Assembly (NCBI GenBank): GCA_046726275.1
Contig: JBKPAF010000054.1
Coordinates: forward strand, 471-64,470
Length of the DNA stretch: 64,000 nt
Direction: 5' to 3'
Origin: Actinomycetota bacterium
GTDB lineage: Bacteria > Actinomycetota > UBA4738
Position numbers and translations under genes: made by a program. Positions 1-64,000 of this stretch are shown one piece after another. The first letter of the stretch is position 1. Each line of letters opens with the position of its first letter. The notes beneath the pieces were generated by a model. It made no database searches. It was given only the letters and a program-made list of their open reading frames with translations, and was not told the origin of the DNA.

Positions 1-1513
1 TGGCCTGGGGATCCTCCGCCTTCTGAATCTCCCTGCGGAAGATCACGTTGACTGCTCCTTCTGAACCCATGACGGCGATCTCGGCCGTCGGCCACGCGAA
101 CGAGGCATCCGCGCGCAGGTGTTTCGAGTTCATGACCACGTAGGCGCCTCCGTACGCCTTGCGGGTGATGACCGTGACCTTCGGGACGGTGGCTTCGGAG
201 AAGGCGTACAGGAGCTTCGCTCCGCGGCGGATGATCCCTCCGTACTCCTGCGCGGTGCCGGGGAGGAAGCCCGGAACGTCCTCGAACACCACCAGCGGGA
301 TGTTGAAGGCGTCGCAGAACCGGATGAACCGAGCGGCCTTCTCGCTCGACTCGTAGTCGAGCGTGCCGGCGAGCACCTTCGGCTGGTTCGCGATGATGCC
401 CACCGAGCGGCCGTCCAGCCGGGCGAACCCGATGACGATGTTGGCCGACCACAGAGGGAAGACCTCGAAGAACTCGCCCTCGTCCACGATCCGGCGGATC
501 GCCTCCTTCATGTCGTACGGAGCGCGGGGCGAGTGGGGGACCAGCGTGTTGAGGGACTCTTCTCGCCGGTTCGGGTCGTCTCTGGAGGCATAGGAGGGCG
601 GGTCCTCCAGATTGTTCGCCGGCAGGAACGACAGGAGGTACCGGACCTGGGAAAGGCAATCGTGCTCGTCGTCGGCGATGAAGCTGGCGATGCCCGACCG
701 GCTGGCGTGCGTGTTCGCCCCGCCGAGCTCTTCGAAGGTGACCTCCTCGCCGGTCACAGCCCGGATGACGTCCGGACCGGTGATGAACATGTGCGACGTA
801 CCCTTCACCATGAACACGAAGTCCGTGATGGCCGGGGAGTAGACGGCTCCGCCCGCACAGGGCCCCATGATCACCGAGACCTGCGGGATCACGCCCGAGT
901 ACCGGACGTTGCGGTCGAAGATGTAGCCGTAGCCGGCGAGGGATGCGGGGCCTTCCTGGATCCTGGCTCCCCCCGAATCGTTGATGCCGATCACCGGCGC
1001 GCCGACGGATGCGGCCAGGTCCATGATCTTGCAGATCTTCTCGGCCATGACCTCACCGAGGGAACCCCCGAAGATCGTGAAGTCCTGGGCGTAGACGAAG
1101 ACCTTCCGGCCGTCGATCGTCCCCCATCCGGTGACGACGCCGTCGGTGTAGGGGCGGACCCGATCGAGGCCGAACGTCCCTAGGCGATGGCGGGTGAGCG
1201 CGTCGGTCTCCACGAAGGAATCCGGATCGAGCAGGAGTTCCAGGCGTTCCCGGGCCGCGAGCTTCCCCCGGGCGTGCTGACGCTCGATGGCTTCCTGCCC
1301 GCCTCCCATCCGGGCCTTCTCCTTGAGGGCCCGGAGCTGCTCCAGCCGGTCGCCGATGGTGGGCGCGGCTTGCTCGGCGGCTTCATGAGGGCGGCCCGTT
1401 CGGACGGCCCCTGAAGGACCGGCGCCGTCGCCTGAAGCGTCTCCATCGGAAGGTTCCTCGGCGTAGGCTTCGCCGACCTCTTCCTCGCCTTCTTCCTTCT
1501 TGAGCTCGGCCAT
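1..1513 (-). CDS. pccB: Acyl-CoA carboxylase carboxyltransferase (beta) subunit, propionyl-CoA carboxylase PccB-like; C-terminus runs off the window
   Basis: This minus-strand ORF is open to the window edge, so it is absent from the track. Translated from the ATG at 1513 it reads [10 protein letters not shown]...[31 protein letters not shown]...[27 protein letters not shown]...[13 protein letters not shown]...[17 protein letters not shown]...GGANTH. These are typical carboxyltransferase motifs. The plus ORF 119..1183 is its antisense shadow. Confidence 0.9.
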
Positions 1514-1585
1514 CGCTGGCAGTCTATCCCCCCTCGCGAAGGCAATGATCACCGAGGTGTCACTGCCTTCTCCTACCATCCGTTC

Positions 1586-2497
1586 ATGGAGCTCACGCCC
1601 GCTCAGCGCCGTACGTTGGAGCACCTGATCGGCCTCGGCTCACCTCCTCGGGTCCGTCCGGACCTGGCCGAAAGGGTCCGTCGCTCGTTGGAGGACCGCC
1701 TGGCCGAAGCCGGCGTTCGCCGCGGGTCGCGGGATCCCCTCTGGCTGGGGAAGCACCGGCTGAACGATCGGCAGCGGTGCGAGGGCTTGTTCCAGGCCGG
1801 GCTCAACCGAGAAGGCCCTCGGTTCGAGCACTCGCCGGCCACCGCGTCGGGCCGCCTGTTCCACAAGGCCATCGAGCTGGACGTCGCGACGGAGCGCGCC
1901 TTCGACCCAATCACCGTGAGCGAACGCGCGGCACTGAGCGCGGCCGATCAGGAGGTCTCGTTCGGACGCTACTGGAATGCCCTCGACGGGTTCGCGCGAG
2001 GGGACCTGATGGCGGACGCCGGCCGCCACCTCGCGCTGTTCCGGGATTCCTTCCCTCCTCTCGTCCGCAGGTGGGCCCCCCAGCCCGAGCTGTACCTGAA
2101 GGTCGTCCTCTCGGGCGGCCGCGTGATCCTGTCCGGGACGCCCGATCTGGTTCTCGGCCGGTCCCGACGGCTGGCCATCGACTTCAAGAGTGGCCGAGCA
2201 TGGCCGGAGCACCCCGAGGACATGCGCTTCTACGCGCTCCTCCTGCTGCTTCGAACCGGGGTTCCTCCCTATCGGGTCGCGACATTCTTCCTCGACTCGG
2301 GCGAATGGCAGGCCGAGGACGTCTCCGAGCAGACGTTGAAGCGCGCCTCCGACCGGGTCGTCGCGGCGGCCAGAACGGCGGTCGAGCTGGCCTCCGGCCG
2401 TGCCCCAAACCTGATGCCCGGTCGGTACTGCCCGCGATGTCCGCGCCTGTCCGGTTGCCCCGCAGCGGCCCAGATCGAGGGAAGGGTGGTGGCCTAG
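1586..2497 (+). CDS. PD-(D/E)XK nuclease, Cas4/RecB-exonuclease-like with 4-Cys Fe-S motif
   Basis: Track ORF of 303 aa. The nuclease core is GTPDLVLG...LAIDFKSG, followed by RFYALLL. An N-terminal Cys (QRCEG) plus C-terminal [10 protein letters not shown] (C-x2-C-x5-C) matches Cas4/AddB cluster spacing. No cas genes or CRISPR array are nearby. Confidence 0.7.
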
Positions 2498-3189
2498 CTC
2501 AGGCCCACCCCGAGGAGCTCCTCGAGCTTGGGGATGGTGAGGTCGGGGTGCCGGTGGAGCACCCCCGTCATCCCGATCGCCCGGGCACCTTCCACGTTGA
2601 CGGCGATGTCGTCGACGAATACACAAGAGGCCGGGGGAACAAGCAGGTGGCGAGCGGTCCGATAGAAGATCTCGGGGTCGGGCTTGCGCACACCTTCCTC
2701 GCCCGACAGAACCACGGCGTCGAAGACGTCCTCGTACCAGGGGAGGGGGTCCCGGAGGCCCCAGGTGTTGGAGACCAGCGCCGTCTTGATGCCGCAGGCC
2801 CGTGCCGAACGAACCGCCCCGATCATCCGATCGTCGGGAACGGCGCCGCCGAAAAGCCTCAGGGTGAGGTCGGTGGACTCTACGGGTTGGTCCAAGCCCT
2901 CCGATAGCACCGCGGCGAGCCGGTCGTTGAACTCCTCGACCGCCATGCGACCGGTCTCGATGGCGGAGACCAGGTCCTCTAGGCCTTCGTGGGCATGCTC
3001 TTCGTCGGGGTCGGCGCGGTACGCCGCCGCGAGAACCACTCTCAGCCGTTCCGGGCTTACCCCCGTCGTCAGACAGAACTGCGCGAAGCTCGCGGAGACG
3101 GGAGTGGTAAGGACTCCTCCGTAGTCGACGAGCAGGGCGGCGTATGCGTGGTTCCGATCTGCGTCGGCTCGCTCGGATCGGGTGGTCAC
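2494..3189 (-). CDS. HAD-superfamily hydrolase (sEH/ACAD10 N-terminal phosphatase-like subfamily)
   Basis: This is the in-frame 3' part of track ORF 2494..3720. The GTG at 3189 overlaps the upstream stop (GTGA). Motifs: LLVDYGGVLT (motif I variant), LVSNT, KPDPEIF, FVDDIAVN. Confidence 0.8.
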   Translation of the reverse strand: MTTRSERADADRNHAYAALLVDYGGVLTTPVSASFAQFCLTTGVSPERLRVVLAAAYRADPDEEHAHEGLEDLVSAIETGRMAVEEFNDRLAAVLSEGLDQPVESTDLTLRLFGGAVPDDRMIGAVRSARACGIKTALVSNTWGLRDPLPWYEDVFDAVVLSGEEGVRKPDPEIFYRTARHLLVPPASCVFVDDIAVNVEGARAIGMTGVLHRHPDLTIPKLEELLGVGLS

Positions 3190-4256
3190 GAGCCGATCAC
3201 CGAAAGTGCGAGGGCTCCCAACGCCGGCACCCCCTCTTCCAGTCGGGCGAAGAAGGGGTCGTCGGTGACCCCGGCGACATGCCGCGCGTAGCTGCCTTCG
3301 AGCAGGATGGCGAGCTTCCACAACGCGAGCGCCATGTAGAACGCGAGGTCCCCGACGGGCCGCCCGGACATCGCCTCGTAGCGGGCCAGAAGCTCCTCCC
3401 GAGATTGGAAGCCCGGAAGCCGCGTCACCGTCTGCTCGTCCAGGATGCGCTCCTCCGGGTCCTTCGGCCCGCGCCAGAGCGAGATCATCCAGCCGACGTC
3501 CGCCAGGGGATCTCCGAGCGTGGACATCTCCCAGTCGAGGATGGCGGCCAGGCGAACCGGTCCATCGAGCCGGAAGGCAACGTTGTCCAGCTTGTAGTCG
3601 CCGTGGACGATGGTCACCTCGCCCCCGGCCGGAACCCGGTCCTCGAGCCATTTCCCCACTCGATGCAGGTCGGGGAGAGGGCGGGTCAGCGGCTCGGTCA
3701 GCGCGAGCTGCCCGTTCCATCGCCTAAGCTGCCGCTCGAGATATCCGGAGGGCTTCCCGAACCCCTCCAGGCCCACCCGTCGCCAGTCAACCGAATGGAG
3801 CTCGACGAGCGCATCCACTAGTTCCTCCCCGATCGCCCGGGGGGAGCGCTCGTCCGCGCCCAGCGGTTCCGGAAGGGTGCTCCGGATCACGACGCCCTCC
3901 ACTCTCTCCATGAGATAGAAGGGGGCGCCGATGACGGAGGCGTCGTCGCACATCAGGATCGTCCTGGGCGCGCGGACGTCCGTCCCGGCCAGCGCCGACA
4001 GGATGCGGTACTCGCGGGCGACGTCGTGGGCGGTCGGCAGGAACGCCCCTCGAGGCGGTCGCCGGAGGATCCACTCGTCACCGTCCATACGGACGATGAA
4101 CGTTTCATTCGAGTGCCCGGCCACATGCCGTTGCACTTCGAACGACCCGGATCGGGGGCCGCTTGAACCCGCGTCCCGTAGGAGCTCGGGATGGCGGCTT
4201 CGGAGGTACCGCTCCAGCGCCCGGGGATCGACCAGGGGTTGGGCTTCCTGCCGCAC
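3186..4256 (-). CDS. APH/ChoK-family phosphotransferase (ACAD10/11 kinase-domain-like, LvaA-like)
   Basis: 3' part of track ORF 3186..4826. The GTG at 4256 lies 8 nt after the upstream ACAD stop. Motifs: AGHSNETF, FYLMERVEG, IVHGDYKLDN (catalytic loop), ILDWEMSTLGDPLADV. Confidence 0.8.
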   Translation of the reverse strand: MRQEAQPLVDPRALERYLRSRHPELLRDAGSSGPRSGSFEVQRHVAGHSNETFIVRMDGDEWILRRPPRGAFLPTAHDVAREYRILSALAGTDVRAPRTILMCDDASVIGAPFYLMERVEGVVIRSTLPEPLGADERSPRAIGEELVDALVELHSVDWRRVGLEGFGKPSGYLERQLRRWNGQLALTEPLTRPLPDLHRVGKWLEDRVPAGGEVTIVHGDYKLDNVAFRLDGPVRLAAILDWEMSTLGDPLADVGWMISLWRGPKDPEERILDEQTVTRLPGFQSREELLARYEAMSGRPVGDLAFYMALALWKLAILLEGSYARHVAGVTDDPFFARLEEGVPALGALALSVIGS

Positions 4257-4264
4257 GAGATGCC

Positions 4265-5479
4265 TCAGGCCACGCCGCCCGTGGCCGGCCTCGTGGTCCC
4301 CTCGACGGCCATCGACCTCACGAGGTTCCTGGCGATGAGCATCCGGTGGACCTCGGAGGGGCCGTCGTAGATCCGAGCCGCTCGAGCGTCCCGGTAGAAG
4401 CGTTCCAGAGGCAGGTCCCCCGAATACCCCAGGGAGCCGCAGATCTGGATGGCCCGGTCGACGATCTGCCCAAGCGTCTCCGCCACGAAGACCTTGACGA
4501 TGGCCACCTCCTGCTTGAAGCGTCGTCCGGTCTCGATCTTCCACGCCGCATGCAGGACCATGAGCCGGGCCGCGTAGAGGTCGATCGCCGAGTCGGCCAG
4601 CATCCAGGCGACGGCTTCGTGGCGAGCGAGTTGCTGTCCGAACGCCTCCCGGGAGATCGCCCGCTCCGTGGCGATGTCGAGGGCTCTCTGGGCCACTCCG
4701 ATCCACCGCATGGCGTGGGCCAGGCGGGCCGGGCCCAGTCTCACCTGGGAAAGCGCAAATCCCTCTCCCGTACGCCCCAGCAGCGCACCAGCGTCCACCC
4801 GGCAGTCGTTCAGCCGGACCTCGCAATGGCCACCCGGTCCCTCCGTGCCCATGACCGGGATCTCGCGCACGACCTCCCAGCCGGGGTTGGACGCGTCCAC
4901 CAGGAACAGGCTGTAGCGATCCCGAGGCTCGACGGCAGCGTCATCCTCCGTGGCGGCGACCACGATGGCGAAGGCGGCGCCGTTGGCCCCGGTGATGAAC
5001 CACTTCTCCCCGTTCAGCACCCAGCCGTCGTCGTCGCGCTTGGCGGTAGCGCGCAGCTGTGTGGGGTCGGACGAAGCGACGTCCTTCTCGGTCATGGCGA
5101 AACAGGAGCGGACGCTCCCATCGGCGAGCGGCCGCAGGTAGCGTTCCTTCTGCTCGTCCGACGCGGCATGGAGCAGGAGATGCATGTTGCCTTCGTCGGG
5201 CGCCATGCAGTTCAGCGCCGCCGGGGCGAGGGCCGAGACCCCGAGCTCTTGGGAAACGAGAGCCATCCCGAGGGGCCCCAGACCGAGCCCTCCCCACTCC
5301 GACGGCAGATGCGGATTCCACAGACCCGCTGCCCGTGCCCGCGTCCGCAGCTCGGCGAGGCTCGCATCGAAGCTCGTCGCGTCGACTCCAGGCTCGACCG
5401 GCAGCACCTGATCGCGAACGAACGCGGCCACCCGCGACCGAACGTCTTCGAGCTCGGGTGGAACGGTGAAGTCGATCAC
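4265..5479 (-). CDS. Acyl-CoA dehydrogenase family protein (first gene of the ACAD-kinase-HAD operon)
   Basis: Track ORF of 404 aa. ACAD fold motifs: CFAMTEKDVASSDPT, NGEKWFITG, IQICGSLGYSGDLPLERFYRDARAARIYDGPSEVH. Confidence 0.9.
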   Translation of the reverse strand: MIDFTVPPELEDVRSRVAAFVRDQVLPVEPGVDATSFDASLAELRTRARAAGLWNPHLPSEWGGLGLGPLGMALVSQELGVSALAPAALNCMAPDEGNMHLLLHAASDEQKERYLRPLADGSVRSCFAMTEKDVASSDPTQLRATAKRDDDGWVLNGEKWFITGANGAAFAIVVAATEDDAAVEPRDRYSLFLVDASNPGWEVVREIPVMGTEGPGGHCEVRLNDCRVDAGALLGRTGEGFALSQVRLGPARLAHAMRWIGVAQRALDIATERAISREAFGQQLARHEAVAWMLADSAIDLYAARLMVLHAAWKIETGRRFKQEVAIVKVFVAETLGQIVDRAIQICGSLGYSGDLPLERFYRDARAARIYDGPSEVHRMLIARNLVRSMAVEGTTRPATGGVA

Positions 5480-5569
5480 GAGAGCTATTTGACCACGGGG
5501 TGGCGACGGGCCTCATCGCGAGGTTCGGGGCAAGAACCTTTCAACACGGCCAGCCGTCAGGTGCATGGA

Positions 5570-6937
5570 ATGCGTGCTCCTGGTCGACCGGTATCTCTTG
5601 TGTCCTCAGTCGGCGCGGTCGTCCTCCTCCTCTTCACGACAGGGGTGAACGCGCGCCCTGACAGTGCGGTGCCAAAGGGGATTCGGCTGCAGACCGCTGG
5701 GGCATCCGCAACGGTTGCAACGTCCGAGTCAGGGGAGGAGCTGCCCCCGCCCGATTGTCCGGCCGCCGTCCCCGACCGGCTGAAGGCTCCGCGCCTTCCG
5801 TGGCCGGTCGTGTTCACGACCTCGTGCGGACGCTACGCCCTCTTCCGCGATGGGCGCCTGGCCAGGCTTCCCGCCGTGACGGAACCGGGCTGGCTGGCCC
5901 TGTCGTCCGCGGGCCCAGGCGTCCAAGCCCAGGTTCAAGACCGGCATGTGGTGTTCACCCGTCGCGGCGATGTCCTCTGGCGGTCCATGGGAACCTTCGA
6001 CCCTCAGTTCCTGGGCTCCTCGGTCTTCGGGGCCGGCTGGCTGGCCTTCAGTGTGTATGGCAGCGATTCGAGCGAGCTGTACATGAGCACAGTCCCTGGC
6101 TCGGAGCGCCATGTGGCTGGAAACGAGGATCCCATTAGCGTCACCGCGACCGGCAACCTGATCATCTCGCGAAGCCATGCGGACGGCGCCGATCCCGATC
6201 TGATCGTGCGCAGGCCGGATGGGATGCCCGCGGGTCTGATCGCTCGTTCGGTCTCGGTCTCCTACACGGAACCACAGTCAGGAACCCTGCTCTATCTCCA
6301 CGGCCGGACCCTTCAGCGGACGGATGGCGTGCGTTCCCGGACGGTCGCCCGACTCGAAGCTCTCGGCGTTCCAGGCCTCGAATTCGTCGATCGACTGGAG
6401 GACGGCCGCATCCTTTTGACCGGGCGGAGAAGCATCGCCGTGCTGGACCGCGATGGCCTGGTGCTCGCCAGCGCAACGCTTTCTCCGATTCCTCGTGGAG
6501 GTTCGGGATGGGTCAATGTTTCCTCGACGTACGGTCGGACCGGCCTGATCCTGAGCCCGGATCCCTCAACCAGCGGGATCGTCCTCATCCAGGCGGTATG
6601 GCGGGATGCGAACGCAGGGGGCGGACCTGGCTGGGAAGGTATCTATGAGCTTCGCGTCCGAGGAACGTCTGCGCGACTGCTGTTCGGTAAACGCCTCACG
6701 CTCGCCGTCTGCGCTCACGAATCCCATGTCTCCTGGCACGGCCGCTGGTTGCTGTACTCAGCCTGCGAGGGGCGAGTAGTGGCGATCGACACTACCGGTC
6801 GCCACCCGGCCATCGACCTCACGCGGGCAGGTCGTGCGGTCCCGATACCGAATGAGGAGCGAGCCTACGGCTCAGCCGCGGAGTGGGCGACCTTCGCAAC
6901 CCCCGCGGACATGGCCCGGTCCGGCCGAATGACCTAG
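5570..6937 (+). CDS. Secreted hypothetical protein (beta-rich, possibly propeller-like)
   Basis: 3' part of track ORF 4163..6937. From the in-frame ATG at 5570 it starts MRAPGRPVSLVSSVGAVVLLLFTTGVNA, which is signal-peptide-like. I recognised no family motif. GTG 5561 is an alternative start. Confidence 0.6.
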   Translation: MRAPGRPVSLVSSVGAVVLLLFTTGVNARPDSAVPKGIRLQTAGASATVATSESGEELPPPDCPAAVPDRLKAPRLPWPVVFTTSCGRYALFRDGRLARLPAVTEPGWLALSSAGPGVQAQVQDRHVVFTRRGDVLWRSMGTFDPQFLGSSVFGAGWLAFSVYGSDSSELYMSTVPGSERHVAGNEDPISVTATGNLIISRSHADGADPDLIVRRPDGMPAGLIARSVSVSYTEPQSGTLLYLHGRTLQRTDGVRSRTVARLEALGVPGLEFVDRLEDGRILLTGRRSIAVLDRDGLVLASATLSPIPRGGSGWVNVSSTYGRTGLILSPDPSTSGIVLIQAVWRDANAGGGPGWEGIYELRVRGTSARLLFGKRLTLAVCAHESHVSWHGRWLLYSACEGRVVAIDTTGRHPAIDLTRAGRAVPIPNEERAYGSAAEWATFATPADMARSGRMT

Positions 6938-7365
6938 CGGGAAGTCGCCGTCGGCCCCTCTTGGACCAACTCCACAAGCACTCCTCGAAACCCCCGGGGG
7001 TGGACGAACGCAACCGTAGTTCCCCGTGATCCGTGCCGCGGCGAGTCGTCCACGAGCGGGACACCAGCATCGCGCAGCCTGTCGAGAGCGGACGCGATGT
7101 CCGTAACCCGGTATCCGATGTGGTGCAATCCCTCGCCTCGCTTCTGAAGGAATCTTCCCACCGGGGTCTCCGGACCGAGCGCCGCCACCAGCTGGATATA
7201 GGACGAACCGGCTCGGAACAGAACTTCCTCCACTCCCTGGTCCTCCACCACCTCGCGGTGGATCGGCTCGATCCCCAGAGCCGCGCTGTACTCGCGCACG
7301 GCGGCATCGAGGTCGGCAACGGCGATCCCCACGTGGTCGATGTCCTGCAGAACGCACCCTTCCAC
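6934..7365 (-). CDS. mce: Methylmalonyl-CoA epimerase (VOC family)
   Basis: Track ORF of 143 aa. IDHVGIAVADLDAAVREY...GEGLHHIGYRV...TVAFVHPRGFRGVLVELVQ matches the MCE/glyoxalase-fold pattern. It sits in a propionate-metabolism context with pccB. Confidence 0.85.
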   Translation of the reverse strand: MEGCVLQDIDHVGIAVADLDAAVREYSAALGIEPIHREVVEDQGVEEVLFRAGSSYIQLVAALGPETPVGRFLQKRGEGLHHIGYRVTDIASALDRLRDAGVPLVDDSPRHGSRGTTVAFVHPRGFRGVLVELVQEGPTATSR

Positions 7366-7368
7366 GCG

Positions 7369-7743
7369 CTAGCGGCTCCTCCTCCGCCGGCCCTCGGCGG
7401 GCGCGGGCTGGAGGCGGGAGATCAGGTCCCACGCCTCCGGGAGGTGATACGCGGGGCTGGAGAGCGCGGCGATCATCGCCGCCACCCCTTGGTAGCGGAT
7501 CTGGGAAGGCGATCCCCCGGTCTTCAGCGCGTAGAACTCGACCAGCTCCATGAACTGCTTCAGCGAAGGGACGAGGCCTCCTCGTTCGTACGCATAGATC
7601 GTCTGCTGGGCGGCGGGGCAACCGGGCACGGCAGCCGCATCCTTGACCGCTCGATAGCCGGCCGACCGTCTGAGCCCTCGCAGAAGGCCGCCGATCCGTC
7701 GAGCGACATCGATTTCGACCGGCTCTTGCTTTTTTCGGGGCAC
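7369..7743 (-). CDS. XRE-like helix-turn-helix transcriptional regulator
   Basis: Track ORF of 124 aa with a GTG start preceded by AGGAGG 8 nt upstream. HTH-like segment: AAQQTIYAYERGGLVPSLKQFMELVEFY. It ends 3 nt before the mce start. Confidence 0.6.
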   Translation of the reverse strand: MPRKKQEPVEIDVARRIGGLLRGLRRSAGYRAVKDAAAVPGCPAAQQTIYAYERGGLVPSLKQFMELVEFYALKTGGSPSQIRYQGVAAMIAALSSPAYHLPEAWDLISRLQPAPAEGRRRRSR

Positions 7744-7956
7744 GAATCATCCTCCTGCAGGTGCCGGTTGTGATCGCCTGGCTGGCCTTTTCACCTTAGA
7801 GCCTGGGTTCCGATTTGTCAGAGAAGAGGCCCTGACCGGCCCATCCAGGGCTTCCGTTCCCTGGATGCGCCAAACGGGTACCGAGACCAAAGTCGCGGGC
7901 ACTCCAGCCCCGGTAAGGCCTTTGGTCCGTGGTTTGTTTCCAGCAGCCGGGGTACC

Positions 7957-9966
7957 ATGCCTCACGAGAAAAGCGCCCTCACGCAGCAAGAACGTGCGTG
8001 CGGGGTCCCGCCGGCGGGCTTTGACCGGGAGCGTTACGTGACTGAGAAGAACAGGGTAGCCGCCGTTCTCGGCGACTCCAAGGTTCTGCGGTCGGGCCTG
8101 GCCGACGTGAGCCGGATCCGGGAGCGAACCCGGCGGCGCCGGCTGTACCGGGCCATCGTGATCCTCGGCTCCCTGGACCTGTACTTGTGGTTCCGGTGGG
8201 CATCGGGCAACCCCATCCAGCCGCCTCACCTGCCATCGGACTGGGGCATCTGGATGCCAATGGTCATCCTGATGCTCATCTTCGGCGTGGTGCTGCTCAT
8301 GCCGCTGATGAGCGGCAAGTCGCCTCACGTGATGATTCGTCCGGAACACATCGAGGTTGGCCTGTCCGACGTGAAGGGTCTGGACACCCAGGTCGACGAA
8401 GTGATCAGGTCCCTGAACGTCTTCCTCGGCTACGCCACTTTCCGGGAGGTCCTCGGGGGGAATCCTCGGCGCGGCATTCTCTTCGAGGGCCCCCCCGGAA
8501 CGGGCAAGACGTATCTGGCGAAGGCCATGGCGAAACAGGCAGGCGTGCCGTTCCTCTTCGTCTCAGCTCCGGCTTTCCAGTCCATGTGGTTCGGCATGAC
8601 GAACGTCCGTATCCGCTCGTTCTTCAAGGCGCTGCGCAAGGCTGCCCGTCGCGAGGGCGGGGCAATCGGCTTCATCGAGGAGATCGACGCCATCGGCACG
8701 GACCGGAGTGGACTGGGGATGCACGCCGTGCCTCCGTCCCTTGATCGGTCCGTTGCGCGGTTCGCGTCTCCGGGTACGGGAGGGATGGTCAACGAGCTCC
8801 TGATCCAGATGCAGTCGTTCGACCAGCCCCAATGGGGGCAACGGATCAAAGAACGATTCGTGAACTGGCTGAACGGCTACCTCCCCGAGGGGCGAACCAT
8901 CAAGGTCGGGAAGCCGAAGTACCACAACCTGTTACTGATCGCCGCGACGAACCGCGCGGACTCGCTCGACTCGGCGTTGCTCCGTCCCGGGCGTTTCGAC
9001 CGACGGCTCTACTTCGATCTCCCCACCAAGCAGGGCCGCCGCGACCTGATCGACTTCTTCCTCGAGCGCAAGGCCCATCACGAGCTGCTGGATGAGGACG
9101 GCGCCCGGGAGCGGATGGCCCACGACACCCTCGGCTATACGCCGGTGATGATCGAGCACCTCCTGGACGAAGCTCTCCTCGTGGCGCTGCGGGACGGCCG
9201 GGACGGCATGGGCATCTCGGACATCTACGAGGCCAAGTTGACGGAGGAGATCGGCCTGGCCCAGCGCGTCCTGTACACGGAGGCCGAGCGGCGGGCGGTG
9301 GCCACCCACGAGGCCGGCCATGCCGTGGCCGCCCACCTCCTGGGCAAGACCAGGAGGTTGGAGGTCCTCTCCATCATCAAGCGCCGGACGGCGCTTGGGC
9401 TCCTCGCCCATAGCGAGCTGGAAGAGCGCTTCACGCGGTCCCGGTCAGAGCTCGAGGCGCTGATCGCCATCGCCCTCGGCGGGATGGCGGCGGAGGAGGT
9501 CTTCCTGGGGGAGACGGGAACCGGCCCGGGGTCCGATCTCGCCAGCGCCACCGAGGTCGCCGCGATGATGGTGGGCGCCCTGGGCATGGGCGGGTCGCTG
9601 ATCTCCTACGAAGCCGTGGCCGAAGGCCTGGCCTCGCGGTCGAACCTGGTGGGCAAGGTGCTCGCCGATCGGGACACCAAGGCCAGGGTCGAAGCGCTCC
9701 TGGATGCGCAGAAGGAGCGGATCCGAGGCGTGCTGGAGGAGAACCGGGACCTGGTCGAGGCGCTGCGCGACGCGCTGATCGCCCGGGACGAGCTGGTGGG
9801 TGAAGAGATCGTCCAGGTCATCCACCAGGCGTTGGCCCAGCGGGCGGGCTACTCGCCGAACGGCGGTCCCGGGGCGGACGCGTCGGACACGCTCATCGTG
9901 TTGCCGAACGGGTCCGATGACGCCGCGCTCCCCGAACAGGCCGGCGACGCCCCGCCGAACGAGTAG
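7957..9966 (+). CDS. Divergent FtsH-family AAA+ zinc metalloprotease (paralogue)
   Basis: Track ORF of 669 aa with two N-terminal TM helices. Motifs: Walker A GPPGTGKT, Walker B GFIEEIDAIG, LLRPGRFDR, zinc motif HEAGHAV. It deviates from canonical FtsH around SAPAFQSMWFGMTNVRIRSFF and has a roughly 45-aa insert before LLLIAATNR. Confidence 0.85.
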   Translation: MPHEKSALTQQERACGVPPAGFDRERYVTEKNRVAAVLGDSKVLRSGLADVSRIRERTRRRRLYRAIVILGSLDLYLWFRWASGNPIQPPHLPSDWGIWMPMVILMLIFGVVLLMPLMSGKSPHVMIRPEHIEVGLSDVKGLDTQVDEVIRSLNVFLGYATFREVLGGNPRRGILFEGPPGTGKTYLAKAMAKQAGVPFLFVSAPAFQSMWFGMTNVRIRSFFKALRKAARREGGAIGFIEEIDAIGTDRSGLGMHAVPPSLDRSVARFASPGTGGMVNELLIQMQSFDQPQWGQRIKERFVNWLNGYLPEGRTIKVGKPKYHNLLLIAATNRADSLDSALLRPGRFDRRLYFDLPTKQGRRDLIDFFLERKAHHELLDEDGARERMAHDTLGYTPVMIEHLLDEALLVALRDGRDGMGISDIYEAKLTEEIGLAQRVLYTEAERRAVATHEAGHAVAAHLLGKTRRLEVLSIIKRRTALGLLAHSELEERFTRSRSELEALIAIALGGMAAEEVFLGETGTGPGSDLASATEVAAMMVGALGMGGSLISYEAVAEGLASRSNLVGKVLADRDTKARVEALLDAQKERIRGVLEENRDLVEALRDALIARDELVGEEIVQVIHQALAQRAGYSPNGGPGADASDTLIVLPNGSDDAALPEQAGDAPPNE

Positions 9967-10048
9967 CGTCCCCCTCGGCCCGCACCTCGGTCATCGTCCG
10001 CCCCCTCGTAGAATGGTGGAAGAACCACCTTCCTTCGAGGAGTTCGCC

Positions 10049-11233
10049 ATGACCGGATCGGTGATCGTCGACGGCGCCCGGACCCCCATCGGAAAGTTCG
10101 GAGGGGGGTTCAAGGACACACCGGCCGTCAAGCTCGGGGCCGCCGCCATCCGCGCCGCCCTCGAGCGAAGCGGCGTCGCCCCCGACCAGATCGACTACGT
10201 GATCATGGGCCAGGTCATCCAGGCTGGGGCGGGCCAGATCACCGCCCGCCAGGCAGCCATCGAGGCGGGCATTCCACGCGAAGTCCCGGCGATCACCATC
10301 AACAAGGTGTGCCTGTCGGGCCTGAACGCCATCGCCCTCGCCGACCAGTTGATCCGGGCGGGGGAGGTCGAGGTGGTCGTGGCGGGAGGAATGGAGGCGA
10401 TGTCCCAGGCTCCGTACATCATCCCTGCCGCCCGGTGGGGCGCGCGCATGGGGAACACCGAGATCGTCGACTCGATGATCTACGACGGACTGTGGTCGAC
10501 GTTCACCGACAAGCACATGGGCGATTCGTCGGACGACGTAAACAGCGAGCTGGAGATCGGCCGAGAGGAGCAGGACACCTGGGCCGCCCGCTCTCATAAG
10601 AGGGCCCACCAGGGCTGGACCTCGGGGAGGCTAGCCGAGGAGGTCGTCACGGTGGAGATCCCCCAGCGGAAGGGTGAGACGGTGGTCGTGTCCACCGACG
10701 AGGGGATCCGCCCAGACACGACGGTGGAATCGCTGGGCAAGCTCAAGCCGGCGTTCAAGCCCGACGGGACCATCACCGCGGGGAACGCCTCCCAGATCTC
10801 GGATGGAGGGGCGGCTGTCGTGGTGACGTCGGCGAAGAAGGCGGAGGAACTGGGGCTGTCGCCGATCGCCGAGATCGTCGCCCACGGGATGAGCGCCGAG
10901 CGCTATGCCTATCTACACACGGTACCGGCTCTGGCCATGCAGAACGCGTTGAAGAAGGCCGGCAAGGACGCCCACGACCTGGGACTGGTGGAGATCAACG
11001 AGGCTTTCGCCTCCGTCGCCCTGAACGCCACCCGGATGCTCGGTGTGGACGAGGAGATCGTCAACGTGAACGGTGGCGCGGTCGCCCTGGGGCACCCCAT
11101 CGGCATGAGCGGGTGCCGATTGGTCCTGACCCTCGCGTACGAGATGCGCCGGCGCGGCGTGGACCTTGGCGGGGCGGCCCTGTGTGGCGGTGGCGGCCAG
11201 GGCGACGCCCTGATCATCCGGCGGCCGGCCTGA
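10049..11233 (+). CDS. Acetyl-CoA C-acetyltransferase (thiolase II)
   Basis: In-frame ATG at 10049 within track ORF 9800..11233. Motifs: [20 protein letters not shown] (active Cys), [17 protein letters not shown]. Confidence 0.95.
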
Positions 11234-11240
11234 CGCCGGC

Positions 11241-12404
11241 GTGGCCGAGACTCCGTTCGCGCTGCCGGAAGAGCTCGAGGAGTTTCGCGGGCTCGTCCGG
11301 GAGATCGTGGAGGAACGGATCGGGCTCGCCCGAGCCGCCGAGATCGACGAGACCGATGAGTTCCCATGGGACGTCCACAAGCTCTTCGTCGAGAACGAGC
11401 TCATGGGCGTTGGATACCCGGAGGAGTTCGGAGGAGCCGGCGGTGGGTCGCTCACCATCGCCGTCCTGATCGAGGAGATCTCTCGTGTCTCGGCGGGCTG
11501 TGCGCTGATCCCGCTGGTCAGCCGCCTCGGCGCCATCCCCGTCATGCTGGCCGGCTCCGACGAGCTGAAGCACGAGCTGTTCGGCGGGATCACCAGGGGC
11601 GAGCACCAGATGTCCTACTGCCTGACCGAGCCGGACAGCGGCAGCGATTCGGTGGCCATGAAGTCGCGGTACGAGAAGACAGGCGGTGGATTCACGCTCA
11701 CCGGCACCAAGCGGTTCATCACGGGCGCCGGGGTCGCCGACGCGTATACCGTCTTCGCCACGAAGGACCCTGACCTCAAGGCCAAGGGCATCAGCGCCTT
11801 CGTCGTGTACACCGACGACCCAGGGGTCTCCTTCGGCAAAGCGGAGCACAAGCTCGGCATCCACGGCTCGCCGACCCGGGAGGTCTACCTGGAGAACACC
11901 GACATCCCGGCCGACCGGCTGATCGGGGATGAAGGCGAAGGGTTCACGTACGCCATGCGCACGTTGGATTACTCACGGCCGACCATCGCGGCGCAGGCGC
12001 TCGGGATCGCCCAGGGCGCGTTGGACTTCGCCGCCGGGTATGCCAACGAGCGCCAGCAGTTCGGCAAGCCCATCAGCCACTTCGAGGGGATCCAGTTCAT
12101 GCTGGCCGACATGGCGATGGAGATCGAGGCGGCCCGGCTCCTCGTGTACAGGGCTGCGTCGCTGGTCGACGCGAAGGACGTGCGGATGACCGAGTTCGCG
12201 TCCATGGCCAAGTGCTACGCAGGCGACGTGGCCATGAAGGTGACCACGGACGCCGTGCAGATCCTCGGCGGGTATGGATACATGCGGGAGTATCCGGTCG
12301 AGCGCATGATGCGCGACGCGAAGATCACCCAGATCTACGAGGGAACGAACCAGATCCAGCGCGTGGTCATCGCCCGGAATCTGCTCAAGCGCTACGGCGG
12401 CTGA
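11241..12404 (+). CDS. Acyl-CoA dehydrogenase (short/medium-chain type)
   Basis: Track ORF of 387 aa. Motifs: YCLTEPDSGSDS, GTKRFITG, VQILGGYGYMREYPVERMMRDAKITQIYEGTNQIQ. Confidence 0.9.
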   Translation: MAETPFALPEELEEFRGLVREIVEERIGLARAAEIDETDEFPWDVHKLFVENELMGVGYPEEFGGAGGGSLTIAVLIEEISRVSAGCALIPLVSRLGAIPVMLAGSDELKHELFGGITRGEHQMSYCLTEPDSGSDSVAMKSRYEKTGGGFTLTGTKRFITGAGVADAYTVFATKDPDLKAKGISAFVVYTDDPGVSFGKAEHKLGIHGSPTREVYLENTDIPADRLIGDEGEGFTYAMRTLDYSRPTIAAQALGIAQGALDFAAGYANERQQFGKPISHFEGIQFMLADMAMEIEAARLLVYRAASLVDAKDVRMTEFASMAKCYAGDVAMKVTTDAVQILGGYGYMREYPVERMMRDAKITQIYEGTNQIQRVVIARNLLKRYGG

Positions 12405-14053
12405 ACCTCGTACACCAGGACGTCGCCGGCCGGGGTCGGAGTTAGTCCGATCAGCGCAGTGAGGTCCTGCTCGAGCATGGATCCTCGATCCAGGATGATC
12501 GCCCGGATCTGGTGCGCCGTGAGGAACCTGTCGAACTCCGCCAATCCCACGTCGGGAACCCGTCCCTCGTACAGGGCCCGGAGGATCCTCGACTGCTCGA
12601 ACTCCGGTGGCGGGGGACCCATGTACGCGAGTGCCATCCGGAAGGGAAACTCCGTGCGGGCCTGGATGACCATGCTGATGGCCTGGGGGAAGCCGCTGGG
12701 AGCCTCTGTCGGCAGGATCAGCACGCTGTCGCCGGGCCGTATGAACCTCCGATAGGCGCCGTCCGCGAAGAACCTAGGCACGTCGGCCCGACCGTGCAGG
12801 TACTCCGGCGAGAAGTTCGGGAACAGGAAGACCGCCGCCACCAGCACCGCTGCCCACCTGAGCCGGGAGCGGACGGCGACGCTCAGCCAGATCGCCACCA
12901 CGACCGAGCAGATCAGGAAGATGTAGAGGGTGAACCGGCGTGGCGAGGCGTTGTTGATGACCGGCAGGGTCTGGACCGCACGCCAGGGCATCGGGATCGA
13001 CCGGTGGCCGGCCACGAACAATCTCGGACCGAGCGCGGCGATCACGAGGACGCCCAGTAGGGTCACGAGGAATCTCGTTCCCAGCTCTCTCCACCGCGTG
13101 ATCGCGAAATGAACCACGATGCCCAGCAGCGGGAGCCCGAGATACGCCGTGTTCTCGACCGACGTTCCGGGGAACGTCCGAGTGAGGTCGAAGAAGGTCC
13201 TCGAGCCGACCAGAGTGCGGAGCCTCGGAAGGACGAAGCTCAGGAGATCAGAACCGTCGAGGTCCCGGCGGGGAACTCCATACGCGAACGCGTACCAGAG
13301 CAACGGACTGACCACCGCAGCCGTCACCAGGAGGGACACGGCGATCAGCTTCGCCACGCTGAGGAGCTCCGACCGGCGCTCGGGTGGGCCGAGGACGATC
13401 GCCAGCGACAGGGCGAGCGCGCCGAAGAGCACGAAGGTGGCGAAGACCTCGGTCGAGGTGAGGAACTGGAAGACGAGGACCAGGGCGAGCAGAGCGACGA
13501 ACGCGCGCGGACCGAGGTCGCGGTTCGCGCGAAGCAGCACGAGATACACGGCGAGGGGGATCAGGAAGACCAGCTCGAGGTTGACGTGCAGGCCGAGGTG
13601 GCCGAGGTGGTACGTGGAGAACCCGAACAGGTAACCGCCGGCGACGGAGGGCCAGAAGGAGCCGGTGATCCGGCGGCACACGGCGAAGGCCGCCAGCCCC
13701 GAGAGCGGACAGGCGAGGAGGGCCAGGACGTTGTAGGCGACCACCGGGCCTGCGGTGAGCGTGATCGGAGCCATGAGGAGACTCGGCCCGGGAGCTCCCG
13801 TCGCCCACGCCAGGTTGTAGCCTTCCGGCGCCCACACGACGCTCGTCCAGATCGGGTTCAAGCCGTGGATGAGGGCGTGAGGCCACCACGCCATCGCCCA
13901 GAAGAAGAATCGAGGATCGGGATGGGCCGGCGGTCCGATGAACCTGTCGCCGGGCCCGGCCAGCACGGGCAGTCCGAACAGCACGATCGACGCGGCCAGG
14001 TACAGCCCGAGGGCTCCGATGGCCTCGAGACTCGAGGTCCGTGTGCTCCCCAT
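12392..14053 (-). CDS. Polytopic membrane protein, GT-C-fold-like (putative glycosyltransferase; family uncertain), paralogue 1
   Basis: Track ORF 12392..14083; the ATG at 14053 is preferred over the TTG at 14083. It has more than 10 hydrophobic helices in the N-terminal two thirds and a soluble C-terminal domain. The block WWPHALIHGLNP...WAPEGYNLAW...AYNVLALL...GGYLFGFSTY is shared with the next gene. Confidence 0.6.
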   Translation of the reverse strand: MGSTRTSSLEAIGALGLYLAASIVLFGLPVLAGPGDRFIGPPAHPDPRFFFWAMAWWPHALIHGLNPIWTSVVWAPEGYNLAWATGAPGPSLLMAPITLTAGPVVAYNVLALLACPLSGLAAFAVCRRITGSFWPSVAGGYLFGFSTYHLGHLGLHVNLELVFLIPLAVYLVLLRANRDLGPRAFVALLALVLVFQFLTSTEVFATFVLFGALALSLAIVLGPPERRSELLSVAKLIAVSLLVTAAVVSPLLWYAFAYGVPRRDLDGSDLLSFVLPRLRTLVGSRTFFDLTRTFPGTSVENTAYLGLPLLGIVVHFAITRWRELGTRFLVTLLGVLVIAALGPRLFVAGHRSIPMPWRAVQTLPVINNASPRRFTLYIFLICSVVVAIWLSVAVRSRLRWAAVLVAAVFLFPNFSPEYLHGRADVPRFFADGAYRRFIRPGDSVLILPTEAPSGFPQAISMVIQARTEFPFRMALAYMGPPPPEFEQSRILRALYEGRVPDVGLAEFDRFLTAHQIRAIILDRGSMLEQDLTALIGLTPTPAGDVLVYEVQPP

Positions 14054-14139
14054 CGCGGTCTCGCGATCCTTTGAAAAGTCCAACGGAAGGTTCGGGCGAG
14101 CCGCAGCCTATCAAGCGCCCGGCGCTGGCCCGCGTCCGA

Positions 14140-15969
14140 TCACTGGCAGGTGCGACCGAGGGCTTTCCGCGTCGGGTTGAACGGCTGGAGCTGGCGGTAG
14201 CGCGCAAGGAGCTCGTCGGGGACCCGGTAATAGAGGATCCCGCCCAACTCGACCGGGCGGACGGGGAGGGCGCCGAAGACCGCACGCCACGGGCCCACGG
14301 CGCGCGGATCGACCACGATGTTCGCCACGTCGAGATGACCGAGGAAGGCCCGAAGCTGTTCCTCGTATCCGGGGAGTACACGTTTCGAAAGAAACGTGGC
14401 GACTATCGCCCATCGCCGGTACGCGGGGGGAACCGCGCACGCGATGTACCCGCCGGCCATGGGGAAGGCCATGTCCGTTCGCGCCTGCCACAGCATGCTG
14501 TACCCGTTGCTGGCGAAGGGGATGACCAGGGTGTTGCGCCCGGGTTCGAGATACCCCCGATGAAGGTCGGTCGCAAAGAAGGCCGGTGTGTTCTCCTTCG
14601 CCCGCCACAGAGGGAGCACGAGGTTCGGCGTCAGGGCTGCCACGCACAGGCCCGCGACGGCCCACTTCCCCCACTTGGCCCAGGGCGCCCGGGCCGGAGC
14701 CGCCAGCCAGACCGCTGCGATGACGCCTACGACCAGCCAGGCATGGACCATGAATCGGGCCGGCAGGGCCATCCGCACGAGGGGAACGTGCGTGGTCACG
14801 GCCCACGGAAGAGGGATCTGCTCGGCCCCTGCCACGCGAACCACGGGTCCCAGGGACGCCAGGAGGATCAGGCCGAGCGAAGCGAGCAGCAGCTTGCCCA
14901 CAGGCGTCCGGATGCCTCGAACCGCGAACAGGCCCACCATGAGGAGAATGGGCCCGAGATAGGCGCCCTCTTCGCTGAGCCCCGCCGCGAATCGTCCGGC
15001 GAACCCCTCCGCGCCCGGCGGCCTCAGCAGGGCGGTACGGGTGGGGATCACCAGGTTCAGGAGGTCGGTCGTGTACTGGGAGTGCCATGTCCGGGGCACG
15101 TATCCCGATCCTCCGGCAAGTGCCAGGAGGAGTGGCGAGAGGGCCACGGCCGCGAGCAGGTACGAAAGCGCGACCCATCCCCCCGTCCGGGCGAGCCGGT
15201 CCCTCGCCTCAGGCAGGAGCACCATGGCCAACACGCCCACCAACCCTCCGAACAGGGTCATGGTGAACGCGATCTCCAAGGAGAACGAGTACTGGAGGGC
15301 GATCGTGCCGGCCAGCAGGAGCACGAACGGAAACGGCCGCAGCTTGCCCTCCATCCGCAGCACCATCAGGAACACCGCAAGCGGGACGGGGAAGATCAGG
15401 GCGAGGTTCAAGTGGGCGGTCATCTGGGCCAGCTCGTAGCTCGAAAATCCGAACAGGTATCCGCCGACGATCGACGGCCAGAACGACTTCGTCGCGTGGC
15501 GACACAGGAGGAAGGCGGCCCAACCGGCCAGAGCCGGTGCCAGGAGCATCCACACGTTGTACGCGGCGACGGGGCCCAGCCACGCCGTGAACGGCCAGGC
15601 GAGCAACGAGGCGCCGGGAACGGTGGTGGTCCATCCCAGATGCACGCCCTGCGGAGCCCAGATGAGGTGGCTCACGAGCGGGTTCAGGCCGTGGGTAAGG
15701 GCATGGGGCCACCACGTCAGGGACCACATGTACACGCTGGGGTCGGTGAAGCCGGTTCCGAGCCCGGGCCGACCCAGCCCGACGTAGCTGTGCCGAAAGT
15801 CGCGAAGGAGCGGGAGGCCGAAGAACAGCAGTGAGGTGAGCACGTACAGGCACAGGGCCGCCGCCGCATGGACGCCCGGCCGAACGGTCGTGGGAGCCGG
15901 CGAGCGGCCGCCCACGATCGGGCCCGACGAAAGACCCGGTGCCGGTGAATGCCCCGTCCTCGTCTTCAT
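14140..15969 (-). CDS. Polytopic membrane protein, GT-C-fold-like, paralogue 2
   Basis: Track ORF 14140..16029. The start is uncertain: ATG 15969 or GTG 16029. It shares WWPHALTHGLNP...WAPQGVHLGW...AYNVWMLL...GGYLFGFSSY with the preceding gene and has the same helix pattern. Confidence 0.6.
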   Translation of the reverse strand: MKTRTGHSPAPGLSSGPIVGGRSPAPTTVRPGVHAAAALCLYVLTSLLFFGLPLLRDFRHSYVGLGRPGLGTGFTDPSVYMWSLTWWPHALTHGLNPLVSHLIWAPQGVHLGWTTTVPGASLLAWPFTAWLGPVAAYNVWMLLAPALAGWAAFLLCRHATKSFWPSIVGGYLFGFSSYELAQMTAHLNLALIFPVPLAVFLMVLRMEGKLRPFPFVLLLAGTIALQYSFSLEIAFTMTLFGGLVGVLAMVLLPEARDRLARTGGWVALSYLLAAVALSPLLLALAGGSGYVPRTWHSQYTTDLLNLVIPTRTALLRPPGAEGFAGRFAAGLSEEGAYLGPILLMVGLFAVRGIRTPVGKLLLASLGLILLASLGPVVRVAGAEQIPLPWAVTTHVPLVRMALPARFMVHAWLVVGVIAAVWLAAPARAPWAKWGKWAVAGLCVAALTPNLVLPLWRAKENTPAFFATDLHRGYLEPGRNTLVIPFASNGYSMLWQARTDMAFPMAGGYIACAVPPAYRRWAIVATFLSKRVLPGYEEQLRAFLGHLDVANIVVDPRAVGPWRAVFGALPVRPVELGGILYYRVPDELLARYRQLQPFNPTRKALGRTCQ

Positions 15970-16052
15970 CGCTGCTGTCTTACCCCCAGCCGGCTCGAAG
16001 AGTTCCCTCTCTCGTGGAGATCGCGTCACCGTCGGTTGTATCGTCTGGCCCC

Positions 16053-16592
16053 ATGGATCGGGAAGCGGCCTCCGGCCCGCGGGAGTGGGACCTCACCCCG
16101 AAGCCGGCCCAGGCCTCGTCGGTCACCCTCATCCGCCAGATGGATCTCGTCACGGCGAATCTGCTCGGCAACGTGCATGGGGGAGAGATCATGAAGATGG
16201 TCGACACGGCCGGCGGTCTGGCCGCGATGAAGCACTGTGGGGGCCCGGTCGTGACGGTCGCCATGGACGAGATGTCCTTCATCGAGCCGGTGGTGGTGGG
16301 CGACGTGGTCACCGTCCGGGCCATGGTGAACGACGTAGGCAGGACCTCCCTGGAAGTGGGGGTTCGCGTGGAGACGGAGAACGTGGTGACGGGGCGTCAC
16401 CTCCACACCTCGAGCGCCTATCTGGTGTACGTCGCGCTGGACCCCGAGGGACGACCCCGTCCGGTCCCCCCGGTCATCGCCGAGGACGAGGAACAGCGTC
16501 AACGCCAGCGTGAGGCCAAGCTGCGGCGGGAGGCCCGGCTCGCCAGAAAGCAGGCCATCCTGGAGGCGCGACGGTCCAAGGGCGAGGCCTGA
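16053..16592 (+). CDS. Acyl-CoA thioesterase (hotdog fold, YciA/Acot-like)
   Basis: In-frame ATG at 16053 in track ORF 15939..16592. Motifs: ANLLGNVHGGEIMKMVDTAGG, VTVAMDEMSFIEPVVVGD, TSLEVGVRV. Confidence 0.85.
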   Translation: MDREAASGPREWDLTPKPAQASSVTLIRQMDLVTANLLGNVHGGEIMKMVDTAGGLAAMKHCGGPVVTVAMDEMSFIEPVVVGDVVTVRAMVNDVGRTSLEVGVRVETENVVTGRHLHTSSAYLVYVALDPEGRPRPVPPVIAEDEEQRQRQREAKLRREARLARKQAILEARRSKGEA

Positions 16593-16639
16593 GCTCGGCG
16601 CGAACGCCAGGTCCACGTCGAAGTCCCCCAGATGGCTGG

Positions 16640-16664
16640 AAATAGTTCGGGTGCCTAAATAGTT
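16640..16664. promoter_or_regulatory. AT-rich direct repeat AAATAGTT x2 immediately upstream of marR (candidate promoter/operator)
   Basis: ggAAATAGTTcgggtgcctAAATAGTTtg. The two 8-mers start 17 nt apart. This is the only AT-rich patch in the intergenic region, and it abuts the marR start. Confidence 0.3.
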
Positions 16665-16675
16665 TGTATGCTCGT

Positions 16676-17143
16676 ATGGTGCATCAAGCCGTCGCTCCCG
16701 CGGATCGACCGGTCGATCCAAACGAGTCCGTCCAGCTCGCCGCGACGTTGCGGTTGGCCATCATGCGGCTGGCCCGGAGACTCCGCCAGCTGGCGGACGC
16801 GGGGATCACACCCTCGATGCTTTCGGCGCTGTCCAGTGTGGAGCGCCTGGGGCCGCTCACGCTGGGTGAGCTGGCCGATGTGGAGAAGGTCCAGCCGCCC
16901 ACCATGACGCCGATCGTGGGCAGGTTGGAGGCAGACGGGCTCGTGAACAGGGAGATCGATCCCGGCGACCGCCGGGTCGCTCGGATCACGGCGAGCCGGA
17001 GGGGGAGACAACTCCTCGAACGGACCCGTTCCCGAAAGACGGCCTACCTTGCTCGTCGACTTCGCGCGCTCCCTCCCGAGGACCGGGAGGTGATCGGCCG
17101 GGCCGTGAAGATCCTCGAAGGCCTGGTGAGCGAGGAGGCATGA
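16676..17143 (+). CDS. MarR-family transcriptional regulator
   Basis: Track ORF 16664..17143; ATG 16676 is preferred. The winged-HTH segment LSALSSVERLGPLTLGELADVEKVQPPTMTPIVGRLEADGLVNREIDPGDRRV is typical of MarR. The stop overlaps the MFS start (ATGA). Confidence 0.85.
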   Translation: MVHQAVAPADRPVDPNESVQLAATLRLAIMRLARRLRQLADAGITPSMLSALSSVERLGPLTLGELADVEKVQPPTMTPIVGRLEADGLVNREIDPGDRRVARITASRRGRQLLERTRSRKTAYLARRLRALPPEDREVIGRAVKILEGLVSEEA

Positions 17144-18417
17144 ACGGCCTTCGCGTCGCTGCCGCCCGCACGTTCCGGTCACTCGGCGTGCGCAACTACC
17201 GCCTGTACTTCCTCGGACAGATCATCTCGATGAGTGGCACGTGGATGCAGTCCGTCGCCCAGGCGTGGCTCGTCCTCGAGCTTACCGGGAGCGGGATCGC
17301 CCTCGGCGCGGTCACCGCGCTGCAGTTCCTGCCGACCCTGGTACTGGGGCCGTGGGGTGGTCTCGTCGCCGACCGTGTCGACAAGCGACGGCTCCTGGTC
17401 TGGACGCAGAGCGCTTCGGCCATCTTTGCGCTCGTCCTCGGCATCCTTACGGTCACCCATGTGGTGACGCTGGAGATGGTGTACGCGCTCGCCCTCGGGC
17501 TGGGTCTGGTGACCATGGTGGACATGCCCGCCCGCCAGGCATTCGTGATCGAGATGGTTGGCCGCGACCAGTTGACGAACGCCGTGAGCCTGAATGGCGT
17601 GATCGTGAACGCGAGCCGGGTGATCGGTCCGGCGGTGGCCGGCGCCCTGATCGCCACCGTCGGGGTCGGCATCTGCTTCCTGGTAAACGGAGCTTCGTAC
17701 ATCGCCGTGATCGCCGGACTGTTGATGATGCGCACGGCCCAGCTCCACCGTTCCCAGGCGACCACGCGGCACCGCGGGCAGCTTCGAGAAGGGCTCCGCT
17801 ACGTGTGGCGCACTCCAGAGCTCCGGATCCCGTTGCTCCTGATGGCCGTGGTCGGCGCCATCGGATTCAACTTCTCGGTCCTGCTGCCGCTGATGGTGCG
17901 GTTCGCCTTCGAGGCGGGTGCCGGCGCATTCGGGGCGCTGTTCTCCGTGATGGGTGCCGGAGCCGTGGCCGGTGGGTTGGCGGTCGCGGGCTGGGGGCGG
18001 GCCTCGGGTCGCCTGCAGGCCGGGGCAGCCGTGGCCTTCGGCGGATTCCTGGCGCTGGCCGCGGTGGCACCCACGCTCCACTTCGAGATGGTAGCGATGC
18101 TGCCGTTGGGCGTGGCCAGCACCGCATTCATCGCCGTGTCCAACTCGCTCCTCCAGCTCGGCGCGATGCCCCAGATGCGCGGCAGGGTGATGGGCCTGTT
18201 CGCCGTGGTGTTCCTCGGGACGACGCCGATCGGCGGACCGCTGATGGGATGGATCGCGGAGCACCTCGGACCTCGCGGGGCGATGGGGATCGCGGCCGGA
18301 GTGACCGTCGCGGCCGGCCTGGTCACGCTCCTGGCGTTGCGACGTGCGCGACCCAAGCCCGCCACCGAGCAACCGGTGATCCTCGAGAGCGCTCGTCAGG
18401 GCGTCGCCGCACCCTGA
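17140..18417 (+). CDS. MFS transporter (EntS/MFS_3-like efflux type)
   Basis: Track ORF of 425 aa with about 12 TM helices. N-terminal FRSLGVRNYRLYFLGQIISMSGTWMQ...GGLVADRVDKRRLL is typical of this MFS subgroup. It is translationally coupled to marR. Confidence 0.85.
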   Translation: MNGLRVAAARTFRSLGVRNYRLYFLGQIISMSGTWMQSVAQAWLVLELTGSGIALGAVTALQFLPTLVLGPWGGLVADRVDKRRLLVWTQSASAIFALVLGILTVTHVVTLEMVYALALGLGLVTMVDMPARQAFVIEMVGRDQLTNAVSLNGVIVNASRVIGPAVAGALIATVGVGICFLVNGASYIAVIAGLLMMRTAQLHRSQATTRHRGQLREGLRYVWRTPELRIPLLLMAVVGAIGFNFSVLLPLMVRFAFEAGAGAFGALFSVMGAGAVAGGLAVAGWGRASGRLQAGAAVAFGGFLALAAVAPTLHFEMVAMLPLGVASTAFIAVSNSLLQLGAMPQMRGRVMGLFAVVFLGTTPIGGPLMGWIAEHLGPRGAMGIAAGVTVAAGLVTLLALRRARPKPATEQPVILESARQGVAAP

Positions 18418-18441
18418 CGAGTCGAGGCGACGATCCTCTCG

Positions 18442-19146
18442 TCAGACGGGTGTGACGAAGATGGGCGTCGTGGTGGGTTGAGGGCTCCCGCCGGCTGGTT
18501 CGACGCTCATCGCGACCGCAACGAACGACTCCCCAAGGACCACCGGCGCCACCACCGTCCCGTTCTGTGGCACGAATGTCCCGGCCGGGACCATGTTCGC
18601 TCCGGCCCGGGGCTGATACCAGAGCTCGTACACCCTTCCACCTGAGAGGGCTGGAAGGGATCCGACGGCAAGCGCCTGGGTCTGGCCCTTCACGTACACG
18701 ATGGTGAGCTGTTGCGCCCCAGACCTGTACGTGACCCGAGCCAGGGGAGCCGGCTTGGGTGAGACCGCGTACCCGGCCAGGCCGCCCAGCAGGGCGATCG
18801 CGGCGGCCACCGCAACCGCGGCTACCAGCTTCTGGACCCTGCCCCCTCCCCGGACGACGCCCAGCCTAGGTGGAGCCGACTCTCGCGGTGTGGCCGACGG
18901 TGAACGGGCAGCGCGGATGAGCGCTTCCTCGGCGCCGGCGGACATTCCCACGGGCTCCACGACCGCCGCCAGCTGGGAGGCCACCTGGCGGTACTCGGAC
19001 TCGAGCAGTAGACATTGGGCGCAGTCCGGGCCGTGTTCCGCCCGGAGCTGGACCAGCTCTCGGCGGCCGTTCTCGTCCAGCCCGTCGAGCGCGTCCGCCG
19101 CGATGAGCTCTTCGATCTGGTCGTGCGGCCGCTGTTCGGACCTCAT
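18442..19146 (-). CDS. Anti-sigma factor, RskA-like (single TM)
   Basis: In-frame ATG at 19146 in track ORF 18442..19530, with a 4-nt overlap with the sigma gene stop. It has an N-terminal anti-sigma helix region (ELIAADALDGL...CAQCLLLESEY), the TM helix LVAAVAVAAAIALLGGLAGYAV, and a C-terminal YELWYQP...MVPAGTF RskA-type domain. Confidence 0.75.
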   Translation of the reverse strand: MRSEQRPHDQIEELIAADALDGLDENGRRELVQLRAEHGPDCAQCLLLESEYRQVASQLAAVVEPVGMSAGAEEALIRAARSPSATPRESAPPRLGVVRGGGRVQKLVAAVAVAAAIALLGGLAGYAVSPKPAPLARVTYRSGAQQLTIVYVKGQTQALAVGSLPALSGGRVYELWYQPRAGANMVPAGTFVPQNGTVVAPVVLGESFVAVAMSVEPAGGSPQPTTTPIFVTPV

Positions 19147-19754
19147 CGTTCCTCTCCCAGAAGGAGACGGAGCCTTCGCATCCCGAGCAGGGTGCGGCTC
19201 TTGACCGTTCCGAGGGGGAGTCCCAGGTCGTCCGAGATGTCGGCCTGCGACTTTCCCTCGAAATACATCAGCTCCAGGACCTGCCGCTGGGCGGCCGGAA
19301 GGTCGTCGAGAGCGCGTCGCACCCGCTTCCTGGTCCCGGCGAGGTCGACCCGCTGGGCGACCGAGTCCGCGATGTCCTCCTGGAGCACCTCGGCGGGTTG
19401 CTGCTCCTGGCCGCGTCGGCGTTGGGCCTCCTCGCGCCTGACCAGATCGACCGCTCTGTGGTGAACGGTGGCCAGCAACCACACCCGAAAGCTGCCTCGC
19501 TCCTCCCGGTAGCTCCCGGGATCTCTCCACAGGGCCAGGAACGCCTCCTGCACGATCTCCTCCGCCAAGAACGAGTGCCGGACCACCTTGTATGCCAGGC
19601 CCTTGGCCAACGGTCCGTACCGCCGGAACAGGGCGCGGAAGGGTTCCTCATCACCCGCGCGGATCTGCTTGACCAGGTCGCGGTCCTGGGCGTCTTCGAT
19701 GCTAGGGACGGCCACGACGGGTCTCCATACGTCCGGCAGGCCCGATTCGAGCAC
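19143..19754 (-). CDS. ECF (sigma-70 family) RNA polymerase sigma factor
   Basis: Track ORF of 203 aa. Region 2: FRALFRRYGPLAKGLAYKVVRH...AEEIVQEAFLALWR. Region 4: LPAAQRQVLELMYFEGKSQADISDDLGLPLGTVKSR. The exact start is uncertain. Confidence 0.9.
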   Translation of the reverse strand: MLESGLPDVWRPVVAVPSIEDAQDRDLVKQIRAGDEEPFRALFRRYGPLAKGLAYKVVRHSFLAEEIVQEAFLALWRDPGSYREERGSFRVWLLATVHHRAVDLVRREEAQRRRGQEQQPAEVLQEDIADSVAQRVDLAGTRKRVRRALDDLPAAQRQVLELMYFEGKSQADISDDLGLPLGTVKSRTLLGMRRLRLLLGEER

Positions 19755-19874
19755 GACGAGTTCGGTCGTGGCCGCAGGTGGGCTCAGGATGCTCAGGCTC
19801 CTCTCGCTTCCAGCGTGATTCGCAGCCGCCGGCCGAACGGATCATCCGGAACCGTGGGGATCGCATGGCGACGG

Positions 19875-21812
19875 TCAGAGGTGGGCCTTGATCGCGTCCA
19901 GGGACCCCGGGTTCTCCAGGCTGGACAGGTCGCCTGGGTCCTGGCCCAGGACGAGTGAACGGAGCGCTCGCCGGACGATCTTCGCGCTGCGGGTCTTGGG
20001 CAGCTCGTCCACGAACATCACCCGGGAGGGCTTGAACGCCTTCCCCAGATGGGCGGCGACCGCCCCGGCCAGCTCTCCGGCGAGCTCGGCCGTGCGCTCG
20101 ATCCCGGGCTTGGTGAGGACGAAGCACCAGATGGCCTCGCCTTTGATCTCGTCCGGGACGCCCACTGCGGCGCTCTCGGCAACCGCCGGATGGTGGGCGA
20201 GGGCACTCTCGACCTCGGCCGGCCCCACCCGCTTGCCGGCGATGTTCATCGTGTCGTCCGACCGTCCGTGCAGGAACCAGAACCCGTCCTCGTCCCGGCT
20301 GGCCCAGTCGCCGTGCACCCACACGTCCGGCCACCTGCTCCAGTAGGTCGCCAGGTAGCGATCGGGATCGCGCCAGATGCCCCGGGTCATTCCGGGCCAC
20401 GGCTTCTTGCACACCAGCTCGCCCACTTCCCCCGGCCCGACTGGACGACCCTCCGCGTCCCAGATGTCGACGTCCATCCCCAGAGCGGGGCCCCGCAGGG
20501 TGCACGGCTTGAGGTCCGTGATGGGAAGCGGAGAGAGGAAACACGCGCCCACCTCGGTGCCTCCGGAGAGGTTGATGATCGGGCATCTCCCACCCCCGAC
20601 CACGTCCTGGAACCACAGGTACGGGTCCGGATTCCACGGCTCGCCGGTGGACCCGAGGATGCGTAATGAGGAAAGGTCATGCCGCTGGACCATGTCGTCG
20701 CCCGCCGGGATGAGGGCGCGGATCAGGGTAGGGGAGACGCCCAGGGTCGTGATGCGATGCCGCTCCACCATGTCCCAGATCCGGTCCGGTCCGGGATGGT
20801 TCGGCGCGCCGTCGAACAGGAACACGGTCGCCCCGAGGGCCCCCGCCCCGATGATCTCCCAAGGCCCCATGATCCACCCGAGATCGGTGACCCAGAACAG
20901 GATCTCATCCCGGTGCAGATCGGCCTGGTAGGCCACCTCCTCCGCCAGCTTGATCAGCAAGCCGCCGTGGACGTGGACCGAGCCCTTGGGCCGCCCGGTG
21001 GTCCCGGACGTGTACGCGATGAATAACGGGTGCTCGGGTTCGAGCCGCTCGTTCTCGAAGCTGGGCTGCTGGCGGTCCAGGAGCTCGTCCCACCGATGGT
21101 CGTGCCGTCCATCCCAAGGCATGTCGGACCGTCCGAGCCGCCCCCACACCACCATGTGCTGCACCGTGGGGGAGGCCGCCACGGCCTCGTCCGCGGTTTC
21201 CTTCATAGGGACCACCTTGCCGCGGCGGGTCGTCCCATCGGCAGTGATCAGGACCGAGGCTTCGGCGTCCTGGAGGCGGGTGGCGACCGCGTCCGCGGCA
21301 TAGCCCGAGAAGATGGGCAGATACACCGCCCCGAGCTTCGCGCAGGCCAAGGTGACGGCAACGGTCTCCGGGGCCATGGGCATGAACACCCCGACAGCGT
21401 CGCCTGCCTTCACACCCAGCTCGCGGAGGCCGCCCGCCGTTCGATCGGCCATCTCCCGGAGCTCTCGGTACGTCACGGACCGAGCGGGGCCCTCCTCGCC
21501 CTCCCAGAGGATGGCCACCTTGTCAGGCGTGCGATCCGCCCATCGGTCCACGCAGTTGTGGGCGAGGTTGATCCTTCCTCCGACGAACCATTTAGCCCAC
21601 GGCTTGCCCTCGGATTCGTCCAGGACCTGGGTATACGGTTCGTAGAACTCGATCCCGAGGTCCCGGACGACCGCCTCCCAGAACCACTCCACGTCGTCCT
21701 GGGACCGCTTGACCAGCTCCTCGTACGAGCCAAGACCGTGCGCGCGCATCAACCGGGTGACGTTGGCCCGCGTCACATAATCTTCAGAGGGACTCCACAC
21801 GATGTCGCCCAC
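19875..21812 (-). CDS. AMP-forming acyl-CoA synthetase (acetyl/propionyl-CoA synthetase family)
   Basis: In-frame GTG at 21812 in track ORF 19875..22052, with GGGAGG about 7 nt upstream. Motifs: YTSGTTGRPKG, WWQTE-like WVTDLGWIMG, GDWASRDEDGFWFLHGRSDD, LPKTRSAKIVRR. Confidence 0.9.
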   Translation of the reverse strand: MGDIVWSPSEDYVTRANVTRLMRAHGLGSYEELVKRSQDDVEWFWEAVVRDLGIEFYEPYTQVLDESEGKPWAKWFVGGRINLAHNCVDRWADRTPDKVAILWEGEEGPARSVTYRELREMADRTAGGLRELGVKAGDAVGVFMPMAPETVAVTLACAKLGAVYLPIFSGYAADAVATRLQDAEASVLITADGTTRRGKVVPMKETADEAVAASPTVQHMVVWGRLGRSDMPWDGRHDHRWDELLDRQQPSFENERLEPEHPLFIAYTSGTTGRPKGSVHVHGGLLIKLAEEVAYQADLHRDEILFWVTDLGWIMGPWEIIGAGALGATVFLFDGAPNHPGPDRIWDMVERHRITTLGVSPTLIRALIPAGDDMVQRHDLSSLRILGSTGEPWNPDPYLWFQDVVGGGRCPIINLSGGTEVGACFLSPLPITDLKPCTLRGPALGMDVDIWDAEGRPVGPGEVGELVCKKPWPGMTRGIWRDPDRYLATYWSRWPDVWVHGDWASRDEDGFWFLHGRSDDTMNIAGKRVGPAEVESALAHHPAVAESAAVGVPDEIKGEAIWCFVLTKPGIERTAELAGELAGAVAAHLGKAFKPSRVMFVDELPKTRSAKIVRRALRSLVLGQDPGDLSSLENPGSLDAIKAHL

Positions 21813-21873
21813 GGGCGCCTCCCACGTCCCCGGCCGGCCTGTACGCTTCCTGCTTGTACCCTTCACAAGACTA

Positions 21874-23211
21874 ATGGGACGAGTTTCCGCCGATCCTATG
21901 CCACGGCCGCGAGGCCACCGCGCCAGCCTGGCGTTTCTCGTGACGGCCGGCGTTCTCTCCCTGCTGGTGGCTGTCGGGTCGGGGCTGGCCATTGCCACCA
22001 TCCGGCGAGTCGATGCCAGGATCACCAAGATCCCGGTCGGCTCGGGGTGCAAGGGTCAGGAATGCCTGCCGAACGTGGATCCCGTATGTATCCGGAAGGC
22101 CTGCACGTTCCTGGTCCTGGGCAGCGACAGCCGGCAAGGGCTCACCAAGAAGCAGCAGCGAGCGCTCGGGACGAACGCGAGATTGGTGGGCGGGCAGCGC
22201 TCGGACACGATCATCGTCGTCCAGGTGGACCCGCAGAAGGACCGCACGGTGGTGTTGTCGATCCCCAGGGACCTCCGGGTGCCGATCCCCGGCCACGGCA
22301 TCAACAAGATCAACACCGCGTTCAGCCACGGGCCCGACGTGATGGTTCGCACGGTGGAGAAGCTCACGGGCCTCCAGATCAATCACTACGTCGAGGTGAA
22401 CTTCATCGGCTTCGAGCGCCTGGTGGATGCCCTGGGTGGTGTCCCGATCTGTATCGACCGGCCGATGAAGGACAGGCTGGCCCGGTTGAACCTTCCCCGG
22501 GCGGGCTGCTACAACCTGGATGGGAAGCGCGCGCTGGGCTTCGTACGGGCGCGCCACATCGAAGGGGACGCGATCCCCGACTTCTCCCGAATCTCCCGCC
22601 AGCAGAAGTTCATGAGGGCCCTGATCGAGAAGTCCATGTCGATCGGATCGGCTTTTCACATCCCGGAGCTCATCCGCGCCGTCCAGAACAACCTGATCGT
22701 GGACGAGAACATGAACATCTATGCGCTGCAAGACCTCACCGAGAAGCTGGGCCGGCTCGGCCAGCGGCACGTCCACTTCCGGATCGTTCCGGCCGTGCCC
22801 ATCCAGCGCGACGGGGTCGACTACCTCCAACTCCTCGAGCCGCAAGCGTCGAGGTTGTTCGCGAGGATGCGCGAGGGCAGAGCTCTCGGAAGCATCGGGC
22901 GCGAGGCGTCGCTTACCCCGCTGTCGCCCGCGAACGTGACCATCCAGGTCCTGGATGCGAGCTCGGGAAGCCGAGCCGCGGAGGTGGTCCAATACCTGCG
23001 GAGGGCTGGGTTCGTGGTCCTCACGCTGAAGCCGGCCCCGCCCGAGTTGAACCGTTCGGTGATCCTGTGGGGGCATCGGGAGGCCAAGCCCAAGGAGGCC
23101 GTGGCTACGTACCTCCCATCGCTCGACGTCGTGAACGACCAGCAGCACACGCAGGGCTCGATCGTCACCGTGGTGGTGGCGCCTGACTTCCCGCCGATCG
23201 AGGGCATCTGA
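21874..23211 (+). CDS. LytR-CpsA-Psr (LCP) family cell-envelope phosphotransferase with LytR_C domain
   Basis: In-frame ATG at 21874 in track ORF 21802..23211. One TM helix, then LVLGSDSR...RSDTIIVVQVDP...SIPRDL...KINTAF...VNFIGFERLVDALGGV (LCP core). The C-terminal VTIQVLDASSGSRAAE segment is LytR_C-like. Confidence 0.85.
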   Translation: MGRVSADPMPRPRGHRASLAFLVTAGVLSLLVAVGSGLAIATIRRVDARITKIPVGSGCKGQECLPNVDPVCIRKACTFLVLGSDSRQGLTKKQQRALGTNARLVGGQRSDTIIVVQVDPQKDRTVVLSIPRDLRVPIPGHGINKINTAFSHGPDVMVRTVEKLTGLQINHYVEVNFIGFERLVDALGGVPICIDRPMKDRLARLNLPRAGCYNLDGKRALGFVRARHIEGDAIPDFSRISRQQKFMRALIEKSMSIGSAFHIPELIRAVQNNLIVDENMNIYALQDLTEKLGRLGQRHVHFRIVPAVPIQRDGVDYLQLLEPQASRLFARMREGRALGSIGREASLTPLSPANVTIQVLDASSGSRAAEVVQYLRRAGFVVLTLKPAPPELNRSVILWGHREAKPKEAVATYLPSLDVVNDQQHTQGSIVTVVVAPDFPPIEGI

Positions 23212-23235
23212 CGGTCCTCTAGACTCGGGCTCACC

Positions 23236-23529
23236 ATGCCGGTAGAGATCGACGTCGACCACGTCGCCAGGCTCGCCCGCCTCGCATTGACACCGGAGGA
23301 GCGGGAGCGTTTCCGTCGGCAGCTCGGGCTGATCCTCGAGCATGCCGAGAAAGTGGGCGAGGTCGCGGCGAAGGACGTCGTGCCCACCTCGCACCCCATC
23401 CCTCGGGCCAACGTGTTCCGCCCCGACGAGCCGGCGCCCTCGCTTCCCCACACGGAAGCTCTGACGGGCGCCCCAGAGGTGGAAGGCGGCCGGTTCAAGG
23501 TCCCCCGGATCCTTGAAGAAGAGGGCTAG
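23236..23529 (+). CDS. gatC: Asp/Glu-tRNA(Asn/Gln) amidotransferase subunit C
   Basis: Track ORF of 97 aa. VDHVARLARLALTPEE...F...QLGLILEHAEKV...PTSHP is typical GatC. It lies directly upstream of gatA. Confidence 0.9.
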   Translation: MPVEIDVDHVARLARLALTPEERERFRRQLGLILEHAEKVGEVAAKDVVPTSHPIPRANVFRPDEPAPSLPHTEALTGAPEVEGGRFKVPRILEEEG

Positions 23530-23531
23530 GC

Positions 23532-25013
23532 GTGGCTGAGCTGTGCGACCTCAGCGGACACGAGCTTGCTCCCCTCCTGAGGACGGGTGAGGCCTCGGCT
23601 ACCGCGATCGTGGAATCTGCCCTTCGGCGCATCGACGCGGTGGACGAGCGGCTGCACGCCTTCCTCGTGGTCACGGAGGGACTGGCCCGCCCGCGGGCCG
23701 AGGAGATCGACCGGGCGCTCCACGCCGGCCGCGAACTCCCCGCGGTGGCCGGCATTCCGCTGGCTCTGAAAGACGTCCTCTGCACGAGGGGCATCCGCAC
23801 GACCGCCGGTTCGAAGATCCTCGAGCCCTACGTCCCGCCGTACAGCTGCACGCCATGGCAGCGTCTGGACGACGCGTGGTCCCTCCTGATGGGAAAGACG
23901 AACTGCGACGAGTTCGCCATGGGTTCGTCCAACGAGAACTCTGCCTACGGTCCCGCCCACAATCCTTGGGACCTGGGCACCGTTCCGGGGGGTTCGTCTG
24001 GCGGCTCGGCGGCGGCCGTGGCCGCGGGCGAGGCGGTCTGGGCCCTCGGGACGGACACGGGCGGCTCGGTGCGTCAGCCGGCCTCGCTCTGCGGGGTGGT
24101 CGGCATGAAGCCGACGTACGGGCGCATCTCCCGGTATGGGCTGATCGCGTTCGCCTCCTCGTTGGATCACATCGGCGTGTTCTCCCGGGACGTTCGGGAC
24201 GCGGCGACCCTCCTTGGGGCGATCGCCGGGCACGATCCGATGGACGCCACGAGCCTGCCCGACCCTGTTCCCGACTATGCCGCCAGCCTCGAGGGTGGAG
24301 TGAAGGGCCTGAGGATCGGCTTGGTCGAGGACTGGCTCTCGACGGAGGGGGTGCAGCCGGGGGTGCGGGACCGCGTGCGGGAAGCGGTGGACCGGCTGGA
24401 GCGGCTGGGAACGTCCGTGGAGCCGGTCAGCCTCCCCAACGCCGAATACGCGCTCTCCGCCTACTACCTGCTCGCCCCCGCGGAGTGCTCCTCGAACCTC
24501 GCTCGCTACGACGGGGTCCGCTACGGCTTTCGCGCAGCGGACGGCCCCGACGTGATGGACATGAACCTGCGAACCCGGGGCCAGGGTTTCGGGGACGAGG
24601 TCAAGCGCCGAATCATGCTCGGCACCTACTCTCTGTCGGCCGGCTACTACGACGCCTACTACGGGCAGGCCCAGAAGGTCCGCACGCTGGTCATCCAGGA
24701 CTTCGACCGGGCGTTCGAGCGGTTCGACCTCCTGGTCGCGCCGACCTCGCCCACGACGGCGTTCAGGCTGGGCGAGAAGACCGAGGACCCGCTCGCGATG
24801 TACCTCTCCGACGTCTTCACGATCCCTTCGAACCTCTCGGGGATGCCCGCGATCAGCATCCCGTGCGGGTTGGGACCCGACGGCCTCCCGGTGGGCCTCC
24901 AGCTCATGGGCAGATTCCTGGACGAAGCGACCGTCCTCCGCGCGGCCTACGCGCTGGAGCAGGATCTCGGGGTCACGGACAGGCCGCCGCTGGTGGAGTC
25001 GCTGGGCGGCTAG
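23532..25013 (+). CDS. gatA: Asp/Glu-tRNA(Asn/Gln) amidotransferase subunit A
   Basis: Track ORF of 493 aa. Amidase signature: GGSSGGSAAAVAAGE...GTDTGGSVRQPAS. Also KDVLCTRGIRTTAGSKIL. Confidence 0.95.
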   Translation: MAELCDLSGHELAPLLRTGEASATAIVESALRRIDAVDERLHAFLVVTEGLARPRAEEIDRALHAGRELPAVAGIPLALKDVLCTRGIRTTAGSKILEPYVPPYSCTPWQRLDDAWSLLMGKTNCDEFAMGSSNENSAYGPAHNPWDLGTVPGGSSGGSAAAVAAGEAVWALGTDTGGSVRQPASLCGVVGMKPTYGRISRYGLIAFASSLDHIGVFSRDVRDAATLLGAIAGHDPMDATSLPDPVPDYAASLEGGVKGLRIGLVEDWLSTEGVQPGVRDRVREAVDRLERLGTSVEPVSLPNAEYALSAYYLLAPAECSSNLARYDGVRYGFRAADGPDVMDMNLRTRGQGFGDEVKRRIMLGTYSLSAGYYDAYYGQAQKVRTLVIQDFDRAFERFDLLVAPTSPTTAFRLGEKTEDPLAMYLSDVFTIPSNLSGMPAISIPCGLGPDGLPVGLQLMGRFLDEATVLRAAYALEQDLGVTDRPPLVESLGG

Positions 25014-26026
25014 CGGTCCCGAGAGCCGTCCAGGCAGGCGGCGTCCGGCGCGGCGTCGGCCGGGTCGCCCGGAGGGAACTTCCGCGCCGACAGCATCAGC
25101 GCGACAGCTGCCACAATGACCACACCTGCCAGCACCGTACGAGGCGTGATCGCCTCGGATAGGATCGCCCATCCCAGGAACACCGCCACCACCGGGTTGA
25201 CGTAGGCGTAGGTCGAGACCAGAGAGGTGGGCGCGGACCGGAGCAGCCAGACGTACGCGGAGAACGCCACCCACGATCCGAACACGATCAGATACGCCAG
25301 CCCGAAGAGGGAGGCGGTGGTGAACCGTTCCGGGTGGATGTCGGAGAACTCTCCGTGAATCGCGCCGGCGATCGCCAGCGCCACACCGCCCGCCAGCATC
25401 TCCATGCTCGTTGTGACCAGCGGTCGCGAGGGGAGCCGGGCGGTTCTCGAATACATCGAGCCGATGGACCAGCCGATCGCGGCCGCGAGCAAGATCACCA
25501 TCCCCACGGCATCGAGCTTCCCGCCGCCCGTCCCTCCCACCAGCAGGCCGAGTCCGCCGAAGCCCAGCACCAACCCGGCGATGGCCTGGGGGGCCAGGCG
25601 CTGCCCGAAGAAGATCCGGTCGATCATGGCCATCCACAGCGGGGTGGTGGCGATCACCAGCGCGGTCACGCCGGTGGGGACGCTGCGCTCGGCCAGGACC
25701 ACGCCGCCGTTGCCGACGAGGAGAAGGAGAACGCCGACGACGCAGGCCGCCCGCCACTGGGGCCATCCGGGACGGTCGGCCACGCGATCTCCCCGGCGGA
25801 TCGCCCACGCGTACAGGAGCGCTCCGGCGACGAGGAAGCGGACGGACGCCATGAGCAGGGGAGGAAGGGTCAGGACCGCCTCGCGGATGGCGAGGTAGGT
25901 GGACCCCCAGATCACGTAGACGGCCCCCAGGGCCAGCCAGATCAGCGCGGTGGAAGCCTGCCGCTGCGGCTCGCCGGCGGCGTTCACAAGGCGGACGCGG
26001 GATGAGCGCGTGGCACGACGGGCCAT
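25010..26026 (-). CDS. EamA/DMT-superfamily permease
   Basis: Track ORF of 338 aa with about 10 TM helices. It has duplicated EamA-type halves (IWGSTYLAIREAV... and WSIGSMYSR...). Confidence 0.85.
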   Translation of the reverse strand: MARRATRSSRVRLVNAAGEPQRQASTALIWLALGAVYVIWGSTYLAIREAVLTLPPLLMASVRFLVAGALLYAWAIRRGDRVADRPGWPQWRAACVVGVLLLLVGNGGVVLAERSVPTGVTALVIATTPLWMAMIDRIFFGQRLAPQAIAGLVLGFGGLGLLVGGTGGGKLDAVGMVILLAAAIGWSIGSMYSRTARLPSRPLVTTSMEMLAGGVALAIAGAIHGEFSDIHPERFTTASLFGLAYLIVFGSWVAFSAYVWLLRSAPTSLVSTYAYVNPVVAVFLGWAILSEAITPRTVLAGVVIVAAVALMLSARKFPPGDPADAAPDAACLDGSRDR

Positions 26027-26085
26027 CCACCCATGGTATCGAGGTCCGCTTCCCGGTCCTCCGGCCCGCTATCGTGTGATCCACC

Positions 26086-27540
26086 ATGGCCGACGCGTTC
26101 GAGACCGTCATCGGGCTGGAGTGCCACGTCGAGCTGGCAACGACGACGAAGATGTTCTGCGGTTGTCTCAACGAGTTCGGGGCCCCTCCGAACGTCAACG
26201 TGTGCCCGGTCTGCCTGGGGCACCCAGGGACGCTTCCGGTACCCAACGAGAAGGCCATCGAGTACACGATCAAGATCGGGCTCGCCCTCGATTGCGAGAT
26301 CGTCCCTCGATCGCTGTTCCACCGGAAGAACTACTTCTATCCGGACATGCCCAAGAACTTCCAGATCTCCCAGTACGACCTCCCGCTGTGCGTCAACGGC
26401 CACCTCGACATCGAGGTCGACCGGGAACCCCGTCGCATCGGCATCACCCGCGTCCACCTGGAGGAGGACACGGGCAAGACGGCCCATGCGGGGGCCACCG
26501 GACGGATCGGGGGGGCCGAGTATGCCCTGGAGGACTACAACCGGGCGGGCGTCCCTCTGGTCGAGGTGGTGTCCGAGCCCGATATGCGGACCCCGGAGGA
26601 GGCCCGCGCCTACTTCACTGAGCTCAGGGGCACCCTGGAGGCTCTGGGGGTATCGGACGTCCGCATGGAGGAAGGCTCCCTTCGGTGCGACGCCAATATC
26701 AGTGTTCGCGCGCCGGGCAGCCCGGAACTCGGCACCAAGGTCGAGATCAAGAACCTGAACTCGATCCGCTCGATCTACCAGGCGCTCCGATACGAGCAGG
26801 ACCGGCAGCTCGAGGCGATCAGGCGGGGCGAGAGGCTGATCCAGGAGACCCGGCACTGGGAGGAGAACCGTGGTGTCACGACCCACGGCCGGTCCAAGGA
26901 GTACGCGTTCGACTACCGGTACTTCCCCGAGCCCGACCTCGCGCCGATCGAGCCCGACCCGGAGTGGATCGAGAAGCTACGGGCGGAGCTGCCGGAGCTG
27001 CCCTCTTCCCGGCGGCGCCGGTTCGAGGACGCGTATGGCCTGGATCCCCGCCAAGGGGCGCTGGTCGGCGGGACCCGGGCGTGGGCCGACTTCTTCGAAC
27101 AGACCGTGTCGCTTGGCGCGGATCCGAAGGCCGTGGCGAACTGGATGAGCGGAGACCTGGCCGCTCTGCTCCGGGAAAACGCGCAGTCGATCGAAGGGTC
27201 GAAGGTCACCCCGCAGCACGTGGCCGATCTGATCCGGCTGTTCGCGGAAGGCATCATCTCCTCGGCGGGCGCGAAGACCGCCCTTCAGGTCGCATTCGAC
27301 TCGGGCCAGCCCATCGAACAGATCGTCGAGGAGAGAGGGCTCCGCCAGGTATCGGACGCCTCGGCCCTGGAGGGCGTGATCGACGAGGTGATCAGCGAGA
27401 ACCCGGGGCCGGCCGAGCAATTCCGCAAGGGCAAGGAGGGGGCACTCAATGCGCTGGTCGGCCATGTGATGAAGAAGACCAGGGGCGCGGCCAATCCCGG
27501 ACTGGCCGGCGAGCTCCTCCGTCAGCGGCTGACGGGCTGA
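26086..27540 (+). CDS. gatB: Asp/Glu-tRNA(Asn/Gln) amidotransferase subunit B
   Basis: Track ORF of 484 aa. Motifs: VIGLECHVEL, KMFCGC, NVNVCPVCLGHPGTLP, FHRKNYFYPDMPKNFQISQYD, RVHLEEDTGK. Confidence 0.95.
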   Translation: MADAFETVIGLECHVELATTTKMFCGCLNEFGAPPNVNVCPVCLGHPGTLPVPNEKAIEYTIKIGLALDCEIVPRSLFHRKNYFYPDMPKNFQISQYDLPLCVNGHLDIEVDREPRRIGITRVHLEEDTGKTAHAGATGRIGGAEYALEDYNRAGVPLVEVVSEPDMRTPEEARAYFTELRGTLEALGVSDVRMEEGSLRCDANISVRAPGSPELGTKVEIKNLNSIRSIYQALRYEQDRQLEAIRRGERLIQETRHWEENRGVTTHGRSKEYAFDYRYFPEPDLAPIEPDPEWIEKLRAELPELPSSRRRRFEDAYGLDPRQGALVGGTRAWADFFEQTVSLGADPKAVANWMSGDLAALLRENAQSIEGSKVTPQHVADLIRLFAEGIISSAGAKTALQVAFDSGQPIEQIVEERGLRQVSDASALEGVIDEVISENPGPAEQFRKGKEGALNALVGHVMKKTRGAANPGLAGELLRQRLTG

Positions 27541-27558
27541 GCCCCCACGTTCGAGCGC

Positions 27559-30225
27559 TCAGCTGGTGGGCAGCTCGGCCGTCCAGACGCCTGCCCGCGT
27601 TCCGTCGCGGCCCACGACGATCAGGTGTGATCCCGTGCGGGTGATGCCGGTCATCACCCGATTCCCTCCGGAGCCGATGGCCCTGGTGGATCGGGTCCAC
27701 GTCACGCCGTCCTCCGAATACCACACGGCGGCGCCCGTTTCCTCACCGGCCTCGTCGACCCCTACCGCCATCAATCCGAACCCGGGAACCTCGACGATCC
27801 CTCGCATCACTTGCACGTCGTCCGCAGCCAGGGCGTCCTGTGTGGGAGCCCGATCCCACGTCCTGCCGTCCACAGACGTCCACACGGCGGCATCCCGATT
27901 CCCGTTCGGACTGTCGTATCCCACGGCGACGAAACCCCCCTGGAACGCGACCACGCTTACGATGGATGCATCGCCTCGTCCGCCTCTCACCGTTCCGCGA
28001 TCCCAAGAGTTGACCGAATCGTCGAAGAACCACGCGGCGGCCTGGCCCTTCTCGTCGCCGACCACCACGATCTGACCGTTGCCATCTGTCACGTCCCGCA
28101 GACTGCTGCCGGCGGCCTCCTCGAAGACCGGATTGGTCGCCTTGTCCCAATGCAGCCCATCGTCCGATGGCCATAGGCGGGCGTGGCCGCCGCTCACCCC
28201 TACGCCGATAGCGACGTCCCGCACGATGGCCACCCGGTTCATGAAGGTGTCCCCGGCACCATGGAAATCGGCCTGATCCGGAACGGGGGTCCACGTCGCG
28301 CCGCCGTCCGGGGAGATCCACGCGGCCGCTGACCTTGTCCGCTGCCCTGCGAGCTTCTCCCATCCCACCGCCACAAGGCCCGTCTCGTCGCCTGCGATCC
28401 CCTGGGCAACCTGGGTCCCTCCTTCCGTGGAGGCGAGCAGTATCCGGCGACTCCAGGAGAAACCATCGGAGGACACCCAGACTGCCCCGCTGGACCCATC
28501 GTTGCCCGCAGCGAGCAACGTCCCGCCGACGAAGGCCGGCCGCAGCATGGATCCGGACCTGGTGGCTTGGATATCCCTCGATGGCACGGGGGCGAACGAG
28601 ATCTTCGAAAGTGGGGATGTGGTGAGAGCGGTCCCACTCGGTCCCGACGTCGGCGTGAGCCCTCCGGTCGGTTTGGTCGAGGGACCGGGACCGCCGCCCC
28701 GACTGATCAAGGCGACAACCAGAACGATCAGGGCGATCGCACCCGCGATCACTCCGAGCACGGCTCCTCGGTGCCGTTGCCAGATCCCGCCTGGTGGCGG
28801 CACGGGCGAAGGGCGCTCCGCCGGCGGGTGCTCTGCCGGCGATGGAGCGACGTCGGGACGGACGGGCGAGACGGCCTCGGCCGCAGGCTCGAGCGCGCTC
28901 GGAAGCGGTCCCGGTGGGGCAGTGGAGACGACCGGGGAGGCGGCTTCTGCCGGGGTGAGGGGGGTCGTCTCCGGCTCTACGGCCGGCGCGACCGTCTCGG
29001 CTTCCGCGGCCTCGACGTCAGCCGCGGCGGGGGGCGCAGCCGCAGCTGTAACGACGACCGAACGGGTGGGCTGATCATGCTCGCGTTGAGCTCGCGCTTC
29101 CAGGCGCTCGTCCCGGTCCTCGATCTCGAAGATCCGTCCGTCGGGGGACCGCATGTAGAGGACGGGCGTCGCCCACTCGACGGCGTTGACCCGGGTGAAG
29201 ATGGCCTTGCGGGCCTCGGACAGCGCAGCGTCGACCGGATACCCGTCCGCCACCGCCGAGTAGAACTCGTTGGCCATCGTGATCGCCGCGACGTCCGAGA
29301 TCTCGAACTGCATCGCGATGACCGCGGGGATGCCCTTGCGGACCAGGCTCTGGGCCGTGCCGGCGAAGGGATCGGTCGTCGAGGTCCGCGCGCCCTCGCA
29401 GGCGTTCAGGACCACCAGCCTGAGCGCCTCGTGGTCGTGCAGGAGGACGCCGAGGGACTCGCCCGACACGGGGTGGCCCCTGCCTTCGAGGTCCTCCAGC
29501 AGGAGCACGCCATCCTGAGCCTCCTCGTCGAACGCCCCGTGCCCCACGAAGTGCAGGACGTGATACTCCTCCCGGCGGAGCCTTCGCTGAAGCGCCTCCA
29601 GGGAGGGCGTGTCGACCCGGTCCATCACCAGGCGGCCCTCGGTGACGGTCGGGCCGAGCGCCTCGTTGAGCTTGGCCCACTCGTGCTCCACGTCCAGAGG
29701 CGGGTAGCCGCTCGGGCTGGAGATCAGGCACAGCATCCGCAACGGCGGGGTCGCGGCGAGCGGCTCAACCCGCTGGGGCAGGTCGATGTACCTGACCAGA
29801 GGCGTCTGGTCGGAGAGGCACAGGAAGCCATCCGAGGAGCTGTCGTAGAGGAACTCCCAGGGGATGTTCGCCAGCGCCGGGGCGTCTCCCAGATGAAGCC
29901 GGACCCGGAGGCCTGCGTGGCTCCGATCGGCCTCGTCCATGCTCCTCAACAGGCACGTGCTGACCGGCCCGGAGAACAGAGACTCGTACAGGTGGCCGCC
30001 GAAGGAGCGCACGTCCTTCATCTGGGGGGACGCGATCGCCCGAACCGTCCGTCTGGTGGTCAGCCGGAAGACCTGGAGAACCAGGATCTCCAGGTCCTTC
30101 TCGGAGAACGGAAGGGTGAAGGTCGTTTCGGATTCCCCGGCGGGCGAGTCGAGGACCGTGGCCCGGTAGTTGGGCCCGTCGCTCTCGATGAGCAGGTCGA
30201 AGTCTAGATACGAGTTGGGTGACAC
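27559..30225 (-). CDS. CHAT (caspase-like) protease - Pro/Ala linker - single TM - Asp-box beta-propeller fusion protein
   Basis: Track ORF of 888 aa with a GTG start and GGAG upstream. CHAT dyad contexts are YHVLHFVGHGAF and LVVLNACEGA. The TM helix is AVLGVIAGAIALIVLVVALIS. Six S/D-x-D-G-x-x-W blades (VSSDGFSW, ISPDGGATW, PSDDGLHW, TSVDGRTW, YSEDGVTW and others) fill the C-terminal 330 aa. Confidence 0.8.
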   Translation of the reverse strand: MSPNSYLDFDLLIESDGPNYRATVLDSPAGESETTFTLPFSEKDLEILVLQVFRLTTRRTVRAIASPQMKDVRSFGGHLYESLFSGPVSTCLLRSMDEADRSHAGLRVRLHLGDAPALANIPWEFLYDSSSDGFLCLSDQTPLVRYIDLPQRVEPLAATPPLRMLCLISSPSGYPPLDVEHEWAKLNEALGPTVTEGRLVMDRVDTPSLEALQRRLRREEYHVLHFVGHGAFDEEAQDGVLLLEDLEGRGHPVSGESLGVLLHDHEALRLVVLNACEGARTSTTDPFAGTAQSLVRKGIPAVIAMQFEISDVAAITMANEFYSAVADGYPVDAALSEARKAIFTRVNAVEWATPVLYMRSPDGRIFEIEDRDERLEARAQREHDQPTRSVVVTAAAAPPAAADVEAAEAETVAPAVEPETTPLTPAEAASPVVSTAPPGPLPSALEPAAEAVSPVRPDVAPSPAEHPPAERPSPVPPPGGIWQRHRGAVLGVIAGAIALIVLVVALISRGGGPGPSTKPTGGLTPTSGPSGTALTTSPLSKISFAPVPSRDIQATRSGSMLRPAFVGGTLLAAGNDGSSGAVWVSSDGFSWSRRILLASTEGGTQVAQGIAGDETGLVAVGWEKLAGQRTRSAAAWISPDGGATWTPVPDQADFHGAGDTFMNRVAIVRDVAIGVGVSGGHARLWPSDDGLHWDKATNPVFEEAAGSSLRDVTDGNGQIVVVGDEKGQAAAWFFDDSVNSWDRGTVRGGRGDASIVSVVAFQGGFVAVGYDSPNGNRDAAVWTSVDGRTWDRAPTQDALAADDVQVMRGIVEVPGFGLMAVGVDEAGEETGAAVWYSEDGVTWTRSTRAIGSGGNRVMTGITRTGSHLIVVGRDGTRAGVWTAELPTS

Positions 30226-30410
30226 GATGCCGCTCCGGGCCTTTCGGCCGCTCTCCCTCGAAGGTAGGGCGATGCTACCCTGGGCCGCCCGTTCGTGGAA
30301 TCCCTTCCTTGGGGGAATCGCCGGGTCCCGGAGGGAGCCGCAGAAAATCAGTTGATCCGCTTGCCTCGGGACGGCGAATCCCGTACAACCCTGCCGCGCA
30401 AAGGGAGCCC

Positions 30411-31304
30411 ATGGCCTCGGGATTCGACCTCGACAAGTACCTCCGGGCCTCGAAGAAGGTCGATCTGTCGGGGATCGACTGGAGGCGCGTCAAGGACCAT
30501 CCCCTGTCCATCGCGGAGGCGAGGACGCTCGCCTACATGATGGACATCGAGAGCCACACGGTGATCTTCCTCCGGGACCTGCTGGCGACCAGGGCCGCGT
30601 TCGAGCCGGAAGTGACCGCCTTCCTGTCGTGCTGGGTCTATGAGGAGCTCTGGCACGGCGAAGCCTTCAGCAGGTTCCTGGGCGAGGCCGGTTACGAGCT
30701 GCCCCCGGACCGCGAGCGGGTCTGGAACGACGCTCCGTACCCCTCCCGAACGGGGCGGAACACCTGGATCAGAAGGAAATTGGGAGCGAAAGGATATGTC
30801 TCGTACTTGGCCACCACGGCGGCAGCCGCGGTGATCAAGGACTTCGTCGCCGTCCACATGACGTGGGGGGCCGTCAACGAGCTGTCCACCCTGAGTGGGT
30901 ACCACCGGCTGATCGCCACGACCGAACACCCCGTGCTGGTCGACCTCCTCGACCGGATCATCAAGGACGAGCGCCGCCACTTCGCCTTCTACCGCGCTCA
31001 GGCTCGGATGCGGCTGGAGCGCAGCCGGCAAGCTCGCACGGTCACCCGGTGGGCGCTGGAGCACCTGTGGGCGCCGGTAGGGACCGGGGTGCGCCCGCAG
31101 CAGGAGACGGATTTCGTCGTGACCTACCTGTTCGGGAACGCCGAGGGCCGGGTAGCGGCGGCCGAGCTCGACGCGACGATCGGCGACCTTCCCGGACTCG
31201 ACGGTATCCACATCTATCGGGACGCTCTCCGCCAGGCGCTCCGCCGGACGCGCGCGCTGCCTCCAGGAAGGGTGACCACACCCCTCGCCGCGTTCCGAGC
31301 CTGA
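30411..31304 (+). CDS. Ferritin-like di-iron protein (acyl-ACP desaturase-like fold)
   Basis: In-frame ATG at 30411 (AAGGGAG upstream) in track ORF 30219..31304. It has two E-x-x-H motifs (VYEELWHGEAF and IIKDERRHFAFY) on predicted helices. Confidence 0.65.
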   Translation: MASGFDLDKYLRASKKVDLSGIDWRRVKDHPLSIAEARTLAYMMDIESHTVIFLRDLLATRAAFEPEVTAFLSCWVYEELWHGEAFSRFLGEAGYELPPDRERVWNDAPYPSRTGRNTWIRRKLGAKGYVSYLATTAAAAVIKDFVAVHMTWGAVNELSTLSGYHRLIATTEHPVLVDLLDRIIKDERRHFAFYRAQARMRLERSRQARTVTRWALEHLWAPVGTGVRPQQETDFVVTYLFGNAEGRVAAAELDATIGDLPGLDGIHIYRDALRQALRRTRALPPGRVTTPLAAFRA

Positions 31305-31393
31305 GTGAGCAGGGGCCGGTGATACCCTAGCCACACCGCGAGAGGGGCGGACGCGGCCGTTCGCACGGCCGCCAGCGAGGGAGTGACCGCGTC

Positions 31394-32572
31394 GTGGAGA
31401 AGCCGGAGATCATCATGGCGCCGGGGCCTACCCCGGTTCCCCCCGAGGTGCTGCTCGCGCAGGGCAGTCCGCTCGTCTACCACCGAGGCCCGGGGTACGG
31501 GGATCTTCTCCGCGAGGTCACCGAAGGGCTGAAGAAGGCCTTCCGGACAGAGAACGACGTCTTGGTGTTCACCTCGTCGGGGACCGGCGGGCTCGAGTCG
31601 GCAGTGGCCAACCTGTTCTCCCCAGGCGATCCGGTGATCGCCCCCGTGGCCGGGTACTTCGGCGATCGGTTCGCCAGGATCGCCGCGGCGTTCGGCCAGG
31701 ACGTCCGGCGCATCGAGTACGAATGGGGCCGGGCGGTTCGTCCCGAGGACGTCGAGAGAGCCCTGGGCGACACACCCGGAGCCAAGGCTGTCCTGGTCCA
31801 GCACAGCGAGACCTCCACGGGAGTCGTCTACGACATCGAGGGCATCGGACGCGTGACCCGCCAGGCCGGCGTCCTCCTCGTGGTCGACGTCATCTCGAGT
31901 CTGGGAGCCGTCCCGTACGAGGGCGACGCCTGGGGAGTGGACGTGGCCATCGGTGGTTCGCAGAAAGCGTTCAGCGCGACGCCGGGGCTCTCCTTCGTGT
32001 CGATCTCGAATGCCGCGTGGCAAGCCACGCAGACGGCCGCGAACCCCCGCTTCTACTTCGATTGGGCCCAGTACAAGAAGTCCTACGAGCTGGAGAGCCC
32101 GGAGAATCCGTTCACGCCCGCCATCTCCCTGATGCTCGGGATGCGGGCCGCCCTCAGGCGGTACTTCGACGAGGGACCGGAGGCGGTCCTGGAGCGCCAC
32201 CGCATCCTGTCCGCCGCGGTCAAGGAGGGGATCAGGGCCCTCGGCCTGGATCTGTCGGGTGAGCACCTCGATCGAGCCTGGGCCGTGACCGCCATCAGGG
32301 CGCCGGAGGGCATCGACGGGGACGAGCTGGTGGCCAAGGTTCGCCGGGACCACGGGATCATCCTGGCTCCCGGACAGGGCCCAATGAAGGGCAAGGTCTT
32401 CCGGATCGGGCATCTCGGGAACTACGACCGATTCGACATCATCCGGGGCCTGGCCGCCCTCGAGCTCACCCTGGAGGAGATGGGGTACCCGGTGAAGCGT
32501 GGGTCGGCGGTGGCGGCCGCCGAGCAGGTCTTCTCCGCCGCGCCGGCCACGTCGTCCGTGCCGGGGACCTAG
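31394..32572 (+). CDS. Class-V aminotransferase (AGXT/serine-pyruvate type; probable phosphoserine aminotransferase role)
   Basis: Track ORF of 392 aa. Motifs: MAPGPTPVPPEVL, SSGTGGLESAV, VQHSETSTGVV, GGSQKAFSATPGLSF (PLP Lys). It ends 14 nt upstream of serA. Confidence 0.8.
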   Translation: MEKPEIIMAPGPTPVPPEVLLAQGSPLVYHRGPGYGDLLREVTEGLKKAFRTENDVLVFTSSGTGGLESAVANLFSPGDPVIAPVAGYFGDRFARIAAAFGQDVRRIEYEWGRAVRPEDVERALGDTPGAKAVLVQHSETSTGVVYDIEGIGRVTRQAGVLLVVDVISSLGAVPYEGDAWGVDVAIGGSQKAFSATPGLSFVSISNAAWQATQTAANPRFYFDWAQYKKSYELESPENPFTPAISLMLGMRAALRRYFDEGPEAVLERHRILSAAVKEGIRALGLDLSGEHLDRAWAVTAIRAPEGIDGDELVAKVRRDHGIILAPGQGPMKGKVFRIGHLGNYDRFDIIRGLAALELTLEEMGYPVKRGSAVAAAEQVFSAAPATSSVPGT

Positions 32573-32586
32573 CACCCGCAGCGGCC

Positions 32587-34173
32587 ATGAAGGTCCTGGT
32601 CACCGAGCCGCTGTCCGAGAGCGGCCTCGCGATCCTCCGCGAGGACTTCGAGGTCGACGTGATGCCCGAGCTCGCGAAGGAGGGCCTGGCAGAGGTCATC
32701 GCTCCGTACTCCGGCCTGATCGTCCGGTCGCAGACGAAGGTCACCGAGGAGGTCTTGGACCGGGCGGAGTGGCTGAAGGTGATCGGCCGCGCCGGGATCG
32801 GCCTGGACAACGTGGACGTCGAGGCCGCCACCCGGAGGGGAGTGTTGGTGGTAAACGCGCCGCAGTCCAACATCGTGTCGGCGGCGGAGCACACCATCGC
32901 CCTGATGCTGGCCCAGGCGCGGAACATCCCCCAGGCCAACTCCGCGCTCAAGTCGGGCCGGTGGGAGCGGGAGCACTTCCAGGGCGTCGAGCTGCACGGG
33001 AAGACCCTGGGCGTGGTCGGCCTGGGCCGGGTCGGCACCATGGTGGCCCAGAGGGCCCTGGCGTTCGGAATGCGAATCGTCGGCTACGACCCGTATGTCT
33101 CCAAGGATCGTGCCAAGCAGCTCGGGGTGGAGCTGATGCCGAACCTCGAGGCCCTACTTGTTCAGGCGGACATCATCACCATCCACCTCCCCCGTACGCC
33201 GGAAACGGAAGGGCTCATCGGGGAGCGCGAGATCACGCTCATGCGCGACGGGGCTCGCATCGTCAACACCTCGCGAGGTGGCATCGTCGACGAGAAGGCG
33301 CTGGTGACCGCGCTCCGGGACGGCAAGCTCGGGGGCGCCGCGTTGGACGTGTTCTCCGAGGAGCCGGTGCCCCAGGCCCACCCATTGCTGGTGTTCGAGC
33401 AGGTCGTCGCCACCCCTCACCTGGGGGCTTCCACGCAGGAGGCCCAGGACAAGGCAGGGGCGGCGATCGCCGAGATGGTCCGCCTGGCCCTGCGCGGGGA
33501 GTTCGTCCCATACGCGGTGAACGTGCCGGCGGCGGGCGAGGTGAACGAGCAGGTCCGGCCGTTCTTGCCCCTGGCGGAGAAGTTGGGAGCCATCCTCACC
33601 GGCCTAGCCGAGGCGCCGGTCCGGTCTCTCGAGGCGGAATACCTGGGCCGCCTCGCCGAGCACGACACGCGCGTGCTGACGCTGGCGGCGCTGAAGGGGG
33701 CCCTGGCCCGAGTGGTCCACGAGCCGGTGTCGTTCGTGAATGCCTCCATGATCGCCAGGGAACGAGGGATCGGCGTCTCGGAGCGGAAGTCCACCGCTTC
33801 GCACGACTACGTGAACCTGATGACCCTTCGAGCCGACACCGAGGACGGCGAGGTCGCCGTGTCGGGGACCCTGGTGGGGAAGAGGGACGGCGAGCGGCTG
33901 GTCCACGTGTACGACTTCGACATCGATATGGCTCCGGCAAGGTACATGGCCTTCTTCCTGTACGAGGATCGACCGGGAGTGATCGGGACGGTCGGCACGA
34001 TGCTGGGGAGCGCAGGGATCAACATCGCCAGCATGGAGGTTGGCCGCAAGGAGGTGGGAGGCGCGGCCCTGATGGGCTTGACCGTCGACAGCCCCATCCC
34101 TGCCGAAGTCCTGGCCGAGATCGAACAGACGGTCGGGGCCAAACGGGCTCACTCCATCGTCGTCCCCACGTGA
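32587..34173 (+). CDS. serA: D-3-phosphoglycerate dehydrogenase (long form with ASB and ACT domains)
   Basis: Track ORF of 528 aa. Motifs: GRAGIGLDNVDV, GKTLGVVGLGRVG (NAD site), PHLGASTQEAQ. The C-terminal ACT-like segment reads YEDRPGVIGTVGTMLGSAGINIASMEV. Confidence 0.95.
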   Translation: MKVLVTEPLSESGLAILREDFEVDVMPELAKEGLAEVIAPYSGLIVRSQTKVTEEVLDRAEWLKVIGRAGIGLDNVDVEAATRRGVLVVNAPQSNIVSAAEHTIALMLAQARNIPQANSALKSGRWEREHFQGVELHGKTLGVVGLGRVGTMVAQRALAFGMRIVGYDPYVSKDRAKQLGVELMPNLEALLVQADIITIHLPRTPETEGLIGEREITLMRDGARIVNTSRGGIVDEKALVTALRDGKLGGAALDVFSEEPVPQAHPLLVFEQVVATPHLGASTQEAQDKAGAAIAEMVRLALRGEFVPYAVNVPAAGEVNEQVRPFLPLAEKLGAILTGLAEAPVRSLEAEYLGRLAEHDTRVLTLAALKGALARVVHEPVSFVNASMIARERGIGVSERKSTASHDYVNLMTLRADTEDGEVAVSGTLVGKRDGERLVHVYDFDIDMAPARYMAFFLYEDRPGVIGTVGTMLGSAGINIASMEVGRKEVGGAALMGLTVDSPIPAEVLAEIEQTVGAKRAHSIVVPT

Positions 34174-34223
34174 GCCGACAGTCGGCCGAGGCGCGCCGAC
34201 ACCCTCTTCCAGCCGCCCTCGGC

Positions 34224-34706
34224 TCAGTCGTTGGAGATGTCAAACCCCTTCGTGTTCAGGTCGTTGATGGCCTTCTGGATGGCGATCATCGCGGGGAGTG
34301 TCTGATCGGTGACCTGCTGGTTGAACCTCTGGATCGCGTCCAGGTCGCCCTTCTCCGTGGCCTCGGCGAACGCCCCGAAGGCCGCGGCGAAGTCCCGGAA
34401 ACCGTCTGCCAGCCTTCGGTGGATGTCCTCGATCTCCGACGGTGGAGTCACCTTGTCCAGGCGGTCGGCTGCGTCCCGGATGTTGTCCTGGCCGTCCCGG
34501 ATGGCCCCCGCCGCCTCCGCCAGCGAGCTCGGGTTCGCCAGCTTCGGGGAGGAAAACGTCTCCGAGAGCGTGGTGGAGAGCTCGTTGCCGATCTGGTTGA
34601 CAGTGCGCTCGTACTGAGCCTTCGTGAGTCGCGACTCGCCTGCGCACGCCGCGGCGATGAGGGCGACGATCGTCAGGGAGACGAAGACTCTCATCCGCTC
34701 AGGCAC
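34224..34706 (-). CDS. Small helical lipoprotein, unknown function
   Basis: Track ORF of 160 aa. The signal and lipobox-like sequence is VSLTIVALIAAAC-AG. The rest is predicted helical. No family recognised. Confidence 0.6.
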   Translation of the reverse strand: MPERMRVFVSLTIVALIAAACAGESRLTKAQYERTVNQIGNELSTTLSETFSSPKLANPSSLAEAAGAIRDGQDNIRDAADRLDKVTPPSEIEDIHRRLADGFRDFAAAFGAFAEATEKGDLDAIQRFNQQVTDQTLPAMIAIQKAINDLNTKGFDISND

Positions 34707-34856
34707 GAGGACCAGCCACGCTAGGTGTTCGGACGCGGGCCGTCAACGGGCGGTGTGCTGAGCGGCGCGGCGCCCGGGTATCCTTTAAGGCAAGCAAGTC
34801 TCGTCGCCGCTCCCCAACGGCGCGGGTTCTCCCTGATCGATCGAAGGAGGATCGAG

Positions 34857-35783
34857 GTGCCGATCACGCCGGTAGAGAAGATCTGGATGGACGGGAAGCT
34901 CGTGGACTGGGAGAAGGCGACCGTCCACGTCCTCACCCACGCGCTCCACTACGGAAGCGGAGTGTTCGAAGGGGTCCGGGCATACGAGACGAAGCGAGGA
35001 GCCGCGGTCTTCCGGCTGCCGGATCACATCAGACGGCTCTACCGGTCCGCTCACGTATACCAGATGCCCATCCCGTTCGAGCAGGAGGAACTGGTCGAGG
35101 GCGTTCGGGAGACGGTCGGGGCCAACGGCCTCAAGTCATGCTATATCCGTCCCCTCGTCTATCGCGGATACGGCGAGATGGGTCTCAACCCTCTCCATGC
35201 GCCGGTGAATGTCTCGATCGCGGTGTGGCCGTGGGGAACCTACCTCGGCGAGGAGTCCCTGGAGACCGGCGTGCGCGCCAAGATCTCTTCCTGGAAGCGC
35301 AGCGACCACAACATCCTGCCTCCTGGGGCCAAGGCCACCGGCCAGTACATCAACTCCGGCCTGGCCAAGGTGGAGGCTCTCAACGCGGGATATGACGAGG
35401 GGATCATGCTGAACATGGCCGGGCACGTCACCGACGGGCCGGGCGAGAACATCTTCATCGTGAAGGACGGCGTCCTGTACACGCCCCCTTTCTCGGCCGG
35501 GTGCCTGGATGGCATCACCCGCGACTCGATCATTGCCATCGCCCGCGACCAGGGGTACGAGGTCGTCGAGCGGAACCTCTCGCGGTTCGACCTGTACACG
35601 GCCGATGAGGCCTTCTACACGGGCACGGCCGCCGAGGTCGCCCCGATCCGGGAGATCGACGACCGCGCGCTCGGGACGAACGGCCGTGGCCCGGTGACCA
35701 AGGAGCTCCAGGGGATCTTCTTCGCCGCCGCCCGGGGCGAGATCGAGAAGTACCAGGGCTGGCTGACGTACGTCACTGATTGA
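34857..35783 (+). CDS. ilvE: Branched-chain amino acid aminotransferase
   Basis: In-frame GTG at 34857 with GAAGGAGG 7 nt upstream, within track ORF 34725..35783. Motifs: HALHYGSGVFEGVRAY, YIRPLVYRG, AKATGQYINS, ENIFIVKDGVLYTP, GITRDS. Confidence 0.9.
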   Translation: MPITPVEKIWMDGKLVDWEKATVHVLTHALHYGSGVFEGVRAYETKRGAAVFRLPDHIRRLYRSAHVYQMPIPFEQEELVEGVRETVGANGLKSCYIRPLVYRGYGEMGLNPLHAPVNVSIAVWPWGTYLGEESLETGVRAKISSWKRSDHNILPPGAKATGQYINSGLAKVEALNAGYDEGIMLNMAGHVTDGPGENIFIVKDGVLYTPPFSAGCLDGITRDSIIAIARDQGYEVVERNLSRFDLYTADEAFYTGTAAEVAPIREIDDRALGTNGRGPVTKELQGIFFAAARGEIEKYQGWLTYVTD

Positions 35784-35852
35784 CCCCATCCCAACCGCGC
35801 GATCCCTGCTGACGAGTGACGGGCTGATCGCTACCGGCTAGCCTCCTCCCTC

Positions 35853-36614
35853 GTGAGGCTCGTGAGGTTCAGGCACGGCGATCGCATCGCTGCGGGCACA
35901 CTGGAGGGGGACTTCGTCCGGCCCCTCCAGGGCACCTTCGTTGAGAACCCCCTTCCGACCGGGGAGGAGATCCCGCTGTCGGTCGTCCGCCTGCTCTCGC
36001 CCGTCCTCCCGTCCAAGGTGGTGTGCGTCGGGCGGAATTACTTGGAGCACGCCCAGGAGATGGGAACCGACGTCCCCGAGGAGCCCGTCCTGTTCATCAA
36101 ACCTTCGACGTCGGTGATCGGGCCGGGCGATCCGATTCCGTACCCCAGGATCTCTGAGCAGGTGGAACCCGAGGGCGAACTGGCTGTGGTCATCGGCCGG
36201 CTGGCCCGGAGGGTGCGAGCCGAGGAGGCTGGGAACTATGTTCTCGGGTTCGCCTGCGGCAACGACGTGACCGCCCGAGACCTCCAGCGCAGGGACGGCC
36301 AGTGGACGCGGGGCAAGGGATTCGACGGCTTCTGCCCCCTCGGGCCGTGGATCGAGACGGAGCTGGACCCCACGGACCTCGAGCTGGAATGCCGGGTCAA
36401 CGGGGAGATCCGCCAGTCCGCCCGGACCTCGCAGCTCGCGTTCGGGCCGAACGTGCTGATCGAGTTCATCACCTCGGTCATGACGCTGCTCCCTGGCGAC
36501 GTGATCCTGACCGGCACACCCGCCGGTGTCGGTCCGATGAAGCCGGGCGATCGCGTCGAGGTCGAGGTGGAGGGCATCGGCATCCTGGAGAACGAGGTGG
36601 TCGAGGGTGACTGA
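35853..36614 (+). CDS. Fumarylacetoacetate hydrolase (FAH) family protein
   Basis: Track ORF of 253 aa. Motifs: VVCVGRNYLEHAQEMG, EGELAVVIG, NDVTARDLQ, GKGFDGFCPLGP, LPGDVILTGTPAGVG. It overlaps the gltX start by 8 nt. Confidence 0.9.
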   Translation: MRLVRFRHGDRIAAGTLEGDFVRPLQGTFVENPLPTGEEIPLSVVRLLSPVLPSKVVCVGRNYLEHAQEMGTDVPEEPVLFIKPSTSVIGPGDPIPYPRISEQVEPEGELAVVIGRLARRVRAEEAGNYVLGFACGNDVTARDLQRRDGQWTRGKGFDGFCPLGPWIETELDPTDLELECRVNGEIRQSARTSQLAFGPNVLIEFITSVMTLLPGDVILTGTPAGVGPMKPGDRVEVEVEGIGILENEVVEGD

Positions 36615-38064
36615 TCCCGTGACCCCGGGATCGGTCCGGTGCCGTATCGCCCCCGCCCCCACGGGCTACATGCACGTCGGGAACGCCCGGACGGCCCTGT
36701 ACAACTGGCTGTTCGCGCGGCATCACGGCGGGGTGTTCATCCTCCGGGTCGAGGACACCGACCGGAAGCGTTCCACCGAAGAGGCCATCGCCATCGTCAC
36801 GGACTCGCTCCGGTGGTTGGACATCCGGTGGGACGAGGGCCCCGAGGTAGGGGGCGAGTTCGGCCCGTACCGGCAGACCGAGCGGCTGGCCATCTACGAG
36901 GAAGCAACTGAACGCTTCCTCCAGGAGGACCGGGCCTACTTCTGCTACTGCACTCCCGAGGAGCTTGAGGACCGCCGGCGCGCGGCGCTCAAGCGCGGGG
37001 AGACCCCCGGGTACGACGGACGGTGCCGCAATCTCACCGCCGCCGAGCGCCGGGCGTTCGAGGCCGAGGGCCGCCCCAGAGCCGTCCGTTTCGCCATGGC
37101 GGGAGAAGACATCAAGGTTCACGACCTGATCAGGGGCGACTCCGACTTCCCCGCGAACGACCTCCGGGACTTCGTGATCATGCGGAGCGATGGCACGCCC
37201 ACCTACCTCCTGGCGGCGGCCGTGGACGACGTGAAGATGCAGATGACGCACGTGATACGGGGAGAGGACCTCCTGCCCTCCACTCCCCGTCAGCAGGAGA
37301 TCATCCATGCCCTGGGCGCCACGCCGCCCGCCTACGCGCACCTCCCCCTCATCGTGGGACCGGACCGCCAGCCCCTGTCCAAGCGCCACGGTTCGGTGGC
37401 GGTGGAGTGGTTCCGCGAGCAGGGATTCCTCCCCGAGGCTCTGGTGAACTATCTGGCCCTGTTGGGATGGTCCTTCGACGAGACCAGCACGTTCTTCAGC
37501 CGGGAGGAGCTCCTGGAGAAGTTTGATCTCGCGCGGGTCTCCCGCAACCCCGCCGCCTTCGACGACGAGAAGCTTCGGTGGATGAATGGCCACTACATCC
37601 GCGAGGCGGACGACGCGAGGCTCACCGAGCTGCTGGTCCACGCGCTGTTCCAGGAAGGCCTGGAGACCGACCTTCAGACCGTCGCCGCGGCGATCCCTCT
37701 GGTGAAGACCCGGATGCACACGCTGAAGGAAGGGGCCGCCCTGATCAGGTTCCTCTTCGTCGAGGAGGTCGAGCCCGACGACAAGGCCCGGAAGATGCTC
37801 GGGCCGGAGCGTGCCGATTACCTACTGGAGGTGGCGTCCCGGTTGGAGGCCGTGGGAGAGTGGAGCCACCAGGAGATCGAGAAGGCTCTCCGCGACCTGC
37901 AGGCAGAGCGCCAGCTTTCCTCCACACAGGCCTTTCAGCCGATCCGCGCGGCCGTCACCGGCACGTTGGTGTCCCCACCGCTCTTCGAGTCGATCGAGCT
38001 CCTGGGGCGGAACCGCACGCTGGACCGGCTGAGGAAGGCAGCAGGCGCCGGGACTCCACCGTAG
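36607..38064 (+). CDS. gltX: Glutamyl-tRNA synthetase
   Basis: Track ORF of 485 aa. Motifs: RIAPAPTGYMHVGNARTALYNW (HIGH-type), RVEDTD, LSKRHG (KMSKS-type). Confidence 0.95.
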   Translation: MTDPVTPGSVRCRIAPAPTGYMHVGNARTALYNWLFARHHGGVFILRVEDTDRKRSTEEAIAIVTDSLRWLDIRWDEGPEVGGEFGPYRQTERLAIYEEATERFLQEDRAYFCYCTPEELEDRRRAALKRGETPGYDGRCRNLTAAERRAFEAEGRPRAVRFAMAGEDIKVHDLIRGDSDFPANDLRDFVIMRSDGTPTYLLAAAVDDVKMQMTHVIRGEDLLPSTPRQQEIIHALGATPPAYAHLPLIVGPDRQPLSKRHGSVAVEWFREQGFLPEALVNYLALLGWSFDETSTFFSREELLEKFDLARVSRNPAAFDDEKLRWMNGHYIREADDARLTELLVHALFQEGLETDLQTVAAAIPLVKTRMHTLKEGAALIRFLFVEEVEPDDKARKMLGPERADYLLEVASRLEAVGEWSHQEIEKALRDLQAERQLSSTQAFQPIRAAVTGTLVSPPLFESIELLGRNRTLDRLRKAAGAGTPP

Positions 38065-38091
38065 CGAACAAACGCCAGGGCCGGCGAGCGG

Positions 38092-38814
38092 TCACCTCAG
38101 GAACAGTCCCGCGACGATGTTGATGGTCATCGCGACCACTCCCGTCCCGAAGACGAACGATAGAAAGGCGTGGCGCAGGATCGTCATGCGGATGGACTTG
38201 GAGCTCACGTCGGTGTCGGACACCTGATAGGTCATCCCGACGGTGAAGGCCAGGTACGCGAAGTCGCCGTAGTCGGGCGGGCGGTCGTCCTTGAAGTCGA
38301 TCCCGCCCCCATGGAGGTAGTAGAGGCTCGCGTACCGAAGGGTGAACACCGTGTGGACGGCTCCCCACGCGAGAACGAGGCTCAGGGACGCGACCGCTGT
38401 GGTCAGCCCCCTGACGGCGCCCGTCTCTCCATTCGCTTTTAGCAGCGCCAGGGCGACCCCGACCAGGCTGGTCAAGCTTGCCGCGATCAGGACGAGGTCG
38501 GACGCAGCTCTGGAGTCGTCCTCGATCGTGGCAACCCTTGCGGTCTCCGCACCGTCCAGGCGTCCGATGCTGAGCCAGACCCACCCGATGAAGACGACGG
38601 CGGCAGCGTTCCACCCCGAGAGCACGGCTACCTGCCACGACGTCAGGAAGATCGAGATGCCCAAGGCGATGAAGCCTGCGGCGAAGGACACCGCCACCCG
38701 GGCCCGCGCGGAAACGTGCGCGCGCTCGATGCGGCCGTCGCCGACGCTCCGCTTCTCGGTGCCCAATACATCCACGATACGCCCAAGCCCGGGGCTGGAC
38801 CCGGCTCCGTGCAT
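38092..38814 (-). CDS. DUF1345-family membrane protein
   Basis: Track ORF 38092..38841; ATG 38814 is preferred. It has 5-6 TM helices. The C-terminal block RYASLYY...GGIDF...PPDYGDFAYLAFTVGMTYQVSD is as I remember for DUF1345. Confidence 0.7.
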   Translation of the reverse strand: MHGAGSSPGLGRIVDVLGTEKRSVGDGRIERAHVSARARVAVSFAAGFIALGISIFLTSWQVAVLSGWNAAAVVFIGWVWLSIGRLDGAETARVATIEDDSRAASDLVLIAASLTSLVGVALALLKANGETGAVRGLTTAVASLSLVLAWGAVHTVFTLRYASLYYLHGGGIDFKDDRPPDYGDFAYLAFTVGMTYQVSDTDVSSKSIRMTILRHAFLSFVFGTGVVAMTINIVAGLFLR

Positions 38815-38833
38815 CGGGCACGTCCGGATGCGC

Positions 38834-38854
38834 AGTCCCAACGGGATTCGAACC
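38834..38854 (-). repeat. 21-nt exact copy of the tRNA-Glu 3' end (T-loop to acceptor 3' strand); att-like distal repeat
   Basis: agtcccaacgggattcgaacc is identical to 49542-49562 of the intact tRNA-Glu gene and in the same orientation. It sits in the 44-nt gap between the DUF1345 start and the serine-hydrolase stop. Confidence 0.75.
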
Positions 38855-38857
38855 GGC

Positions 38858-40033
38858 TCATCCCCGAGCCGCGTCCCTCAGGACCTTTGTCAGTATCTCC
38901 ACTTGGCCGAAAGGATCCTGCGTCGATGCACCGGCCGTGTTTGCCTGGACCGAGATGACCACGCCTTCCTCCGGCAGCGCCACGAGGAGGATCGAGGAGC
39001 AGCAGGTCGAGGCGGAACTCGCTCCCTCGTGGCCGACGGCGAGGGTTCCGTAGGAAACGGAGAAGTCGAAGACTCCGAGCCCGTACCTCATGTCGCAGCA
39101 CGGGTCTTGATAGAAGTCGGTCATCTCCTCAAGGGAGGGGTCGGCAAGCACGAAGCCCCCGTACAGCTCGTAACCCCACCTGGCCAGCGACGCAGGCGTC
39201 GACTCCACCCCCCATCCGTCGGCGGCCAGGGCATCCTCGACCGTGTAGACAAGCCCATCGAGGGCAGGGTTGTCGAGGACGTCCGAGCGCAGGACTTCAG
39301 CCAGGGGGCGCCCGGTGGCGCGCTCGATGATCGTTCCGAGCAGGACGTAGTTCGTGCTCGCGTAGCGAGTCTCGGACCCCGGCCGAATCTCGGGTTCGGG
39401 CAGCCTCCTGAACACCCCGACGGCGGTGGATGCCCGCTCGGCCGGGTAGAAACCCCCTTCCGGCGTAAACTCGTCCAGATCAGGGATGCCGCTGCGCATC
39501 GCCAACACCTGTCGGATAGTGGCTCCGTTCGCGTCGAAGAACCGCAGTTCGGCGGGAAGATGGTCCGAAGCCTGATCATCCAGGCCTAGCTTGCCTTCCT
39601 CGACCAGGCGGAGGACCTGGGCGGCGACGACAGTCTTGCCTGCGCTGTGTGTGGGGCTGCGTGAGTGGGGGGTCAGAGGAATGCCGTCGAGCGACCCGGC
39701 AGCCCCGGCCCAGCTTCCGCGGTCGGCGAGGATCACTGCGGCGGTGACCCCTGTGAACGTGCCCTCATCGACGGCCTCATCGAGCGCTGCCTGGAGCGCT
39801 TCGGCTATCGGCCCCGGGAGGCGCCCATCGGGGAACGGGGGGAACTCCCCGAGTGCATAGGTGGGAGGAGCGTCAGGTCCTGTGTCCGGACTGCCCTCGC
39901 GAGCCGCGGTCGCCGGGGTCGACGAAGAGCTGCAGGCCGCACCTACGAACGCGAGGATCGATACGACGCTGATCACTCCGCGAGTCGTGGACCAAGTTCG
40001 AGATCGGCGGTCCGCCTTCTCGGTTCTGTGCAT
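38858..40033 (-). CDS. Beta-lactamase-fold serine hydrolase, lipoprotein
   Basis: In-frame ATG at 40033 (AAGGAG upstream) in track ORF 38858..40135. Motifs: lipobox ILAFVGAAC-SS, S-x-x-K (THSAGKTVV), Y-x-N (YASTNYVLLG). Confidence 0.8.
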   Translation of the reverse strand: MHRTEKADRRSRTWSTTRGVISVVSILAFVGAACSSSSTPATAAREGSPDTGPDAPPTYALGEFPPFPDGRLPGPIAEALQAALDEAVDEGTFTGVTAAVILADRGSWAGAAGSLDGIPLTPHSRSPTHSAGKTVVAAQVLRLVEEGKLGLDDQASDHLPAELRFFDANGATIRQVLAMRSGIPDLDEFTPEGGFYPAERASTAVGVFRRLPEPEIRPGSETRYASTNYVLLGTIIERATGRPLAEVLRSDVLDNPALDGLVYTVEDALAADGWGVESTPASLARWGYELYGGFVLADPSLEEMTDFYQDPCCDMRYGLGVFDFSVSYGTLAVGHEGASSASTCCSSILLVALPEEGVVISVQANTAGASTQDPFGQVEILTKVLRDAARG

Positions 40034-40275
40034 CTCCCCGCTCCTTTCGCGTCTCGGCGGAGACTTGACGACGTCGTCCTCGACCTGCACGGGTCCATGG
40101 ATGCTCGTGGGAGCCGGTTCGTTTAGGTCAGGCATGGTCCCCGTCGCCGCGGGCGAAGGGACGTGCCGATTGGGGCAAGCTAGTAGGCCGTTCGCGCAAT
40201 ACTTCCTGTCCGAATGCCTCGCCCAAAGGACGCGCCGAGAGCAGACATATTCGGCAACCCGCCTACCTGGTGGAG

Positions 40276-40767
40276 CTATCCCTGGCTGTAGGACGAACGA
40301 GCGAACTCAAGGAACCCGATGTCCCCCGGTGAATGGCCAGCTTGGGTCAGCAAGACGGCTGCGTCGCTGAACTGCTGGATCGCGTGACTCACCAGGTGGA
40401 TGACGTAGTACCAGAGCGGAAGGGGGTTGTCCCCCGGAGGCGGGATCGCGAGCTGCTCGTTCGTAAGCCCGGTGACCCACTGTCGCATCTCGAGTTCGTC
40501 CCGACGCCAGTGATCGGTGATGGAATCAGCGGTCGGGTAATCGTCCGGATTGAGATCCGGCTCTGGTCCAAAGGAACCCGTGCGGAGGCGCTCGCGCCAG
40601 CTCCACTGGACATCCAATTCATGGACCAATGTCGCACGGAGATTACGCGTGGTCACGACATCCGAGGCCGCGAGCTCATCGAACGAAAGGCCCGCAGCCG
40701 CCGCGAGGACGCGATCGCGAAGCCAGTAGAGGTAATCAAAGAGGACCCGGACATCATCGGCACGCAT
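40276..40767 (-). CDS. DinB-family protein
   Basis: Track ORF of 163 aa. It looks like a four-helix DinB pattern with conserved His positions (LVHELDVQW, VIHLVSHAIQ) and the N-terminal FDYLYWLRDRVL. Confidence 0.7.
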   Translation of the reverse strand: MRADDVRVLFDYLYWLRDRVLAAAAGLSFDELAASDVVTTRNLRATLVHELDVQWSWRERLRTGSFGPEPDLNPDDYPTADSITDHWRRDELEMRQWVTGLTNEQLAIPPPGDNPLPLWYYVIHLVSHAIQQFSDAAVLLTQAGHSPGDIGFLEFARSSYSQG

Positions 40768-40981
40768 CGATTGAGTCTAGCCTGCAACCGGGTTCGGGAA
40801 GACAGCTCTCCATGCCACCACAACACGCAGCGAATGGTTCTCTGCGAACACTGGCCATAGAACCGCTTCGAGGTAGGAGGGGTGCAGTGAACATGAACGA
40901 GGAGCACCGTCTAGAGCGCGCCAGGCTTGCCGAGGCGATGCGCAAGGCGGCTGCCCATCGGCCCGATCATGACAGGCCGCC

Positions 40982-41644
40982 GTGGTGCTATCGCTGCCGT
41001 TCGCCGGTTCCTGGGTGGCGGTGAACACGCCGGCGCGGAAGGTGCCGAGCCATGGCACGCACTTCCTGGGACAGACTTTCGCGATCGACTTTGTGAAGGT
41101 GGACAGGCGGTCACGAACGGCCACCGTTCGAGACTGGCGAACCGTGATCGCGATCGAGCCGCTCGACCGGTTCCTTGGATTCGGGGACCCGATCCTCGCG
41201 CCGGCGAATGGGCGAGTGGTCACCGTCCACGATGGAGAGGAAGATCATGCGGCGCGGCGCTCGCCGCTAACTGTGATCCCGTACCTCCTGACCCAAGGGG
41301 TGAGGCTCCGCCGTGGGCTGGGCGCGGTTACCGGCAATCATTTGACCTTGGCACTGGGTGAGGATGGGCCGTTTGTCAGTCTGGGGCACCTCCGCCGGGG
41401 TTCGCAGGAGGTGCGACCAGGTGACCGGGTCGAACTGGAACAGCCGATCGCAGCCTGTGGCAGCTCTGGCAACAGCACCCAGCCACATGTGCACGTTCAA
41501 GTTATGGATTCCCCCGATCTGCTTGCGTGCCGAGGCCTGCCCATGGCCTTTCGCGAGTACCTGGCGTGGCGGCCCGGCGCGGACGAACCACAACGCATCA
41601 GTCAAGGCGTCCCTGGCTTCCGCGAGAGGGTTGAGGCTACCTAG
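40982..41644 (+). CDS. M23/LytM-like metallopeptidase domain protein (divergent first metal motif, no signal peptide)
   Basis: Track ORF of 220 aa. GSSGNSTQPHVHVQV matches the M23 HxH signature. The upstream PSHGTHFLGQTFAIDF replaces the canonical HxxxD. Confidence 0.55.
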   Translation: MVLSLPFAGSWVAVNTPARKVPSHGTHFLGQTFAIDFVKVDRRSRTATVRDWRTVIAIEPLDRFLGFGDPILAPANGRVVTVHDGEEDHAARRSPLTVIPYLLTQGVRLRRGLGAVTGNHLTLALGEDGPFVSLGHLRRGSQEVRPGDRVELEQPIAACGSSGNSTQPHVHVQVMDSPDLLACRGLPMAFREYLAWRPGADEPQRISQGVPGFRERVEAT

Positions 41645-41841
41645 CCAAGCAAGCTACGGGGGGTGGCGCGGTGCGGAAATGTCCCTCCTACGAGGGCTTG
41701 TTATCTGTTGACGGTCAGGAATCCGCACGGACGCGCTATCGGTTGCGCTCGTTTCCGAGCCTCTCCCGGGCTCTGAGCCATTACGAGTGAGCCATTCGTC
41801 CGTGGGCGAGTGTTCCGGAAATGTCGCTCCAGCCTCGGAGA

Positions 41842-42351
41842 TCAGCCAGCCGAGGGCAAACGTTCCGCCCGAACGGCCAGGACCGTCTCGTATTCGTGAG
41901 CAGTGATCCGAACGACGCCCGTTGGGAAGCCGGCCTTGGCATTCGCCTGGACCCGAGGGTTCGACTCTGTCGGGTCGATTCGCGGCAGGACGGCATGCAT
42001 CGGCACCGGCGGATCCCATTCCTCGACTTGCGCGAGCATCACTCCGCTTGGAGAGTCGCCGAGGTATATCTGCGCCTCGGACGGTGTCCATTGACGGACG
42101 GCTGAGCCAAGCTCGGCGCGACCGATGAACGCTCGCTCCGGTTCCGCCAGATAGATGAGAATGAGGTCACCTGGGGCGAGCGCGTCGCAGTGCGTCTCGT
42201 CGGCATCGACGCCCCACAGCTTGACTCGCAAGGACGCAGCGGCTTGTTCGCTTAGCGATCCCCCCTTCGCTGCGTGCCTCTTTGAGAAGTTGAACAGGTA
42301 GTGGCCCACTCCCGAAGCGTACTCCGGGCTGTCGCAGGACCCTGCTTCCAA
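41842..42351 (-). CDS. PUA-like (EVE/ASCH-type) domain protein, tentative
   Basis: Track ORF of 169 aa. The pattern HYLFNFS...LWGV...LAPGDLILIY...RAFIGRAELGS...GVMLAQVEEW resembles EVE/PUA-fold beta-barrels. This is recognition by eye only. Confidence 0.35.
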   Translation of the reverse strand: MEAGSCDSPEYASGVGHYLFNFSKRHAAKGGSLSEQAAASLRVKLWGVDADETHCDALAPGDLILIYLAEPERAFIGRAELGSAVRQWTPSEAQIYLGDSPSGVMLAQVEEWDPPVPMHAVLPRIDPTESNPRVQANAKAGFPTGVVRITAHEYETVLAVRAERLPSAG

Positions 42352-42354
42352 GCT

Positions 42355-43582
42355 CTACCGATCCCAGTCGACCACTGCGCGAAACAGCGGAGCCCGCTCG
42401 GTGATCCCCTTCAGCACGATAACGTCAGCCTGTTCGAACTTCACCTTGGGGCTGTTCACGGAATCCCGTACTGCCTCGCTCACCAGCACCTCGCCCGGCC
42501 CGGCAGCCTGGGCCAGACGGGAGGCCAGGTTAACTGTTCGTCCGAACAGGTCGAGGTCGCGCTCGATCAGGGGGCCGGCGTGGACTCCCGCACGGCTCGG
42601 GAGTTTGCCATGGACGTTCAGGGCCTCGACCAGGGCCAGGGCGGCCATCAGCCCCCGCTCTGCGTCGGGGAACCGGAGCATGGCGCCATCGCCCAGGAGC
42701 TTCACCAGCCGCCCGTCGTTCGCGGTCGCCACGGCCTCCGCCTCTCGCGGAAGGGTCGAGGCGAACCTCACGGCTACCTCGTCTCCGTGCTCCTCCGTCA
42801 GCCGCGTGTATCCCGTGAGGTCGACGAAGACCACCGCGGGCGGTGCCGACGGCTGCGGGGGAGGAGCCAGCCCTCGGGCGGCGAAGAACTCCTCGAACCC
42901 TTCCACGATGCCCGCCATGCTGCGCTGCTCGAGGTATTGCTGAAAGAGCCATTCCATCATCCAGGGGAGAAGGCTCAGCACCGTAACGATGGTCTCCCGA
43001 GCCTCCTCGGGGGACCGTTCGATCTCTCCGCTATAGAGACGCTCTCGGACTGGCCCGGCAACCTGCTCAACGAAGAGCTCAACCCACCCCGAGCGTCGCC
43101 ATACGAGTACCCTCGGCGAGAAGTCGGGCTGCCCTGACCAGTGTGTCGTCACTCCGAGCGGGGCTCCATCCCTTGAGGAACTGTTGGAGCCGCTCCTCTT
43201 CGTCGGTGTGGATGGGCGATGAGGGGTCGGGCTGGGGCAGCCCCAGTGACGCATACACGGCCGGGAGGAGCGACGCCCTCGGACCAGCGGTGGCCATGAA
43301 ATCGGCGAAGGTTCGCTGGGACCGAGGGCCCGGCTCCACCACCAAGTACTCGTCCACGCGATCGAGGTTGACGTGCCCCTCGGAGACTGCCCACTCGACT
43401 TGTTGCGAAGTGAACCCGGCCCCCAGAAGGGCAGCAACGAGCTTGGCTCGGAAGACATCGCCGAACCGGAAGGCTCCCGGCTCACGAGGCTTGAGGATCC
43501 CGATACTAAGCAACCACTCGATGCGGTCCAAGGAGACGCCGGCATCCTCAGCGACCTCCTCCGCGGAGAAGGTCCTGATCAC
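42355..43582 (-). pseudogene. MerR-like HTH + class III adenylate/guanylate cyclase, split by a 1-nt frameshift at a C4/G4 run (about 43084-43090)
   Basis: Track ORF 43079..43582 holds the HTH (FSAEEVAEDAGVSLDRIEWLLSIGIL) and a helical region, ending ...TLGVG*. The adjacent frame (42355..43086 onward) continues WVELFVEQ... into the cyclase core VVFVDLTGYTRLTE...KLLGDGAML...RAGVHAGP...GRTVNLASR. The two frames overlap at cggggtgggttga. Confidence 0.55.
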
Positions 43583-43702
43583 ACAGGGATTCTAGAAGGG
43601 GATGCTTTTGGCCCCGTGATAGGTGCTTCTGGGACCTGAGCGATGCTGTTCTTCGGTTGCTGCTTGCGGAACCGACTCCTTGGTTTAGGAGTAAGGGAGG
43701 GT

Positions 43703-44629
43703 ATGGACACACGCCCAGTCATTCCCATGGCCACAGTGCTTCTGCTCGCGGCTTGCTCCGGTGGCTCGGCACCGCACCGTCCTGACCCAACGGTGAAACC
43801 GAGGGCATCTTCCTTCACCGCGACAGGCACGCGATCGGCCGTTACCCTACTGTCGGGCCGCATCGTCTTCGACAACTTCCACGACGTCTGGTCTATCAAC
43901 GCTGACGGGACGGACCTTACCCGGCTCACCAAGTCACCCTGGCCCGAGTTCGACGCCACGTGGTCCCCGGACGGAACTCGGATCGCCTTTCGCTCCGAGC
44001 CCAAAGGGGATCAAGAGATCTGGCTCATGAACGCAGACGGATCCGGACCTCACCGGCTGGCTCGTGGCCTCTCTCCGGCCTGGTCTCCCGACGGCTCGAA
44101 GATCGCGTACGCGAGCCCCGGGGACATCCCGTGTCCTCCCGGCCGAGGACTCCGGTGCACAGGGGTCTCGATCATGAACGCCGATGGCTCCGGCCGGCAC
44201 CGCATACCGAACACCGACGGAGGCGAATACCCCTCGTGGTCCCCCGACGGGGAACGGATCGCCTTCAACTCCAACCTCTCCGGCGATCATGTGATGTACA
44301 TCGTCAACGTCGACGGTTCCGGGCTGGTGGACCTCTCCAGCGTGGGAGAGGGATGGCAGGTCGACTGGTCCCCTGACGGTCGCTCCATCCTGTTCACCTC
44401 ACATCGAGACCATCCGGACAACTACACAGACATCTACGTGATGCGCCCGGACGGGTCGGGAGTGAAACGGCTGACACACAATCGCGGGTACACGCCCGCC
44501 TGGTCTCCAGATGGCAGCCACATCGTGTTCTCCGCCCCGGCGCTCTTCGTGATGCGAGCGGATGGCTCCGGCATCACTTCGCTACCGGTCGATGGAGTTG
44601 GGGAAACGTCCCTGCCGGACTGGCTGTAA
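43703..44629 (+). CDS. TolB-like PD40 beta-propeller lipoprotein
   Basis: In-frame ATG at 43703 (AAGGGAGG upstream) in track ORF 43643..44629. Lipobox LLLAAC-SG. Five W-S-P-D-G repeats: ATWSPDGTRIAF, PAWSPDGSKIAY, PSWSPDGERIAF, VDWSPDGRSILF, PAWSPDGSHIVF. Confidence 0.8.
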   Translation: MDTRPVIPMATVLLLAACSGGSAPHRPDPTVKPRASSFTATGTRSAVTLLSGRIVFDNFHDVWSINADGTDLTRLTKSPWPEFDATWSPDGTRIAFRSEPKGDQEIWLMNADGSGPHRLARGLSPAWSPDGSKIAYASPGDIPCPPGRGLRCTGVSIMNADGSGRHRIPNTDGGEYPSWSPDGERIAFNSNLSGDHVMYIVNVDGSGLVDLSSVGEGWQVDWSPDGRSILFTSHRDHPDNYTDIYVMRPDGSGVKRLTHNRGYTPAWSPDGSHIVFSAPALFVMRADGSGITSLPVDGVGETSLPDWL

Positions 44630-44680
44630 TCTGCGGGATCTTGCGGGATCGGGGCCGGCCTGAGAGTGCGTCTGCGCTGG

Positions 44681-44726
44681 TAGTCCCAACGGGATTCGAA
44701 CCCGTGTATTCACCTTGAGAGGGTGA
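44681..44726 (-). repeat. 46-nt partial tRNA-Glu copy (anticodon arm to discriminator); att-like repeat / displaced tRNA 3' half
   Basis: 43 of 46 nt are identical to 49541-49586. The first 27 nt are exact, then a 15-nt block is exact. Two of the three differences form a compensatory pair closing the anticodon stem: TCACC/GGTGA versus CCACC/GGTGG. No matching tRNA 5' half lies upstream. Confidence 0.8.
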
Positions 44727-45002
44727 TTCAGGGGTGCAGGCCAGAGGCTCGATAGCCTCCCTGACCGGGTCGCCGCCGTGCTTACGGGGCTTGTCGCGGG
44801 GGCATTCGGCCAATCGCTCGGACAGTCTCTTGCCTGCATCGACGGGGCGCGAGGCGTCCTTCACGCTGAGCGCCTCGCGACGAAGCCCACGGAATGTACG
44901 CCCGCACCACCTCGGGCCCCGATGCGGTGCTTCCCCCTGGCGGCCGGAATGCGTCGCCTGTAGGGTCGTCCGAGATCTGCTGATCGCGAGGATCGAGGGG
45001 GC

Positions 45003-47153
45003 GTGACCGAGCAGGGTGGAACCGGTCGGTGGCCGATGGTGCTGGTTGCCGGCGCGTTGATCGGTGTTGTCGAGGCGGTGTTCGCGGTCGCGTTCGCCTC
45101 GCTCGTCTTCGGCGGACGGATCAGCGACTACCTGGCTGAGGGCATCAGCCTGTACCTGGGTGCCGCGGTCCTGACCCTTGTGATCCTCGCATGGCGCGCC
45201 GGGAAGAGGGGTATGGTCGGCAGCCTGCAGGCGACGGGTGCGGCGCTGCTCTCGATCGTTGCCGCCACGACCGGCCTCAGGGGGAGCCCCGAGACGGGCT
45301 TCCTCTCCGTCGTCGCCGCTACTGTGGTCGTGACGGTCCTCTGCGGGGTGGTGTTCCTCGTCCTGGGGGCGCGCCGACGCGGTGACCTGATCCGGTACAT
45401 CCCTGTTCCGGTCGTCGGCGGATTCATCGCTGGGGCAGGGTGGCTGCTCCTGCAGGCCGGGGTCCACATCGCGATCGACAAGCCGCTCTTCTACACATAC
45501 CTCGACGAAATCTTCGATGGCCGAGCTGTGCGCTTGTGGCTTCCCGCCGTGGCCTTCGGCGTGGTCCTGTTCCTCGCCGTGCGGATCGTGAGGAACCCCT
45601 TCGTGATCCCGGTGACGATCGGCATCGGGCTGGTGGGATTCGCGCTCGTGACGCGCGTGATGGGGGTGTCGATCGAAGAGGCTCGTGGGGGTGGATGGCT
45701 GTTGGGACCGTTCCAGCCGGCCATGCCCTGGAAGTCCTGGAGCGTCCCGGCGCTCGCCGGGGCTGACTGGATCGCCGTCGCGCGATCCTGGGCGGCGATC
45801 GTCGTCGCGGTGATCGTCGCCGCCCTTGTGATGCTGTTCAACCTCGGTGGGACCGAGGTCGTCCTCGACCGGGATCTGGATACTGACGAGGAGCTCCGTG
45901 ACGCAGGGCTGCTGAACGTCGTCTCGGGCGCTCTCGTGGGCGGAATCCCCGGCTTCCATGCCCTAAGCCTCACGTCCCTGGCGGCCCGTATGAACGTCGA
46001 CGCGCGGCGGGCGGGCCTGGTCGCCGCCACCGTCCCCCTGGCTGTGCTGCTGCTCGGTGCAACCGTCTTCGAGCGGATCCCCAGGATGATCGTCGGCGGG
46101 ATGCTCGTGTTCCTGGGCCTGTCGTTCATCGCCGAATGGGTCTGGGAGCGGCGCAGGTTATTGCCCCGGATCGAATACGCCGTCGTCCTGGTGATCCTCA
46201 CGGTGGTCGTGGTGAGGGGGTACTTGCCGGGGATCGTCGTCGGGCTCGTGCTCGCGGTGGGACTGTTCGCAGTCAGCTACGGCCGGGTCGACCTGGTGCG
46301 CGAGGTCACCTTCGGAGACGTCTACCGCAGCAATGTCGACCGCCCGCCCGCCGAACGCGAACGCCTCCGTGCCCTCGCAGACAGCGTCCAGATCCTGCGG
46401 GTAAGCGGACACGTGTTCTTCGGTTCCACGAACCGCCTGCTCGAGCGGATCCGGGCGAGAGTCGAGGGTGACTCTCCCCCCCGTTTCCTCGTGATCGACC
46501 TACGGCGCGTGACCGGCGTCGACGCCTCCGCGGCGGCCGCCCTCGCGAGGGCGGAACGACTGACCTCCGCCCAGGGCATCGAGATCGTGCTCACGGGGGC
46601 GTCTGAGGCAGTGCGCACAAGGCTCGAGCGCGGCGGCATCCTCGGCACCCAGGGCGTCGTCTCATTCGAGGCCGACCTGGATAGCGGCTTGCAGCGCTGC
46701 GAGGAGGCGCTGCTCGAGGGTGCCACGCCCGAGGACGACGGGGTCACGAGCCCGGACGGATTGCCTCCGGGGCTCGCCCCCTACCTCGACCGCGTGCCCT
46801 TGGCGGAGGGGACCGTCCTGCTCCATCAGGACGAGCCACCGGGCGACGTCTATGTGCTTGCAGAGGGCCGCCTCGCCGTGGAGACCAGCACGCCCGAGGG
46901 TAAGCGCGTACGGGTGCGAACGCTCCGCCCCGGGGTCGTCGTTGGCGAGATCGCGCTGTATACGGGGGTGCCGCGCATCGCGGACGTCGTCGCAGAGACG
47001 CGGTGCGTGGTCCTCCGATGTTCGAGCGAGCAGATCGCACGGATCGAGGCCGAGGACCCTGATGTGGCCGCCGGGCTGCACCGTTGGCTCGCCGGCACGC
47101 TCGCAGACCGGCTGGACCACGCGACGCGCACCCTCGACGCGCTGCTGGACTGA
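45003..47153 (+). CDS. SulP/SLC26-family anion transporter fused to STAS and cyclic-nucleotide-binding domains, paralogue 1
   Basis: Track ORF of 716 aa. SulP-type IRYIPVPVVGGFIAGAGWLL plus more than 10 TM helices. STAS: LRVSGHVFFGSTNRLLERI...FLVIDLRRVTGVDASA. CNB: GDVYVLAEGRLAVE...LRPGVVVGEIALYTGVPRIADVVA. Confidence 0.85.
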   Translation: MTEQGGTGRWPMVLVAGALIGVVEAVFAVAFASLVFGGRISDYLAEGISLYLGAAVLTLVILAWRAGKRGMVGSLQATGAALLSIVAATTGLRGSPETGFLSVVAATVVVTVLCGVVFLVLGARRRGDLIRYIPVPVVGGFIAGAGWLLLQAGVHIAIDKPLFYTYLDEIFDGRAVRLWLPAVAFGVVLFLAVRIVRNPFVIPVTIGIGLVGFALVTRVMGVSIEEARGGGWLLGPFQPAMPWKSWSVPALAGADWIAVARSWAAIVVAVIVAALVMLFNLGGTEVVLDRDLDTDEELRDAGLLNVVSGALVGGIPGFHALSLTSLAARMNVDARRAGLVAATVPLAVLLLGATVFERIPRMIVGGMLVFLGLSFIAEWVWERRRLLPRIEYAVVLVILTVVVVRGYLPGIVVGLVLAVGLFAVSYGRVDLVREVTFGDVYRSNVDRPPAERERLRALADSVQILRVSGHVFFGSTNRLLERIRARVEGDSPPRFLVIDLRRVTGVDASAAAALARAERLTSAQGIEIVLTGASEAVRTRLERGGILGTQGVVSFEADLDSGLQRCEEALLEGATPEDDGVTSPDGLPPGLAPYLDRVPLAEGTVLLHQDEPPGDVYVLAEGRLAVETSTPEGKRVRVRTLRPGVVVGEIALYTGVPRIADVVAETRCVVLRCSSEQIARIEAEDPDVAAGLHRWLAGTLADRLDHATRTLDALLD

Positions 47154-47167
47154 GGTTGCAGGGCATC

Positions 47168-49360
47168 GTGTCGACGCCGCGATCCGAGGGGTGGCCCACC
47201 ACGATCGCCGCCGGCGTCATCATCGGCGCCGTCGAGACCGTGCTCGCCGTGGCGTTCGCCGCCTTCATATTCGGCGGGCTGCTCCAGGAGAACCTGCCCG
47301 ACGGCATCGGGCTGTACCTTGCTGCCGCCGCCCTGACGGTCGCGACGTTCGCGTGGCGAGGGGGCCGCCGCGGCATCGTCGGGAGCGTGCAGGACGCCGC
47401 GGCAGCCGTGCTGGCGGGTGCGGCCTCTGCCGCCGCGGCGAAGGCCGCGCAACTTCAACAGGTCGCGGCTATCGTGAAACTGAAGGACTACGAGGCCCCC
47501 GACGTTTTCCTCACCGTGATCGCGGCGACGCTGGTGGTCACGGTGCTGTGCGGGGTGTTCTTCCTGGTGCTCGGATGGCGCCGGTGGGGGAACCTTATCC
47601 GGTTCGTACCGTACCCGGTCGTCGGCGGGTTCCTGGCCGGCACGGGCTGGCTCCTCCTCACGGGCGGGATCTACGTGGCCTCGCGCGTGCAGATCCACCT
47701 CAACAGAGTCGACGACCTGGCGCGCCCGTACACCTTGGTGCGCTGGTTACCCGCCTTAGCCTTCGGGGTGATCCTCCTGCTCGCCGTGCGGATAGTGCGG
47801 AAGCCCCTGGTGATCCCGGTAATGATCGGCATCGGGCTTGCGGTGTTCGTCTTGGTCGCCCTGGCGAACGGCTCGGGTCTCGACGAGCTCCGTGAGGGCA
47901 GGTGGTTGCTCGGGCCGTTCGAGACGACCAGGCTCTGGCAGCCCTGGACGCTGCGCGCGGTCACCGGCGCGGACTGGGGGACCGTGGTCGAATCGTGGCC
48001 GACGATCGCCACCGCCGTGTTCGTCGCCGCTTTGGCCCTGCTGTTCAATATCGGAGGGACCGAGCTCTTGCTGGATCGGGACCTGGACACCAACGTAGAG
48101 TTGCGCGATGCCGGCGTGCTGAACGTCGTGTCCGGGGCGCTCGGCGGGATCCCGGGGTACCACGCGCTCAGCCTCACCGCGCTGGCGGCGCGGATGAACG
48201 TCAACGCACGCCGCGCGGGCCTCATCGGCGCATTCGTCCCGTTGGCCGCCGTTGTGGCCGGCGCCTCGGTCGTCGAGCTGATCCCACGGATGATCGTAAG
48301 CGGCGTGCTCGTGTTCCTGGGGCTCGCCTTCATCGTCGAGTGGGTCTGGGACAAGCGGAAGATCCTCTCTCGGATCGAGTACCTCGGGGTCCTTGTGATC
48401 CTCGGCATGATCATCGCCCAGGGGTACCTCGCCGGCATTGTGGTCGGCCTGGTGCTCGCAGCCCTGCTGTTCGCGTTCAGCTACGGGCGGGTTGACCTCG
48501 TGCGACAGGTCTCGTTCGGAGATACGTACCACAGCAACGTCGACCGCCCTCCCGCCGAGCGCGCGGCGCTGCGTGCACTGCGAGACCGCGTCCTGATCCT
48601 GCGCGTGAGCGGGTTCGTCTTCTTCGGCTCGACCGCCCGCTTGCTCGAGCTGACCCGGGCCAGGGTCGAGTCCTCATCACCGCGGTTCCTGGTGATCGAC
48701 CTGCGCCGCGTTACCGGCATGGACGCCTCGGCCGTCGTCGCGTTCTCCAAGGCGATGCGCGTGGCCGGCTCACACGGATCCGAGCTGGTCGTCACGGGGG
48801 CTTCCGAACCGGTGCGCGCCGAGCTCGAGCGGGGCGGGGTGACCGAGCAGGGGGGGAGCCTCCGGTTCGAGCCCGACCTCGACCGGGGTCTGGAACGCTG
48901 CGAGGATGTGTTGCTCGCGGAGGAGGTGGCGGCTGTGGGCGAGCAGGTAGCCCGAGGCCGCGACGGGCTGCCCGCCGGCTTGGCCCCCTACATGGAGCGG
49001 GTAGTGGTGAGCGAGGGCTCGGTGGTGCTGCGGCAGGACGAGCCGTCCGGCGACCTCTACGTCCTCGCGGAAGGCCGGCTGGCGGTCGAGACAGTCACCC
49101 CCGAAGGCAGGCGCGTGCGACTCAGGATCCTCCGCCCGGGGGTTGTGGTTGGCGAGCTCGCGTTCTACACGGGTGCGCCGCGCACCGCAGACGTCGTGGC
49201 CCAGACGCCCTGTGTGGTCCTCCGGTGTTCACGGGAGCAGATCGCGCGGATAGAGGCCGACGACCCCGTGGTAGCCATCGTCTTGCATCGCTGGTTCGCA
49301 GAGACGCTTGCGGGGCGGCTGAGCGAAACGATGCACACGTTCGACTCGTTGCTCGATTAG
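47168..49360 (+). CDS. SulP/SLC26-STAS-cyclic-nucleotide-binding transporter, paralogue 2
   Basis: In-frame GTG at 47168 in track ORF 47084..49360, 14 nt after the paralogue 1 stop. It is collinear with paralogue 1 end to end, for example IRFVPYPVVGGFLAGTGWLL, LRVSGFVFFGSTARLLEL, LRPGVVVGELAFYTGAPRTADVVA. Confidence 0.85.
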   Translation: MSTPRSEGWPTTIAAGVIIGAVETVLAVAFAAFIFGGLLQENLPDGIGLYLAAAALTVATFAWRGGRRGIVGSVQDAAAAVLAGAASAAAAKAAQLQQVAAIVKLKDYEAPDVFLTVIAATLVVTVLCGVFFLVLGWRRWGNLIRFVPYPVVGGFLAGTGWLLLTGGIYVASRVQIHLNRVDDLARPYTLVRWLPALAFGVILLLAVRIVRKPLVIPVMIGIGLAVFVLVALANGSGLDELREGRWLLGPFETTRLWQPWTLRAVTGADWGTVVESWPTIATAVFVAALALLFNIGGTELLLDRDLDTNVELRDAGVLNVVSGALGGIPGYHALSLTALAARMNVNARRAGLIGAFVPLAAVVAGASVVELIPRMIVSGVLVFLGLAFIVEWVWDKRKILSRIEYLGVLVILGMIIAQGYLAGIVVGLVLAALLFAFSYGRVDLVRQVSFGDTYHSNVDRPPAERAALRALRDRVLILRVSGFVFFGSTARLLELTRARVESSSPRFLVIDLRRVTGMDASAVVAFSKAMRVAGSHGSELVVTGASEPVRAELERGGVTEQGGSLRFEPDLDRGLERCEDVLLAEEVAAVGEQVARGRDGLPAGLAPYMERVVVSEGSVVLRQDEPSGDLYVLAEGRLAVETVTPEGRRVRLRILRPGVVVGELAFYTGAPRTADVVAQTPCVVLRCSREQIARIEADDPVVAIVLHRWFAETLAGRLSETMHTFDSLLD

Positions 49361-49540
49361 GCCCGGTCCTTGTAGCGTTCCGGCCAGAGCACCGCTCCAC
49401 CGGATGATCGAGCACTACTACGGCCGCCTGATCGAGGTCCATGGACGCCGAGATCGCGGCACGGTTGGGAAGCTCCCCGCGATGGGACCAGGTGGGGACC
49501 AAGCGGACGGCCGGATAACCCGCACTGCCTCTGACCTGTG

Positions 49541-49613
49541 TAGTCCCAACGGGATTCGAACCCGTGTCTCCACCTTGAGAGGGTGGTGTCCTAGGCCTCT
49601 AGACGATGGGACC
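49541..49613 (-). tRNA. tRNA-Glu (anticodon CUC)
   Basis: Reverse complement: GGTCCCATCGTCTAGAGGCCTAGGACACCACCCTCTCAAGGTGGAGACACGGGTTCGAATCCCGTTGGGACTA. It folds as a cloverleaf with a 7-bp acceptor, D arm TCTAGAGGCCTAGGA, anticodon stem CCACC/GGTGG, loop CTCTCAA, and T arm ACGGG-TTCGAAT-CCCGT. CCA is not encoded. Confidence 0.9.
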
Positions 49614-49752
49614 GTTTCGGGCGAGGCAGATTATCGCAAGCGCCCGGAGGACCGACCGGATCAAGCACGTTTCCGCTCGTGCCGATACCCTGTGTGAAGT
49701 GCCTTCCGAGTTTACCGATCTTGCCCGCGGCCAATGGGGACACATCCGGTCC

Positions 49753-50379
49753 ATGGCACGCCAGTTGCTGCCAGGGGTTGCGCTTCCCGGATTGATCTAT
49801 CTGAGCGTCTCCAGGCACGTGCCTGTATTGGTTGCGTTGGCTGCGGCCTCCTCTGTCCCTGTACTGGACATGGTCTGGCGCCTGTTGCAAGGCAAGAGGC
49901 CCACATGGGCGGGCACGGTGTTCATCGTCGCGGCTGGGATCTCCGTCACACTGGCGATCGTCCTGGACTCGCCCTTCTTCATCCTCGTCAAGGGTGCGGC
50001 GATGAGCGCTATCCTGGGGCTCGCCTTCGCCATCTCGGCTCTGATCCGTCGCCCGCTCACCCGTACCCTTGCTCTCCGGCTGTCCTCGGATCATCCCGAG
50101 AGCCGGCGTCACCTGGCCGAGCGATGGCGGCATCCCAAGGCCCACGCGGTCTTTTGCACGCTCTCGGTGGCATGGGGCGCCCTGCTCCTGGCCATGGCAG
50201 GCCAACAGGCTGCCTTGGCTGTCACGGTTTCACCGGGCATGGTCATGGCGGTCGACGGGCCCGCCCACGCCGTCCTAACCGTCCTCGGTGTGGTGTGGAG
50301 CATCCTGTACGTTCGCCGCATCCAGCTCCGCCATCCTGACCTGGGCCTCCTTCCCGTTCGAGCCCGGACCACCGCCTAA
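49753..50379 (+). CDS. Polytopic membrane protein, unknown function
   Basis: In-frame ATG at 49753 in track ORF 49606..50379; the upstream part of that ORF overlaps the tRNA. It has 5-6 hydrophobic helices and a basic loop RRPLTRTLALRLSSDHPESRRHLAERWRHPK. Confidence 0.6.
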   Translation: MARQLLPGVALPGLIYLSVSRHVPVLVALAAASSVPVLDMVWRLLQGKRPTWAGTVFIVAAGISVTLAIVLDSPFFILVKGAAMSAILGLAFAISALIRRPLTRTLALRLSSDHPESRRHLAERWRHPKAHAVFCTLSVAWGALLLAMAGQQAALAVTVSPGMVMAVDGPAHAVLTVLGVVWSILYVRRIQLRHPDLGLLPVRARTTA

Positions 50380-50518
50380 AGAATTCCTCCGGGACTTGCC
50401 GTGGCCGGTGAGGGCCGGGCAGGATAGCCGGCCGGGCCCGGACAGTCCCGCCGTCGCAGCCGTACCCCGCGGCAAGGACCTCCTGGCCGTCACGCGCTGA
50501 CATTGGAGAGGAGAGGGG

Positions 50519-51682
50519 ATGGCTCAGACAAGAACCACTACGCCGTTCGACATGACCATGGTGCAGCGGGGGGCCCGGCTGCGCCGATCGCCGTTCTTCG
50601 AGGCGACCCAGCGGTACGGCCCCAAGGGCTTCACGGTCTACAACCACACCCTGTTCCCGATCAACTTCGACGACTTCGAGGCGGAGTACTGGCACCTCCT
50701 CGAGCACGTGACGCTGTGGGACGTGGCCGTGGAGCGCAATGTGGAGGTCTCGGGGCCGGACGGATTTCGGTTCGCCCAGCTCCTCACGTGCCGCGACCTG
50801 TCGAAGTGCCAGGTCGGCCAAGGCAAGTACGTGCTCGTCACGTCGCCGGACGGCGGCATCGTGAACGATCCCGTGATGCTCCGCATCGATGAAAACACGT
50901 TCTGGTTCGCCCTGGCCGACTCCGACGTGTACCTGTACGCGATGGGCCTGGCCGCCCAGGCCGGTCTGGAAGTGCGCATCACCGAGCCTGAGGCGTACCC
51001 CATCCAGGTCCAGGGTCCGAAATCGAAGGAGCTGATGGCGGACCTGTTCGGGGACGAGGTGACCTCTCTCAAGTACTACTTCTTCGCCCGGACGGACCTC
51101 GACGGCATCCCGGTGATCGTGACACGGACGGGATGGACCTCCGAGGTCGGGTATGAGGTGTACCTGCTCGACCGCTCGCGAGGCAGCGACCTGTGGGAGC
51201 GTCTCATGGAGGCCGGGCGTCCGTACGACATCTGGCCGACCGGCCCCTCGGACATCCGCCGAATCGAGGGCGGCATCTTCAACTGGGGCGCCGACATGGA
51301 CTACTCGAACAACCCATTCGAGATGGGCCTCGACCGGCTGGTGGATCTCGACATCGAGCTTCCGTTCATGGGCAAAGAGGCCCTTCGCCGGATCAAGGCG
51401 GAGGGAGTCCGCCGGAAGATCGTGGGCGTGGAGATCGCCGGCGAGCGCCTGGAGATGAATCAGACGAAGTGGCCCGTGGAGGCGGAAGGACGGGCCGTGG
51501 GCGCGGTGACGTCCGCGATCCATTCCCCTCGCCTGGAGAAGAACATCGGCTACGCGTGGGTGCCCTTCGACCTCGCATCCCAGGGAACCGAGCTCACGGT
51601 GAGGACTCCAGACGGCACGCGGAGCGCCTCGGTCGTTCCGATGCCGTTCGTGGATCCAGGGAAGAAGATCCCGAAGTCCTGA
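50519..51682 (+). CDS. GcvT-family aminomethyltransferase (folate-dependent; substrate unknown)
   Basis: Track ORF of 387 aa with GGAGAGGAGAGGGG upstream. Motifs: LWDVAVERNVEVSGPD, IQVQGPKS, VTRTGWTSEVGYEVY, IRRIEGG. No gcvH or gcvP is adjacent. Confidence 0.8.
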   Translation: MAQTRTTTPFDMTMVQRGARLRRSPFFEATQRYGPKGFTVYNHTLFPINFDDFEAEYWHLLEHVTLWDVAVERNVEVSGPDGFRFAQLLTCRDLSKCQVGQGKYVLVTSPDGGIVNDPVMLRIDENTFWFALADSDVYLYAMGLAAQAGLEVRITEPEAYPIQVQGPKSKELMADLFGDEVTSLKYYFFARTDLDGIPVIVTRTGWTSEVGYEVYLLDRSRGSDLWERLMEAGRPYDIWPTGPSDIRRIEGGIFNWGADMDYSNNPFEMGLDRLVDLDIELPFMGKEALRRIKAEGVRRKIVGVEIAGERLEMNQTKWPVEAEGRAVGAVTSAIHSPRLEKNIGYAWVPFDLASQGTELTVRTPDGTRSASVVPMPFVDPGKKIPKS

Positions 51683-51696
51683 GAGGTCGGGTCGGC

Positions 51697-52428
51697 CTAG
51701 GCCGAGACCGGTACGAGGTTCTCTCGGGCCGGCTCGGGCTTCCGAGTGAACCGTCCGAGCAGCGCCCGGTAGGCCACGAACGACGTGACCAGGGGCAGCA
51801 CCAGGACAGGAGTGACTCCGGGGGCCGCGTGCCACATGACCAGGGCCGCGAGCCCGAGGGCCGTGTTCGCCGCGAAGTGCAGCGCGTTCTCCGGAAGCGG
51901 GGACAACAGGACGGACTGGAAGGGCTGCCCGGAGGCCAGTGAGATCACCAGCGCCACCAGGCCGGCGTTGATGACGGCGTAGAGAACCATGCCCACGCCC
52001 ACAGCGATGAAGGTCATCGGGCGGAGGACACCGGGAGATTTCAGGGCGTCCACCGCGACCTGGGCGGCGCCGAGCGCCAGGAGGAACTGTGCCGCGTTGA
52101 AGACCAGCTTGTGGGGGGCCCGTCGCCGCGACACCTGACCCAGGAGCACCCCAGCGGCGACGGCCATCGTCACCACGCTCGGGCGGGCGAGGACCAGACC
52201 ACCGATCCACAGGGCCTCGGTGAGCGAGAGGTTCAGGTGCTCGCTGCCGAACCGGATCGGGATCTGGAACTGCTCGGTCAGAACGATCCCCGCGGTGAGG
52301 AGAAGGAAGGCCGCGAGGTCCAGGCCGCCCCAGCGAGACAGATCGGGGACCCGCAGCAGGAGGCAGGCTGCCCCACCAGCCGCCACGACGGCGATCAGGG
52401 CTTGAGCCTGGATGGGTAGCCTTCTCAT
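51697..52428 (-). CDS. 7-8 TM membrane protein (resembles stand-alone N-terminal sensor modules of HD-GYP/GGDEF proteins)
   Basis: The in-frame ATG at 52428 (residue 124 of track ORF 51697..52797) lies 16 nt after the S8 stop. The ORF part upstream of it is an alternate-frame reading of the S8 repeat. Confidence 0.6.
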   Translation of the reverse strand: MRRLPIQAQALIAVVAAGGAACLLLRVPDLSRWGGLDLAAFLLLTAGIVLTEQFQIPIRFGSEHLNLSLTEALWIGGLVLARPSVVTMAVAAGVLLGQVSRRRAPHKLVFNAAQFLLALGAAQVAVDALKSPGVLRPMTFIAVGVGMVLYAVINAGLVALVISLASGQPFQSVLLSPLPENALHFAANTALGLAALVMWHAAPGVTPVLVLPLVTSFVAYRALLGRFTRKPEPARENLVPVSA

Positions 52429-52444
52429 CTCGATCGCCTCCCTA

Positions 52445-54184
52445 CTAGCCCCAGAAGGCGCTTGACCAGGCGCCGCTCGACCATTCGTTCCCACCCCAAG
52501 TGTTGCCGCCCCAGGTGTTGCCGCTCCAGGTGTTCCCGGTCCACTCGTTCCCGGTCCATTCGTTTCCCGTCCACGTGTTGCCTGACCACGTGTTGCCGCT
52601 CCACGCGTTCCCCGACCAGTCGTTCCCGGTCCACTGGTTCCCGGTCCAGGTGTTGCCGGACCACTCGTTCCCGGTCCACTGGTTCCCGTTCCACGTGCCC
52701 CCCGTCCAGCTGTTACCGGCGGCCTCGAGCGCGGCGATCGCTGGAGCGTCGAACCATGCTCCGAAGATGTCCTTTTCTCCCTGGAGCGGGAGCCCATCCT
52801 TCATCAGGTGGACAGGGCCACGGGAACCCTCCAAGGTCCCGAGTCCGGTGGATTGAATGTGGACCTGAGTCGCGATCGGTACGGGCCCCAGCAGGGCTGT
52901 GTCCAGCCGAAGAGCTCGTTGCCCCTGCTTGATCCCGAACCCTGACGACGGGCGCAGCCCGTTCGCGTGCGTCTTCAGCAGTGCCTTGGCCTGATCCGGG
53001 GTCATGGACGGATACTCCTGGAACAGGAGTGCGAGAGCGCCGGAGACGACCGCCGTTGCCTGGGAGCTGCCGCTCCCACGGAAGAATCGTTCGTCAATCC
53101 GGCCACCGTGATATCTCTCGTCCAGATAGGACCCGGGGACACGGAGACTCTGGATGTGTGCCCCTGGGGCCAGGAGATCAGGGTTGCGGATCCCGTCCCC
53201 CATCTGGGAGAAATCGGCCACGTCCCACTGCGAATACTGCATGCTGCCCTTATGGTCCGCGGCTCCCACCGCGAGGAGGTAGGGGTCACGCGCGGGGTCA
53301 GCCAGTCCGAGAGCGTTTTGCCCAGCATTGCCGACGGCCGCGACGACCGTGATGCCGCGGTGCCACGCGGTCTCCGCGGCGTAGGCCAATGGGTCCAGGA
53401 GGTAGCTCTGAGAACTGGCCGTCCCGAAGGAGAGATTCAGGATCTCGATGTTCAGTCCGGGATCATGTGCATGCTGGACTACCCAGTCGATGGCCGCGAT
53501 CACCTGGGACACGTCGGCGTTGCCAAACGCGTCCGCGACCTTGACGGAGACGATGCGGGCATCGGGGGCCATGCCGAGGAAGTTCTTTGTGTCCGCGCCG
53601 TAAGAACCGGGCGTCGTCGCGCCGTCCCTTCCGGCCATGATTCCCGCCATATGCGTGCCATGGCCGTACGTGTCGAGGTACCGCAGATTTGGCGCCTGCG
53701 ACTCGAAGGACAGATCTGGCCCCTTGATGATCTTCCCGGGAACGCTCAGTCCTTCGACCGGAGCCACCCCGGAGTCGATGAGGGCGATGTCTACGCCGGC
53801 ACCCGTGTACCCGGCGTCCCACATCGATTTCGCCCGGACCGCTCGGCTCACGTTCAGCATCGAGTACGAATCATTGGTCGGGTCATATGTCCCGGTCAGG
53901 GACACTCTCCCGTTGAGGCTCACCGCGACAACGGCCTCGTCCCTGGCCAGGGTCTCCACGGCCGCCTCCGGAATGGTGGCGGAGAAGCCGTGGATGATGG
54001 GTAGCTGGGTCTCGATCCGGCCGCCCAGGTTGGAGACTTCGCGTTCGACAGCGTTCTCGTGCCCGGGGAGGGTGCTGACGATCACCTTCCGATGCGAACC
54101 CAGGCTGGCCACGACGTCGCGCGTGGCGACGGTCCCGGTCGAGACGAGCAGCGTCAGGAGGATGAGAGAGGCGAACCGGCGCAT
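52445..54184 (-). CDS. Secreted subtilisin-like (S8) serine protease with C-terminal W-x-G-N-x pentad-repeat tail
   Basis: Track ORF 52445..54277. ATG 54184 gives the signal peptide MRRFASLILLTLLVSTGTVA. Triad contexts: VDIALIDSGV (Asp), YGHGTHMAGIMAG (His), GSGSSQATAVVSGALALL (Ser). The last 89 aa carry Trp at every fifth position. Confidence 0.85.
   Translation of the reverse strand: MRRFASLILLTLLVSTGTVATRDVVASLGSHRKVIVSTLPGHENAVEREVSNLGGRIETQLPIIHGFSATIPEAAVETLARDEAVVAVSLNGRVSLTGTYDPTNDSYSMLNVSRAVRAKSMWDAGYTGAGVDIALIDSGVAPVEGLSVPGKIIKGPDLSFESQAPNLRYLDTYGHGTHMAGIMAGRDGATTPGSYGADTKNFLGMAPDARIVSVKVADAFGNADVSQVIAAIDWVVQHAHDPGLNIEILNLSFGTASSQSYLLDPLAYAAETAWHRGITVVAAVGNAGQNALGLADPARDPYLLAVGAADHKGSMQYSQWDVADFSQMGDGIRNPDLLAPGAHIQSLRVPGSYLDERYHGGRIDERFFRGSGSSQATAVVSGALALLFQEYPSMTPDQAKALLKTHANGLRPSSGFGIKQGQRALRLDTALLGPVPIATQVHIQSTGLGTLEGSRGPVHLMKDGLPLQGEKDIFGAWFDAPAIAALEAAGNSWTGGTWNGNQWTGNEWSGNTWTGNQWTGNDWSGNAWSGNTWSGNTWTGNEWTGNEWTGNTWSGNTWGGNTWGGNEWSSGAWSSAFWG
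52448..52714 (-). repeat. About 18 imperfect 15-bp tandem units encoding (N-x-W-S/T-G)n
   Basis: The plus strand shows ccaNNNgttNccNNt periodicity. The translation is NSWTGGTWNGNQWTGNEWSGNTWTGNQWTGNDWSGNAWSGNTWSGNTWTGNEWTGNEWTGNTWSGNTWGGNTWGGNEWSSGAWSSAFWG. Confidence 0.9.
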
Positions 54185-54437
54185 GGTGGAAGGGCGCCAC
54201 GTCACCTCGATGGGTCGGGGAACGGCCAGCGCTCCGGCTCCTCGCCCGCTGAGGGCGATCACCCTGTCCCGGTTCATGGAATGGTTGTCGCACGTAGCGG
54301 GGGAGCGCTACATCGCCCGGACGACTCGAATGGCTCCCCCGATCAGTCCGAATTCAGGGTGGGCTCGGGGGAGGGCCCACCCGGGCCGAAAGTCCCGGCA
54401 CCGACCCGGACCCTGGACCAAGGGCCATCGGACACCT

Positions 54438-54477
54438 CAAAGAGAAAAGACGCCGGCCCCCTGCAACGGGGGCCGGC
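54438..54477 (-). terminator. Rho-independent terminator of the small Cys-rich ORF
   Basis: A 10-bp GC stem GCCGGCCCCC-tgcaac-GGGGGCCGGC (54452-54477) is followed on the minus strand by GTCTTTTCTCTTTG. It starts 19 nt after the ORF stop. Confidence 0.7.
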
Positions 54478-54495
54478 AATAGTGGAATTCGCTGG

Positions 54496-54666
54496 TCAGG
54501 CGCTGGCCTGGGCCTCGCGCTCGCGAGCCTTCTGCTGACCCTCGGGCGGCAGATCCGAGATCTGCGTTCCCGGCTGCTGGCAACACTCGCCATCCACGTC
54601 CGCGTGCTCTTTCCACGTTCGGCCGTCGCAGCACCAGCCCTGGCTCGCGTCCAACTCCTCCGCCAT
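54496..54666 (-). CDS. Small acidic Cys-rich protein (56 aa, CC-x14-CC), not in ORF track
   Basis: ATG at 54666 is preceded by GAGAGGAGG with a 5-nt spacer. Translation: MAEELDASQGWCCDGRTWKEHADVDGECCQQPGTQISDLPPEGQQKARAREAQASA. GC-rich third positions match neighbouring genes, and it has its own terminator. Confidence 0.55.
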   Translation of the reverse strand: MAEELDASQGWCCDGRTWKEHADVDGECCQQPGTQISDLPPEGQQKAREREAQASA

Positions 54667-54772
54667 GTCTGCCTCCTCTCACGTCCAGTGCTACCTCTCT
54701 ACCCTTCCCGGGCTCTGCTATTCCTCCGCGTGGGTGGGTATAGGACGGTGGGCGTAGCCAAGGAGTAGGCCG

Positions 54773-55636
54773 ATGTGGTCGTTCAGCACGCAGACTGAGC
54801 CGCTGATCCGGGCGATCCAGCGTTCGACCTTGCTCGATGCCATCGGTCGGCGCCTCGCCCTCGCATTCTCGAGGATCGTTCGGCCCGGCAAGGTCAAAGA
54901 CCTGTTCAGCGGCACCTGGCTGGGTCACCCGGTCCATCCGTTGCTCACCGACGTGCCGTTCGGGGCGTGGACCAGCGGGGTGACTCTCGACCTCCTGGGG
55001 GGAGAGGCGAGCCAGAAGGCAGCGGACCGGCTCATCGGCCTGGGGGTTCTCGCGGCGGTCCCGACCGCCGTCACGGGCCTCTCCGACCTCGCCGACGTGA
55101 CGACGCGGGAAGAGCGCACCGTTGGCGTCGCCCACGCGGTCGGCAACCTGGCCACGATTGTCCTGTTCGGCCTGTCGTACGCGTTGCGACTGAAGGGACG
55201 GCGGGCGAGTGGTGTAGCGCTGTCGTTAACGGGGTCGGTGCTCGCGAGCGGGGCCGCGTACCTGGGCGGCCATCTCGTCTATCGGCAGGTCGTTGGTCCA
55301 AACCGGGCACTCGACGGACCGATCCGTGACTGGACCCCTGTGCTCGACAGTGACTCGCTGGCAGAGGGGAAGGCCAAGCGGGTTCCCGCCGGTACTGCCC
55401 AGATCATGCTGTACCGGGAAGGTGGACGAACCTACGCCCTGGCGAATCGATGCAGCCACCGGGGCGGGCCGCTGCACAAGGGCACCGTGGGGGAGGGGCA
55501 GGTCACGTGCCCGTGGCACCTGAGCATCTTCAGCCTCGAGGACGGGTCGGTCATCCGCGGTCCCGCCACAGCTCCACAGCCGACGTACCATGTTCGTGAG
55601 CGAGACGGGAAGATCGAGATCCGCGAGCTCAGCTAG
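54773..55636 (+). CDS. DUF2231-like membrane domain fused to a Rieske [2Fe-2S] domain
   Basis: Track ORF of 287 aa. N-terminal WLGHPVHPLLTDVPFGAW plus 3-4 TM helices. C-terminal Rieske motifs CSHRGGPL and CPWHLSIF. Confidence 0.8.
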   Translation: MWSFSTQTEPLIRAIQRSTLLDAIGRRLALAFSRIVRPGKVKDLFSGTWLGHPVHPLLTDVPFGAWTSGVTLDLLGGEASQKAADRLIGLGVLAAVPTAVTGLSDLADVTTREERTVGVAHAVGNLATIVLFGLSYALRLKGRRASGVALSLTGSVLASGAAYLGGHLVYRQVVGPNRALDGPIRDWTPVLDSDSLAEGKAKRVPAGTAQIMLYREGGRTYALANRCSHRGGPLHKGTVGEGQVTCPWHLSIFSLEDGSVIRGPATAPQPTYHVRERDGKIEIRELS

Positions 55637-55655
55637 CCGCACTCCCAAATCACCA

Positions 55656-57023
55656 TCACGTTCGGAGCAGAAGTGTCACCCGGGCTCCGCCCGCGGGCAG
55701 ATTCTCGGCCGCGGCCGTCCCCCCGTGCGCCTCGGCCACGGCTCGGACGATGGCCAGCCCCAGCCCCGCTCCCGACCGCGATCCGTTGTTGTCGCCACCT
55801 GTCGCGGAGCTAGTGAACGGATCGAAGGCCCGCTCGAGCAGGTCCGGCGGGAAGCCCGGTCCCGAATCGTCGACCGAGATCCGGACCGCGTTTCCGATCC
55901 GCCTCGTGCGCAGCGCGATCACGCCGCCCCGCCCGGCGTGGCGCAGCGCGTTGTCCAGGAGGTTCTCCACCGCCTGTCGTACCCGAACAGGATCGAGCGG
56001 GACCGTGTCACGCTCGACCTCGACATCGATGCGGACACCCGCCTGCTGCGCCCGCTGGGCATGGGCCCGCACGATCTCCTCCACGAGTTCCGGCATCGAG
56101 ATGTCTCTCCGCTCCACCGGCATCCGGTCCTTTTCCATCCGCGCGAGGACGAGGAGATCCTCGGCCAACCGCACCAGCCGGTCGGTTTCTTCTGAGGCAT
56201 TCCGGACCGCGGCCTCCAACTCCTCGGGGCTCCGGCCTCTCGCGAGCGCGAGGTCGAGCTCCGTCTTGAGCACGCTCAACGGAGTTCGTAGCTCATGGCT
56301 CGCGTCGTCCACGAACCGGCGCTCCCGCTCCAGCGCCCGCTGGAGGCGATCGAGCATCGAGTTCAGGGTGGTGCCCAGCCGGGCGAGCTCATCTCCCGTT
56401 CCCGGCACGGGGAGTCTCCGCTCCGGCTCGGTCGCGGAGACCGTGTCGGCCTCTTGCCGCATCCGTTCCACTGGCCTGAGTGCGCCACCGACGATCAGCC
56501 AGCACGCTCCGGACATCAACACCAACACGGCCGGCCCGCCGAGGGATAGGGCCACCACGAGCCTGTGGAGGGCCTCGCGACGATCCCCCAGCGTCGCTCC
56601 GGCAAGGAGGAACACCTTCTCGCTGGAGGTCGTCACCGGTGCCACCAGAAGGCGAAGCGGGTCCACATCGACCCGGGGAATGGTCCTCACGAAGAACGTC
56701 GGTCCCTCGATGGACTCGAAGGTGGTCGGGGGGAGGAATGAGGAGCTGGACAGAGCGGCGCTGGCTTGGATGACCCTGCCCCTCGCATCCACGACCTGAG
56801 CGAACGCCTCGTCCGCATCGATCAACGGTCCGGTGGAGACGGTCGGACTCGAGCCCCGGGCTTCTATCTGACCGGCCAGAGCCTGGACCCGGCCCCGGAG
56901 ACCCAGGTCCACGGCTGCCATGAGGTCCCGTCCGACGCTCGTGTAGACGAACAGCCCGAGACCGGCCAGAACAGCGGCCAACCCGACCGCGAAAATGACC
57001 GTCAGTCTGATCCGGAGCGGCAT
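55656..57023 (-). CDS. Sensor histidine kinase (2 TM, HAMP, HisKA, HATPase_c)
   Basis: Track ORF of 455 aa. H-box FVDDASHELRTPL, N-box LDNALRHA, G-boxes DDSGPGF and GLGLAIV. Confidence 0.9.
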   Translation of the reverse strand: MPLRIRLTVIFAVGLAAVLAGLGLFVYTSVGRDLMAAVDLGLRGRVQALAGQIEARGSSPTVSTGPLIDADEAFAQVVDARGRVIQASAALSSSSFLPPTTFESIEGPTFFVRTIPRVDVDPLRLLVAPVTTSSEKVFLLAGATLGDRREALHRLVVALSLGGPAVLVLMSGACWLIVGGALRPVERMRQEADTVSATEPERRLPVPGTGDELARLGTTLNSMLDRLQRALERERRFVDDASHELRTPLSVLKTELDLALARGRSPEELEAAVRNASEETDRLVRLAEDLLVLARMEKDRMPVERRDISMPELVEEIVRAHAQRAQQAGVRIDVEVERDTVPLDPVRVRQAVENLLDNALRHAGRGGVIALRTRRIGNAVRISVDDSGPGFPPDLLERAFDPFTSSATGGDNNGSRSGAGLGLAIVRAVAEAHGGTAAAENLPAGGARVTLLLRT

Positions 57024-57026
57024 TGG

Positions 57027-57713
57027 TCACGAAGCTCCTTCATCTCGAAGCCGGTACCCGACACCGCGAACCGTCTCCAGCGATTCGCGGCTGAACGGCC
57101 GGTCGATCTTCTCCCGCAGGTACCGCACGTAGACCTCGACGACGTTCGAGTCGCCGTCGTAGGCGAAGTCCCAGACATGCTCGATGAGTCGGGTCCGACT
57201 GAGGGCCTCGCCGGGGTGGCGCATGAAGTACTCGAGCAGGGAGAACTCCTTGGCCGTGAGGTTGATCGGTTGATCCCCGCGGCGGACCTCCTTGGTGGCC
57301 GGATCCAGCGTCAGGTCCTGTACCGCGAGGAGCGGCGGACGCTCGTGCTGACCTCGGCGGATCACCGCGCGGAGCCGTGCCAGGAGTTCAGTGAACGCGA
57401 AGGGCTTCGTGAGGTAGTCATCGGCGCCGGCGTCCAGACCCTCGACCCGGTCGGGCACCGCGTCGCGGGCGGTGAGCATCAGCACCGGCGCCCACCTCCC
57501 CGTCTCCCGAAGGCGACGGCACACCTCGAAGCCGTCGAAGTCGGGGAGCACGACATCGAGCACGATGGCGTCATACGGGTTCTCCGTTGCCATCCATACG
57601 GCGTCCTCGCCCGAGCCCACCACGTCGATCGCGTATCCCTCCTCCTGGAGGCCGCGGCGGAGGAGCTCCGCCATCCTCTCGGTGTCTTCGACGACCAAGA
57701 CTCGCAACGGCAA
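57027..57713 (-). CDS. OmpR/PhoB-family response regulator
   Basis: Track ORF of 228 aa. Receiver motifs VLVVEDT...AIVLDVVLPDFDG...LMLTA. The winged helix is LTAKEFSLLEYFMRH...VEVYVRYLREKI...TVRGVGYRL. Confidence 0.9.
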   Translation of the reverse strand: MPLRVLVVEDTERMAELLRRGLQEEGYAIDVVGSGEDAVWMATENPYDAIVLDVVLPDFDGFEVCRRLRETGRWAPVLMLTARDAVPDRVEGLDAGADDYLTKPFAFTELLARLRAVIRRGQHERPPLLAVQDLTLDPATKEVRRGDQPINLTAKEFSLLEYFMRHPGEALSRTRLIEHVWDFAYDGDSNVVEVYVRYLREKIDRPFSRESLETVRGVGYRLRDEGAS

Positions 57714-57847
57714 CCTCCTGGCTACGCATCCTCGTACGCGATGGATGAGACAGCGCTGAGAGGTAGCTAAAGAGCTCTCAGCGTGCTCTCAGGATCGCAC
57801 GGTCATCCTGCTGGTGGGATAGGCCAAGGTCGGCTCGAGGAGGCGTC

Positions 57848-58642
57848 ATGCGAAAGGAACTGATCGCCGTGCTCGGTCTCGCCTGCCTGGTGGGGATCTC
57901 GTGCACGTCGTCATCGCCGTCCGCCGGGACCTCGCCTGCCGTGAGCTCCCGGACGGAAGCTTCCCCGACGCCGAGTACGAGAGGGGCGACCCCTGCAGCT
58001 TCGCCAGCCCGATACCATCCAAAGATCGACCCCGCGAACTTCGCCGCGACCGTCAACAACCGTTACTTTCCGCTGAAGCCCCGGGCGCGGTGGGTCTACC
58101 GGGTCGTGAGCGGGGACGAGACGCAGCGGGATGAAGTCGTCGTCACGGATCGAACCAAGATCATCCTCGGGGTCAGGTGCGTCGTGGTGAGCGACACGTT
58201 GATCCATGAGGGCAACGTGCTCGAGAAGACGGAGGATTGCTATGCCCAGGACAAGGACGGGAACGTCTGGTACTTCGGCGAGACCACCGCCGAGTACGAC
58301 GAGCAGGGCAACGTGACGAGCAAGGAAGGGTCGTGGGAATCTGGCGTCGCGGGTGCACAGCCCGGGATCATCATGCCGGCCAACCCCCAGGTGAATTACG
58401 CCGCCCGGCAGGAGTTCTACAAGGGCCACGCCGAGGACATGTTCTGGATCGTGAGCACCGACGACTCGGCGAAGGTTCCGTTCGGGTCGTTCGACCAGGT
58501 GGTCCGGTCCCTCGAATGGTCACGGCTGGAGCCCAAGGTGATCGACGAGAAGTTCTACGCGTCCGGCATCGGCATCGTCCGAGAGCACGCGGCCGCCGGT
58601 GGGAAGGAAGACGTCGTGCTGGTGAGCTTCCGGAGCCCCTGA
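57848..58642 (+). CDS. Lipoprotein, unknown function
   Basis: Track ORF of 264 aa. Lipobox LVGISC-TS, then a Ser/Pro/Thr linker and a beta-rich domain (NRYFPLKPRARWVY...GNVWYFGE...). It is divergent from the two-component operon. Confidence 0.65.
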   Translation: MRKELIAVLGLACLVGISCTSSSPSAGTSPAVSSRTEASPTPSTRGATPAASPARYHPKIDPANFAATVNNRYFPLKPRARWVYRVVSGDETQRDEVVVTDRTKIILGVRCVVVSDTLIHEGNVLEKTEDCYAQDKDGNVWYFGETTAEYDEQGNVTSKEGSWESGVAGAQPGIIMPANPQVNYAARQEFYKGHAEDMFWIVSTDDSAKVPFGSFDQVVRSLEWSRLEPKVIDEKFYASGIGIVREHAAAGGKEDVVLVSFRSP

Positions 58643-58688
58643 ACCGACGGGCCTGCCTGAGCTACGGATCGTCTCCGCCCCGCCGCAA

Positions 58689-59660
58689 TCAGCGTGATTT
58701 GCCTCGTTGGGAATTGGCGAACCGGTCGGTCGCCGCGACCAGGCGCGCAGTCATCTCATCGCCGCCGGTGTGACCCGTGCCGACCAGCTCGAGAACGGCG
58801 TCCGGCCACGCTTGAGCGAGCTCCCACGCCGTGCGCGGCGGACTGCCGAGGTCCAATCGACCGTGGACCAGGACGCCCGGAATCCCTTCGAGGCGCGTCG
58901 CGTGGCGAAGGAGGATGCCATCCTCTAGCCAAGCGTGGTGATGGAAGTAATGGGTGACGACCCTGGCGAAAGCCATCCTGAACCGTGGGTCGTCATAGCG
59001 TGGATTGGGCTCGTAACCAGGTTCGAGCGAAACCACCGCATCTTCCCAGTCGCACCAGTCGCGCGCAGCTTTCTCTCTGACCGCAGGGTCCAGGTGGTTG
59101 AGCAACCGGTAATAGGCAGACACCAGGTCGCCATCACGTTCCGTCGCCGGCACGCCATCACGAAAGCGCGCCCACTCCTCGGGAAAGTATCGACCGACTC
59201 CGTGGTAGAGCCAGTGGACGTCGGCAGGGCGGGTCATTGTGACGGACGCCAACACGATTTCGGTGACCCGGTGCGGATGATGCTCGGCGTACGCGAGCGC
59301 GAGGGTTGCCCCCCACGAGCCGCCAAAGACCAGCCAGCGCTCCACCGCGAGATGCTCTCGGAGGAGCTCGATGTCGTGGACCAGGTGGTGGGTGGTGTTA
59401 GTGGATAGGTCGACCGTGACGTCACCGGCGTGAGGCAGGCTTCGCCCTGATCCGCGCTGATCGAACAACACGATCCGGTACGCCGCGGGATCGAAGTGTC
59501 GGCGAAGTCCGGGCGTGCAGCCCGACCCTGGGCCGCCGTGTAGGACCACAGCCGGTTTCCCGTTCGGGTTGCCGCAGACCTCCCAATGGATCTGCTGGCC
59601 CTCTCCCACATCGAGCATCCCGTGGTCGTGCGGTTCGACCTCCGGATATCGATCCACCAT
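58689..59660 (-). CDS. pip: Prolyl aminopeptidase (proline iminopeptidase), alpha/beta hydrolase
   Basis: The in-frame ATG at 59660 is residue 45 of track ORF 58689..59792. Motifs: VVLHGGPGSG, FDQRGSGRS, nucleophile elbow FGGSWGATLA, and the C-terminal VHGRLD...GH. Confidence 0.85.
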   Translation of the reverse strand: MVDRYPEVEPHDHGMLDVGEGQQIHWEVCGNPNGKPAVVLHGGPGSGCTPGLRRHFDPAAYRIVLFDQRGSGRSLPHAGDVTVDLSTNTTHHLVHDIELLREHLAVERWLVFGGSWGATLALAYAEHHPHRVTEIVLASVTMTRPADVHWLYHGVGRYFPEEWARFRDGVPATERDGDLVSAYYRLLNHLDPAVREKAARDWCDWEDAVVSLEPGYEPNPRYDDPRFRMAFARVVTHYFHHHAWLEDGILLRHATRLEGIPGVLVHGRLDLGSPPRTAWELAQAWPDAVLELVGTGHTGGDEMTARLVAATDRFANSQRGKSR

Positions 59661-59809
59661 CGCCACCGTTTCGTCCGAGGCCACTGACAGGCGGGCCGGT
59701 CGAATGTTCTCATCCCTGGAACAAGCTGGAGTTATGCCTACTCGTGAAAGACGACCGTGCCAGAAGGGAGGGCGGCCGAGCCGACGCTGCACTTTGGTCT
59801 AATTCGCTG

Positions 59810-59880
59810 CTGGCCCGCCTGGATTCGAACCAGGACTAACTGATCCAGAGTCAGTCGGGCTACCGTTACCCCACGGGCCA
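59810..59880 (-). tRNA. tRNA-Gln (anticodon CUG)
   Basis: Reverse complement: TGGCCCGTGGGGTAACGGTAGCCCGACTGACTCTGGATCAGTTAGTCCTGGTTCGAATCCAGGCGGGCCAG. It has U1-A72 (typical of bacterial tRNA-Gln), anticodon stem ACTGA/TCAGT, loop CTCTGGA, and T arm CCTGG-TTCGAAT-CCAGG. Confidence 0.85.
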
Positions 59881-60090
59881 GTGGGTGACCTGCGGAAATG
59901 ATCCAATCCAGGTTGGCACAGCGCTCCCAAGGCCAACTAACCCGGAGGGTACATGTCCACGGTCACGCCGAGAAGGGTAGCACCGCTCGAAACGGCATCT
60001 CCAAGGCTCCCTCGAACTACTCCCGTCCTTCCGCCGACACCTTGCTGCTGAGAACAAGGCTCTCGCACGCTGCAGGCATACAGCGAGGCC

Positions 60091-60700
60091 GTGAGCCGCT
60101 TGCACGACTACCTGACCGGGGTCGGGATGCCCACCGCCGTCGACTCGATCACCCGCGACAGCATCGAAGCGTTCATGGCCGACCAGTTGGACCGCCTCAA
60201 GGCATCCAGCGCACGCTCGCGATATGCCTCGCTCCGCCAGTTCTTCCGGTGGTGCCAGGACGAGGGCGAGATCAGAGAGTCACCCATGGCCCGGATGCGC
60301 CCGCCGGCCGTTCCCAAGCAGCCGGTCCCCGTGCTCGCAGAGGAAGAGCTGCGGACCTTGATCCGCACTAGCGAGCCGGGATACCACCTTCTACGGCCGG
60401 AGGGATTCCGCGCTGCTGCGGGTGTTCGTCGACAGCGGCGCTCGGCTGGCCGAGGTTGCAGCGCTCAGCATCGAGGACGTGAACCTCGAATCTGGCACGG
60501 TTCGGCTCATGGGCAAGGGTCGGCGTATGCGAATCAATCCGATCGGCTCGAAGGCGATTCGCGCACTCGACCCCCGCATCCTCCCTTCGCCGAAGGCTAC
60601 TTGGGGCATCGCCGCGATTGGGCGAGACTATCCTCCCATCACGCGTGCCGCAGTCCTAACGGTGGATACCGAATCCCCGTTCGCTATTTGGCCGTGGCGA
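60091..60700 (+). pseudogene. Tyrosine recombinase/integrase remnant (frameshifted, C-terminal catalytic half missing)
   Basis: Frame of track ORF 60091 gives an N-terminal SAM-like core-binding domain (ITRDSIEAFMADQL...RYASLRQFFRWCQDEGEI..SPM...VPVLAEEELRTLI). Similarity then jumps to the frame of ORF 60422 (RRDSALLRVFVDSGARLAEVAALSIEDVNLESGTVRLMGKGRRMRINPIG). No HxxR...Y catalytic region follows before the ABC-2 permease 3' end, and an in-frame TGA lies just upstream of 60091. Confidence 0.7.
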
Positions 60701-60829
60701 CTCGGCGACCGGTTTCTGTCCAGACTGAGCCGGCACTACGAGGGAGTTGGCCAACAGAGCTCCGATGTAGACGGCGCCCGCCCTCACCCCTGGTCTGCCC
60801 TTTGCCGCGGCCAATACCGAGTGCTTCCA

Positions 60830-61573
60830 CTAGGGCACGTCGCGGCGGGATACAGCGAGCGAGCCGGCAAGGGCCACCACGGCGGCGTAGAGGGCGAGGA
60901 GGAGGAGGGCGACCCACGGCGCGAGCAACGACCCTGGCTCCTGCCCGCTGATCGCCAGGGCCGCCGCGCCGGGAAGGAAGCGCCCTATGTCCCCGAGACC
61001 AACCAGATCCCCGGCCAGGAGGCCCTCGACGAACAGCAGCCAAGCGCAGATCCCGACCAGCGTCGGCACCTGGTGGCGAACGAGCGCGCCCACACCGACG
61101 CCGATCGCTGCCCACAGCGCGGCCGCCACCGCAGCCCCCAGGACGAGGAGCACGTAGTCACCCGTGTCGAGCAGCACGTCGATCCCCCGTGCTCGGAGCG
61201 CGGCCGTGCCCGCGGCCGCCGCAGCAGCTCCGGCGCTGAGCCCGAACCCGACCCCGATCATGACGCTGGCTAGGACCTTCGCGGAAATGACGCGACCGCG
61301 CCGGGGCGTGACGAGGAAGGTCGGACGGATCGTCCCGTGGCGAATCTCGGAGGTGATCGACAGCGCTCCGAGAAGGGCGGCGAAGAGGGCGCCGAGGAAC
61401 TCCCCTCGGCCGAACACCATCAGCTGCATGAGCGCGTTGGAGAGGTCATCGGCGGGAAGCAAGCTATGCAGGAACACGGCGAGTAGGACGAGGCCGAGCA
61501 TGGCGGTGAAAAGGCCAAGGCCGGTCCGGGTCGAGCGCTGCTTCAGCAGCTCAGCGCGAAGCTGGGCCTTCAC
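60830..61573 (-). CDS. ABC-2-type transporter permease
   Basis: Track ORF of 247 aa with 6 TM helices. The N-terminal AELLKQRSTRTGLGLF and SEIRHGTIRPTFLVTP motifs are typical of ABC-2 exporter permeases. It has a 4-nt overlap with the ATPase gene. Confidence 0.8.
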   Translation of the reverse strand: MKAQLRAELLKQRSTRTGLGLFTAMLGLVLLAVFLHSLLPADDLSNALMQLMVFGRGEFLGALFAALLGALSITSEIRHGTIRPTFLVTPRRGRVISAKVLASVMIGVGFGLSAGAAAAAAGTAALRARGIDVLLDTGDYVLLVLGAAVAAALWAAIGVGVGALVRHQVPTLVGICAWLLFVEGLLAGDLVGLGDIGRFLPGAAALAISGQEPGSLLAPWVALLLLALYAAVVALAGSLAVSRRDVP

Positions 61574-62334
61574 GACGCCGCTCCGGTCAGCCCCAGGAAG
61601 ACGTCCTCGAGCGTCCGCCCGGGCTCAGTGAGCTCATCGAGGCGGCCCGCCGCGACCCGGCGGCCGCGGTCGATGATCACCACGTGATCGACGGTCCGGG
61701 CCGCCTCGGCCAGCATGTGACTCGAAACGAGCACCGTCCGGCCCTCCTCGGCGAACCGGCGCAGGAACTGCCGCAGCCAGTGGATGCCAGCGGGGTCGAG
61801 TCCGTTGGCTGGCTCGTCGAGGACGAGTAGCTGAGGGTCCCCGAGGAGCGCCGCTGCCAGGGCCAGTCGCTGTCGCATCCCCAGTGAGTACGTCTTCACC
61901 CGCCGATGGGCGACGGCCTCGAGCTCGACCAAGGCCAGCACCTCGTCCACTCGGCTGGAGGAGATCTCCGCCGCGAGTGCGAGGACTCTCAGGTGGTTCC
62001 GCCCGGAACGCCCGGGATGAAGGTCAGCCGACTCGAGCACCCCACCGACCCGACGTGCCGGGTCGTCGAGCTCTTGGTACCGGTGCCCGAAGAGGAGCGC
62101 CTGGCCCGCGGTCGGCTCGGCGAGTCCGAGAAGAAGGCGCAGAGTGGTCGTCTTGCCGGCGCCGTTTGGACCGAGGAACCCTGTGACTGTGCCCGGGCAA
62201 AGCGAAAACGTGAGGTTGTCGACCGCAACCACGTCGCCGAAACGCTTGGTCAGGGAGCGGACCTCAACCACTGGCTCGCGGGCGCCTTCCTCGGAGCGGA
62301 CAGGCATACCCCGTTCGTCCCTGCGCCTCGCCAC
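61570..62334 (-). CDS. ABC transporter ATP-binding protein
   Basis: Track ORF of 254 aa. Walker A GPNGAGKTT, signature YSLGMRQRLALA, Walker B LLVLDEPANGLD, and the H-loop SSHML. The start may be the internal ATG at 62307. Confidence 0.9.
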   Translation of the reverse strand: MARRRDERGMPVRSEEGAREPVVEVRSLTKRFGDVVAVDNLTFSLCPGTVTGFLGPNGAGKTTTLRLLLGLAEPTAGQALLFGHRYQELDDPARRVGGVLESADLHPGRSGRNHLRVLALAAEISSSRVDEVLALVELEAVAHRRVKTYSLGMRQRLALAAALLGDPQLLVLDEPANGLDPAGIHWLRQFLRRFAEEGRTVLVSSHMLAEAARTVDHVVIIDRGRRVAAGRLDELTEPGRTLEDVFLGLTGAAS

Positions 62335-62346
62335 GTGTCGGCCCGC

Positions 62347-62523
62347 CTAGTGGGTACCGGGGCCGATGGTGCCGGTGAGGTGGAGGTAGACGATCAGCGC
62401 GACCAGAGCCACCGTCAGGATGATCCCGAGGATGAGCCCCCATCGCGATCTGCTGTTAGCGGCTCCGCGGTCGGGACCTCGGCCAGCGTCGTCGGCCTGA
62501 GGGAAGCGGGGCGGATCGGTCAT
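62347..62523 (-). CDS. Small single-TM protein (58 aa) leading the ABC-2 operon; not in ORF track
   Basis: ATG at 62523 is preceded by GAGGAGGAAACAC. Translation: MTDPPRFPQADDAGRGPDRGAANSRSRWGLILGIILTVALVALIVYLHLTGTIGPGTH. The stop lies 12 nt upstream of the ATPase ORF start. Confidence 0.5.
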   Translation of the reverse strand: MTDPPRFPQADDAGRGPDRGAANSRSRWGLILGIILTVALVALIVYLHLTGTIGPGTH

Positions 62524-62635
62524 GTGTTTCCTCCTCAGTCCTCAAAAAGTCGCGGTCGTGAGTTTATCGAGACATACTGTCGCTGCCAAACCAACGCGTC
62601 TCGATCCCTGTGGCCATCGCGTTATACTTTATGTC

Positions 62636-63214
62636 GTGCCGAAGCTGTGGACCGAGACGATCGAGACCCACCGCCGAGAGGTGCGCGATGCGATCGTGGA
62701 CACCGCGGTGGCGCTGGTGGCCGAGCACGGGCTGTTGTCGGTAACGATGTCGCAGATCGCCGATGAGGCCGGCATCGGACGGGCGACGCTCTACAAGTAC
62801 TTCCCGGACGTGGAATCAATCCTCCGCGCCTGGCACGGTGGTCAGATCTCCGCTCACCTCGCGTATCTCGCCGAGGTCCGGGACCAAGCTGATGGCCCCG
62901 GCGACCAGCTCGAAGCCGTGCTTCTCGCCTACGCCCTCCTCTCCCGCGGCTCCCGCGGGCACCACGACACCGACTTCGTGGCCTTCCTCCATCGAGACCA
63001 CCAGGTGGCCCGAGCACAGCGGCAGGTTCACCAGATGATCCGGGACTTGCTCACCGAGGCCGCAAAGACCGGCGCCGTTCGGGAAGATGTGTCGCCGGAC
63101 GAGCTCGCAAGCTACTGCGTCCAGGCGCTGGCGGGATCCGGCGCCCGGCGTTCGAAAGCCGCGGTTCGGCGCCTGGTGTCGGTAGCTCTTGCCGGGTTGC
63201 GTCCGCAGCGCTAG
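62636..63214 (+). CDS. TetR-family transcriptional regulator
   Basis: In-frame GTG at 62636 in track ORF 62522..63214. HTH: LSVTMSQIADEAGIGRATLYKYFPDVESIL. It is divergent from the small-TM/ABC-2 operon. Confidence 0.85.
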   Translation: MPKLWTETIETHRREVRDAIVDTAVALVAEHGLLSVTMSQIADEAGIGRATLYKYFPDVESILRAWHGGQISAHLAYLAEVRDQADGPGDQLEAVLLAYALLSRGSRGHHDTDFVAFLHRDHQVARAQRQVHQMIRDLLTEAAKTGAVREDVSPDELASYCVQALAGSGARRSKAAVRRLVSVALAGLRPQR

Positions 63215-63650
63215 GGCTCCGGGATCGCGTCCAGGTCGTGATCCTCGCCGATGAGACGGGCGTGAAATGCCCGACTCCCTGCGGATTGCTCAAAGATCTG
63301 AGCCCCGATTCTCCTATTCCGGGTGCGGATAAGGGACATTCGGCGAAGACCGGTTGCGTTTCTATGGCCCCGAAGACGTACATCTGGCCGTTTTGGCTCG
63401 GAAAGGGATCTTGCAGCTTCCCCGAACGCCTGTTCGCCTGCGACCTCCTCGAGTGGGCACTCCATTTCCTCGATCTCCCAACTAAGGAATGGAGAGTGGG
63501 AGGGGTGGGGATACATGCCTAGGAAGGACGCCCAGTGGCTAGATCGACTCAGGTGGTTCGTGGCCCCGAAATCGGCCCGCTGAAGGATAAGAGACGGATC
63601 GGGGTCGGCGCTTGCCCGAATTCGGCCAGGTCTGACCAGCCTCATGCGTC

Positions 63651-64000
63651 ATGAGCCAGCATCGTCACGTATGGATAGGTCTGGAGAGCAGCTCTTGGTG
63701 TGATCAGTGTGACGCGCCACCACGAAACTTGCGCTCCGACGCGTCCCGCTCGTTCTGTGGGGATCATGAGCGACCAATCTCGATAGCTCAGAGGTGGCAG
63801 TGCGCCGAGTGTGGGACCACAGTTCAGGAACTGAACCCCTCGGTCTACCCGGAGAGAAGGTGGGGATGGATAGCGACGATCGCAGGTGCCGTGTGCCTGC
63901 TCGGCGTGCTCGGTTGGGCACTCACGGGTGCACTTCGAGTGACATCGGGGCCGTTCCCCCACCGTGCACCGACACCGGCTGTCCTTTCAGGTCCAGACGA
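63651..64000 (+). CDS. Zinc-ribbon (2x CxxC) + TM protein, partial (runs off the window)
   Basis: This ORF is open from ATG 63651 to the window end, so it is not in the track. Translation: MSQHRHVWIGLESSSWCDQCDAPPRNLRSDASRSFCGDHERPISIAQRWQCAECGTTVQELNP...RRWGWIATIAGAVCLLGVLGWALTG.... It competes with antisense track ORF 63642..63962, which has no recognisable features. Confidence 0.4.
   Translation, partial: MSQHRHVWIGLESSSWCDQCDAPPRNLRSDASRSFCGDHERPISIAQRWQCAECGTTVQELNPSVYPERRWGWIATIAGAVCLLGVLGWALTGALRVTSGPFPHRAPTPAVLSGPD

Follow-up and report, generated by a model that had tools for sequence, protein, structure and literature searches.

A CHAT protease gene in the window (the whole 64-kb stretch of DNA that was analysed) is built as a mosaic: to judge from sequence comparison, its linker, transmembrane (TM) helix and ectodomain behave as an exchangeable cassette on a highly conserved protease, as would be expected of a receptor reporting on the envelope. 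Computation gave us the domain architecture, the catalytic dyad, the topology and folds, the mosaic make-up of the locus and the link of relatives to an effector; from these we lean towards reading the 888-aa product as a single-pass, outside-in receptor-protease that would be activated by clustering of its ectodomains.

A CHAT protease module, one membrane helix and an Asp-box propeller

The features of the gene are collected in Table 1. Its product is identical to P0001 in a public protein collection, and all orthologues share the N-terminal start (M/V)SPxSYLDFDL. Because the CHAT module has a dN/dS of 0.065-0.14 among syntenic orthologues (NG86), we consider the open reading frame to be a real gene. 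It lies in a stable housekeeping neighbourhood that is not a defence island; PADLOC recognised no defence system at the gene and matched the CHAT domain only. The upstream neighbour, named ferritin-like in the original prediction, keeps that name only as putative: a Pfam search of the 297-aa product gave no match, and its NCBIfam matches to R2lox and EncB were non-significant. The anatomy of the protein itself (lead-in, CHAT, linker, one TM helix, propeller) was recovered almost exactly as first described.

Table 1. Coordinates of the gene and its parts in the window
Feature	Coordinates	Strand	Basis
Complete CDS, 888 aa plus stop, GTG start	27559..30225	-	ORF call; purifying selection
Shine-Dalgarno-like GGAG, 7 nt 5' of the GTG	30233..30236	-	Read from sequence
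Divergent intergenic region towards the 297-aa putative ferritin-like gene; presumed promoter region	30226..30410	.	
Constant cytoplasmic module, residues 1-375: alpha+beta lead-in and CHAT caspase-like core	29101..30225	-	
Codon of catalytic His229, HF-x-GHG motif	29539..29541	-	Invariant in both alignments
Codon of catalytic Cys276, LNACEGAR motif	29398..29400	-	Invariant in both alignments
Hypervariable cassette: linker, TM helix, stalk, ectodomain	27559..29100	-	DNA collinearity lost here
Low-complexity Pro/Ala/Glu linker, residues 376-481, cytoplasmic tether	28783..29100	-	Composition
Juxtamembrane W-x-Q/R-R-R/H motif (482-486) and single TM helix (488-508)	28702..28782	-	
Gly/Pro/Ser/Thr-rich extracytoplasmic stalk, residues 509-543	28597..28701	-	Composition, orthologue alignment
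Seven-bladed Asp-box beta-propeller, residues 544-888, putatively of DUF6242_C / Ycf48-like type	27562..28596	-	

Residues 1-375 carry, in the AF2 model (pLDDT 89.9), a caspase/separase-like CHAT fold and form a predicted protease. The lead-in (approximately residues 1-101) consists of three strands and three helices in the model and is conserved family-wide in the alignment, and the Pfam CHAT profile PF12770 matches residues 76-344 (E=6.1e-29; 101.8 bits against a cutoff of 24). The segment YHVLHFVGHGAF begins at residue 221, which places its His at 229, and LRLVVLNACEGA begins at residue 268, which places its Cys at 276. Both residues are invariant in two alignments, one of 12 orthologues and one of 65 family members, and align to the dyad region of SAVED-CHAT 8tl0. 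Foldseek returned Csx29, SAVED-CHAT, separase and DdvA as the best matches of the module (probability 1.00), followed by metacaspase, gingipain, caspase-9 and MALT1. The Pfam match, the invariant residues and the CHAT/separase-like fold thus bear out the CHAT identity and the His229/Cys276 dyad proposed earlier.

The linker that follows, some 110 residues rich in Ala, Pro and Val, is conserved among orthologues in neither length nor sequence. It leads to the sole hydrophobic segment of the protein (488-508; Kyte-Doolittle 19-residue peak 3.19), which has WQRHRG just before it; W482 and R486 are kept in at least 90% of orthologues. Among 132 single-TM family members, the mean number of Lys plus Arg residues is 3.26 before the helix against 1.31 after it (p=3e-19), and 110 of the 132 show the positive-inside bias. 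Some homologues of the propeller are lipoproteins, in which Thr/Ser/Pro-rich linkers resembling the stalk come after the lipobox, and some lie behind one TM helix joined to cytoplasmic modules. These positive-inside statistics, together with the lipoprotein and TM-anchored homologues, support the predicted N-in/C-out topology and with it the original view of a protease inside and a propeller outside.

The propeller was modelled with pLDDT 94.6 and pTM 0.92 as seven blades in register, of which blade 7 is closed by the N-terminal strand SFAPV. The six Asp-box motifs noted at the outset are present (W-x-S-x-D-G-x-x-W; the pattern S/T-x-D-G-x-x-W is conserved across 66 homologues), but the six blades and closing strand then counted give way to the seven of the model. 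Its best Foldseek match is Ycf48 5ojr (TM 0.63/0.72), and most of its 243 homologues carry PF25852; on the propeller itself the precomputed PF25852 match is faint and a local Pfam search lists none at E<=1, and a DUF6242 protein of the PDB was matched by profile at E=0.004. Ycf48/HCF136 and DUF6242_C/BamI (5ojr, 9hjm, 9his) are likewise seven-bladed, non-enzymatic Asp-box propellers, and Ycf48 was crystallised bound to D1 peptide according to the titles of entries 5ojr/5ojp. However, they are only 12-13% identical to the window propeller, are not fused to any protease and have unrelated roles, in photosystem II assembly and in the Bacteroidota BAM complex. We rejected a sialidase/neuraminidase of GH33 type: the propeller has seven blades and not six, and no R-x-P motif that would correspond to the F/Y-R-I-P arginine motif of sialidases is conserved among orthologues, the stretch concerned reading MLRPAF in the window protein and MLRLAS or VLRAVS in orthologues. 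Sialidases match with lower TM scores (0.47-0.52, Foldseek).

Each blade carries a polar residue, invariant among orthologues, in its first modelled strand (R562, Q608, R664, R710, S757, R808 and T859). Mostly Arg and at equivalent blade positions in the model, these residues mark a candidate binding site, where the ligand would be anionic and either foreign or part of the envelope. Elsewhere, propellers of this type are joined to adenylate cyclase, zf-HC2 anti-sigma, Zn-ribbon and TIR modules or are found as lipoproteins, which supports a role for the Asp-box propeller as an extracytoplasmic sensor module.

A constant protease and a variable cassette at one locus

In six related genomes the gene occupies the same gatB/serA position. 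Across the syntenic genomes the gatB proteins are 86-87% identical and the serA proteins 90-93%, and the protease half is 81-90% identical as against 40-47% for the propeller. In all five genome comparisons, blastn similarity ends at 29089-29126 and restarts at 27518-27933, so that collinearity breaks at about residue 375 and is regained near the 3' end of the gene. At the same locus, L086 and L088 carry a PASTA-PD40 ectodomain in place of the propeller, and the protease and ectodomain modules have incongruent histories. PASTA is a classic peptidoglycan-sensing domain, and PASTA kinases read peptidoglycan status. The propeller has a dN/dS of 0.34-0.41, with dS near saturation, which indicates relaxed and not positive selection. 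Instead of sensor diversification, the hypervariable ectodomain could simply show the selection to which any protein exposed at the surface is subject, for instance where phages use it as a receptor. The constant/variable mosaic of the locus was missed in the first reading.

The family defined by the constant module numbers at least 7,120 clusters (50% identity) in many phyla, and the module is about 60% identical in thousands of proteins. Exactly one helix follows the CHAT module in about 100 of the 120 closest family members, and the domains behind it include PASTA, PD40, FGE-sulfatase, SH3b, Big_2, lectin and TPR; TIR, FHA and AAA variants are without a TM helix. Several genomes have multiple CHAT paralogues with different sensors. 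The predicted plan of the family runs from a constant cytoplasmic alpha+beta/CHAT module through a flexible linker and one TM helix to an extracytoplasmic sensor that can be interchanged.

Some relatives are linked to Pepco/Trypco1, a protease-activated pore-forming death effector (PMC12642450; Trypco1/2 were defined by Kaur et al. 2020, PMC7159879). It adjoins the CHAT gene in 14 of 84 and 15 of 70 relatives (about 20%), nearly always immediately upstream. When the ORFs lying up to 5 kb from 64 family genes were clustered without bias, Pepco emerged as the commonest recurrent neighbour (13 loci), ahead of a TCAD7-CHAT/DUF7379 group (5 loci); the remaining clusters, of 4-6 loci, reflect shared synteny or spurious ORFs. 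TCAD7-CHAT and DUF7379 form operons in other relatives. The propeller of P0010/P0011, which have Pepco next door, is 66% identical to that of the window. Cultured Actinomycetota, Geodermatophilus africanus DSM 45422 among them, also have Pepco-linked relatives. The earlier statement that no partner or substrate gene is adjacent therefore holds in this window, where tblastn with 13 Pepco sequences (E<=1e-3) gave zero matches, but not in relatives.

Known systems of similar layout

That no comparable system had been described, as was first supposed, is not borne out: HetF has a CHAT-TM-TPR layout, the C-termini described by Kaur et al. 2021 are variable, and sensor-fused proteases occur with Pepco. 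HetF of Anabaena sp. PCC 7120 is membrane-localised and interacts with FtsI in the divisome (PMC8406250). No other CHAT protein of CHAT-TM-C-terminal-domain layout is known to have been studied by experiment. The window protein resembles HetF (NF045509) in its N-terminal CHAT, one TM helix and C-terminal non-catalytic domain, but assignment to the HetF equivalog was rejected, as the model gave 91.8 bits against a cutoff of 1200 and the match covered no more than positions 72-405 of the 836 in the profile; at the C-terminus the 888-aa protein has a propeller where HetF has TPR. HetF is moreover a cyanobacterial divisome and heterocyst factor and is not known to have a hypervariable ectodomain or to be linked to an effector.

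A 2025 preprint (bioRxiv 10.1101/2025.11.14.688446; PMC12642450) describes cysteine and serine proteases that are associated with Pepco and carry FGE and peptidoglycan-binding domains as fused sensors. These modules likewise join a sensor-fused protease to a small latent pore-former, and about 20% of the CHAT family is Pepco-linked. The sensor-fused protease with an intact predicted active site is present in the 888-aa protein, but an adjacent Pepco (PF19493) is absent at the window gene, and membership of the Pepco/Trypco1-protease modules was rejected. Their characterised example, Avs4, is a trypsin-like protease of the cytoplasm whose trigger is phage portal protein, and transmembrane or extracytoplasmic sensing is not known for these modules.

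EACC2-caspase systems have constant caspase modules and highly variable, sometimes extracellular C-termini (Kaur, Iyer, Burroughs, Aravind 2021, PMC8195603). The likeness extends to the proposal that a sensor, which may be extracellular behind TM helices, feeds a protease; a variable, partly extracellular C-terminus is also found in the CHAT family of the 888-aa protein, and its alpha+beta lead-in may correspond to the constant N-terminal alpha+beta EACC2 domain that precedes the caspase in those systems. However, EACC2-caspase systems are defined by TRADD-N, or ECF-sigma plus DUF1822, neighbours, and neither was recurrent in the ORF clustering within 5 kb of the 64 family genes. DdvA of Myxococcus xanthus (8rot/8rw5; PMC11506125), a structural match, is a single-pass CHAT protein linking envelope sensing to defence, but its topology is opposite, with the TPR-CHAT part periplasmic and the zinc anti-sigma (ZAS) domain cytoplasmic; three helices are missing from its CHAT, and its output is sigma factor release. 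With CHAT N-terminal and cytoplasmic, and neither ZAS nor TPR, a DdvA-type TPR-CHAT anti-sigma factor was rejected. Craspase Csx29 (TPR-CHAT) and SAVED-CHAT (7zoq, 8d9f, 8tl0), the best structural matches, share the His-Cys dyad and control of activation by a fused or bound sensor, SAVED-CHAT being activated by filament assembly. Unlike the window protein, they are fully cytoplasmic, with no membrane span or extracytoplasmic domain, and their switches are RNA-guided complexes or cyclic oligonucleotides.

Proposed mechanism and alternatives

Ligand binding, a clustering mechanism, a substrate and a biological role are what we infer for the receptor-protease. A ligand would cluster the ectodomains and with them the CHAT modules, much as some caspases are activated by proximity and SAVED-CHAT by forming filaments. 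Clustering is the most likely mode of activation because a disordered linker of about 110 residues cannot carry a conformational signal; this argument draws on linker disorder and on analogy, and the SAVED-CHAT filament 8tl0, among the top structural and sequence matches of the protease module, offers a precedent for activation by assembly. Once active, the protease would cleave a target in the cytoplasm, which for about one fifth of the family is very probably the adjoining Pepco/Trypco1 pore-former; where there is no adjacent effector, as here, the target could be a host protein, the protease's own linker or an effector encoded elsewhere. A hypervariable, recombining ectodomain on a conserved protease suggests envelope surveillance in conflict with phage or competitors, although we hold conflict surveillance and envelope-homeostasis signalling to be about evenly balanced. 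A bolder version, possible but on the whole doubtful, is a death-receptor-like immune sensor, in which surface recognition of phage, competitor or envelope damage would lead through clustering to cleavage of a conserved host protein and to arrest or death with no dedicated effector; the locus, at its fixed place in the chromosome, would then serve the population as a germline-encoded repertoire of receptors.

The protein might instead be a housekeeping regulator like HetF, whose ectodomain places the CHAT protease at sites of wall synthesis or division, where it processes a cytoplasmic regulator of growth or division. HetF has the same layout, is part of the divisome, interacts with FtsI (PMC8406250) and is the best NCBIfam match; the position is a stable one in the core genome, where gatB proteins are about 87% identical, the protease module is conserved like housekeeping enzymes, no death effector adjoins the window gene, and the L086/L088 allele carries PASTA. 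However, the HetF score (91.8 bits against 1200) is no better than the generic CHAT match, and a hypervariable, swappable ectodomain would be unexpected in a divisome component. Coupling of about 20% of relatives to a pore-forming death effector, and of others to TCAD7/DUF7379 conflict-system components, also argues against such a regulator, as do the TIR-fused variants and the genomes with several paralogues bearing different sensors. We regard it as a tentative alternative, and a rather unlikely one.

Two further readings dispense with signalling by the ectodomain or place the cut within the protein itself. The protease could be constitutive or cytoplasmically regulated and merely tethered to the membrane, with the propeller a wall anchor or adhesin that carries no signal and varies to evade receptor-using phages. 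The long disordered linker, which mechanically uncouples the two halves, the hypervariability common in surface-exposed proteins and a propeller dN/dS below 1 all agree with this; yet it is made improbable by the recurrence of the same propeller and other ectodomains on signalling outputs (adenylate cyclase, anti-sigma, TIR), and by a pattern of constant output and variable extracytoplasmic input across more than 7,000 clusters that it would hardly explain. An unregulated caspase-like protease beside a lethal pore precursor, as in relatives, would moreover be toxic, and the per-blade polar residues, invariant despite 40-47% identity, argue for a conserved ligand site. Very unlikely, in our estimate, is a self-cleaving release switch, in which CHAT, on a signal, would cut its own linker or the basic juxtamembrane motif and so free a soluble protease or shed the ectodomain, like site-1 cleavage in regulated proteolysis. 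Autopeptidase activation has been proposed for constant-caspase systems (Kaur et al. 2021, PMC8195603), and DdvA is proposed to cut its own linker in trans (PMC11506125). Orthologues conserve the W-x-(Q/R)-R-(R/H) motif, but the positive-inside rule explains it equally well, the L086 allele does not keep it, and the rest of the linker sequence is unconserved.

What is new here is the mosaic locus, the CHAT-TM-variable C-terminus architecture having precedents. The known prokaryotic CHAT proteases are, to our knowledge, switched on by cytoplasmic sensors, namely CRISPR complexes, cyclic nucleotides and STAND NTPases, and the family of at least 7,120 clusters, in which one and the same protease is connected across the membrane with dozens of different extracytoplasmic domains, is essentially unstudied outside HetF. 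The locus provides a handle for study, since the cassette at the fixed gatB/serA position can be exchanged experimentally, and in the Pepco-linked cultured relatives lethality could be read out easily. Should the outside-in model hold, these proteins would be widespread bacterial surface receptors whose output is proteolysis and not phosphorylation or transcription, in parallel to eukaryotic death receptors and caspases.

Domain architecture and topology

The predicted gene was present as a single minus-strand ORF, with a GTG start codon preceded by GGAG 7 nt upstream and with identical first residues in all orthologues. Residues 76-344 match the Pfam CHAT profile (E=6.1e-29), and the predicted catalytic positions, His229 and Cys276, were correct, both being invariant across 12 full-length orthologues and 65 diverse family members. 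The predicted model of the N-terminal 380 residues (pLDDT 89.9) comprises an alpha+beta lead-in and a caspase-like core, its closest structures being the Craspase protease Csx29, SAVED-CHAT, separase and the Myxococcus anti-sigma factor DdvA. Profile, dyad and predicted fold together identify the protein as a genuine CHAT peptidase.

A Kyte-Doolittle scan found exactly one hydrophobic helix, at residues 488-508 (peak 3.19), and no hydrophobic segment at the N-terminus, in agreement with the single helix and missing signal peptide of the original prediction. The linker preceding the helix is rich in Ala and Pro, as had been described, and is conserved among orthologues in neither sequence nor length. 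In the homologue P0010 it carries tandem EAAEQRAQDQAER-type expansions. The linker of P0010 and P0011, both linked to the pore-former Pepco (loci L004 8001-10568, L124 and L125), consists of tandem AEREAAEQRAQDQ-type repeats; as copy number differs between near-identical proteins of 855, 874, 894 and 907 aa belonging to one 90% cluster, linker length is polymorphic.

Where a single helix follows the catalytic Cys (132 family members), Lys plus Arg averaged 3.26 in the 15 residues before the helix versus 1.31 in the 15 after it, with a positive-inside bias in 110 and the reverse in 7 (Wilcoxon p=2.8e-19). Hypervariable halves are typical of exposed surfaces. The positive-inside rule, the contexts of homologous propellers and the hypervariability of the C-terminal half all point to a cytoplasmic protease and an external propeller, as originally proposed.

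AlphaFold2 modelled the C-terminal 349 residues as a beta-propeller (pLDDT 94.6, pTM 0.92). Strand pattern and in-register layout give seven blades rather than the six first counted; six carry an Asp-box, and the last is completed by the N-terminal strand SFAPV. At the same position in the first modelled strand of each blade lies an invariant polar residue (R562, Q608, R664, R710, S757, R808 and T859), and these residues persist although overall propeller identity is only 40-47%. This pattern suggests a conserved candidate ligand site, presumed to lie near the central channel and probably binding an anionic ligand. The best fold match was Ycf48, whose PDB entry is a complex with a D1 peptide. 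A sialidase or glycosidase propeller was excluded by the seven blades, the lack of a conserved R-x-P and the best match to non-enzymatic Ycf48.

Most of the 243 homologues of the propeller come from Actinomycetota and are 400-500 aa long. A lipobox signal peptide is found in some of them; in others, a single transmembrane (TM) helix follows a short cytoplasmic head, for example a class III adenylate cyclase (P0129), a zf-HC2 anti-sigma domain (P0225) or a Zn-ribbon. Within 8 kb of the CHAT-TM-propeller gene of P0032, a further homologue, lie genes for a Zn-ribbon-guanylate cyclase-AAA_16-TPR protein and for a 746-aa protein joining TIR_2 to a DUF6242_C propeller; one genome region thus employs this propeller type for several immune-type outputs. 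The propeller-coding part of the window gene also has the strongest plus-strand GC skew in the 18 kb profiled (-0.165), probably because of G-rich Gly, Asp, Trp and Val codons on the coding strand; its GC content is not anomalous.

A constant/variable mosaic at the gatB/serA locus

The gene lies between a gatB-EamA-gatA-gatC-LytR block and an aminotransferase-serA block in L001, L002/L003, L005, L086 and L088, all loci of the gene and its relatives; L087 ends just upstream of the gene, with the gatB side visible and about 800 bp upstream of the gene collinear with the window. DNA collinearity, at 72-90% identity, spans the upstream genes and the CHAT module, ends at about residue 375 in all five of five comparisons, and returns only at or near the 3' end of the gene. 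In the related genomes L086 and L088, the intervening segment encodes PASTA and a PD40 propeller. Identity to L002 and L005, respectively, was 93% and 90% for serA, 87% and 86% for gatB, 89.5% and 81.4% for the CHAT module, and 47% and 40% for the propeller. The homologue P0005 is about 96% identical in the CHAT module and about 42% in the propeller, and P0010 combines the most divergent CHAT module (about 55%) with a propeller among the closest (66%). The locus is a mosaic of a constant protease module and a variable cassette comprising linker, helix, stalk and ectodomain.

By the NG86 method, the CHAT module has a dN/dS of 0.065-0.14 at a dS of 0.41-0.89. The propeller has a dN/dS of 0.34-0.41 at a dS of 1.3-1.7, which is near saturation, so that its values are qualitative only and a dN/dS below 1 settles positive selection neither way. 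The higher propeller dS suggests that the cassette has a deeper, separately inherited history; its base composition shows no anomaly. A metagenome scan for further alleles at the gatB locus added just two close relatives, each of the P0006/P0007 type, so the cassette diversity at this locus rests on six genomes.

Features of the window around the CHAT-propeller gene
Feature	Coordinates	Strand	Remarks
gatA	23532-25013
EamA-family transporter gene	25010-26026	-	between gatA and gatB, on the opposite strand; overlaps the gatA stop by 4 nt
gatB	26086-27540		convergent with the CHAT gene
Interval between gatB and CHAT stop codons	27540-27559		18 nt
CHAT-propeller ORF	27559..30225	-	888 aa
Segment of strongest GC skew	27500-28499
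Return of collinearity	27518-27933
End of collinearity	29089-29126
Putative ferritin-like gene	30411-31304	+	297 aa, divergent from the CHAT gene
tRNA gene	49541-49613	-
tRNA gene	59810-59880	-

The short interval between the gatB and CHAT stop codons leaves almost no space for separate terminators. The EamA insertion splits the gatCAB operon in all relatives examined (L001, L002, L005, L086, L087 and L088). The two tRNA genes, the window's only Rfam matches at the gathering threshold, lie far from the CHAT gene. The putative ferritin-like neighbour has two E-x-x-H motifs (EELWHGE and DERRHFAF), belongs to no Pfam family, and gave only non-significant NCBIfam matches to R2-like ligand-binding oxidase and EncB ferritin-like proteins. 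It adjoins the CHAT gene in L001, L005, L086 and L088; its absence from L002/L003 shows that it is not obligatory, and we rejected it as a conserved partner.

The wider family and its partners

Proteins matching the first ~375 residues at 54-63% identity number in the thousands and come from Acidobacteriota, Chloroflexota, Actinomycetota, Verrucomicrobiota, Deltaproteobacteria, KSB1 and other groups. Searched exhaustively with HMMER, 1.84 billion cluster representatives gave 7,120 matches at E<=1e-30, the best 150 all scoring above 445 bits. In roughly 100 of the 120 closest members, a single TM helix lies 120-250 residues beyond the catalytic Cys; the domains that follow it differ between proteins and include PASTA+PD40, FGE-sulfatase, SH3b, SBBP, Big_2, ConA-like lectin, TPR and Sel1. 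The family plan is thus one constant output with many inputs, comparable to that of PASTA kinases or anti-sigma factors. No helix is present in variants with TIR, FHA or AAA domains. Several genomes encode two or three paralogues; none was found in the window. Four giant proteins of 1,160-2,342 aa (P0259, P0260, P0261 and P0262) contain two or three stretches matching the constant module, possibly tandem CHAT modules in one polypeptide.

We took every ORF up to 5 kb from any of 64 family genes and clustered these without prior assumptions. The commonest recurrent neighbour, at 13 loci, encodes a ~115-aa protein directly upstream on the same strand, often with a 4-nt overlap with the CHAT start, and matches Trypco1 in Pfam (E about 1e-26 to 1e-29). 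Trypco1/2 was renamed Pepco in a 2025 preprint (PMC12642450), which cites Nicastro et al. 2023 (its ref. 8; PMC10681802) for the name. Pepco is described there as pre-assembling into beta-barrels that become lethal pores when an adjacent protease trims the C-terminal tail, and the preprint lists FGE, transmembrane STAND and peptidoglycan-binding domains as sensors joined to the associated serine or cysteine proteases (PMC12642450). Trypco1/Pepco occurred at 14 of 84 genome loci and 15 of 70 independent metagenome loci, an effector linkage in ~20% of relatives. Its carriers include the propeller-bearing P0010/P0011, outside the gatB locus. A single Pepco-linked clade excluding the window protein was ruled out, as a neighbour-joining tree splits the linked CHATs into three or more separate groups. 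Pepco also precedes a CHAT-TM-PD40 gene in Geodermatophilus africanus DSM 45422, the sole cultured carrier seen, whose catalytic motif is LNSCEGAR versus LNACEGAR. That gene (L072 7001-9505, with Pepco at 6612-6968) is split into ORFs 7001-9055 and 9095-9505, of which the second continues the PD40 repeats; the split reflects either a frameshift or pseudogene or a sequencing error.

Other relatives share an operon with genes for TCAD7-CHAT and DUF7379 proteins. By its Pfam name, "ternary complex associated domain", TCAD7 belongs to the ternary conflict systems described by Kaur et al. 2020 (PMC7159879); according to the same authors, caspase-bearing systems always adjoin an alpha/beta-hydrolase gene. 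In Micropruina and other Actinomycetes (L068 2494-8363, L073 and L065), TCAD7-CHAT, DUF7379 and family CHAT-TM-sensor genes form an operon with overlapping starts and stops, and in a Verrucomicrobiae MAG (L031 9034-12486) DUF7362, DUF7379, TCAD7, DUF7363 and CHAT are fused in a 1,150-aa protein encoded next to a family gene. These arrangements suggest a two-protease cascade.

For the window itself, the earlier statement that no partner is adjacent holds, with no Pepco match anywhere in the 64 kb, whereas family-wide it does not. PADLOC recognised no defence system in the window; there were only partial SAVED_CHAT and BovA domain matches.

Precedent, activation and role

The window protein differs from each known system with which we compared it. 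It scored 91.8 bits against a cutoff of 1200 for HetF, the Anabaena CHAT-TM-TPR protein, ruling out an orthologue; DdvA-type anti-sigma factors have the opposite topology; unlike Craspase and SAVED-CHAT, it has no TPR or SAVED domain; and unlike a strict Pepco module, it has no adjacent Pepco. Kaur et al. 2021 (PMC8195603) had already described, by computation, constant caspase modules whose C-termini vary and are sometimes extracellular; TRADD-N neighbours, or ECF-sigma together with DUF1822, define their EACC2 systems, and neither set recurred among ORFs up to 5 kb from the 64 family genes. Literature searches gave no paper on CHAT-TM-PASTA or CHAT-TM-propeller proteins. In the original prediction, the topology and the logic of a sensor coupled to a protease stand, but its view that no comparable system had been described does not, as sensor-fused CHAT proteases are already known and the concept precedes it. 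The apparent novelty lies in the joining of CHAT to an Asp-box propeller across the membrane, in a core-genome setting that has no effector and, most of all, in a locus built of a constant module and a variable cassette.

Clustering-type activation is established for caspase-fold proteases. A linker that varies in both sequence and length between orthologues cannot transmit a conformational change, which makes ectodomain clustering the most economical model: clustered ectodomains would activate the CHAT protease, in keeping with the caspase-fold precedent and the SAVED-CHAT filament match.

Whether such a receptor would act in conflict or surveillance, or in physiology in the manner of HetF or a PASTA kinase, is about evenly balanced. 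The Pepco, TCAD7 and TIR associations in the family, the swappable, fast-diverging sensor and the several paralogues per genome favour conflict; the stable core-genome position, a protease conserved at housekeeping level, the lack of an adjacent effector and the PASTA domains at the same locus in relatives favour physiology. The outside-in receptor-protease model is common to both readings. An orphan protease has precedent in an effector-less caspase-like protease that is reported to guard E. coli against phages in a Cys-dependent manner (PMC12642450).

Although the concept had been anticipated and the proposed functions are computational predictions, the mosaic locus is a clear, testable result, in a family that is huge, uncharacterised and experimentally approachable.

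What the first reader, a model, noticed from the sequence alone, without database searches (positions are those of the whole stretch)
38834..49613. tRNA-Glu followed by two nested copies of its own 3' end: two stacked, integrase-less islands
**The three copies.** An intact tRNA-Glu(CUC) lies at 49541-49613 on the minus strand. Moving away from its 3' end, in the same orientation, its 3' portion recurs twice.
- 44681-44726 covers 46 nt, from the anticodon arm to the discriminator base. 43 of 46 positions are identical, including exact runs of 27 nt and 15 nt.
- 38834-38854 covers 21 nt, from the T loop to the acceptor 3' strand, and is an exact match.

**Evidence the longer copy came from a real tRNA.** Two of its three differences form a compensatory pair that keeps the anticodon stem closed: TCACC/GGTGA versus CCACC/GGTGG. 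It therefore descends from a functional tRNA-Glu allele and is not chance similarity.

**Interpretation.**
- This is the classic footprint of site-specific integration into a tRNA gene.
- The two repeat lengths fit two successive events at different tRNA sublocations, the anticodon loop and then the T loop.
- They delimit a 4.8-kb proximal segment and a 5.8-kb distal segment.
- The distal segment looks lower in GC, has mixed gene orientation and contains a frameshifted gene.

**What is unusual.** Neither segment retains a recombinase, excisionase or any phage/ICE backbone gene in any frame I read.
Basis: partly seen in the sequence, partly recalled or inferred. Interest (0 to 1): 0.6.

Follow-up and report, generated by a model that had tools for sequence, protein, structure and literature searches.

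The report
Decayed gene islands stacked behind tRNA-Glu
The 11.5 kb between the glutamyl-tRNA synthetase gene and a tRNA-Glu gene is a pile of old insertions made by integrase-carrying mobile elements that later lost their integrases; this is a real but ordinary, well-known kind of genome hotspot.

Summary
**Observation: confirmed.** An intact tRNA-Glu(CUC) lies at 49540-49613 (-). A 48-nt copy of its 3' part (45/48 identical) lies at 44680-44727. An exact 21-nt copy lies at 38834-38854. These are the only copies in the assembly and score far above shuffled sequence.

**Interpretation: largely right.**
- In this uncultured Actinomycetota order, gltX and tRNA-Glu(CUC) are ancestrally convergent neighbours, 4-172 bp apart. 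Here they are 11.5 kb apart.
- Relatives hold unrelated cargo at the same spot. Some carry up to four tRNA fragments. Three have a tyrosine integrase directly beside the tRNA.

- The proximal segment is not fully recombinase-free. A frameshifted remnant of about 36 codons from an integrase 3' end sits at 49366-49473, between the SulP2 stop and the tRNA.
- Both tRNA-side junctions carry tandem repeats that look like integrase arm sites. The distal ones share the 8-mer used by an integrase-bearing relative.
- The 21-nt copy is more likely a truncated fragment than a T-loop crossover.
- DUF1345 (38092-38817) is a third inserted block.

**Verdict.** These are fossil integrative elements stacked by serial insertion (tandem accretion) and then decayed, like cis-mobilizable elements (CIMEs). 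This is a new instance of a known kind, of low to moderate interest.

The parts
36607..38064 (+). gltX (glutamyl-tRNA synthetase), the conserved anchor on the far side of the hotspot
   Evidence: 86% amino-acid identity to the G001 copy. The G034 counterpart hits PF00749. In relatives it is convergent with tRNA-Glu(CUC) and 4-172 bp from it in G032, G038 and G004.
38092..38817 (-). DUF1345 gene, the oldest inserted block, with no att copy left on the gltX side
   Evidence: PF07077, E 8e-55. GC3 is 0.87. Found in only 10 of 41 relatives and never at this locus. Absent from same-genus G001 at the DNA level.
38834..38854 (-). Copy 3: exact 21-nt copy of the tRNA-Glu T loop through the acceptor 3' strand, probably a truncated displaced tRNA end
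   Evidence: It starts 3 nt after the stop codon of the serine hydrolase gene. The same junction is in independent contig L137.
38858..44629 (.). Distal cargo block. Genes: serine hydrolase of the beta-lactamase family (38858-40135 -); DinB (40276-40767 -); M23 peptidase (40982-41644 +); EVE-like protein (41842-42351 -); frameshifted MerR-HTH plus class III cyclase (42355-43582 -); PD40 beta-propeller lipoprotein (43643-44629 +)
   Evidence: Pfam hits. GC3 is 0.72-0.78 against 0.81-0.90 for nearly all other genes of the window. Absent from G001.
44632..44650 (.). Two tandem TGCGGGATC repeats with a 10-nt period, starting 2 nt after the PD40 stop. Inferred arm-type integrase sites of the distal element
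   Evidence: This is one of only about 8 loci with a 9-mer near-tandem repeat in the 64 kb. The integrase-bearing element of G013:C66 has GCGGGATC three times at the equivalent place.
44680..44727 (-). Copy 2: 48-nt copy of the tRNA-Glu 3' part, from the anticodon stem to the 3' end, 45/48 identical. It is the junction between the two elements
   Evidence: It has the same extent (ATCACC...ACTAC) as the att repeat of the integrase-bearing G039 island.
44728..44892 (.). 165-bp stretch between copy 2 and the start of homology to other SulP loci. Possibly the far arm of the proximal element
   Evidence: Homology to the closest SulP locus (L051) begins near 44893. The role is inferred only.
45003..49360 (+). 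Proximal cargo: two tandem paralogous SulP-STAS-cNMP-binding transporter genes (45003-47153 and 47084-49360)
   Evidence: Pfam hits. The paralogues are 60-62% identical and the genome has no other copy. GC3 is 0.86-0.88. None of 62 homologous loci in other MAGs has a tRNA-Glu gene or fragment within 8 kb.
49366..49518 (+). Frameshifted remnant of a tyrosine-integrase 3' end, including the region of the catalytic Tyr. The best-supported part is 49366-49473
   Evidence: A frameshift-aware alignment to the G013:C66 integrase C-terminus scores 77. That is rank 1 of 710 blocks; the next unrelated block scores 46 and the 99th percentile is 41. About 18 of 36 residues are identical by hand alignment of the frames.
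49484..49501 (.). Two GGGACCA repeats with an 11-nt period inside the integrase tail. Inferred arm-type sites of the proximal element
   Evidence: The geometry matches integrase-bearing G030 (TGGAACCCC twice, 2 nt from the integrase stop) and the G019 remnant. A 7-mer repeat alone is weak evidence (about 0.16 per 100 nt).
49528..49539 (-). 12-nt extension (ACAGGTCAGAGG) directly after the tRNA 3' end, shared with tRNA-Glu genes and fragments of other genera
   Evidence: The pattern GGGACTACRCAGGTCNRAGG occurs in 21 of 294 genomes of the order against 1 control hit. It follows intact tRNAs in 12 of 19 checked loci and fragments in the rest.
49540..49613 (-). Intact tRNA-Glu(CUC), the target gene. 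Its 3' part was resupplied by the last element to integrate
   Evidence: ARAGORN. Identical in the anticodon arm to the tRNA of same-genus G001 and most relatives.

Best explanation
The interval between gltX and tRNA-Glu(CUC) is an integration hotspot. It holds the fossils of at least two, probably three, successive insertions.

**Mechanism.**
1. Tyrosine-integrase elements recombined their attP with the 3' part of the tRNA gene (anticodon stem to 3' end). Their attP carries a tRNA-like copy of that part.
2. Each insertion rebuilt a working tRNA from the element's own copy. It pushed the previous 3' end, and everything behind it, away from the gene.
3. This produced the order: gltX | DUF1345 | copy 3 | distal block | copy 2 | SulP pair | tRNA.
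4. Deletions then removed the integrases and any backbone genes. The proximal element keeps only the last 36 or so codons of its integrase plus its arm repeats. The distal element keeps only its arm repeats. The oldest boundary is gone.

**Present state.** The assembly (88% complete) has no cognate integrase, so the blocks are now fixed cargo unless a related element arrives.

**What is shown.** The repeats, the hotspot, the empty sites, the integrase-bearing relatives and the integrase remnant.

**What is inferred.** The order of events, the position of crossover, the function of the tandem repeats as arm sites, and how the SulP pair became cargo.
For: 1. **Three specific copies.** They are the only copies in the genome.
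2. **Empty sites.** The gltX-tRNA gap is 4 bp in G032, 15 bp in G038 and 172 bp in G004, which is in the same family. It is 1.1-28 kb in 15 other relatives. Cargo was read in five of those intervals and differs in every one.
3. **Integrase-bearing islands at the same tRNA.**
   - G039 has an integrase, an XRE-type regulator, a type I restriction-modification system and an IS256 transposase, spanning 19 kb. It is bounded by a 48-nt repeat of the same extent as copy 2.
   - G013:C66 and G030:C171 also have an integrase beside the tRNA.
   - The G013 and G039 integrases are 43% identical.
4. **Stacking is common.** Extra 3' fragments occur in G001 (2), G005 (1), G013 (2), G019 (4), G030 (1) and G039 (2).
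5. **Integrase remnant.** It lies at 49366-49473 and ranks 1 of 710 blocks. It sits where intact integrases end in G013 and G030. The integrase-less tier next to the tRNA in G019 has an analogous remnant, scoring 98 against the G039 integrase.
6. **Arm-like repeats.** Tandem repeats lie 30-45 nt beyond both tRNA-side junctions. The distal 8-mer GCGGGATC equals the triple repeat in the G013 integrase tail.
7. **Composition and distribution.** The distal block has low GC3 and is absent from same-genus G001. SulP homologues elsewhere are never at tRNA-Glu. DUF1345 is patchy.
8. **Functional allele.** The copy 2 anticodon stem equals that of the functional G039 tRNA.
Against: - No complete integrase, excisionase or transfer gene is in the interval, so mobility is inferred only from relatives and a remnant.
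- The read-through remnant peptide gives no Pfam hit. It matches the G013 integrase but not the G039 one significantly.
- The proximal cargo has host-like composition, and its closest homologue (L051, 92%) lies in a different, non-tRNA context. How it became element cargo is unknown.
- The three mismatches of copy 2 do not fit a simple crossover in the anticodon loop.
- The 12-nt extension and a conserved block of about 90 nt also follow intact tRNAs that have no integrase nearby in G154 and G145. Their reading as an attP arm is therefore not secure.
- Only one of the three junctions is confirmed in an independent assembly.
Confidence: 0.8

Rival explanations
1. The blocks are not dead fossils. 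They would be integrase-less cassettes that stay recombination-competent, with att core plus arm sites retained. An integrase from a related incoming or co-resident element would move them in trans or in cis. The tRNA-Glu site would then act as a shared, integron-like docking platform across the order.
For: - Arm-like repeats survive at both tRNA-side junctions although the integrases are gone. The cargo stop codon abuts them (2 nt after the PD40 stop).
- G019 has four small tiers of 1.3-5.1 kb and no integrase within 130 kb.
- Two independent genomes keep only the 3' tail of the integrase, the part that overlaps the arm repeats.
- Cis-mobilisation of such remnants is documented in streptococci and Streptomyces (PMC5704250).
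Against: - No cognate integrase is in this genome; the best match is 27% identical, next to tRNA-Met on C13.
- The outer boundary of the distal block is cut to 21 nt, and the DUF1345 block has no outer boundary at all.
- No homologous cassette was seen at the same site in another genome. The PD40 genes of G019 and the window are only about 35% identical, like paralogues.
Confidence: 0.12
2. The copies are decayed pseudogenes of tandemly duplicated tRNA-Glu genes, and the genes between them are ordinary chromosomal DNA. No mobile element would be involved.
For: Copy 2 keeps a complete, base-paired anticodon arm of a functional allele. The proximal genes have host-like GC3.
Against: - Both copies are 3' parts only, in direct orientation. 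Copy 2 begins at the anticodon stem, where the att repeat of the G039 island begins; copy 3 is shorter.
- The ancestral locus has a single tRNA gene abutting gltX.
- An integrase remnant and arm repeats lie at the junctions.
Confidence: 0.03
3. The nested arrangement is an assembly artefact. The MAG contig would have been joined wrongly through the repeated tRNA sequence.
For: - The genome is a 102-contig MAG.
- The same-genus assembly G001 breaks exactly at the tRNA, and its fragments sit on short contigs.
- Repeats of 21-48 nt can mislead assemblers.
Against: - The repeats are shorter than typical reads or k-mer chains, and copy 2 differs at 3 positions.
- The copy 3 junction is 99% identical in an independent JGI contig.
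- The same stacked architecture is seen in long contigs of 0.5-3 Mb of other genomes.
Confidence: 0.03

Closest known systems
Cis-mobilizable elements (CIMEs) and tandem accretion at the 3' ends of tRNA and other genes (ICESt1-type elements of Streptococcus thermophilus; review PMC5704250)
   Same: - The segments are bounded by att copies derived from the target gene's 3' end.
- They have lost integration and transfer genes.
- They are stacked because a later element integrated into the site that still carries the gene end.
- Decay by internal deletion is the proposed origin.
   Different: - The host is an uncultured Actinomycetota lineage.
- No conjugation or mobilisation module is recognisable in these blocks or in the intact relatives examined. 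The G039 island carries defence genes and an IS element.
- The outer att of the distal block is truncated.
- Mobilisation is untested.
Tycheposon islands of Prochlorococcus (bioRxiv 10.1101/2020.12.28.424599)
   Same: - Repeated integration at one tRNA pushes older elements further into the island.
- The islands contain extra partial tRNAs and fragmented integrases as remnants of older events.
- The cargo is small metabolic or transport modules.
   Different: - The phylum is different.
- The integrases here were not compared with the tycheposon family.
- No replication or packaging module was seen.
- The comparison is by behaviour only.
tmRNA (ssrA)-specific genomic islands of Dehalococcoides (PMC3146451)
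   Same: Serial site-specific insertions at one small-RNA gene, giving tandem islands separated by direct repeats of the gene's 3' end. That comparison follows earlier scan notes and my own knowledge; only the title and abstract of the paper were seen.
   Different: The target is ssrA rather than a tRNA, the cargo is reductive dehalogenase genes, and the lineage is different.
Classical tRNA-integrated genomic islands and prophages. The sublocation classes of tyrosine integrases (Williams 2002, Nucleic Acids Res.) are cited from my own knowledge and were not read here
   Same: - The identity block runs from the anticodon stem to the 3' end.
- The tRNA is regenerated by the element.
- In intact relatives the integrase gene lies next to the tRNA and converges on it.
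   Different: In the window the integrase is reduced to about 36 decayed codons, and no backbone genes remain.

Membership tests
tRNA-integrated genomic island (tyrosine-integrase type) | Segment bounded by an intact tRNA gene and a direct repeat of its 3' part | tested here: met
   The tRNA is at 49540-49613, with a 48-nt copy (45/48) and a 21-nt copy, both in direct orientation.
tRNA-integrated genomic island (tyrosine-integrase type) | Functional integrase gene inside the segment, usually next to the tRNA | tested here: not met
   No PF00589 hit in 38-49.6 kb. Only a frameshifted 3' remnant at 49366-49473.
tRNA-integrated genomic island (tyrosine-integrase type) | Empty site in related genomes | tested here: met
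   The gltX-tRNA gap is 4, 15 and 172 bp in G032, G038 and G004. The distal block and DUF1345 are absent from G001.
tRNA-integrated genomic island (tyrosine-integrase type) | Composition differs from the host | tested here: inconclusive
   The distal block has GC3 0.72-0.78, against 0.81-0.90 for most genes of the window. The proximal block (0.86-0.88) and DUF1345 (0.87) are host-like.
CIME (cis-mobilizable element) | Both attL and attR retained | tested here: inconclusive
   The proximal block has both, at 45/48 identity. The outer site of the distal block is cut to 21 nt. The DUF1345 block has no outer site.
CIME (cis-mobilizable element) | No integration or transfer genes of its own | tested here: met
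   Pfam scan of all plausible ORFs and a six-frame PF00589 search.
CIME (cis-mobilizable element) | Derived from an ICE or IME by deletion | tested here: inconclusive
   The integrase remnant shows deletion from an integrase-bearing element. No conjugation or mobilisation gene was seen even in the intact relatives examined.
CIME (cis-mobilizable element) | Excises or transfers when a related element integrates alongside | not testable with these tools
Tycheposon | Tycheposon-family tyrosine recombinase plus replication or packaging module | not tested
   There is no intact integrase in the window. The relatives' integrases were not compared with tycheposon integrases.
Integron | IntI integrase with attI and attC-bounded cassettes | tested here: not met
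   No integrase is present. The boundaries are tRNA 3' copies, not attC hairpins.

The most novel reading that the evidence does not exclude
In this Actinomycetota order the arm-type sites of the tRNA-Glu integrases lie inside the last codons of the integrase gene. Deletion derivatives that keep only the att core plus this tail could therefore remain recombination-competent. The gltX/tRNA-Glu site would then work as an integron-like platform, where small integrase-less cargo cassettes of 1-6 kb are captured, stacked and reshuffled in trans by integrases of visiting elements. Examples would be the window's two blocks and the four tiers in G019.
Probability: 0.12. Interest if true: 0.55.

Novelty: new member of a known kind. 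Interest (0 to 1): 0.24.

Why it matters
- It explains why 11.5 kb of accessory genes sit between two housekeeping genes that are normally neighbours. These genes include a pair of cyclic-nucleotide-gated SulP transporters, a cyclase, a serine hydrolase and DinB.
- It shows that tRNA-Glu(CUC) is a recurrent gene-exchange site across a whole order of uncultured soil Actinomycetota.
- For annotation, the tRNA fragments, the integrase remnant and the arm repeats mark the true island limits.
- For biology it is a textbook case of accretion and decay, not a new mechanism.
- One point is mildly new: two genomes independently keep just the integrase 3' tail that overlaps the arm repeats. That makes trans-mobilisation of such remnants a testable idea.

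Tried and rejected
1. **Other integrase pieces.** I scanned the interval with eight 60-residue slices of the G013 integrase in a frameshift-aware alignment. Only the C-terminal slice hit.
2. **Pfam on the remnant peptide.** The 40-residue read-through peptide gave no hit. It is too short to be informative.
3. **Shared PD40 cassette.** G019 also has a PD40 gene abutting a tRNA fragment, so I tested whether it is the same cassette. It is not: identity is about 35%, the same as to paralogues.
4. **SulP genes at tRNA-Glu elsewhere.** None of 62 homologous loci in other MAGs has a tRNA-Glu gene or fragment.
5. **Metagenome scan with the 19-nt distal arm repeat.** It found 13 contigs, none with a tRNA-Glu piece. 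These are chance or unrelated matches.
6. **Exact-protein look-ups** of the PD40 and DinB products found nothing on record.
7. **The 12-nt extension next to a G013-like integrase.** This was not seen in 16 genomes. Pfam on the neighbours in G154 and G145 found no integrase, and there was no second tRNA copy within 9-14 kb.
8. **Conserved ~90-nt block as a structured RNA.** RNAalifold gives -7.9 kcal/mol with a covariation term of about 0, so I rejected this.
9. **Further tRNA-Glu or tRNA-Gln fragments** in 36-64 kb: none.

Full report
**1. The observation**

ARAGORN calls tRNA-Glu(ctc) at 49540-49613 on the minus strand. The only other tRNA in the window is tRNA-Gln(ctg) at 59809-59880.

Reading the three places on the minus strand and searching the tRNA against the whole 2.54-Mb assembly gives three copies on this contig:
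- the gene itself;
- tRNA positions 29-74 at window 44680-44725, 95.7% identical;
- tRNA positions 52-72 at 38834-38854, 100% identical.

Elsewhere the search finds a second, different tRNA-Glu on C21 and two generic T-loop hits of 15-16 nt.

With the two flanking bases, the long copy is a 48-nt block at 44680-44727 with 45/48 identity. It differs at position 27 (C to T), position 43 (G to A) and one variable-loop base.

A local-alignment scan of 36-64 kb on both strands scores the three copies 96, 82 and 42. Shuffled sequence reaches at most 25, and no fourth copy exists. The neighbouring tRNA-Gln shares only the generic 11-nt T loop with the copies, so the 21-mer is specific to tRNA-Glu(CUC). 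Neither fragment is part of a second tRNA gene.

**2. Genes**

The DNA is about 67% GC, so I called genes by the codon-position GC pattern and named them with Pfam. The order along the window is:

| Coordinates | Strand | Feature |
|---|---|---|
| 36607-38064 | + | gltX |
| 38092-38817 | - | DUF1345 |
| 38834-38854 | - | copy 3 |
| 38858-40135 | - | serine hydrolase (beta-lactamase family) |
| 40276-40767 | - | DinB |
| 40982-41644 | + | M23 peptidase |
| 41842-42351 | - | weak EVE-like protein |
| 42355-43582 | - | MerR-like HTH ORF plus class III cyclase ORF |
| 43643-44629 | + | PD40 propeller lipoprotein |
| 44680-44727 | - | copy 2 |
| 45003-47153, 47084-49360 | + | two SulP-STAS-cNMP-binding transporters, 60-62% identical to each other |
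| 49540-49613 | - | tRNA-Glu(CUC) |

The HTH and cyclase ORFs overlap in two frames and meet at a G-rich run.

The six distal genes have GC3 of 0.72-0.78. The SulP genes have 0.86 and 0.88, DUF1345 0.87 and gltX 0.89. Nearly all other genes of the window have 0.81-0.90. A six-frame search with PF00589 finds no integrase in the interval.

**3. The locus is a hotspot**

I located the tRNA and gltX in 40 relatives from the same genus, family and order. The two genes are convergent neighbours.
- The gap between the gltX stop and the tRNA 3' end is 4 bp in G032, 15 bp in G038 and 172 bp in G004, which is in the same family.
- In 15 other relatives where both genes share a contig the gap is 1.1-28 kb.
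- I read the cargo in five of these intervals and it differs in each:
  - a galT-like gene in G009;
  - a zinc-ribbon protein in G025;
  - a secreted glycosidase-like protein in G026;
  - a GGDEF-EAL gene plus an amidase in G034;
  - hemerythrin, DJ-1, ArsM and ArsR in same-genus G001.

In the window the gap is 11.5 kb. The whole of 38065-49539 is therefore inserted DNA relative to the ancestral state, including DUF1345.

DUF1345 occurs in only 10 of 41 relatives and never at this locus. G001 lacks the distal block and DUF1345 at the DNA level. It has a single SulP homologue, only 67% identical, in another context.

**4. Who made the insertions**

Extra 3' fragments of tRNA-Glu(CUC) occur in G001 (2), G005 (1), G013 (2), G019 (4), G030 (1) and G039 (2).

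Three genomes have a tyrosine integrase directly downstream of the tRNA and converging on it.
- **G039.** A 19-kb island carries an integrase, an XRE-type regulator, DUF3037 and HipA-like genes, a type I restriction-modification system and an IS256 transposase. It is bounded by a perfect repeat, ATCACC...GGGACTAC. This is the extent of the window's copy 2.
- **G013 and G039.** Their integrases are 43% identical, so they belong to one family.
- **G013.** One fragment lies 20 bp after the gltX stop, another lies 2 kb further on, and the integrase-bearing element is next to the tRNA. This is the stacked order the model predicts.
- **G019.** It has five tiers and no integrase within 130 kb.

The intact G039 tRNA has the TCACC/GGTGA anticodon stem seen in copy 2. 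That stem therefore comes from a functional allele.

**5. Traces of the elements in the window**

(a) *Integrase remnant.* The 180 bp between the SulP2 stop (49360) and the tRNA read, in two frames with two frameshifts, as VLVAFRPEHRST / RMIEHYYGRLIEV / MDAEIAARLGS. The G013 integrase C-terminus reads LLVAARLGHTSTRMVERHYVSLFEGLDREIGDQLGA, which includes the Tyr of the catalytic motif.
- I wrote a protein-versus-DNA alignment that allows frameshifts and ran it over the whole window on both strands. The remnant scores 77 and ranks 1 of 710 blocks. The best unrelated block scores 46 and the 99th percentile is 41.
- No other slice of the integrase finds anything in the interval.
- The remnant sits where intact integrase genes end in G013 and G030.
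- The integrase-less tier next to the tRNA in G019 has the same kind of remnant, scoring 98 against the G039 integrase. Older tiers have none.

(b) *Arm-like repeats.* Tandem short repeats follow each tRNA-side junction.
- GGGACCA occurs twice at 49484-49501, inside the integrase tail.
- TGCGGGATC occurs twice at 44632-44650, starting 2 nt after the PD40 stop.
- The whole 64 kb has only about eight loci with a 9-mer near-tandem repeat.
- Integrase-bearing G030 has TGGAACCCC twice, 2 nt from the integrase stop.
- G013:C66 has GCGGGATC three times inside its integrase tail. This is the same 8-mer as the window's distal repeats.
- I read these as arm-type integrase sites. That is an inference.

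(c) *Extension beyond the tRNA.* The 12 nt after the tRNA end (ACAGGTCAGAGG) belong to a motif found in 21 of 294 genomes of the order, against one hit for the reversed control. It follows both intact tRNAs and fragments.

**6. The proximal cargo**
- None of 62 homologous SulP loci in other Actinomycetota MAGs has a tRNA-Glu gene or fragment within 8 kb. Several lie near tRNA-Arg(CCT).
- The closest locus, L051 at 92% protein identity, is homologous to the window from about 44893 to the SulP2 stop codon and no further.
- The SulP pair is therefore a discrete module, flanked on one side by 165 bp of unrelated DNA plus copy 2. On the other side lie the integrase remnant, the arm repeats and the tRNA.
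- I cannot tell whether it was original cargo or was brought in by later recombination.

**7. How it most likely works**

Elements of this family carry an attP that contains a tRNA-like copy of the 3' part of tRNA-Glu(CUC). Integration regenerates the tRNA from that copy and displaces the old end. A later element repeats the process, so the youngest tier is next to the tRNA. Deletions then erode integrases and backbone genes.

This is the accretion-and-decay route described for cis-mobilizable elements (PMC5704250). It also matches Prochlorococcus islands, where stacked elements, extra partial tRNAs and fragmented integrases are reported (bioRxiv 10.1101/2020.12.28.424599).

The best integrase match elsewhere in this 88%-complete assembly is 27% identical and lies next to tRNA-Met. 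The remnants are therefore probably immobile now.

**8.
- The "T-loop sublocation" idea is not needed. Nearly all fragments seen in relatives reach the anticodon loop or stem; two are shorter. Copy 3 begins 3 nt after the serine hydrolase stop codon. Truncation is the simpler reading.
- The three mismatches of copy 2 fit best if crossover lay 3' of them. Copy 2 would then keep the element's own tRNA-like allele, and the working tRNA would keep the native one. This is an inference.
- The lack of an integrase is common for such sites, not unusual.

**9. Open points**
- A conserved block of about 90 nt follows the 12-nt extension in several genera. It follows intact tRNAs in G154, G145, G105 and G285, and fragments in G155, G110 and G001 (twice).
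- Where I looked, it has no integrase nearby. It shows no conserved RNA fold.
- It could be the arm of another element lineage whose integrase lies elsewhere. I could not settle this.
- Only the copy 3 junction is confirmed in an independent assembly.

**10. Verdict**

The feature is real and correctly recognised. It is a new instance of a known kind: tRNA-targeted integrative elements stacked and then decayed at a hotspot. Interest is low to moderate.

Noticed in passing
window 59809-61273: A decayed tyrosine recombinase lies just upstream (5' side) of tRNA-Gln(CUG). A SAM-like N-terminal domain is in the frame of 60052-60951 and the start of the catalytic domain (PF00589, E 1.7e-8) is in the frame of 60362-61273. 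No tRNA-Gln fragment occurs anywhere in the window.
   Followed up: partly
window 49614-59808: The spacer between tRNA-Gln and tRNA-Glu is 10.2 kb here and 10.6 kb in G028, but only 0.76 kb in G034. The DNA behind tRNA-Gln is probably a second variable region. An alpha/beta hydrolase gene with low GC3 (0.73) abuts the tRNA-Gln 3' end at 58689-59798.
   Followed up: partly
L113-L131, L022, L023 (relatives); window 49428-49539: A conserved block of about 90 nt (GCAGGTCAGAGGCCATATCC...AGTGGCCCCGCATTGGCCCCGCGGCGTACAC) follows tRNA-Glu(CUC) genes or fragments in several genera of two families. No integrase lies beside it where checked, and it shows no conserved RNA fold. Its nature is unexplained.
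   Followed up: partly
L018 (G019:C2:364001-384000): A five-tier stack sits behind tRNA-Glu. Four 3' fragments delimit blocks of 1.3-5.1 kb, one of them a single PD40 gene. A G039-like integrase 3' remnant lies next to the tRNA (about L018 17950-18060). The genome looks like a long-read MAG with many frameshifts.
   Followed up: partly
window 42355-43582: A MerR-like HTH ORF and a class III nucleotidyl cyclase ORF overlap in two frames at a G-rich run near 43079-43095. This is either a real frameshift or an assembly error. The genome has many other cyclase paralogues.
   Followed up: partly
window 42355-49360: A nucleotide cyclase gene in the distal block lies next to two cNMP-binding SulP transporters in the proximal block. 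Two separately acquired modules may form one cyclic-nucleotide signalling unit, or the adjacency may be chance.
   Followed up: no
G000:C13:122-1495 (own genome, other contig): A tyrosine integrase at the very start of contig C13 lies next to tRNA-Met(CAT). This is probably another tRNA-integrated island in the same genome.
   Followed up: no
L138 (JGI 3300036854 contig): A 79%-identical serine hydrolase homologue lies a few genes from a PD40/Tricorn-like propeller and a nucleotide cyclase. The gene content resembles the window's distal block. That block may be a chunk of another actinomycete's chromosome rather than classic mobile-element cargo.
   Followed up: no
L021 8942-9012 (G013:C4): ARAGORN calls a 71-nt tRNA-Glu(ctc) at what otherwise looks like a displaced 3' fragment with an unrelated 5' half. 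It is likely a false tRNA call or a hybrid pseudo-tRNA.
   Followed up: no
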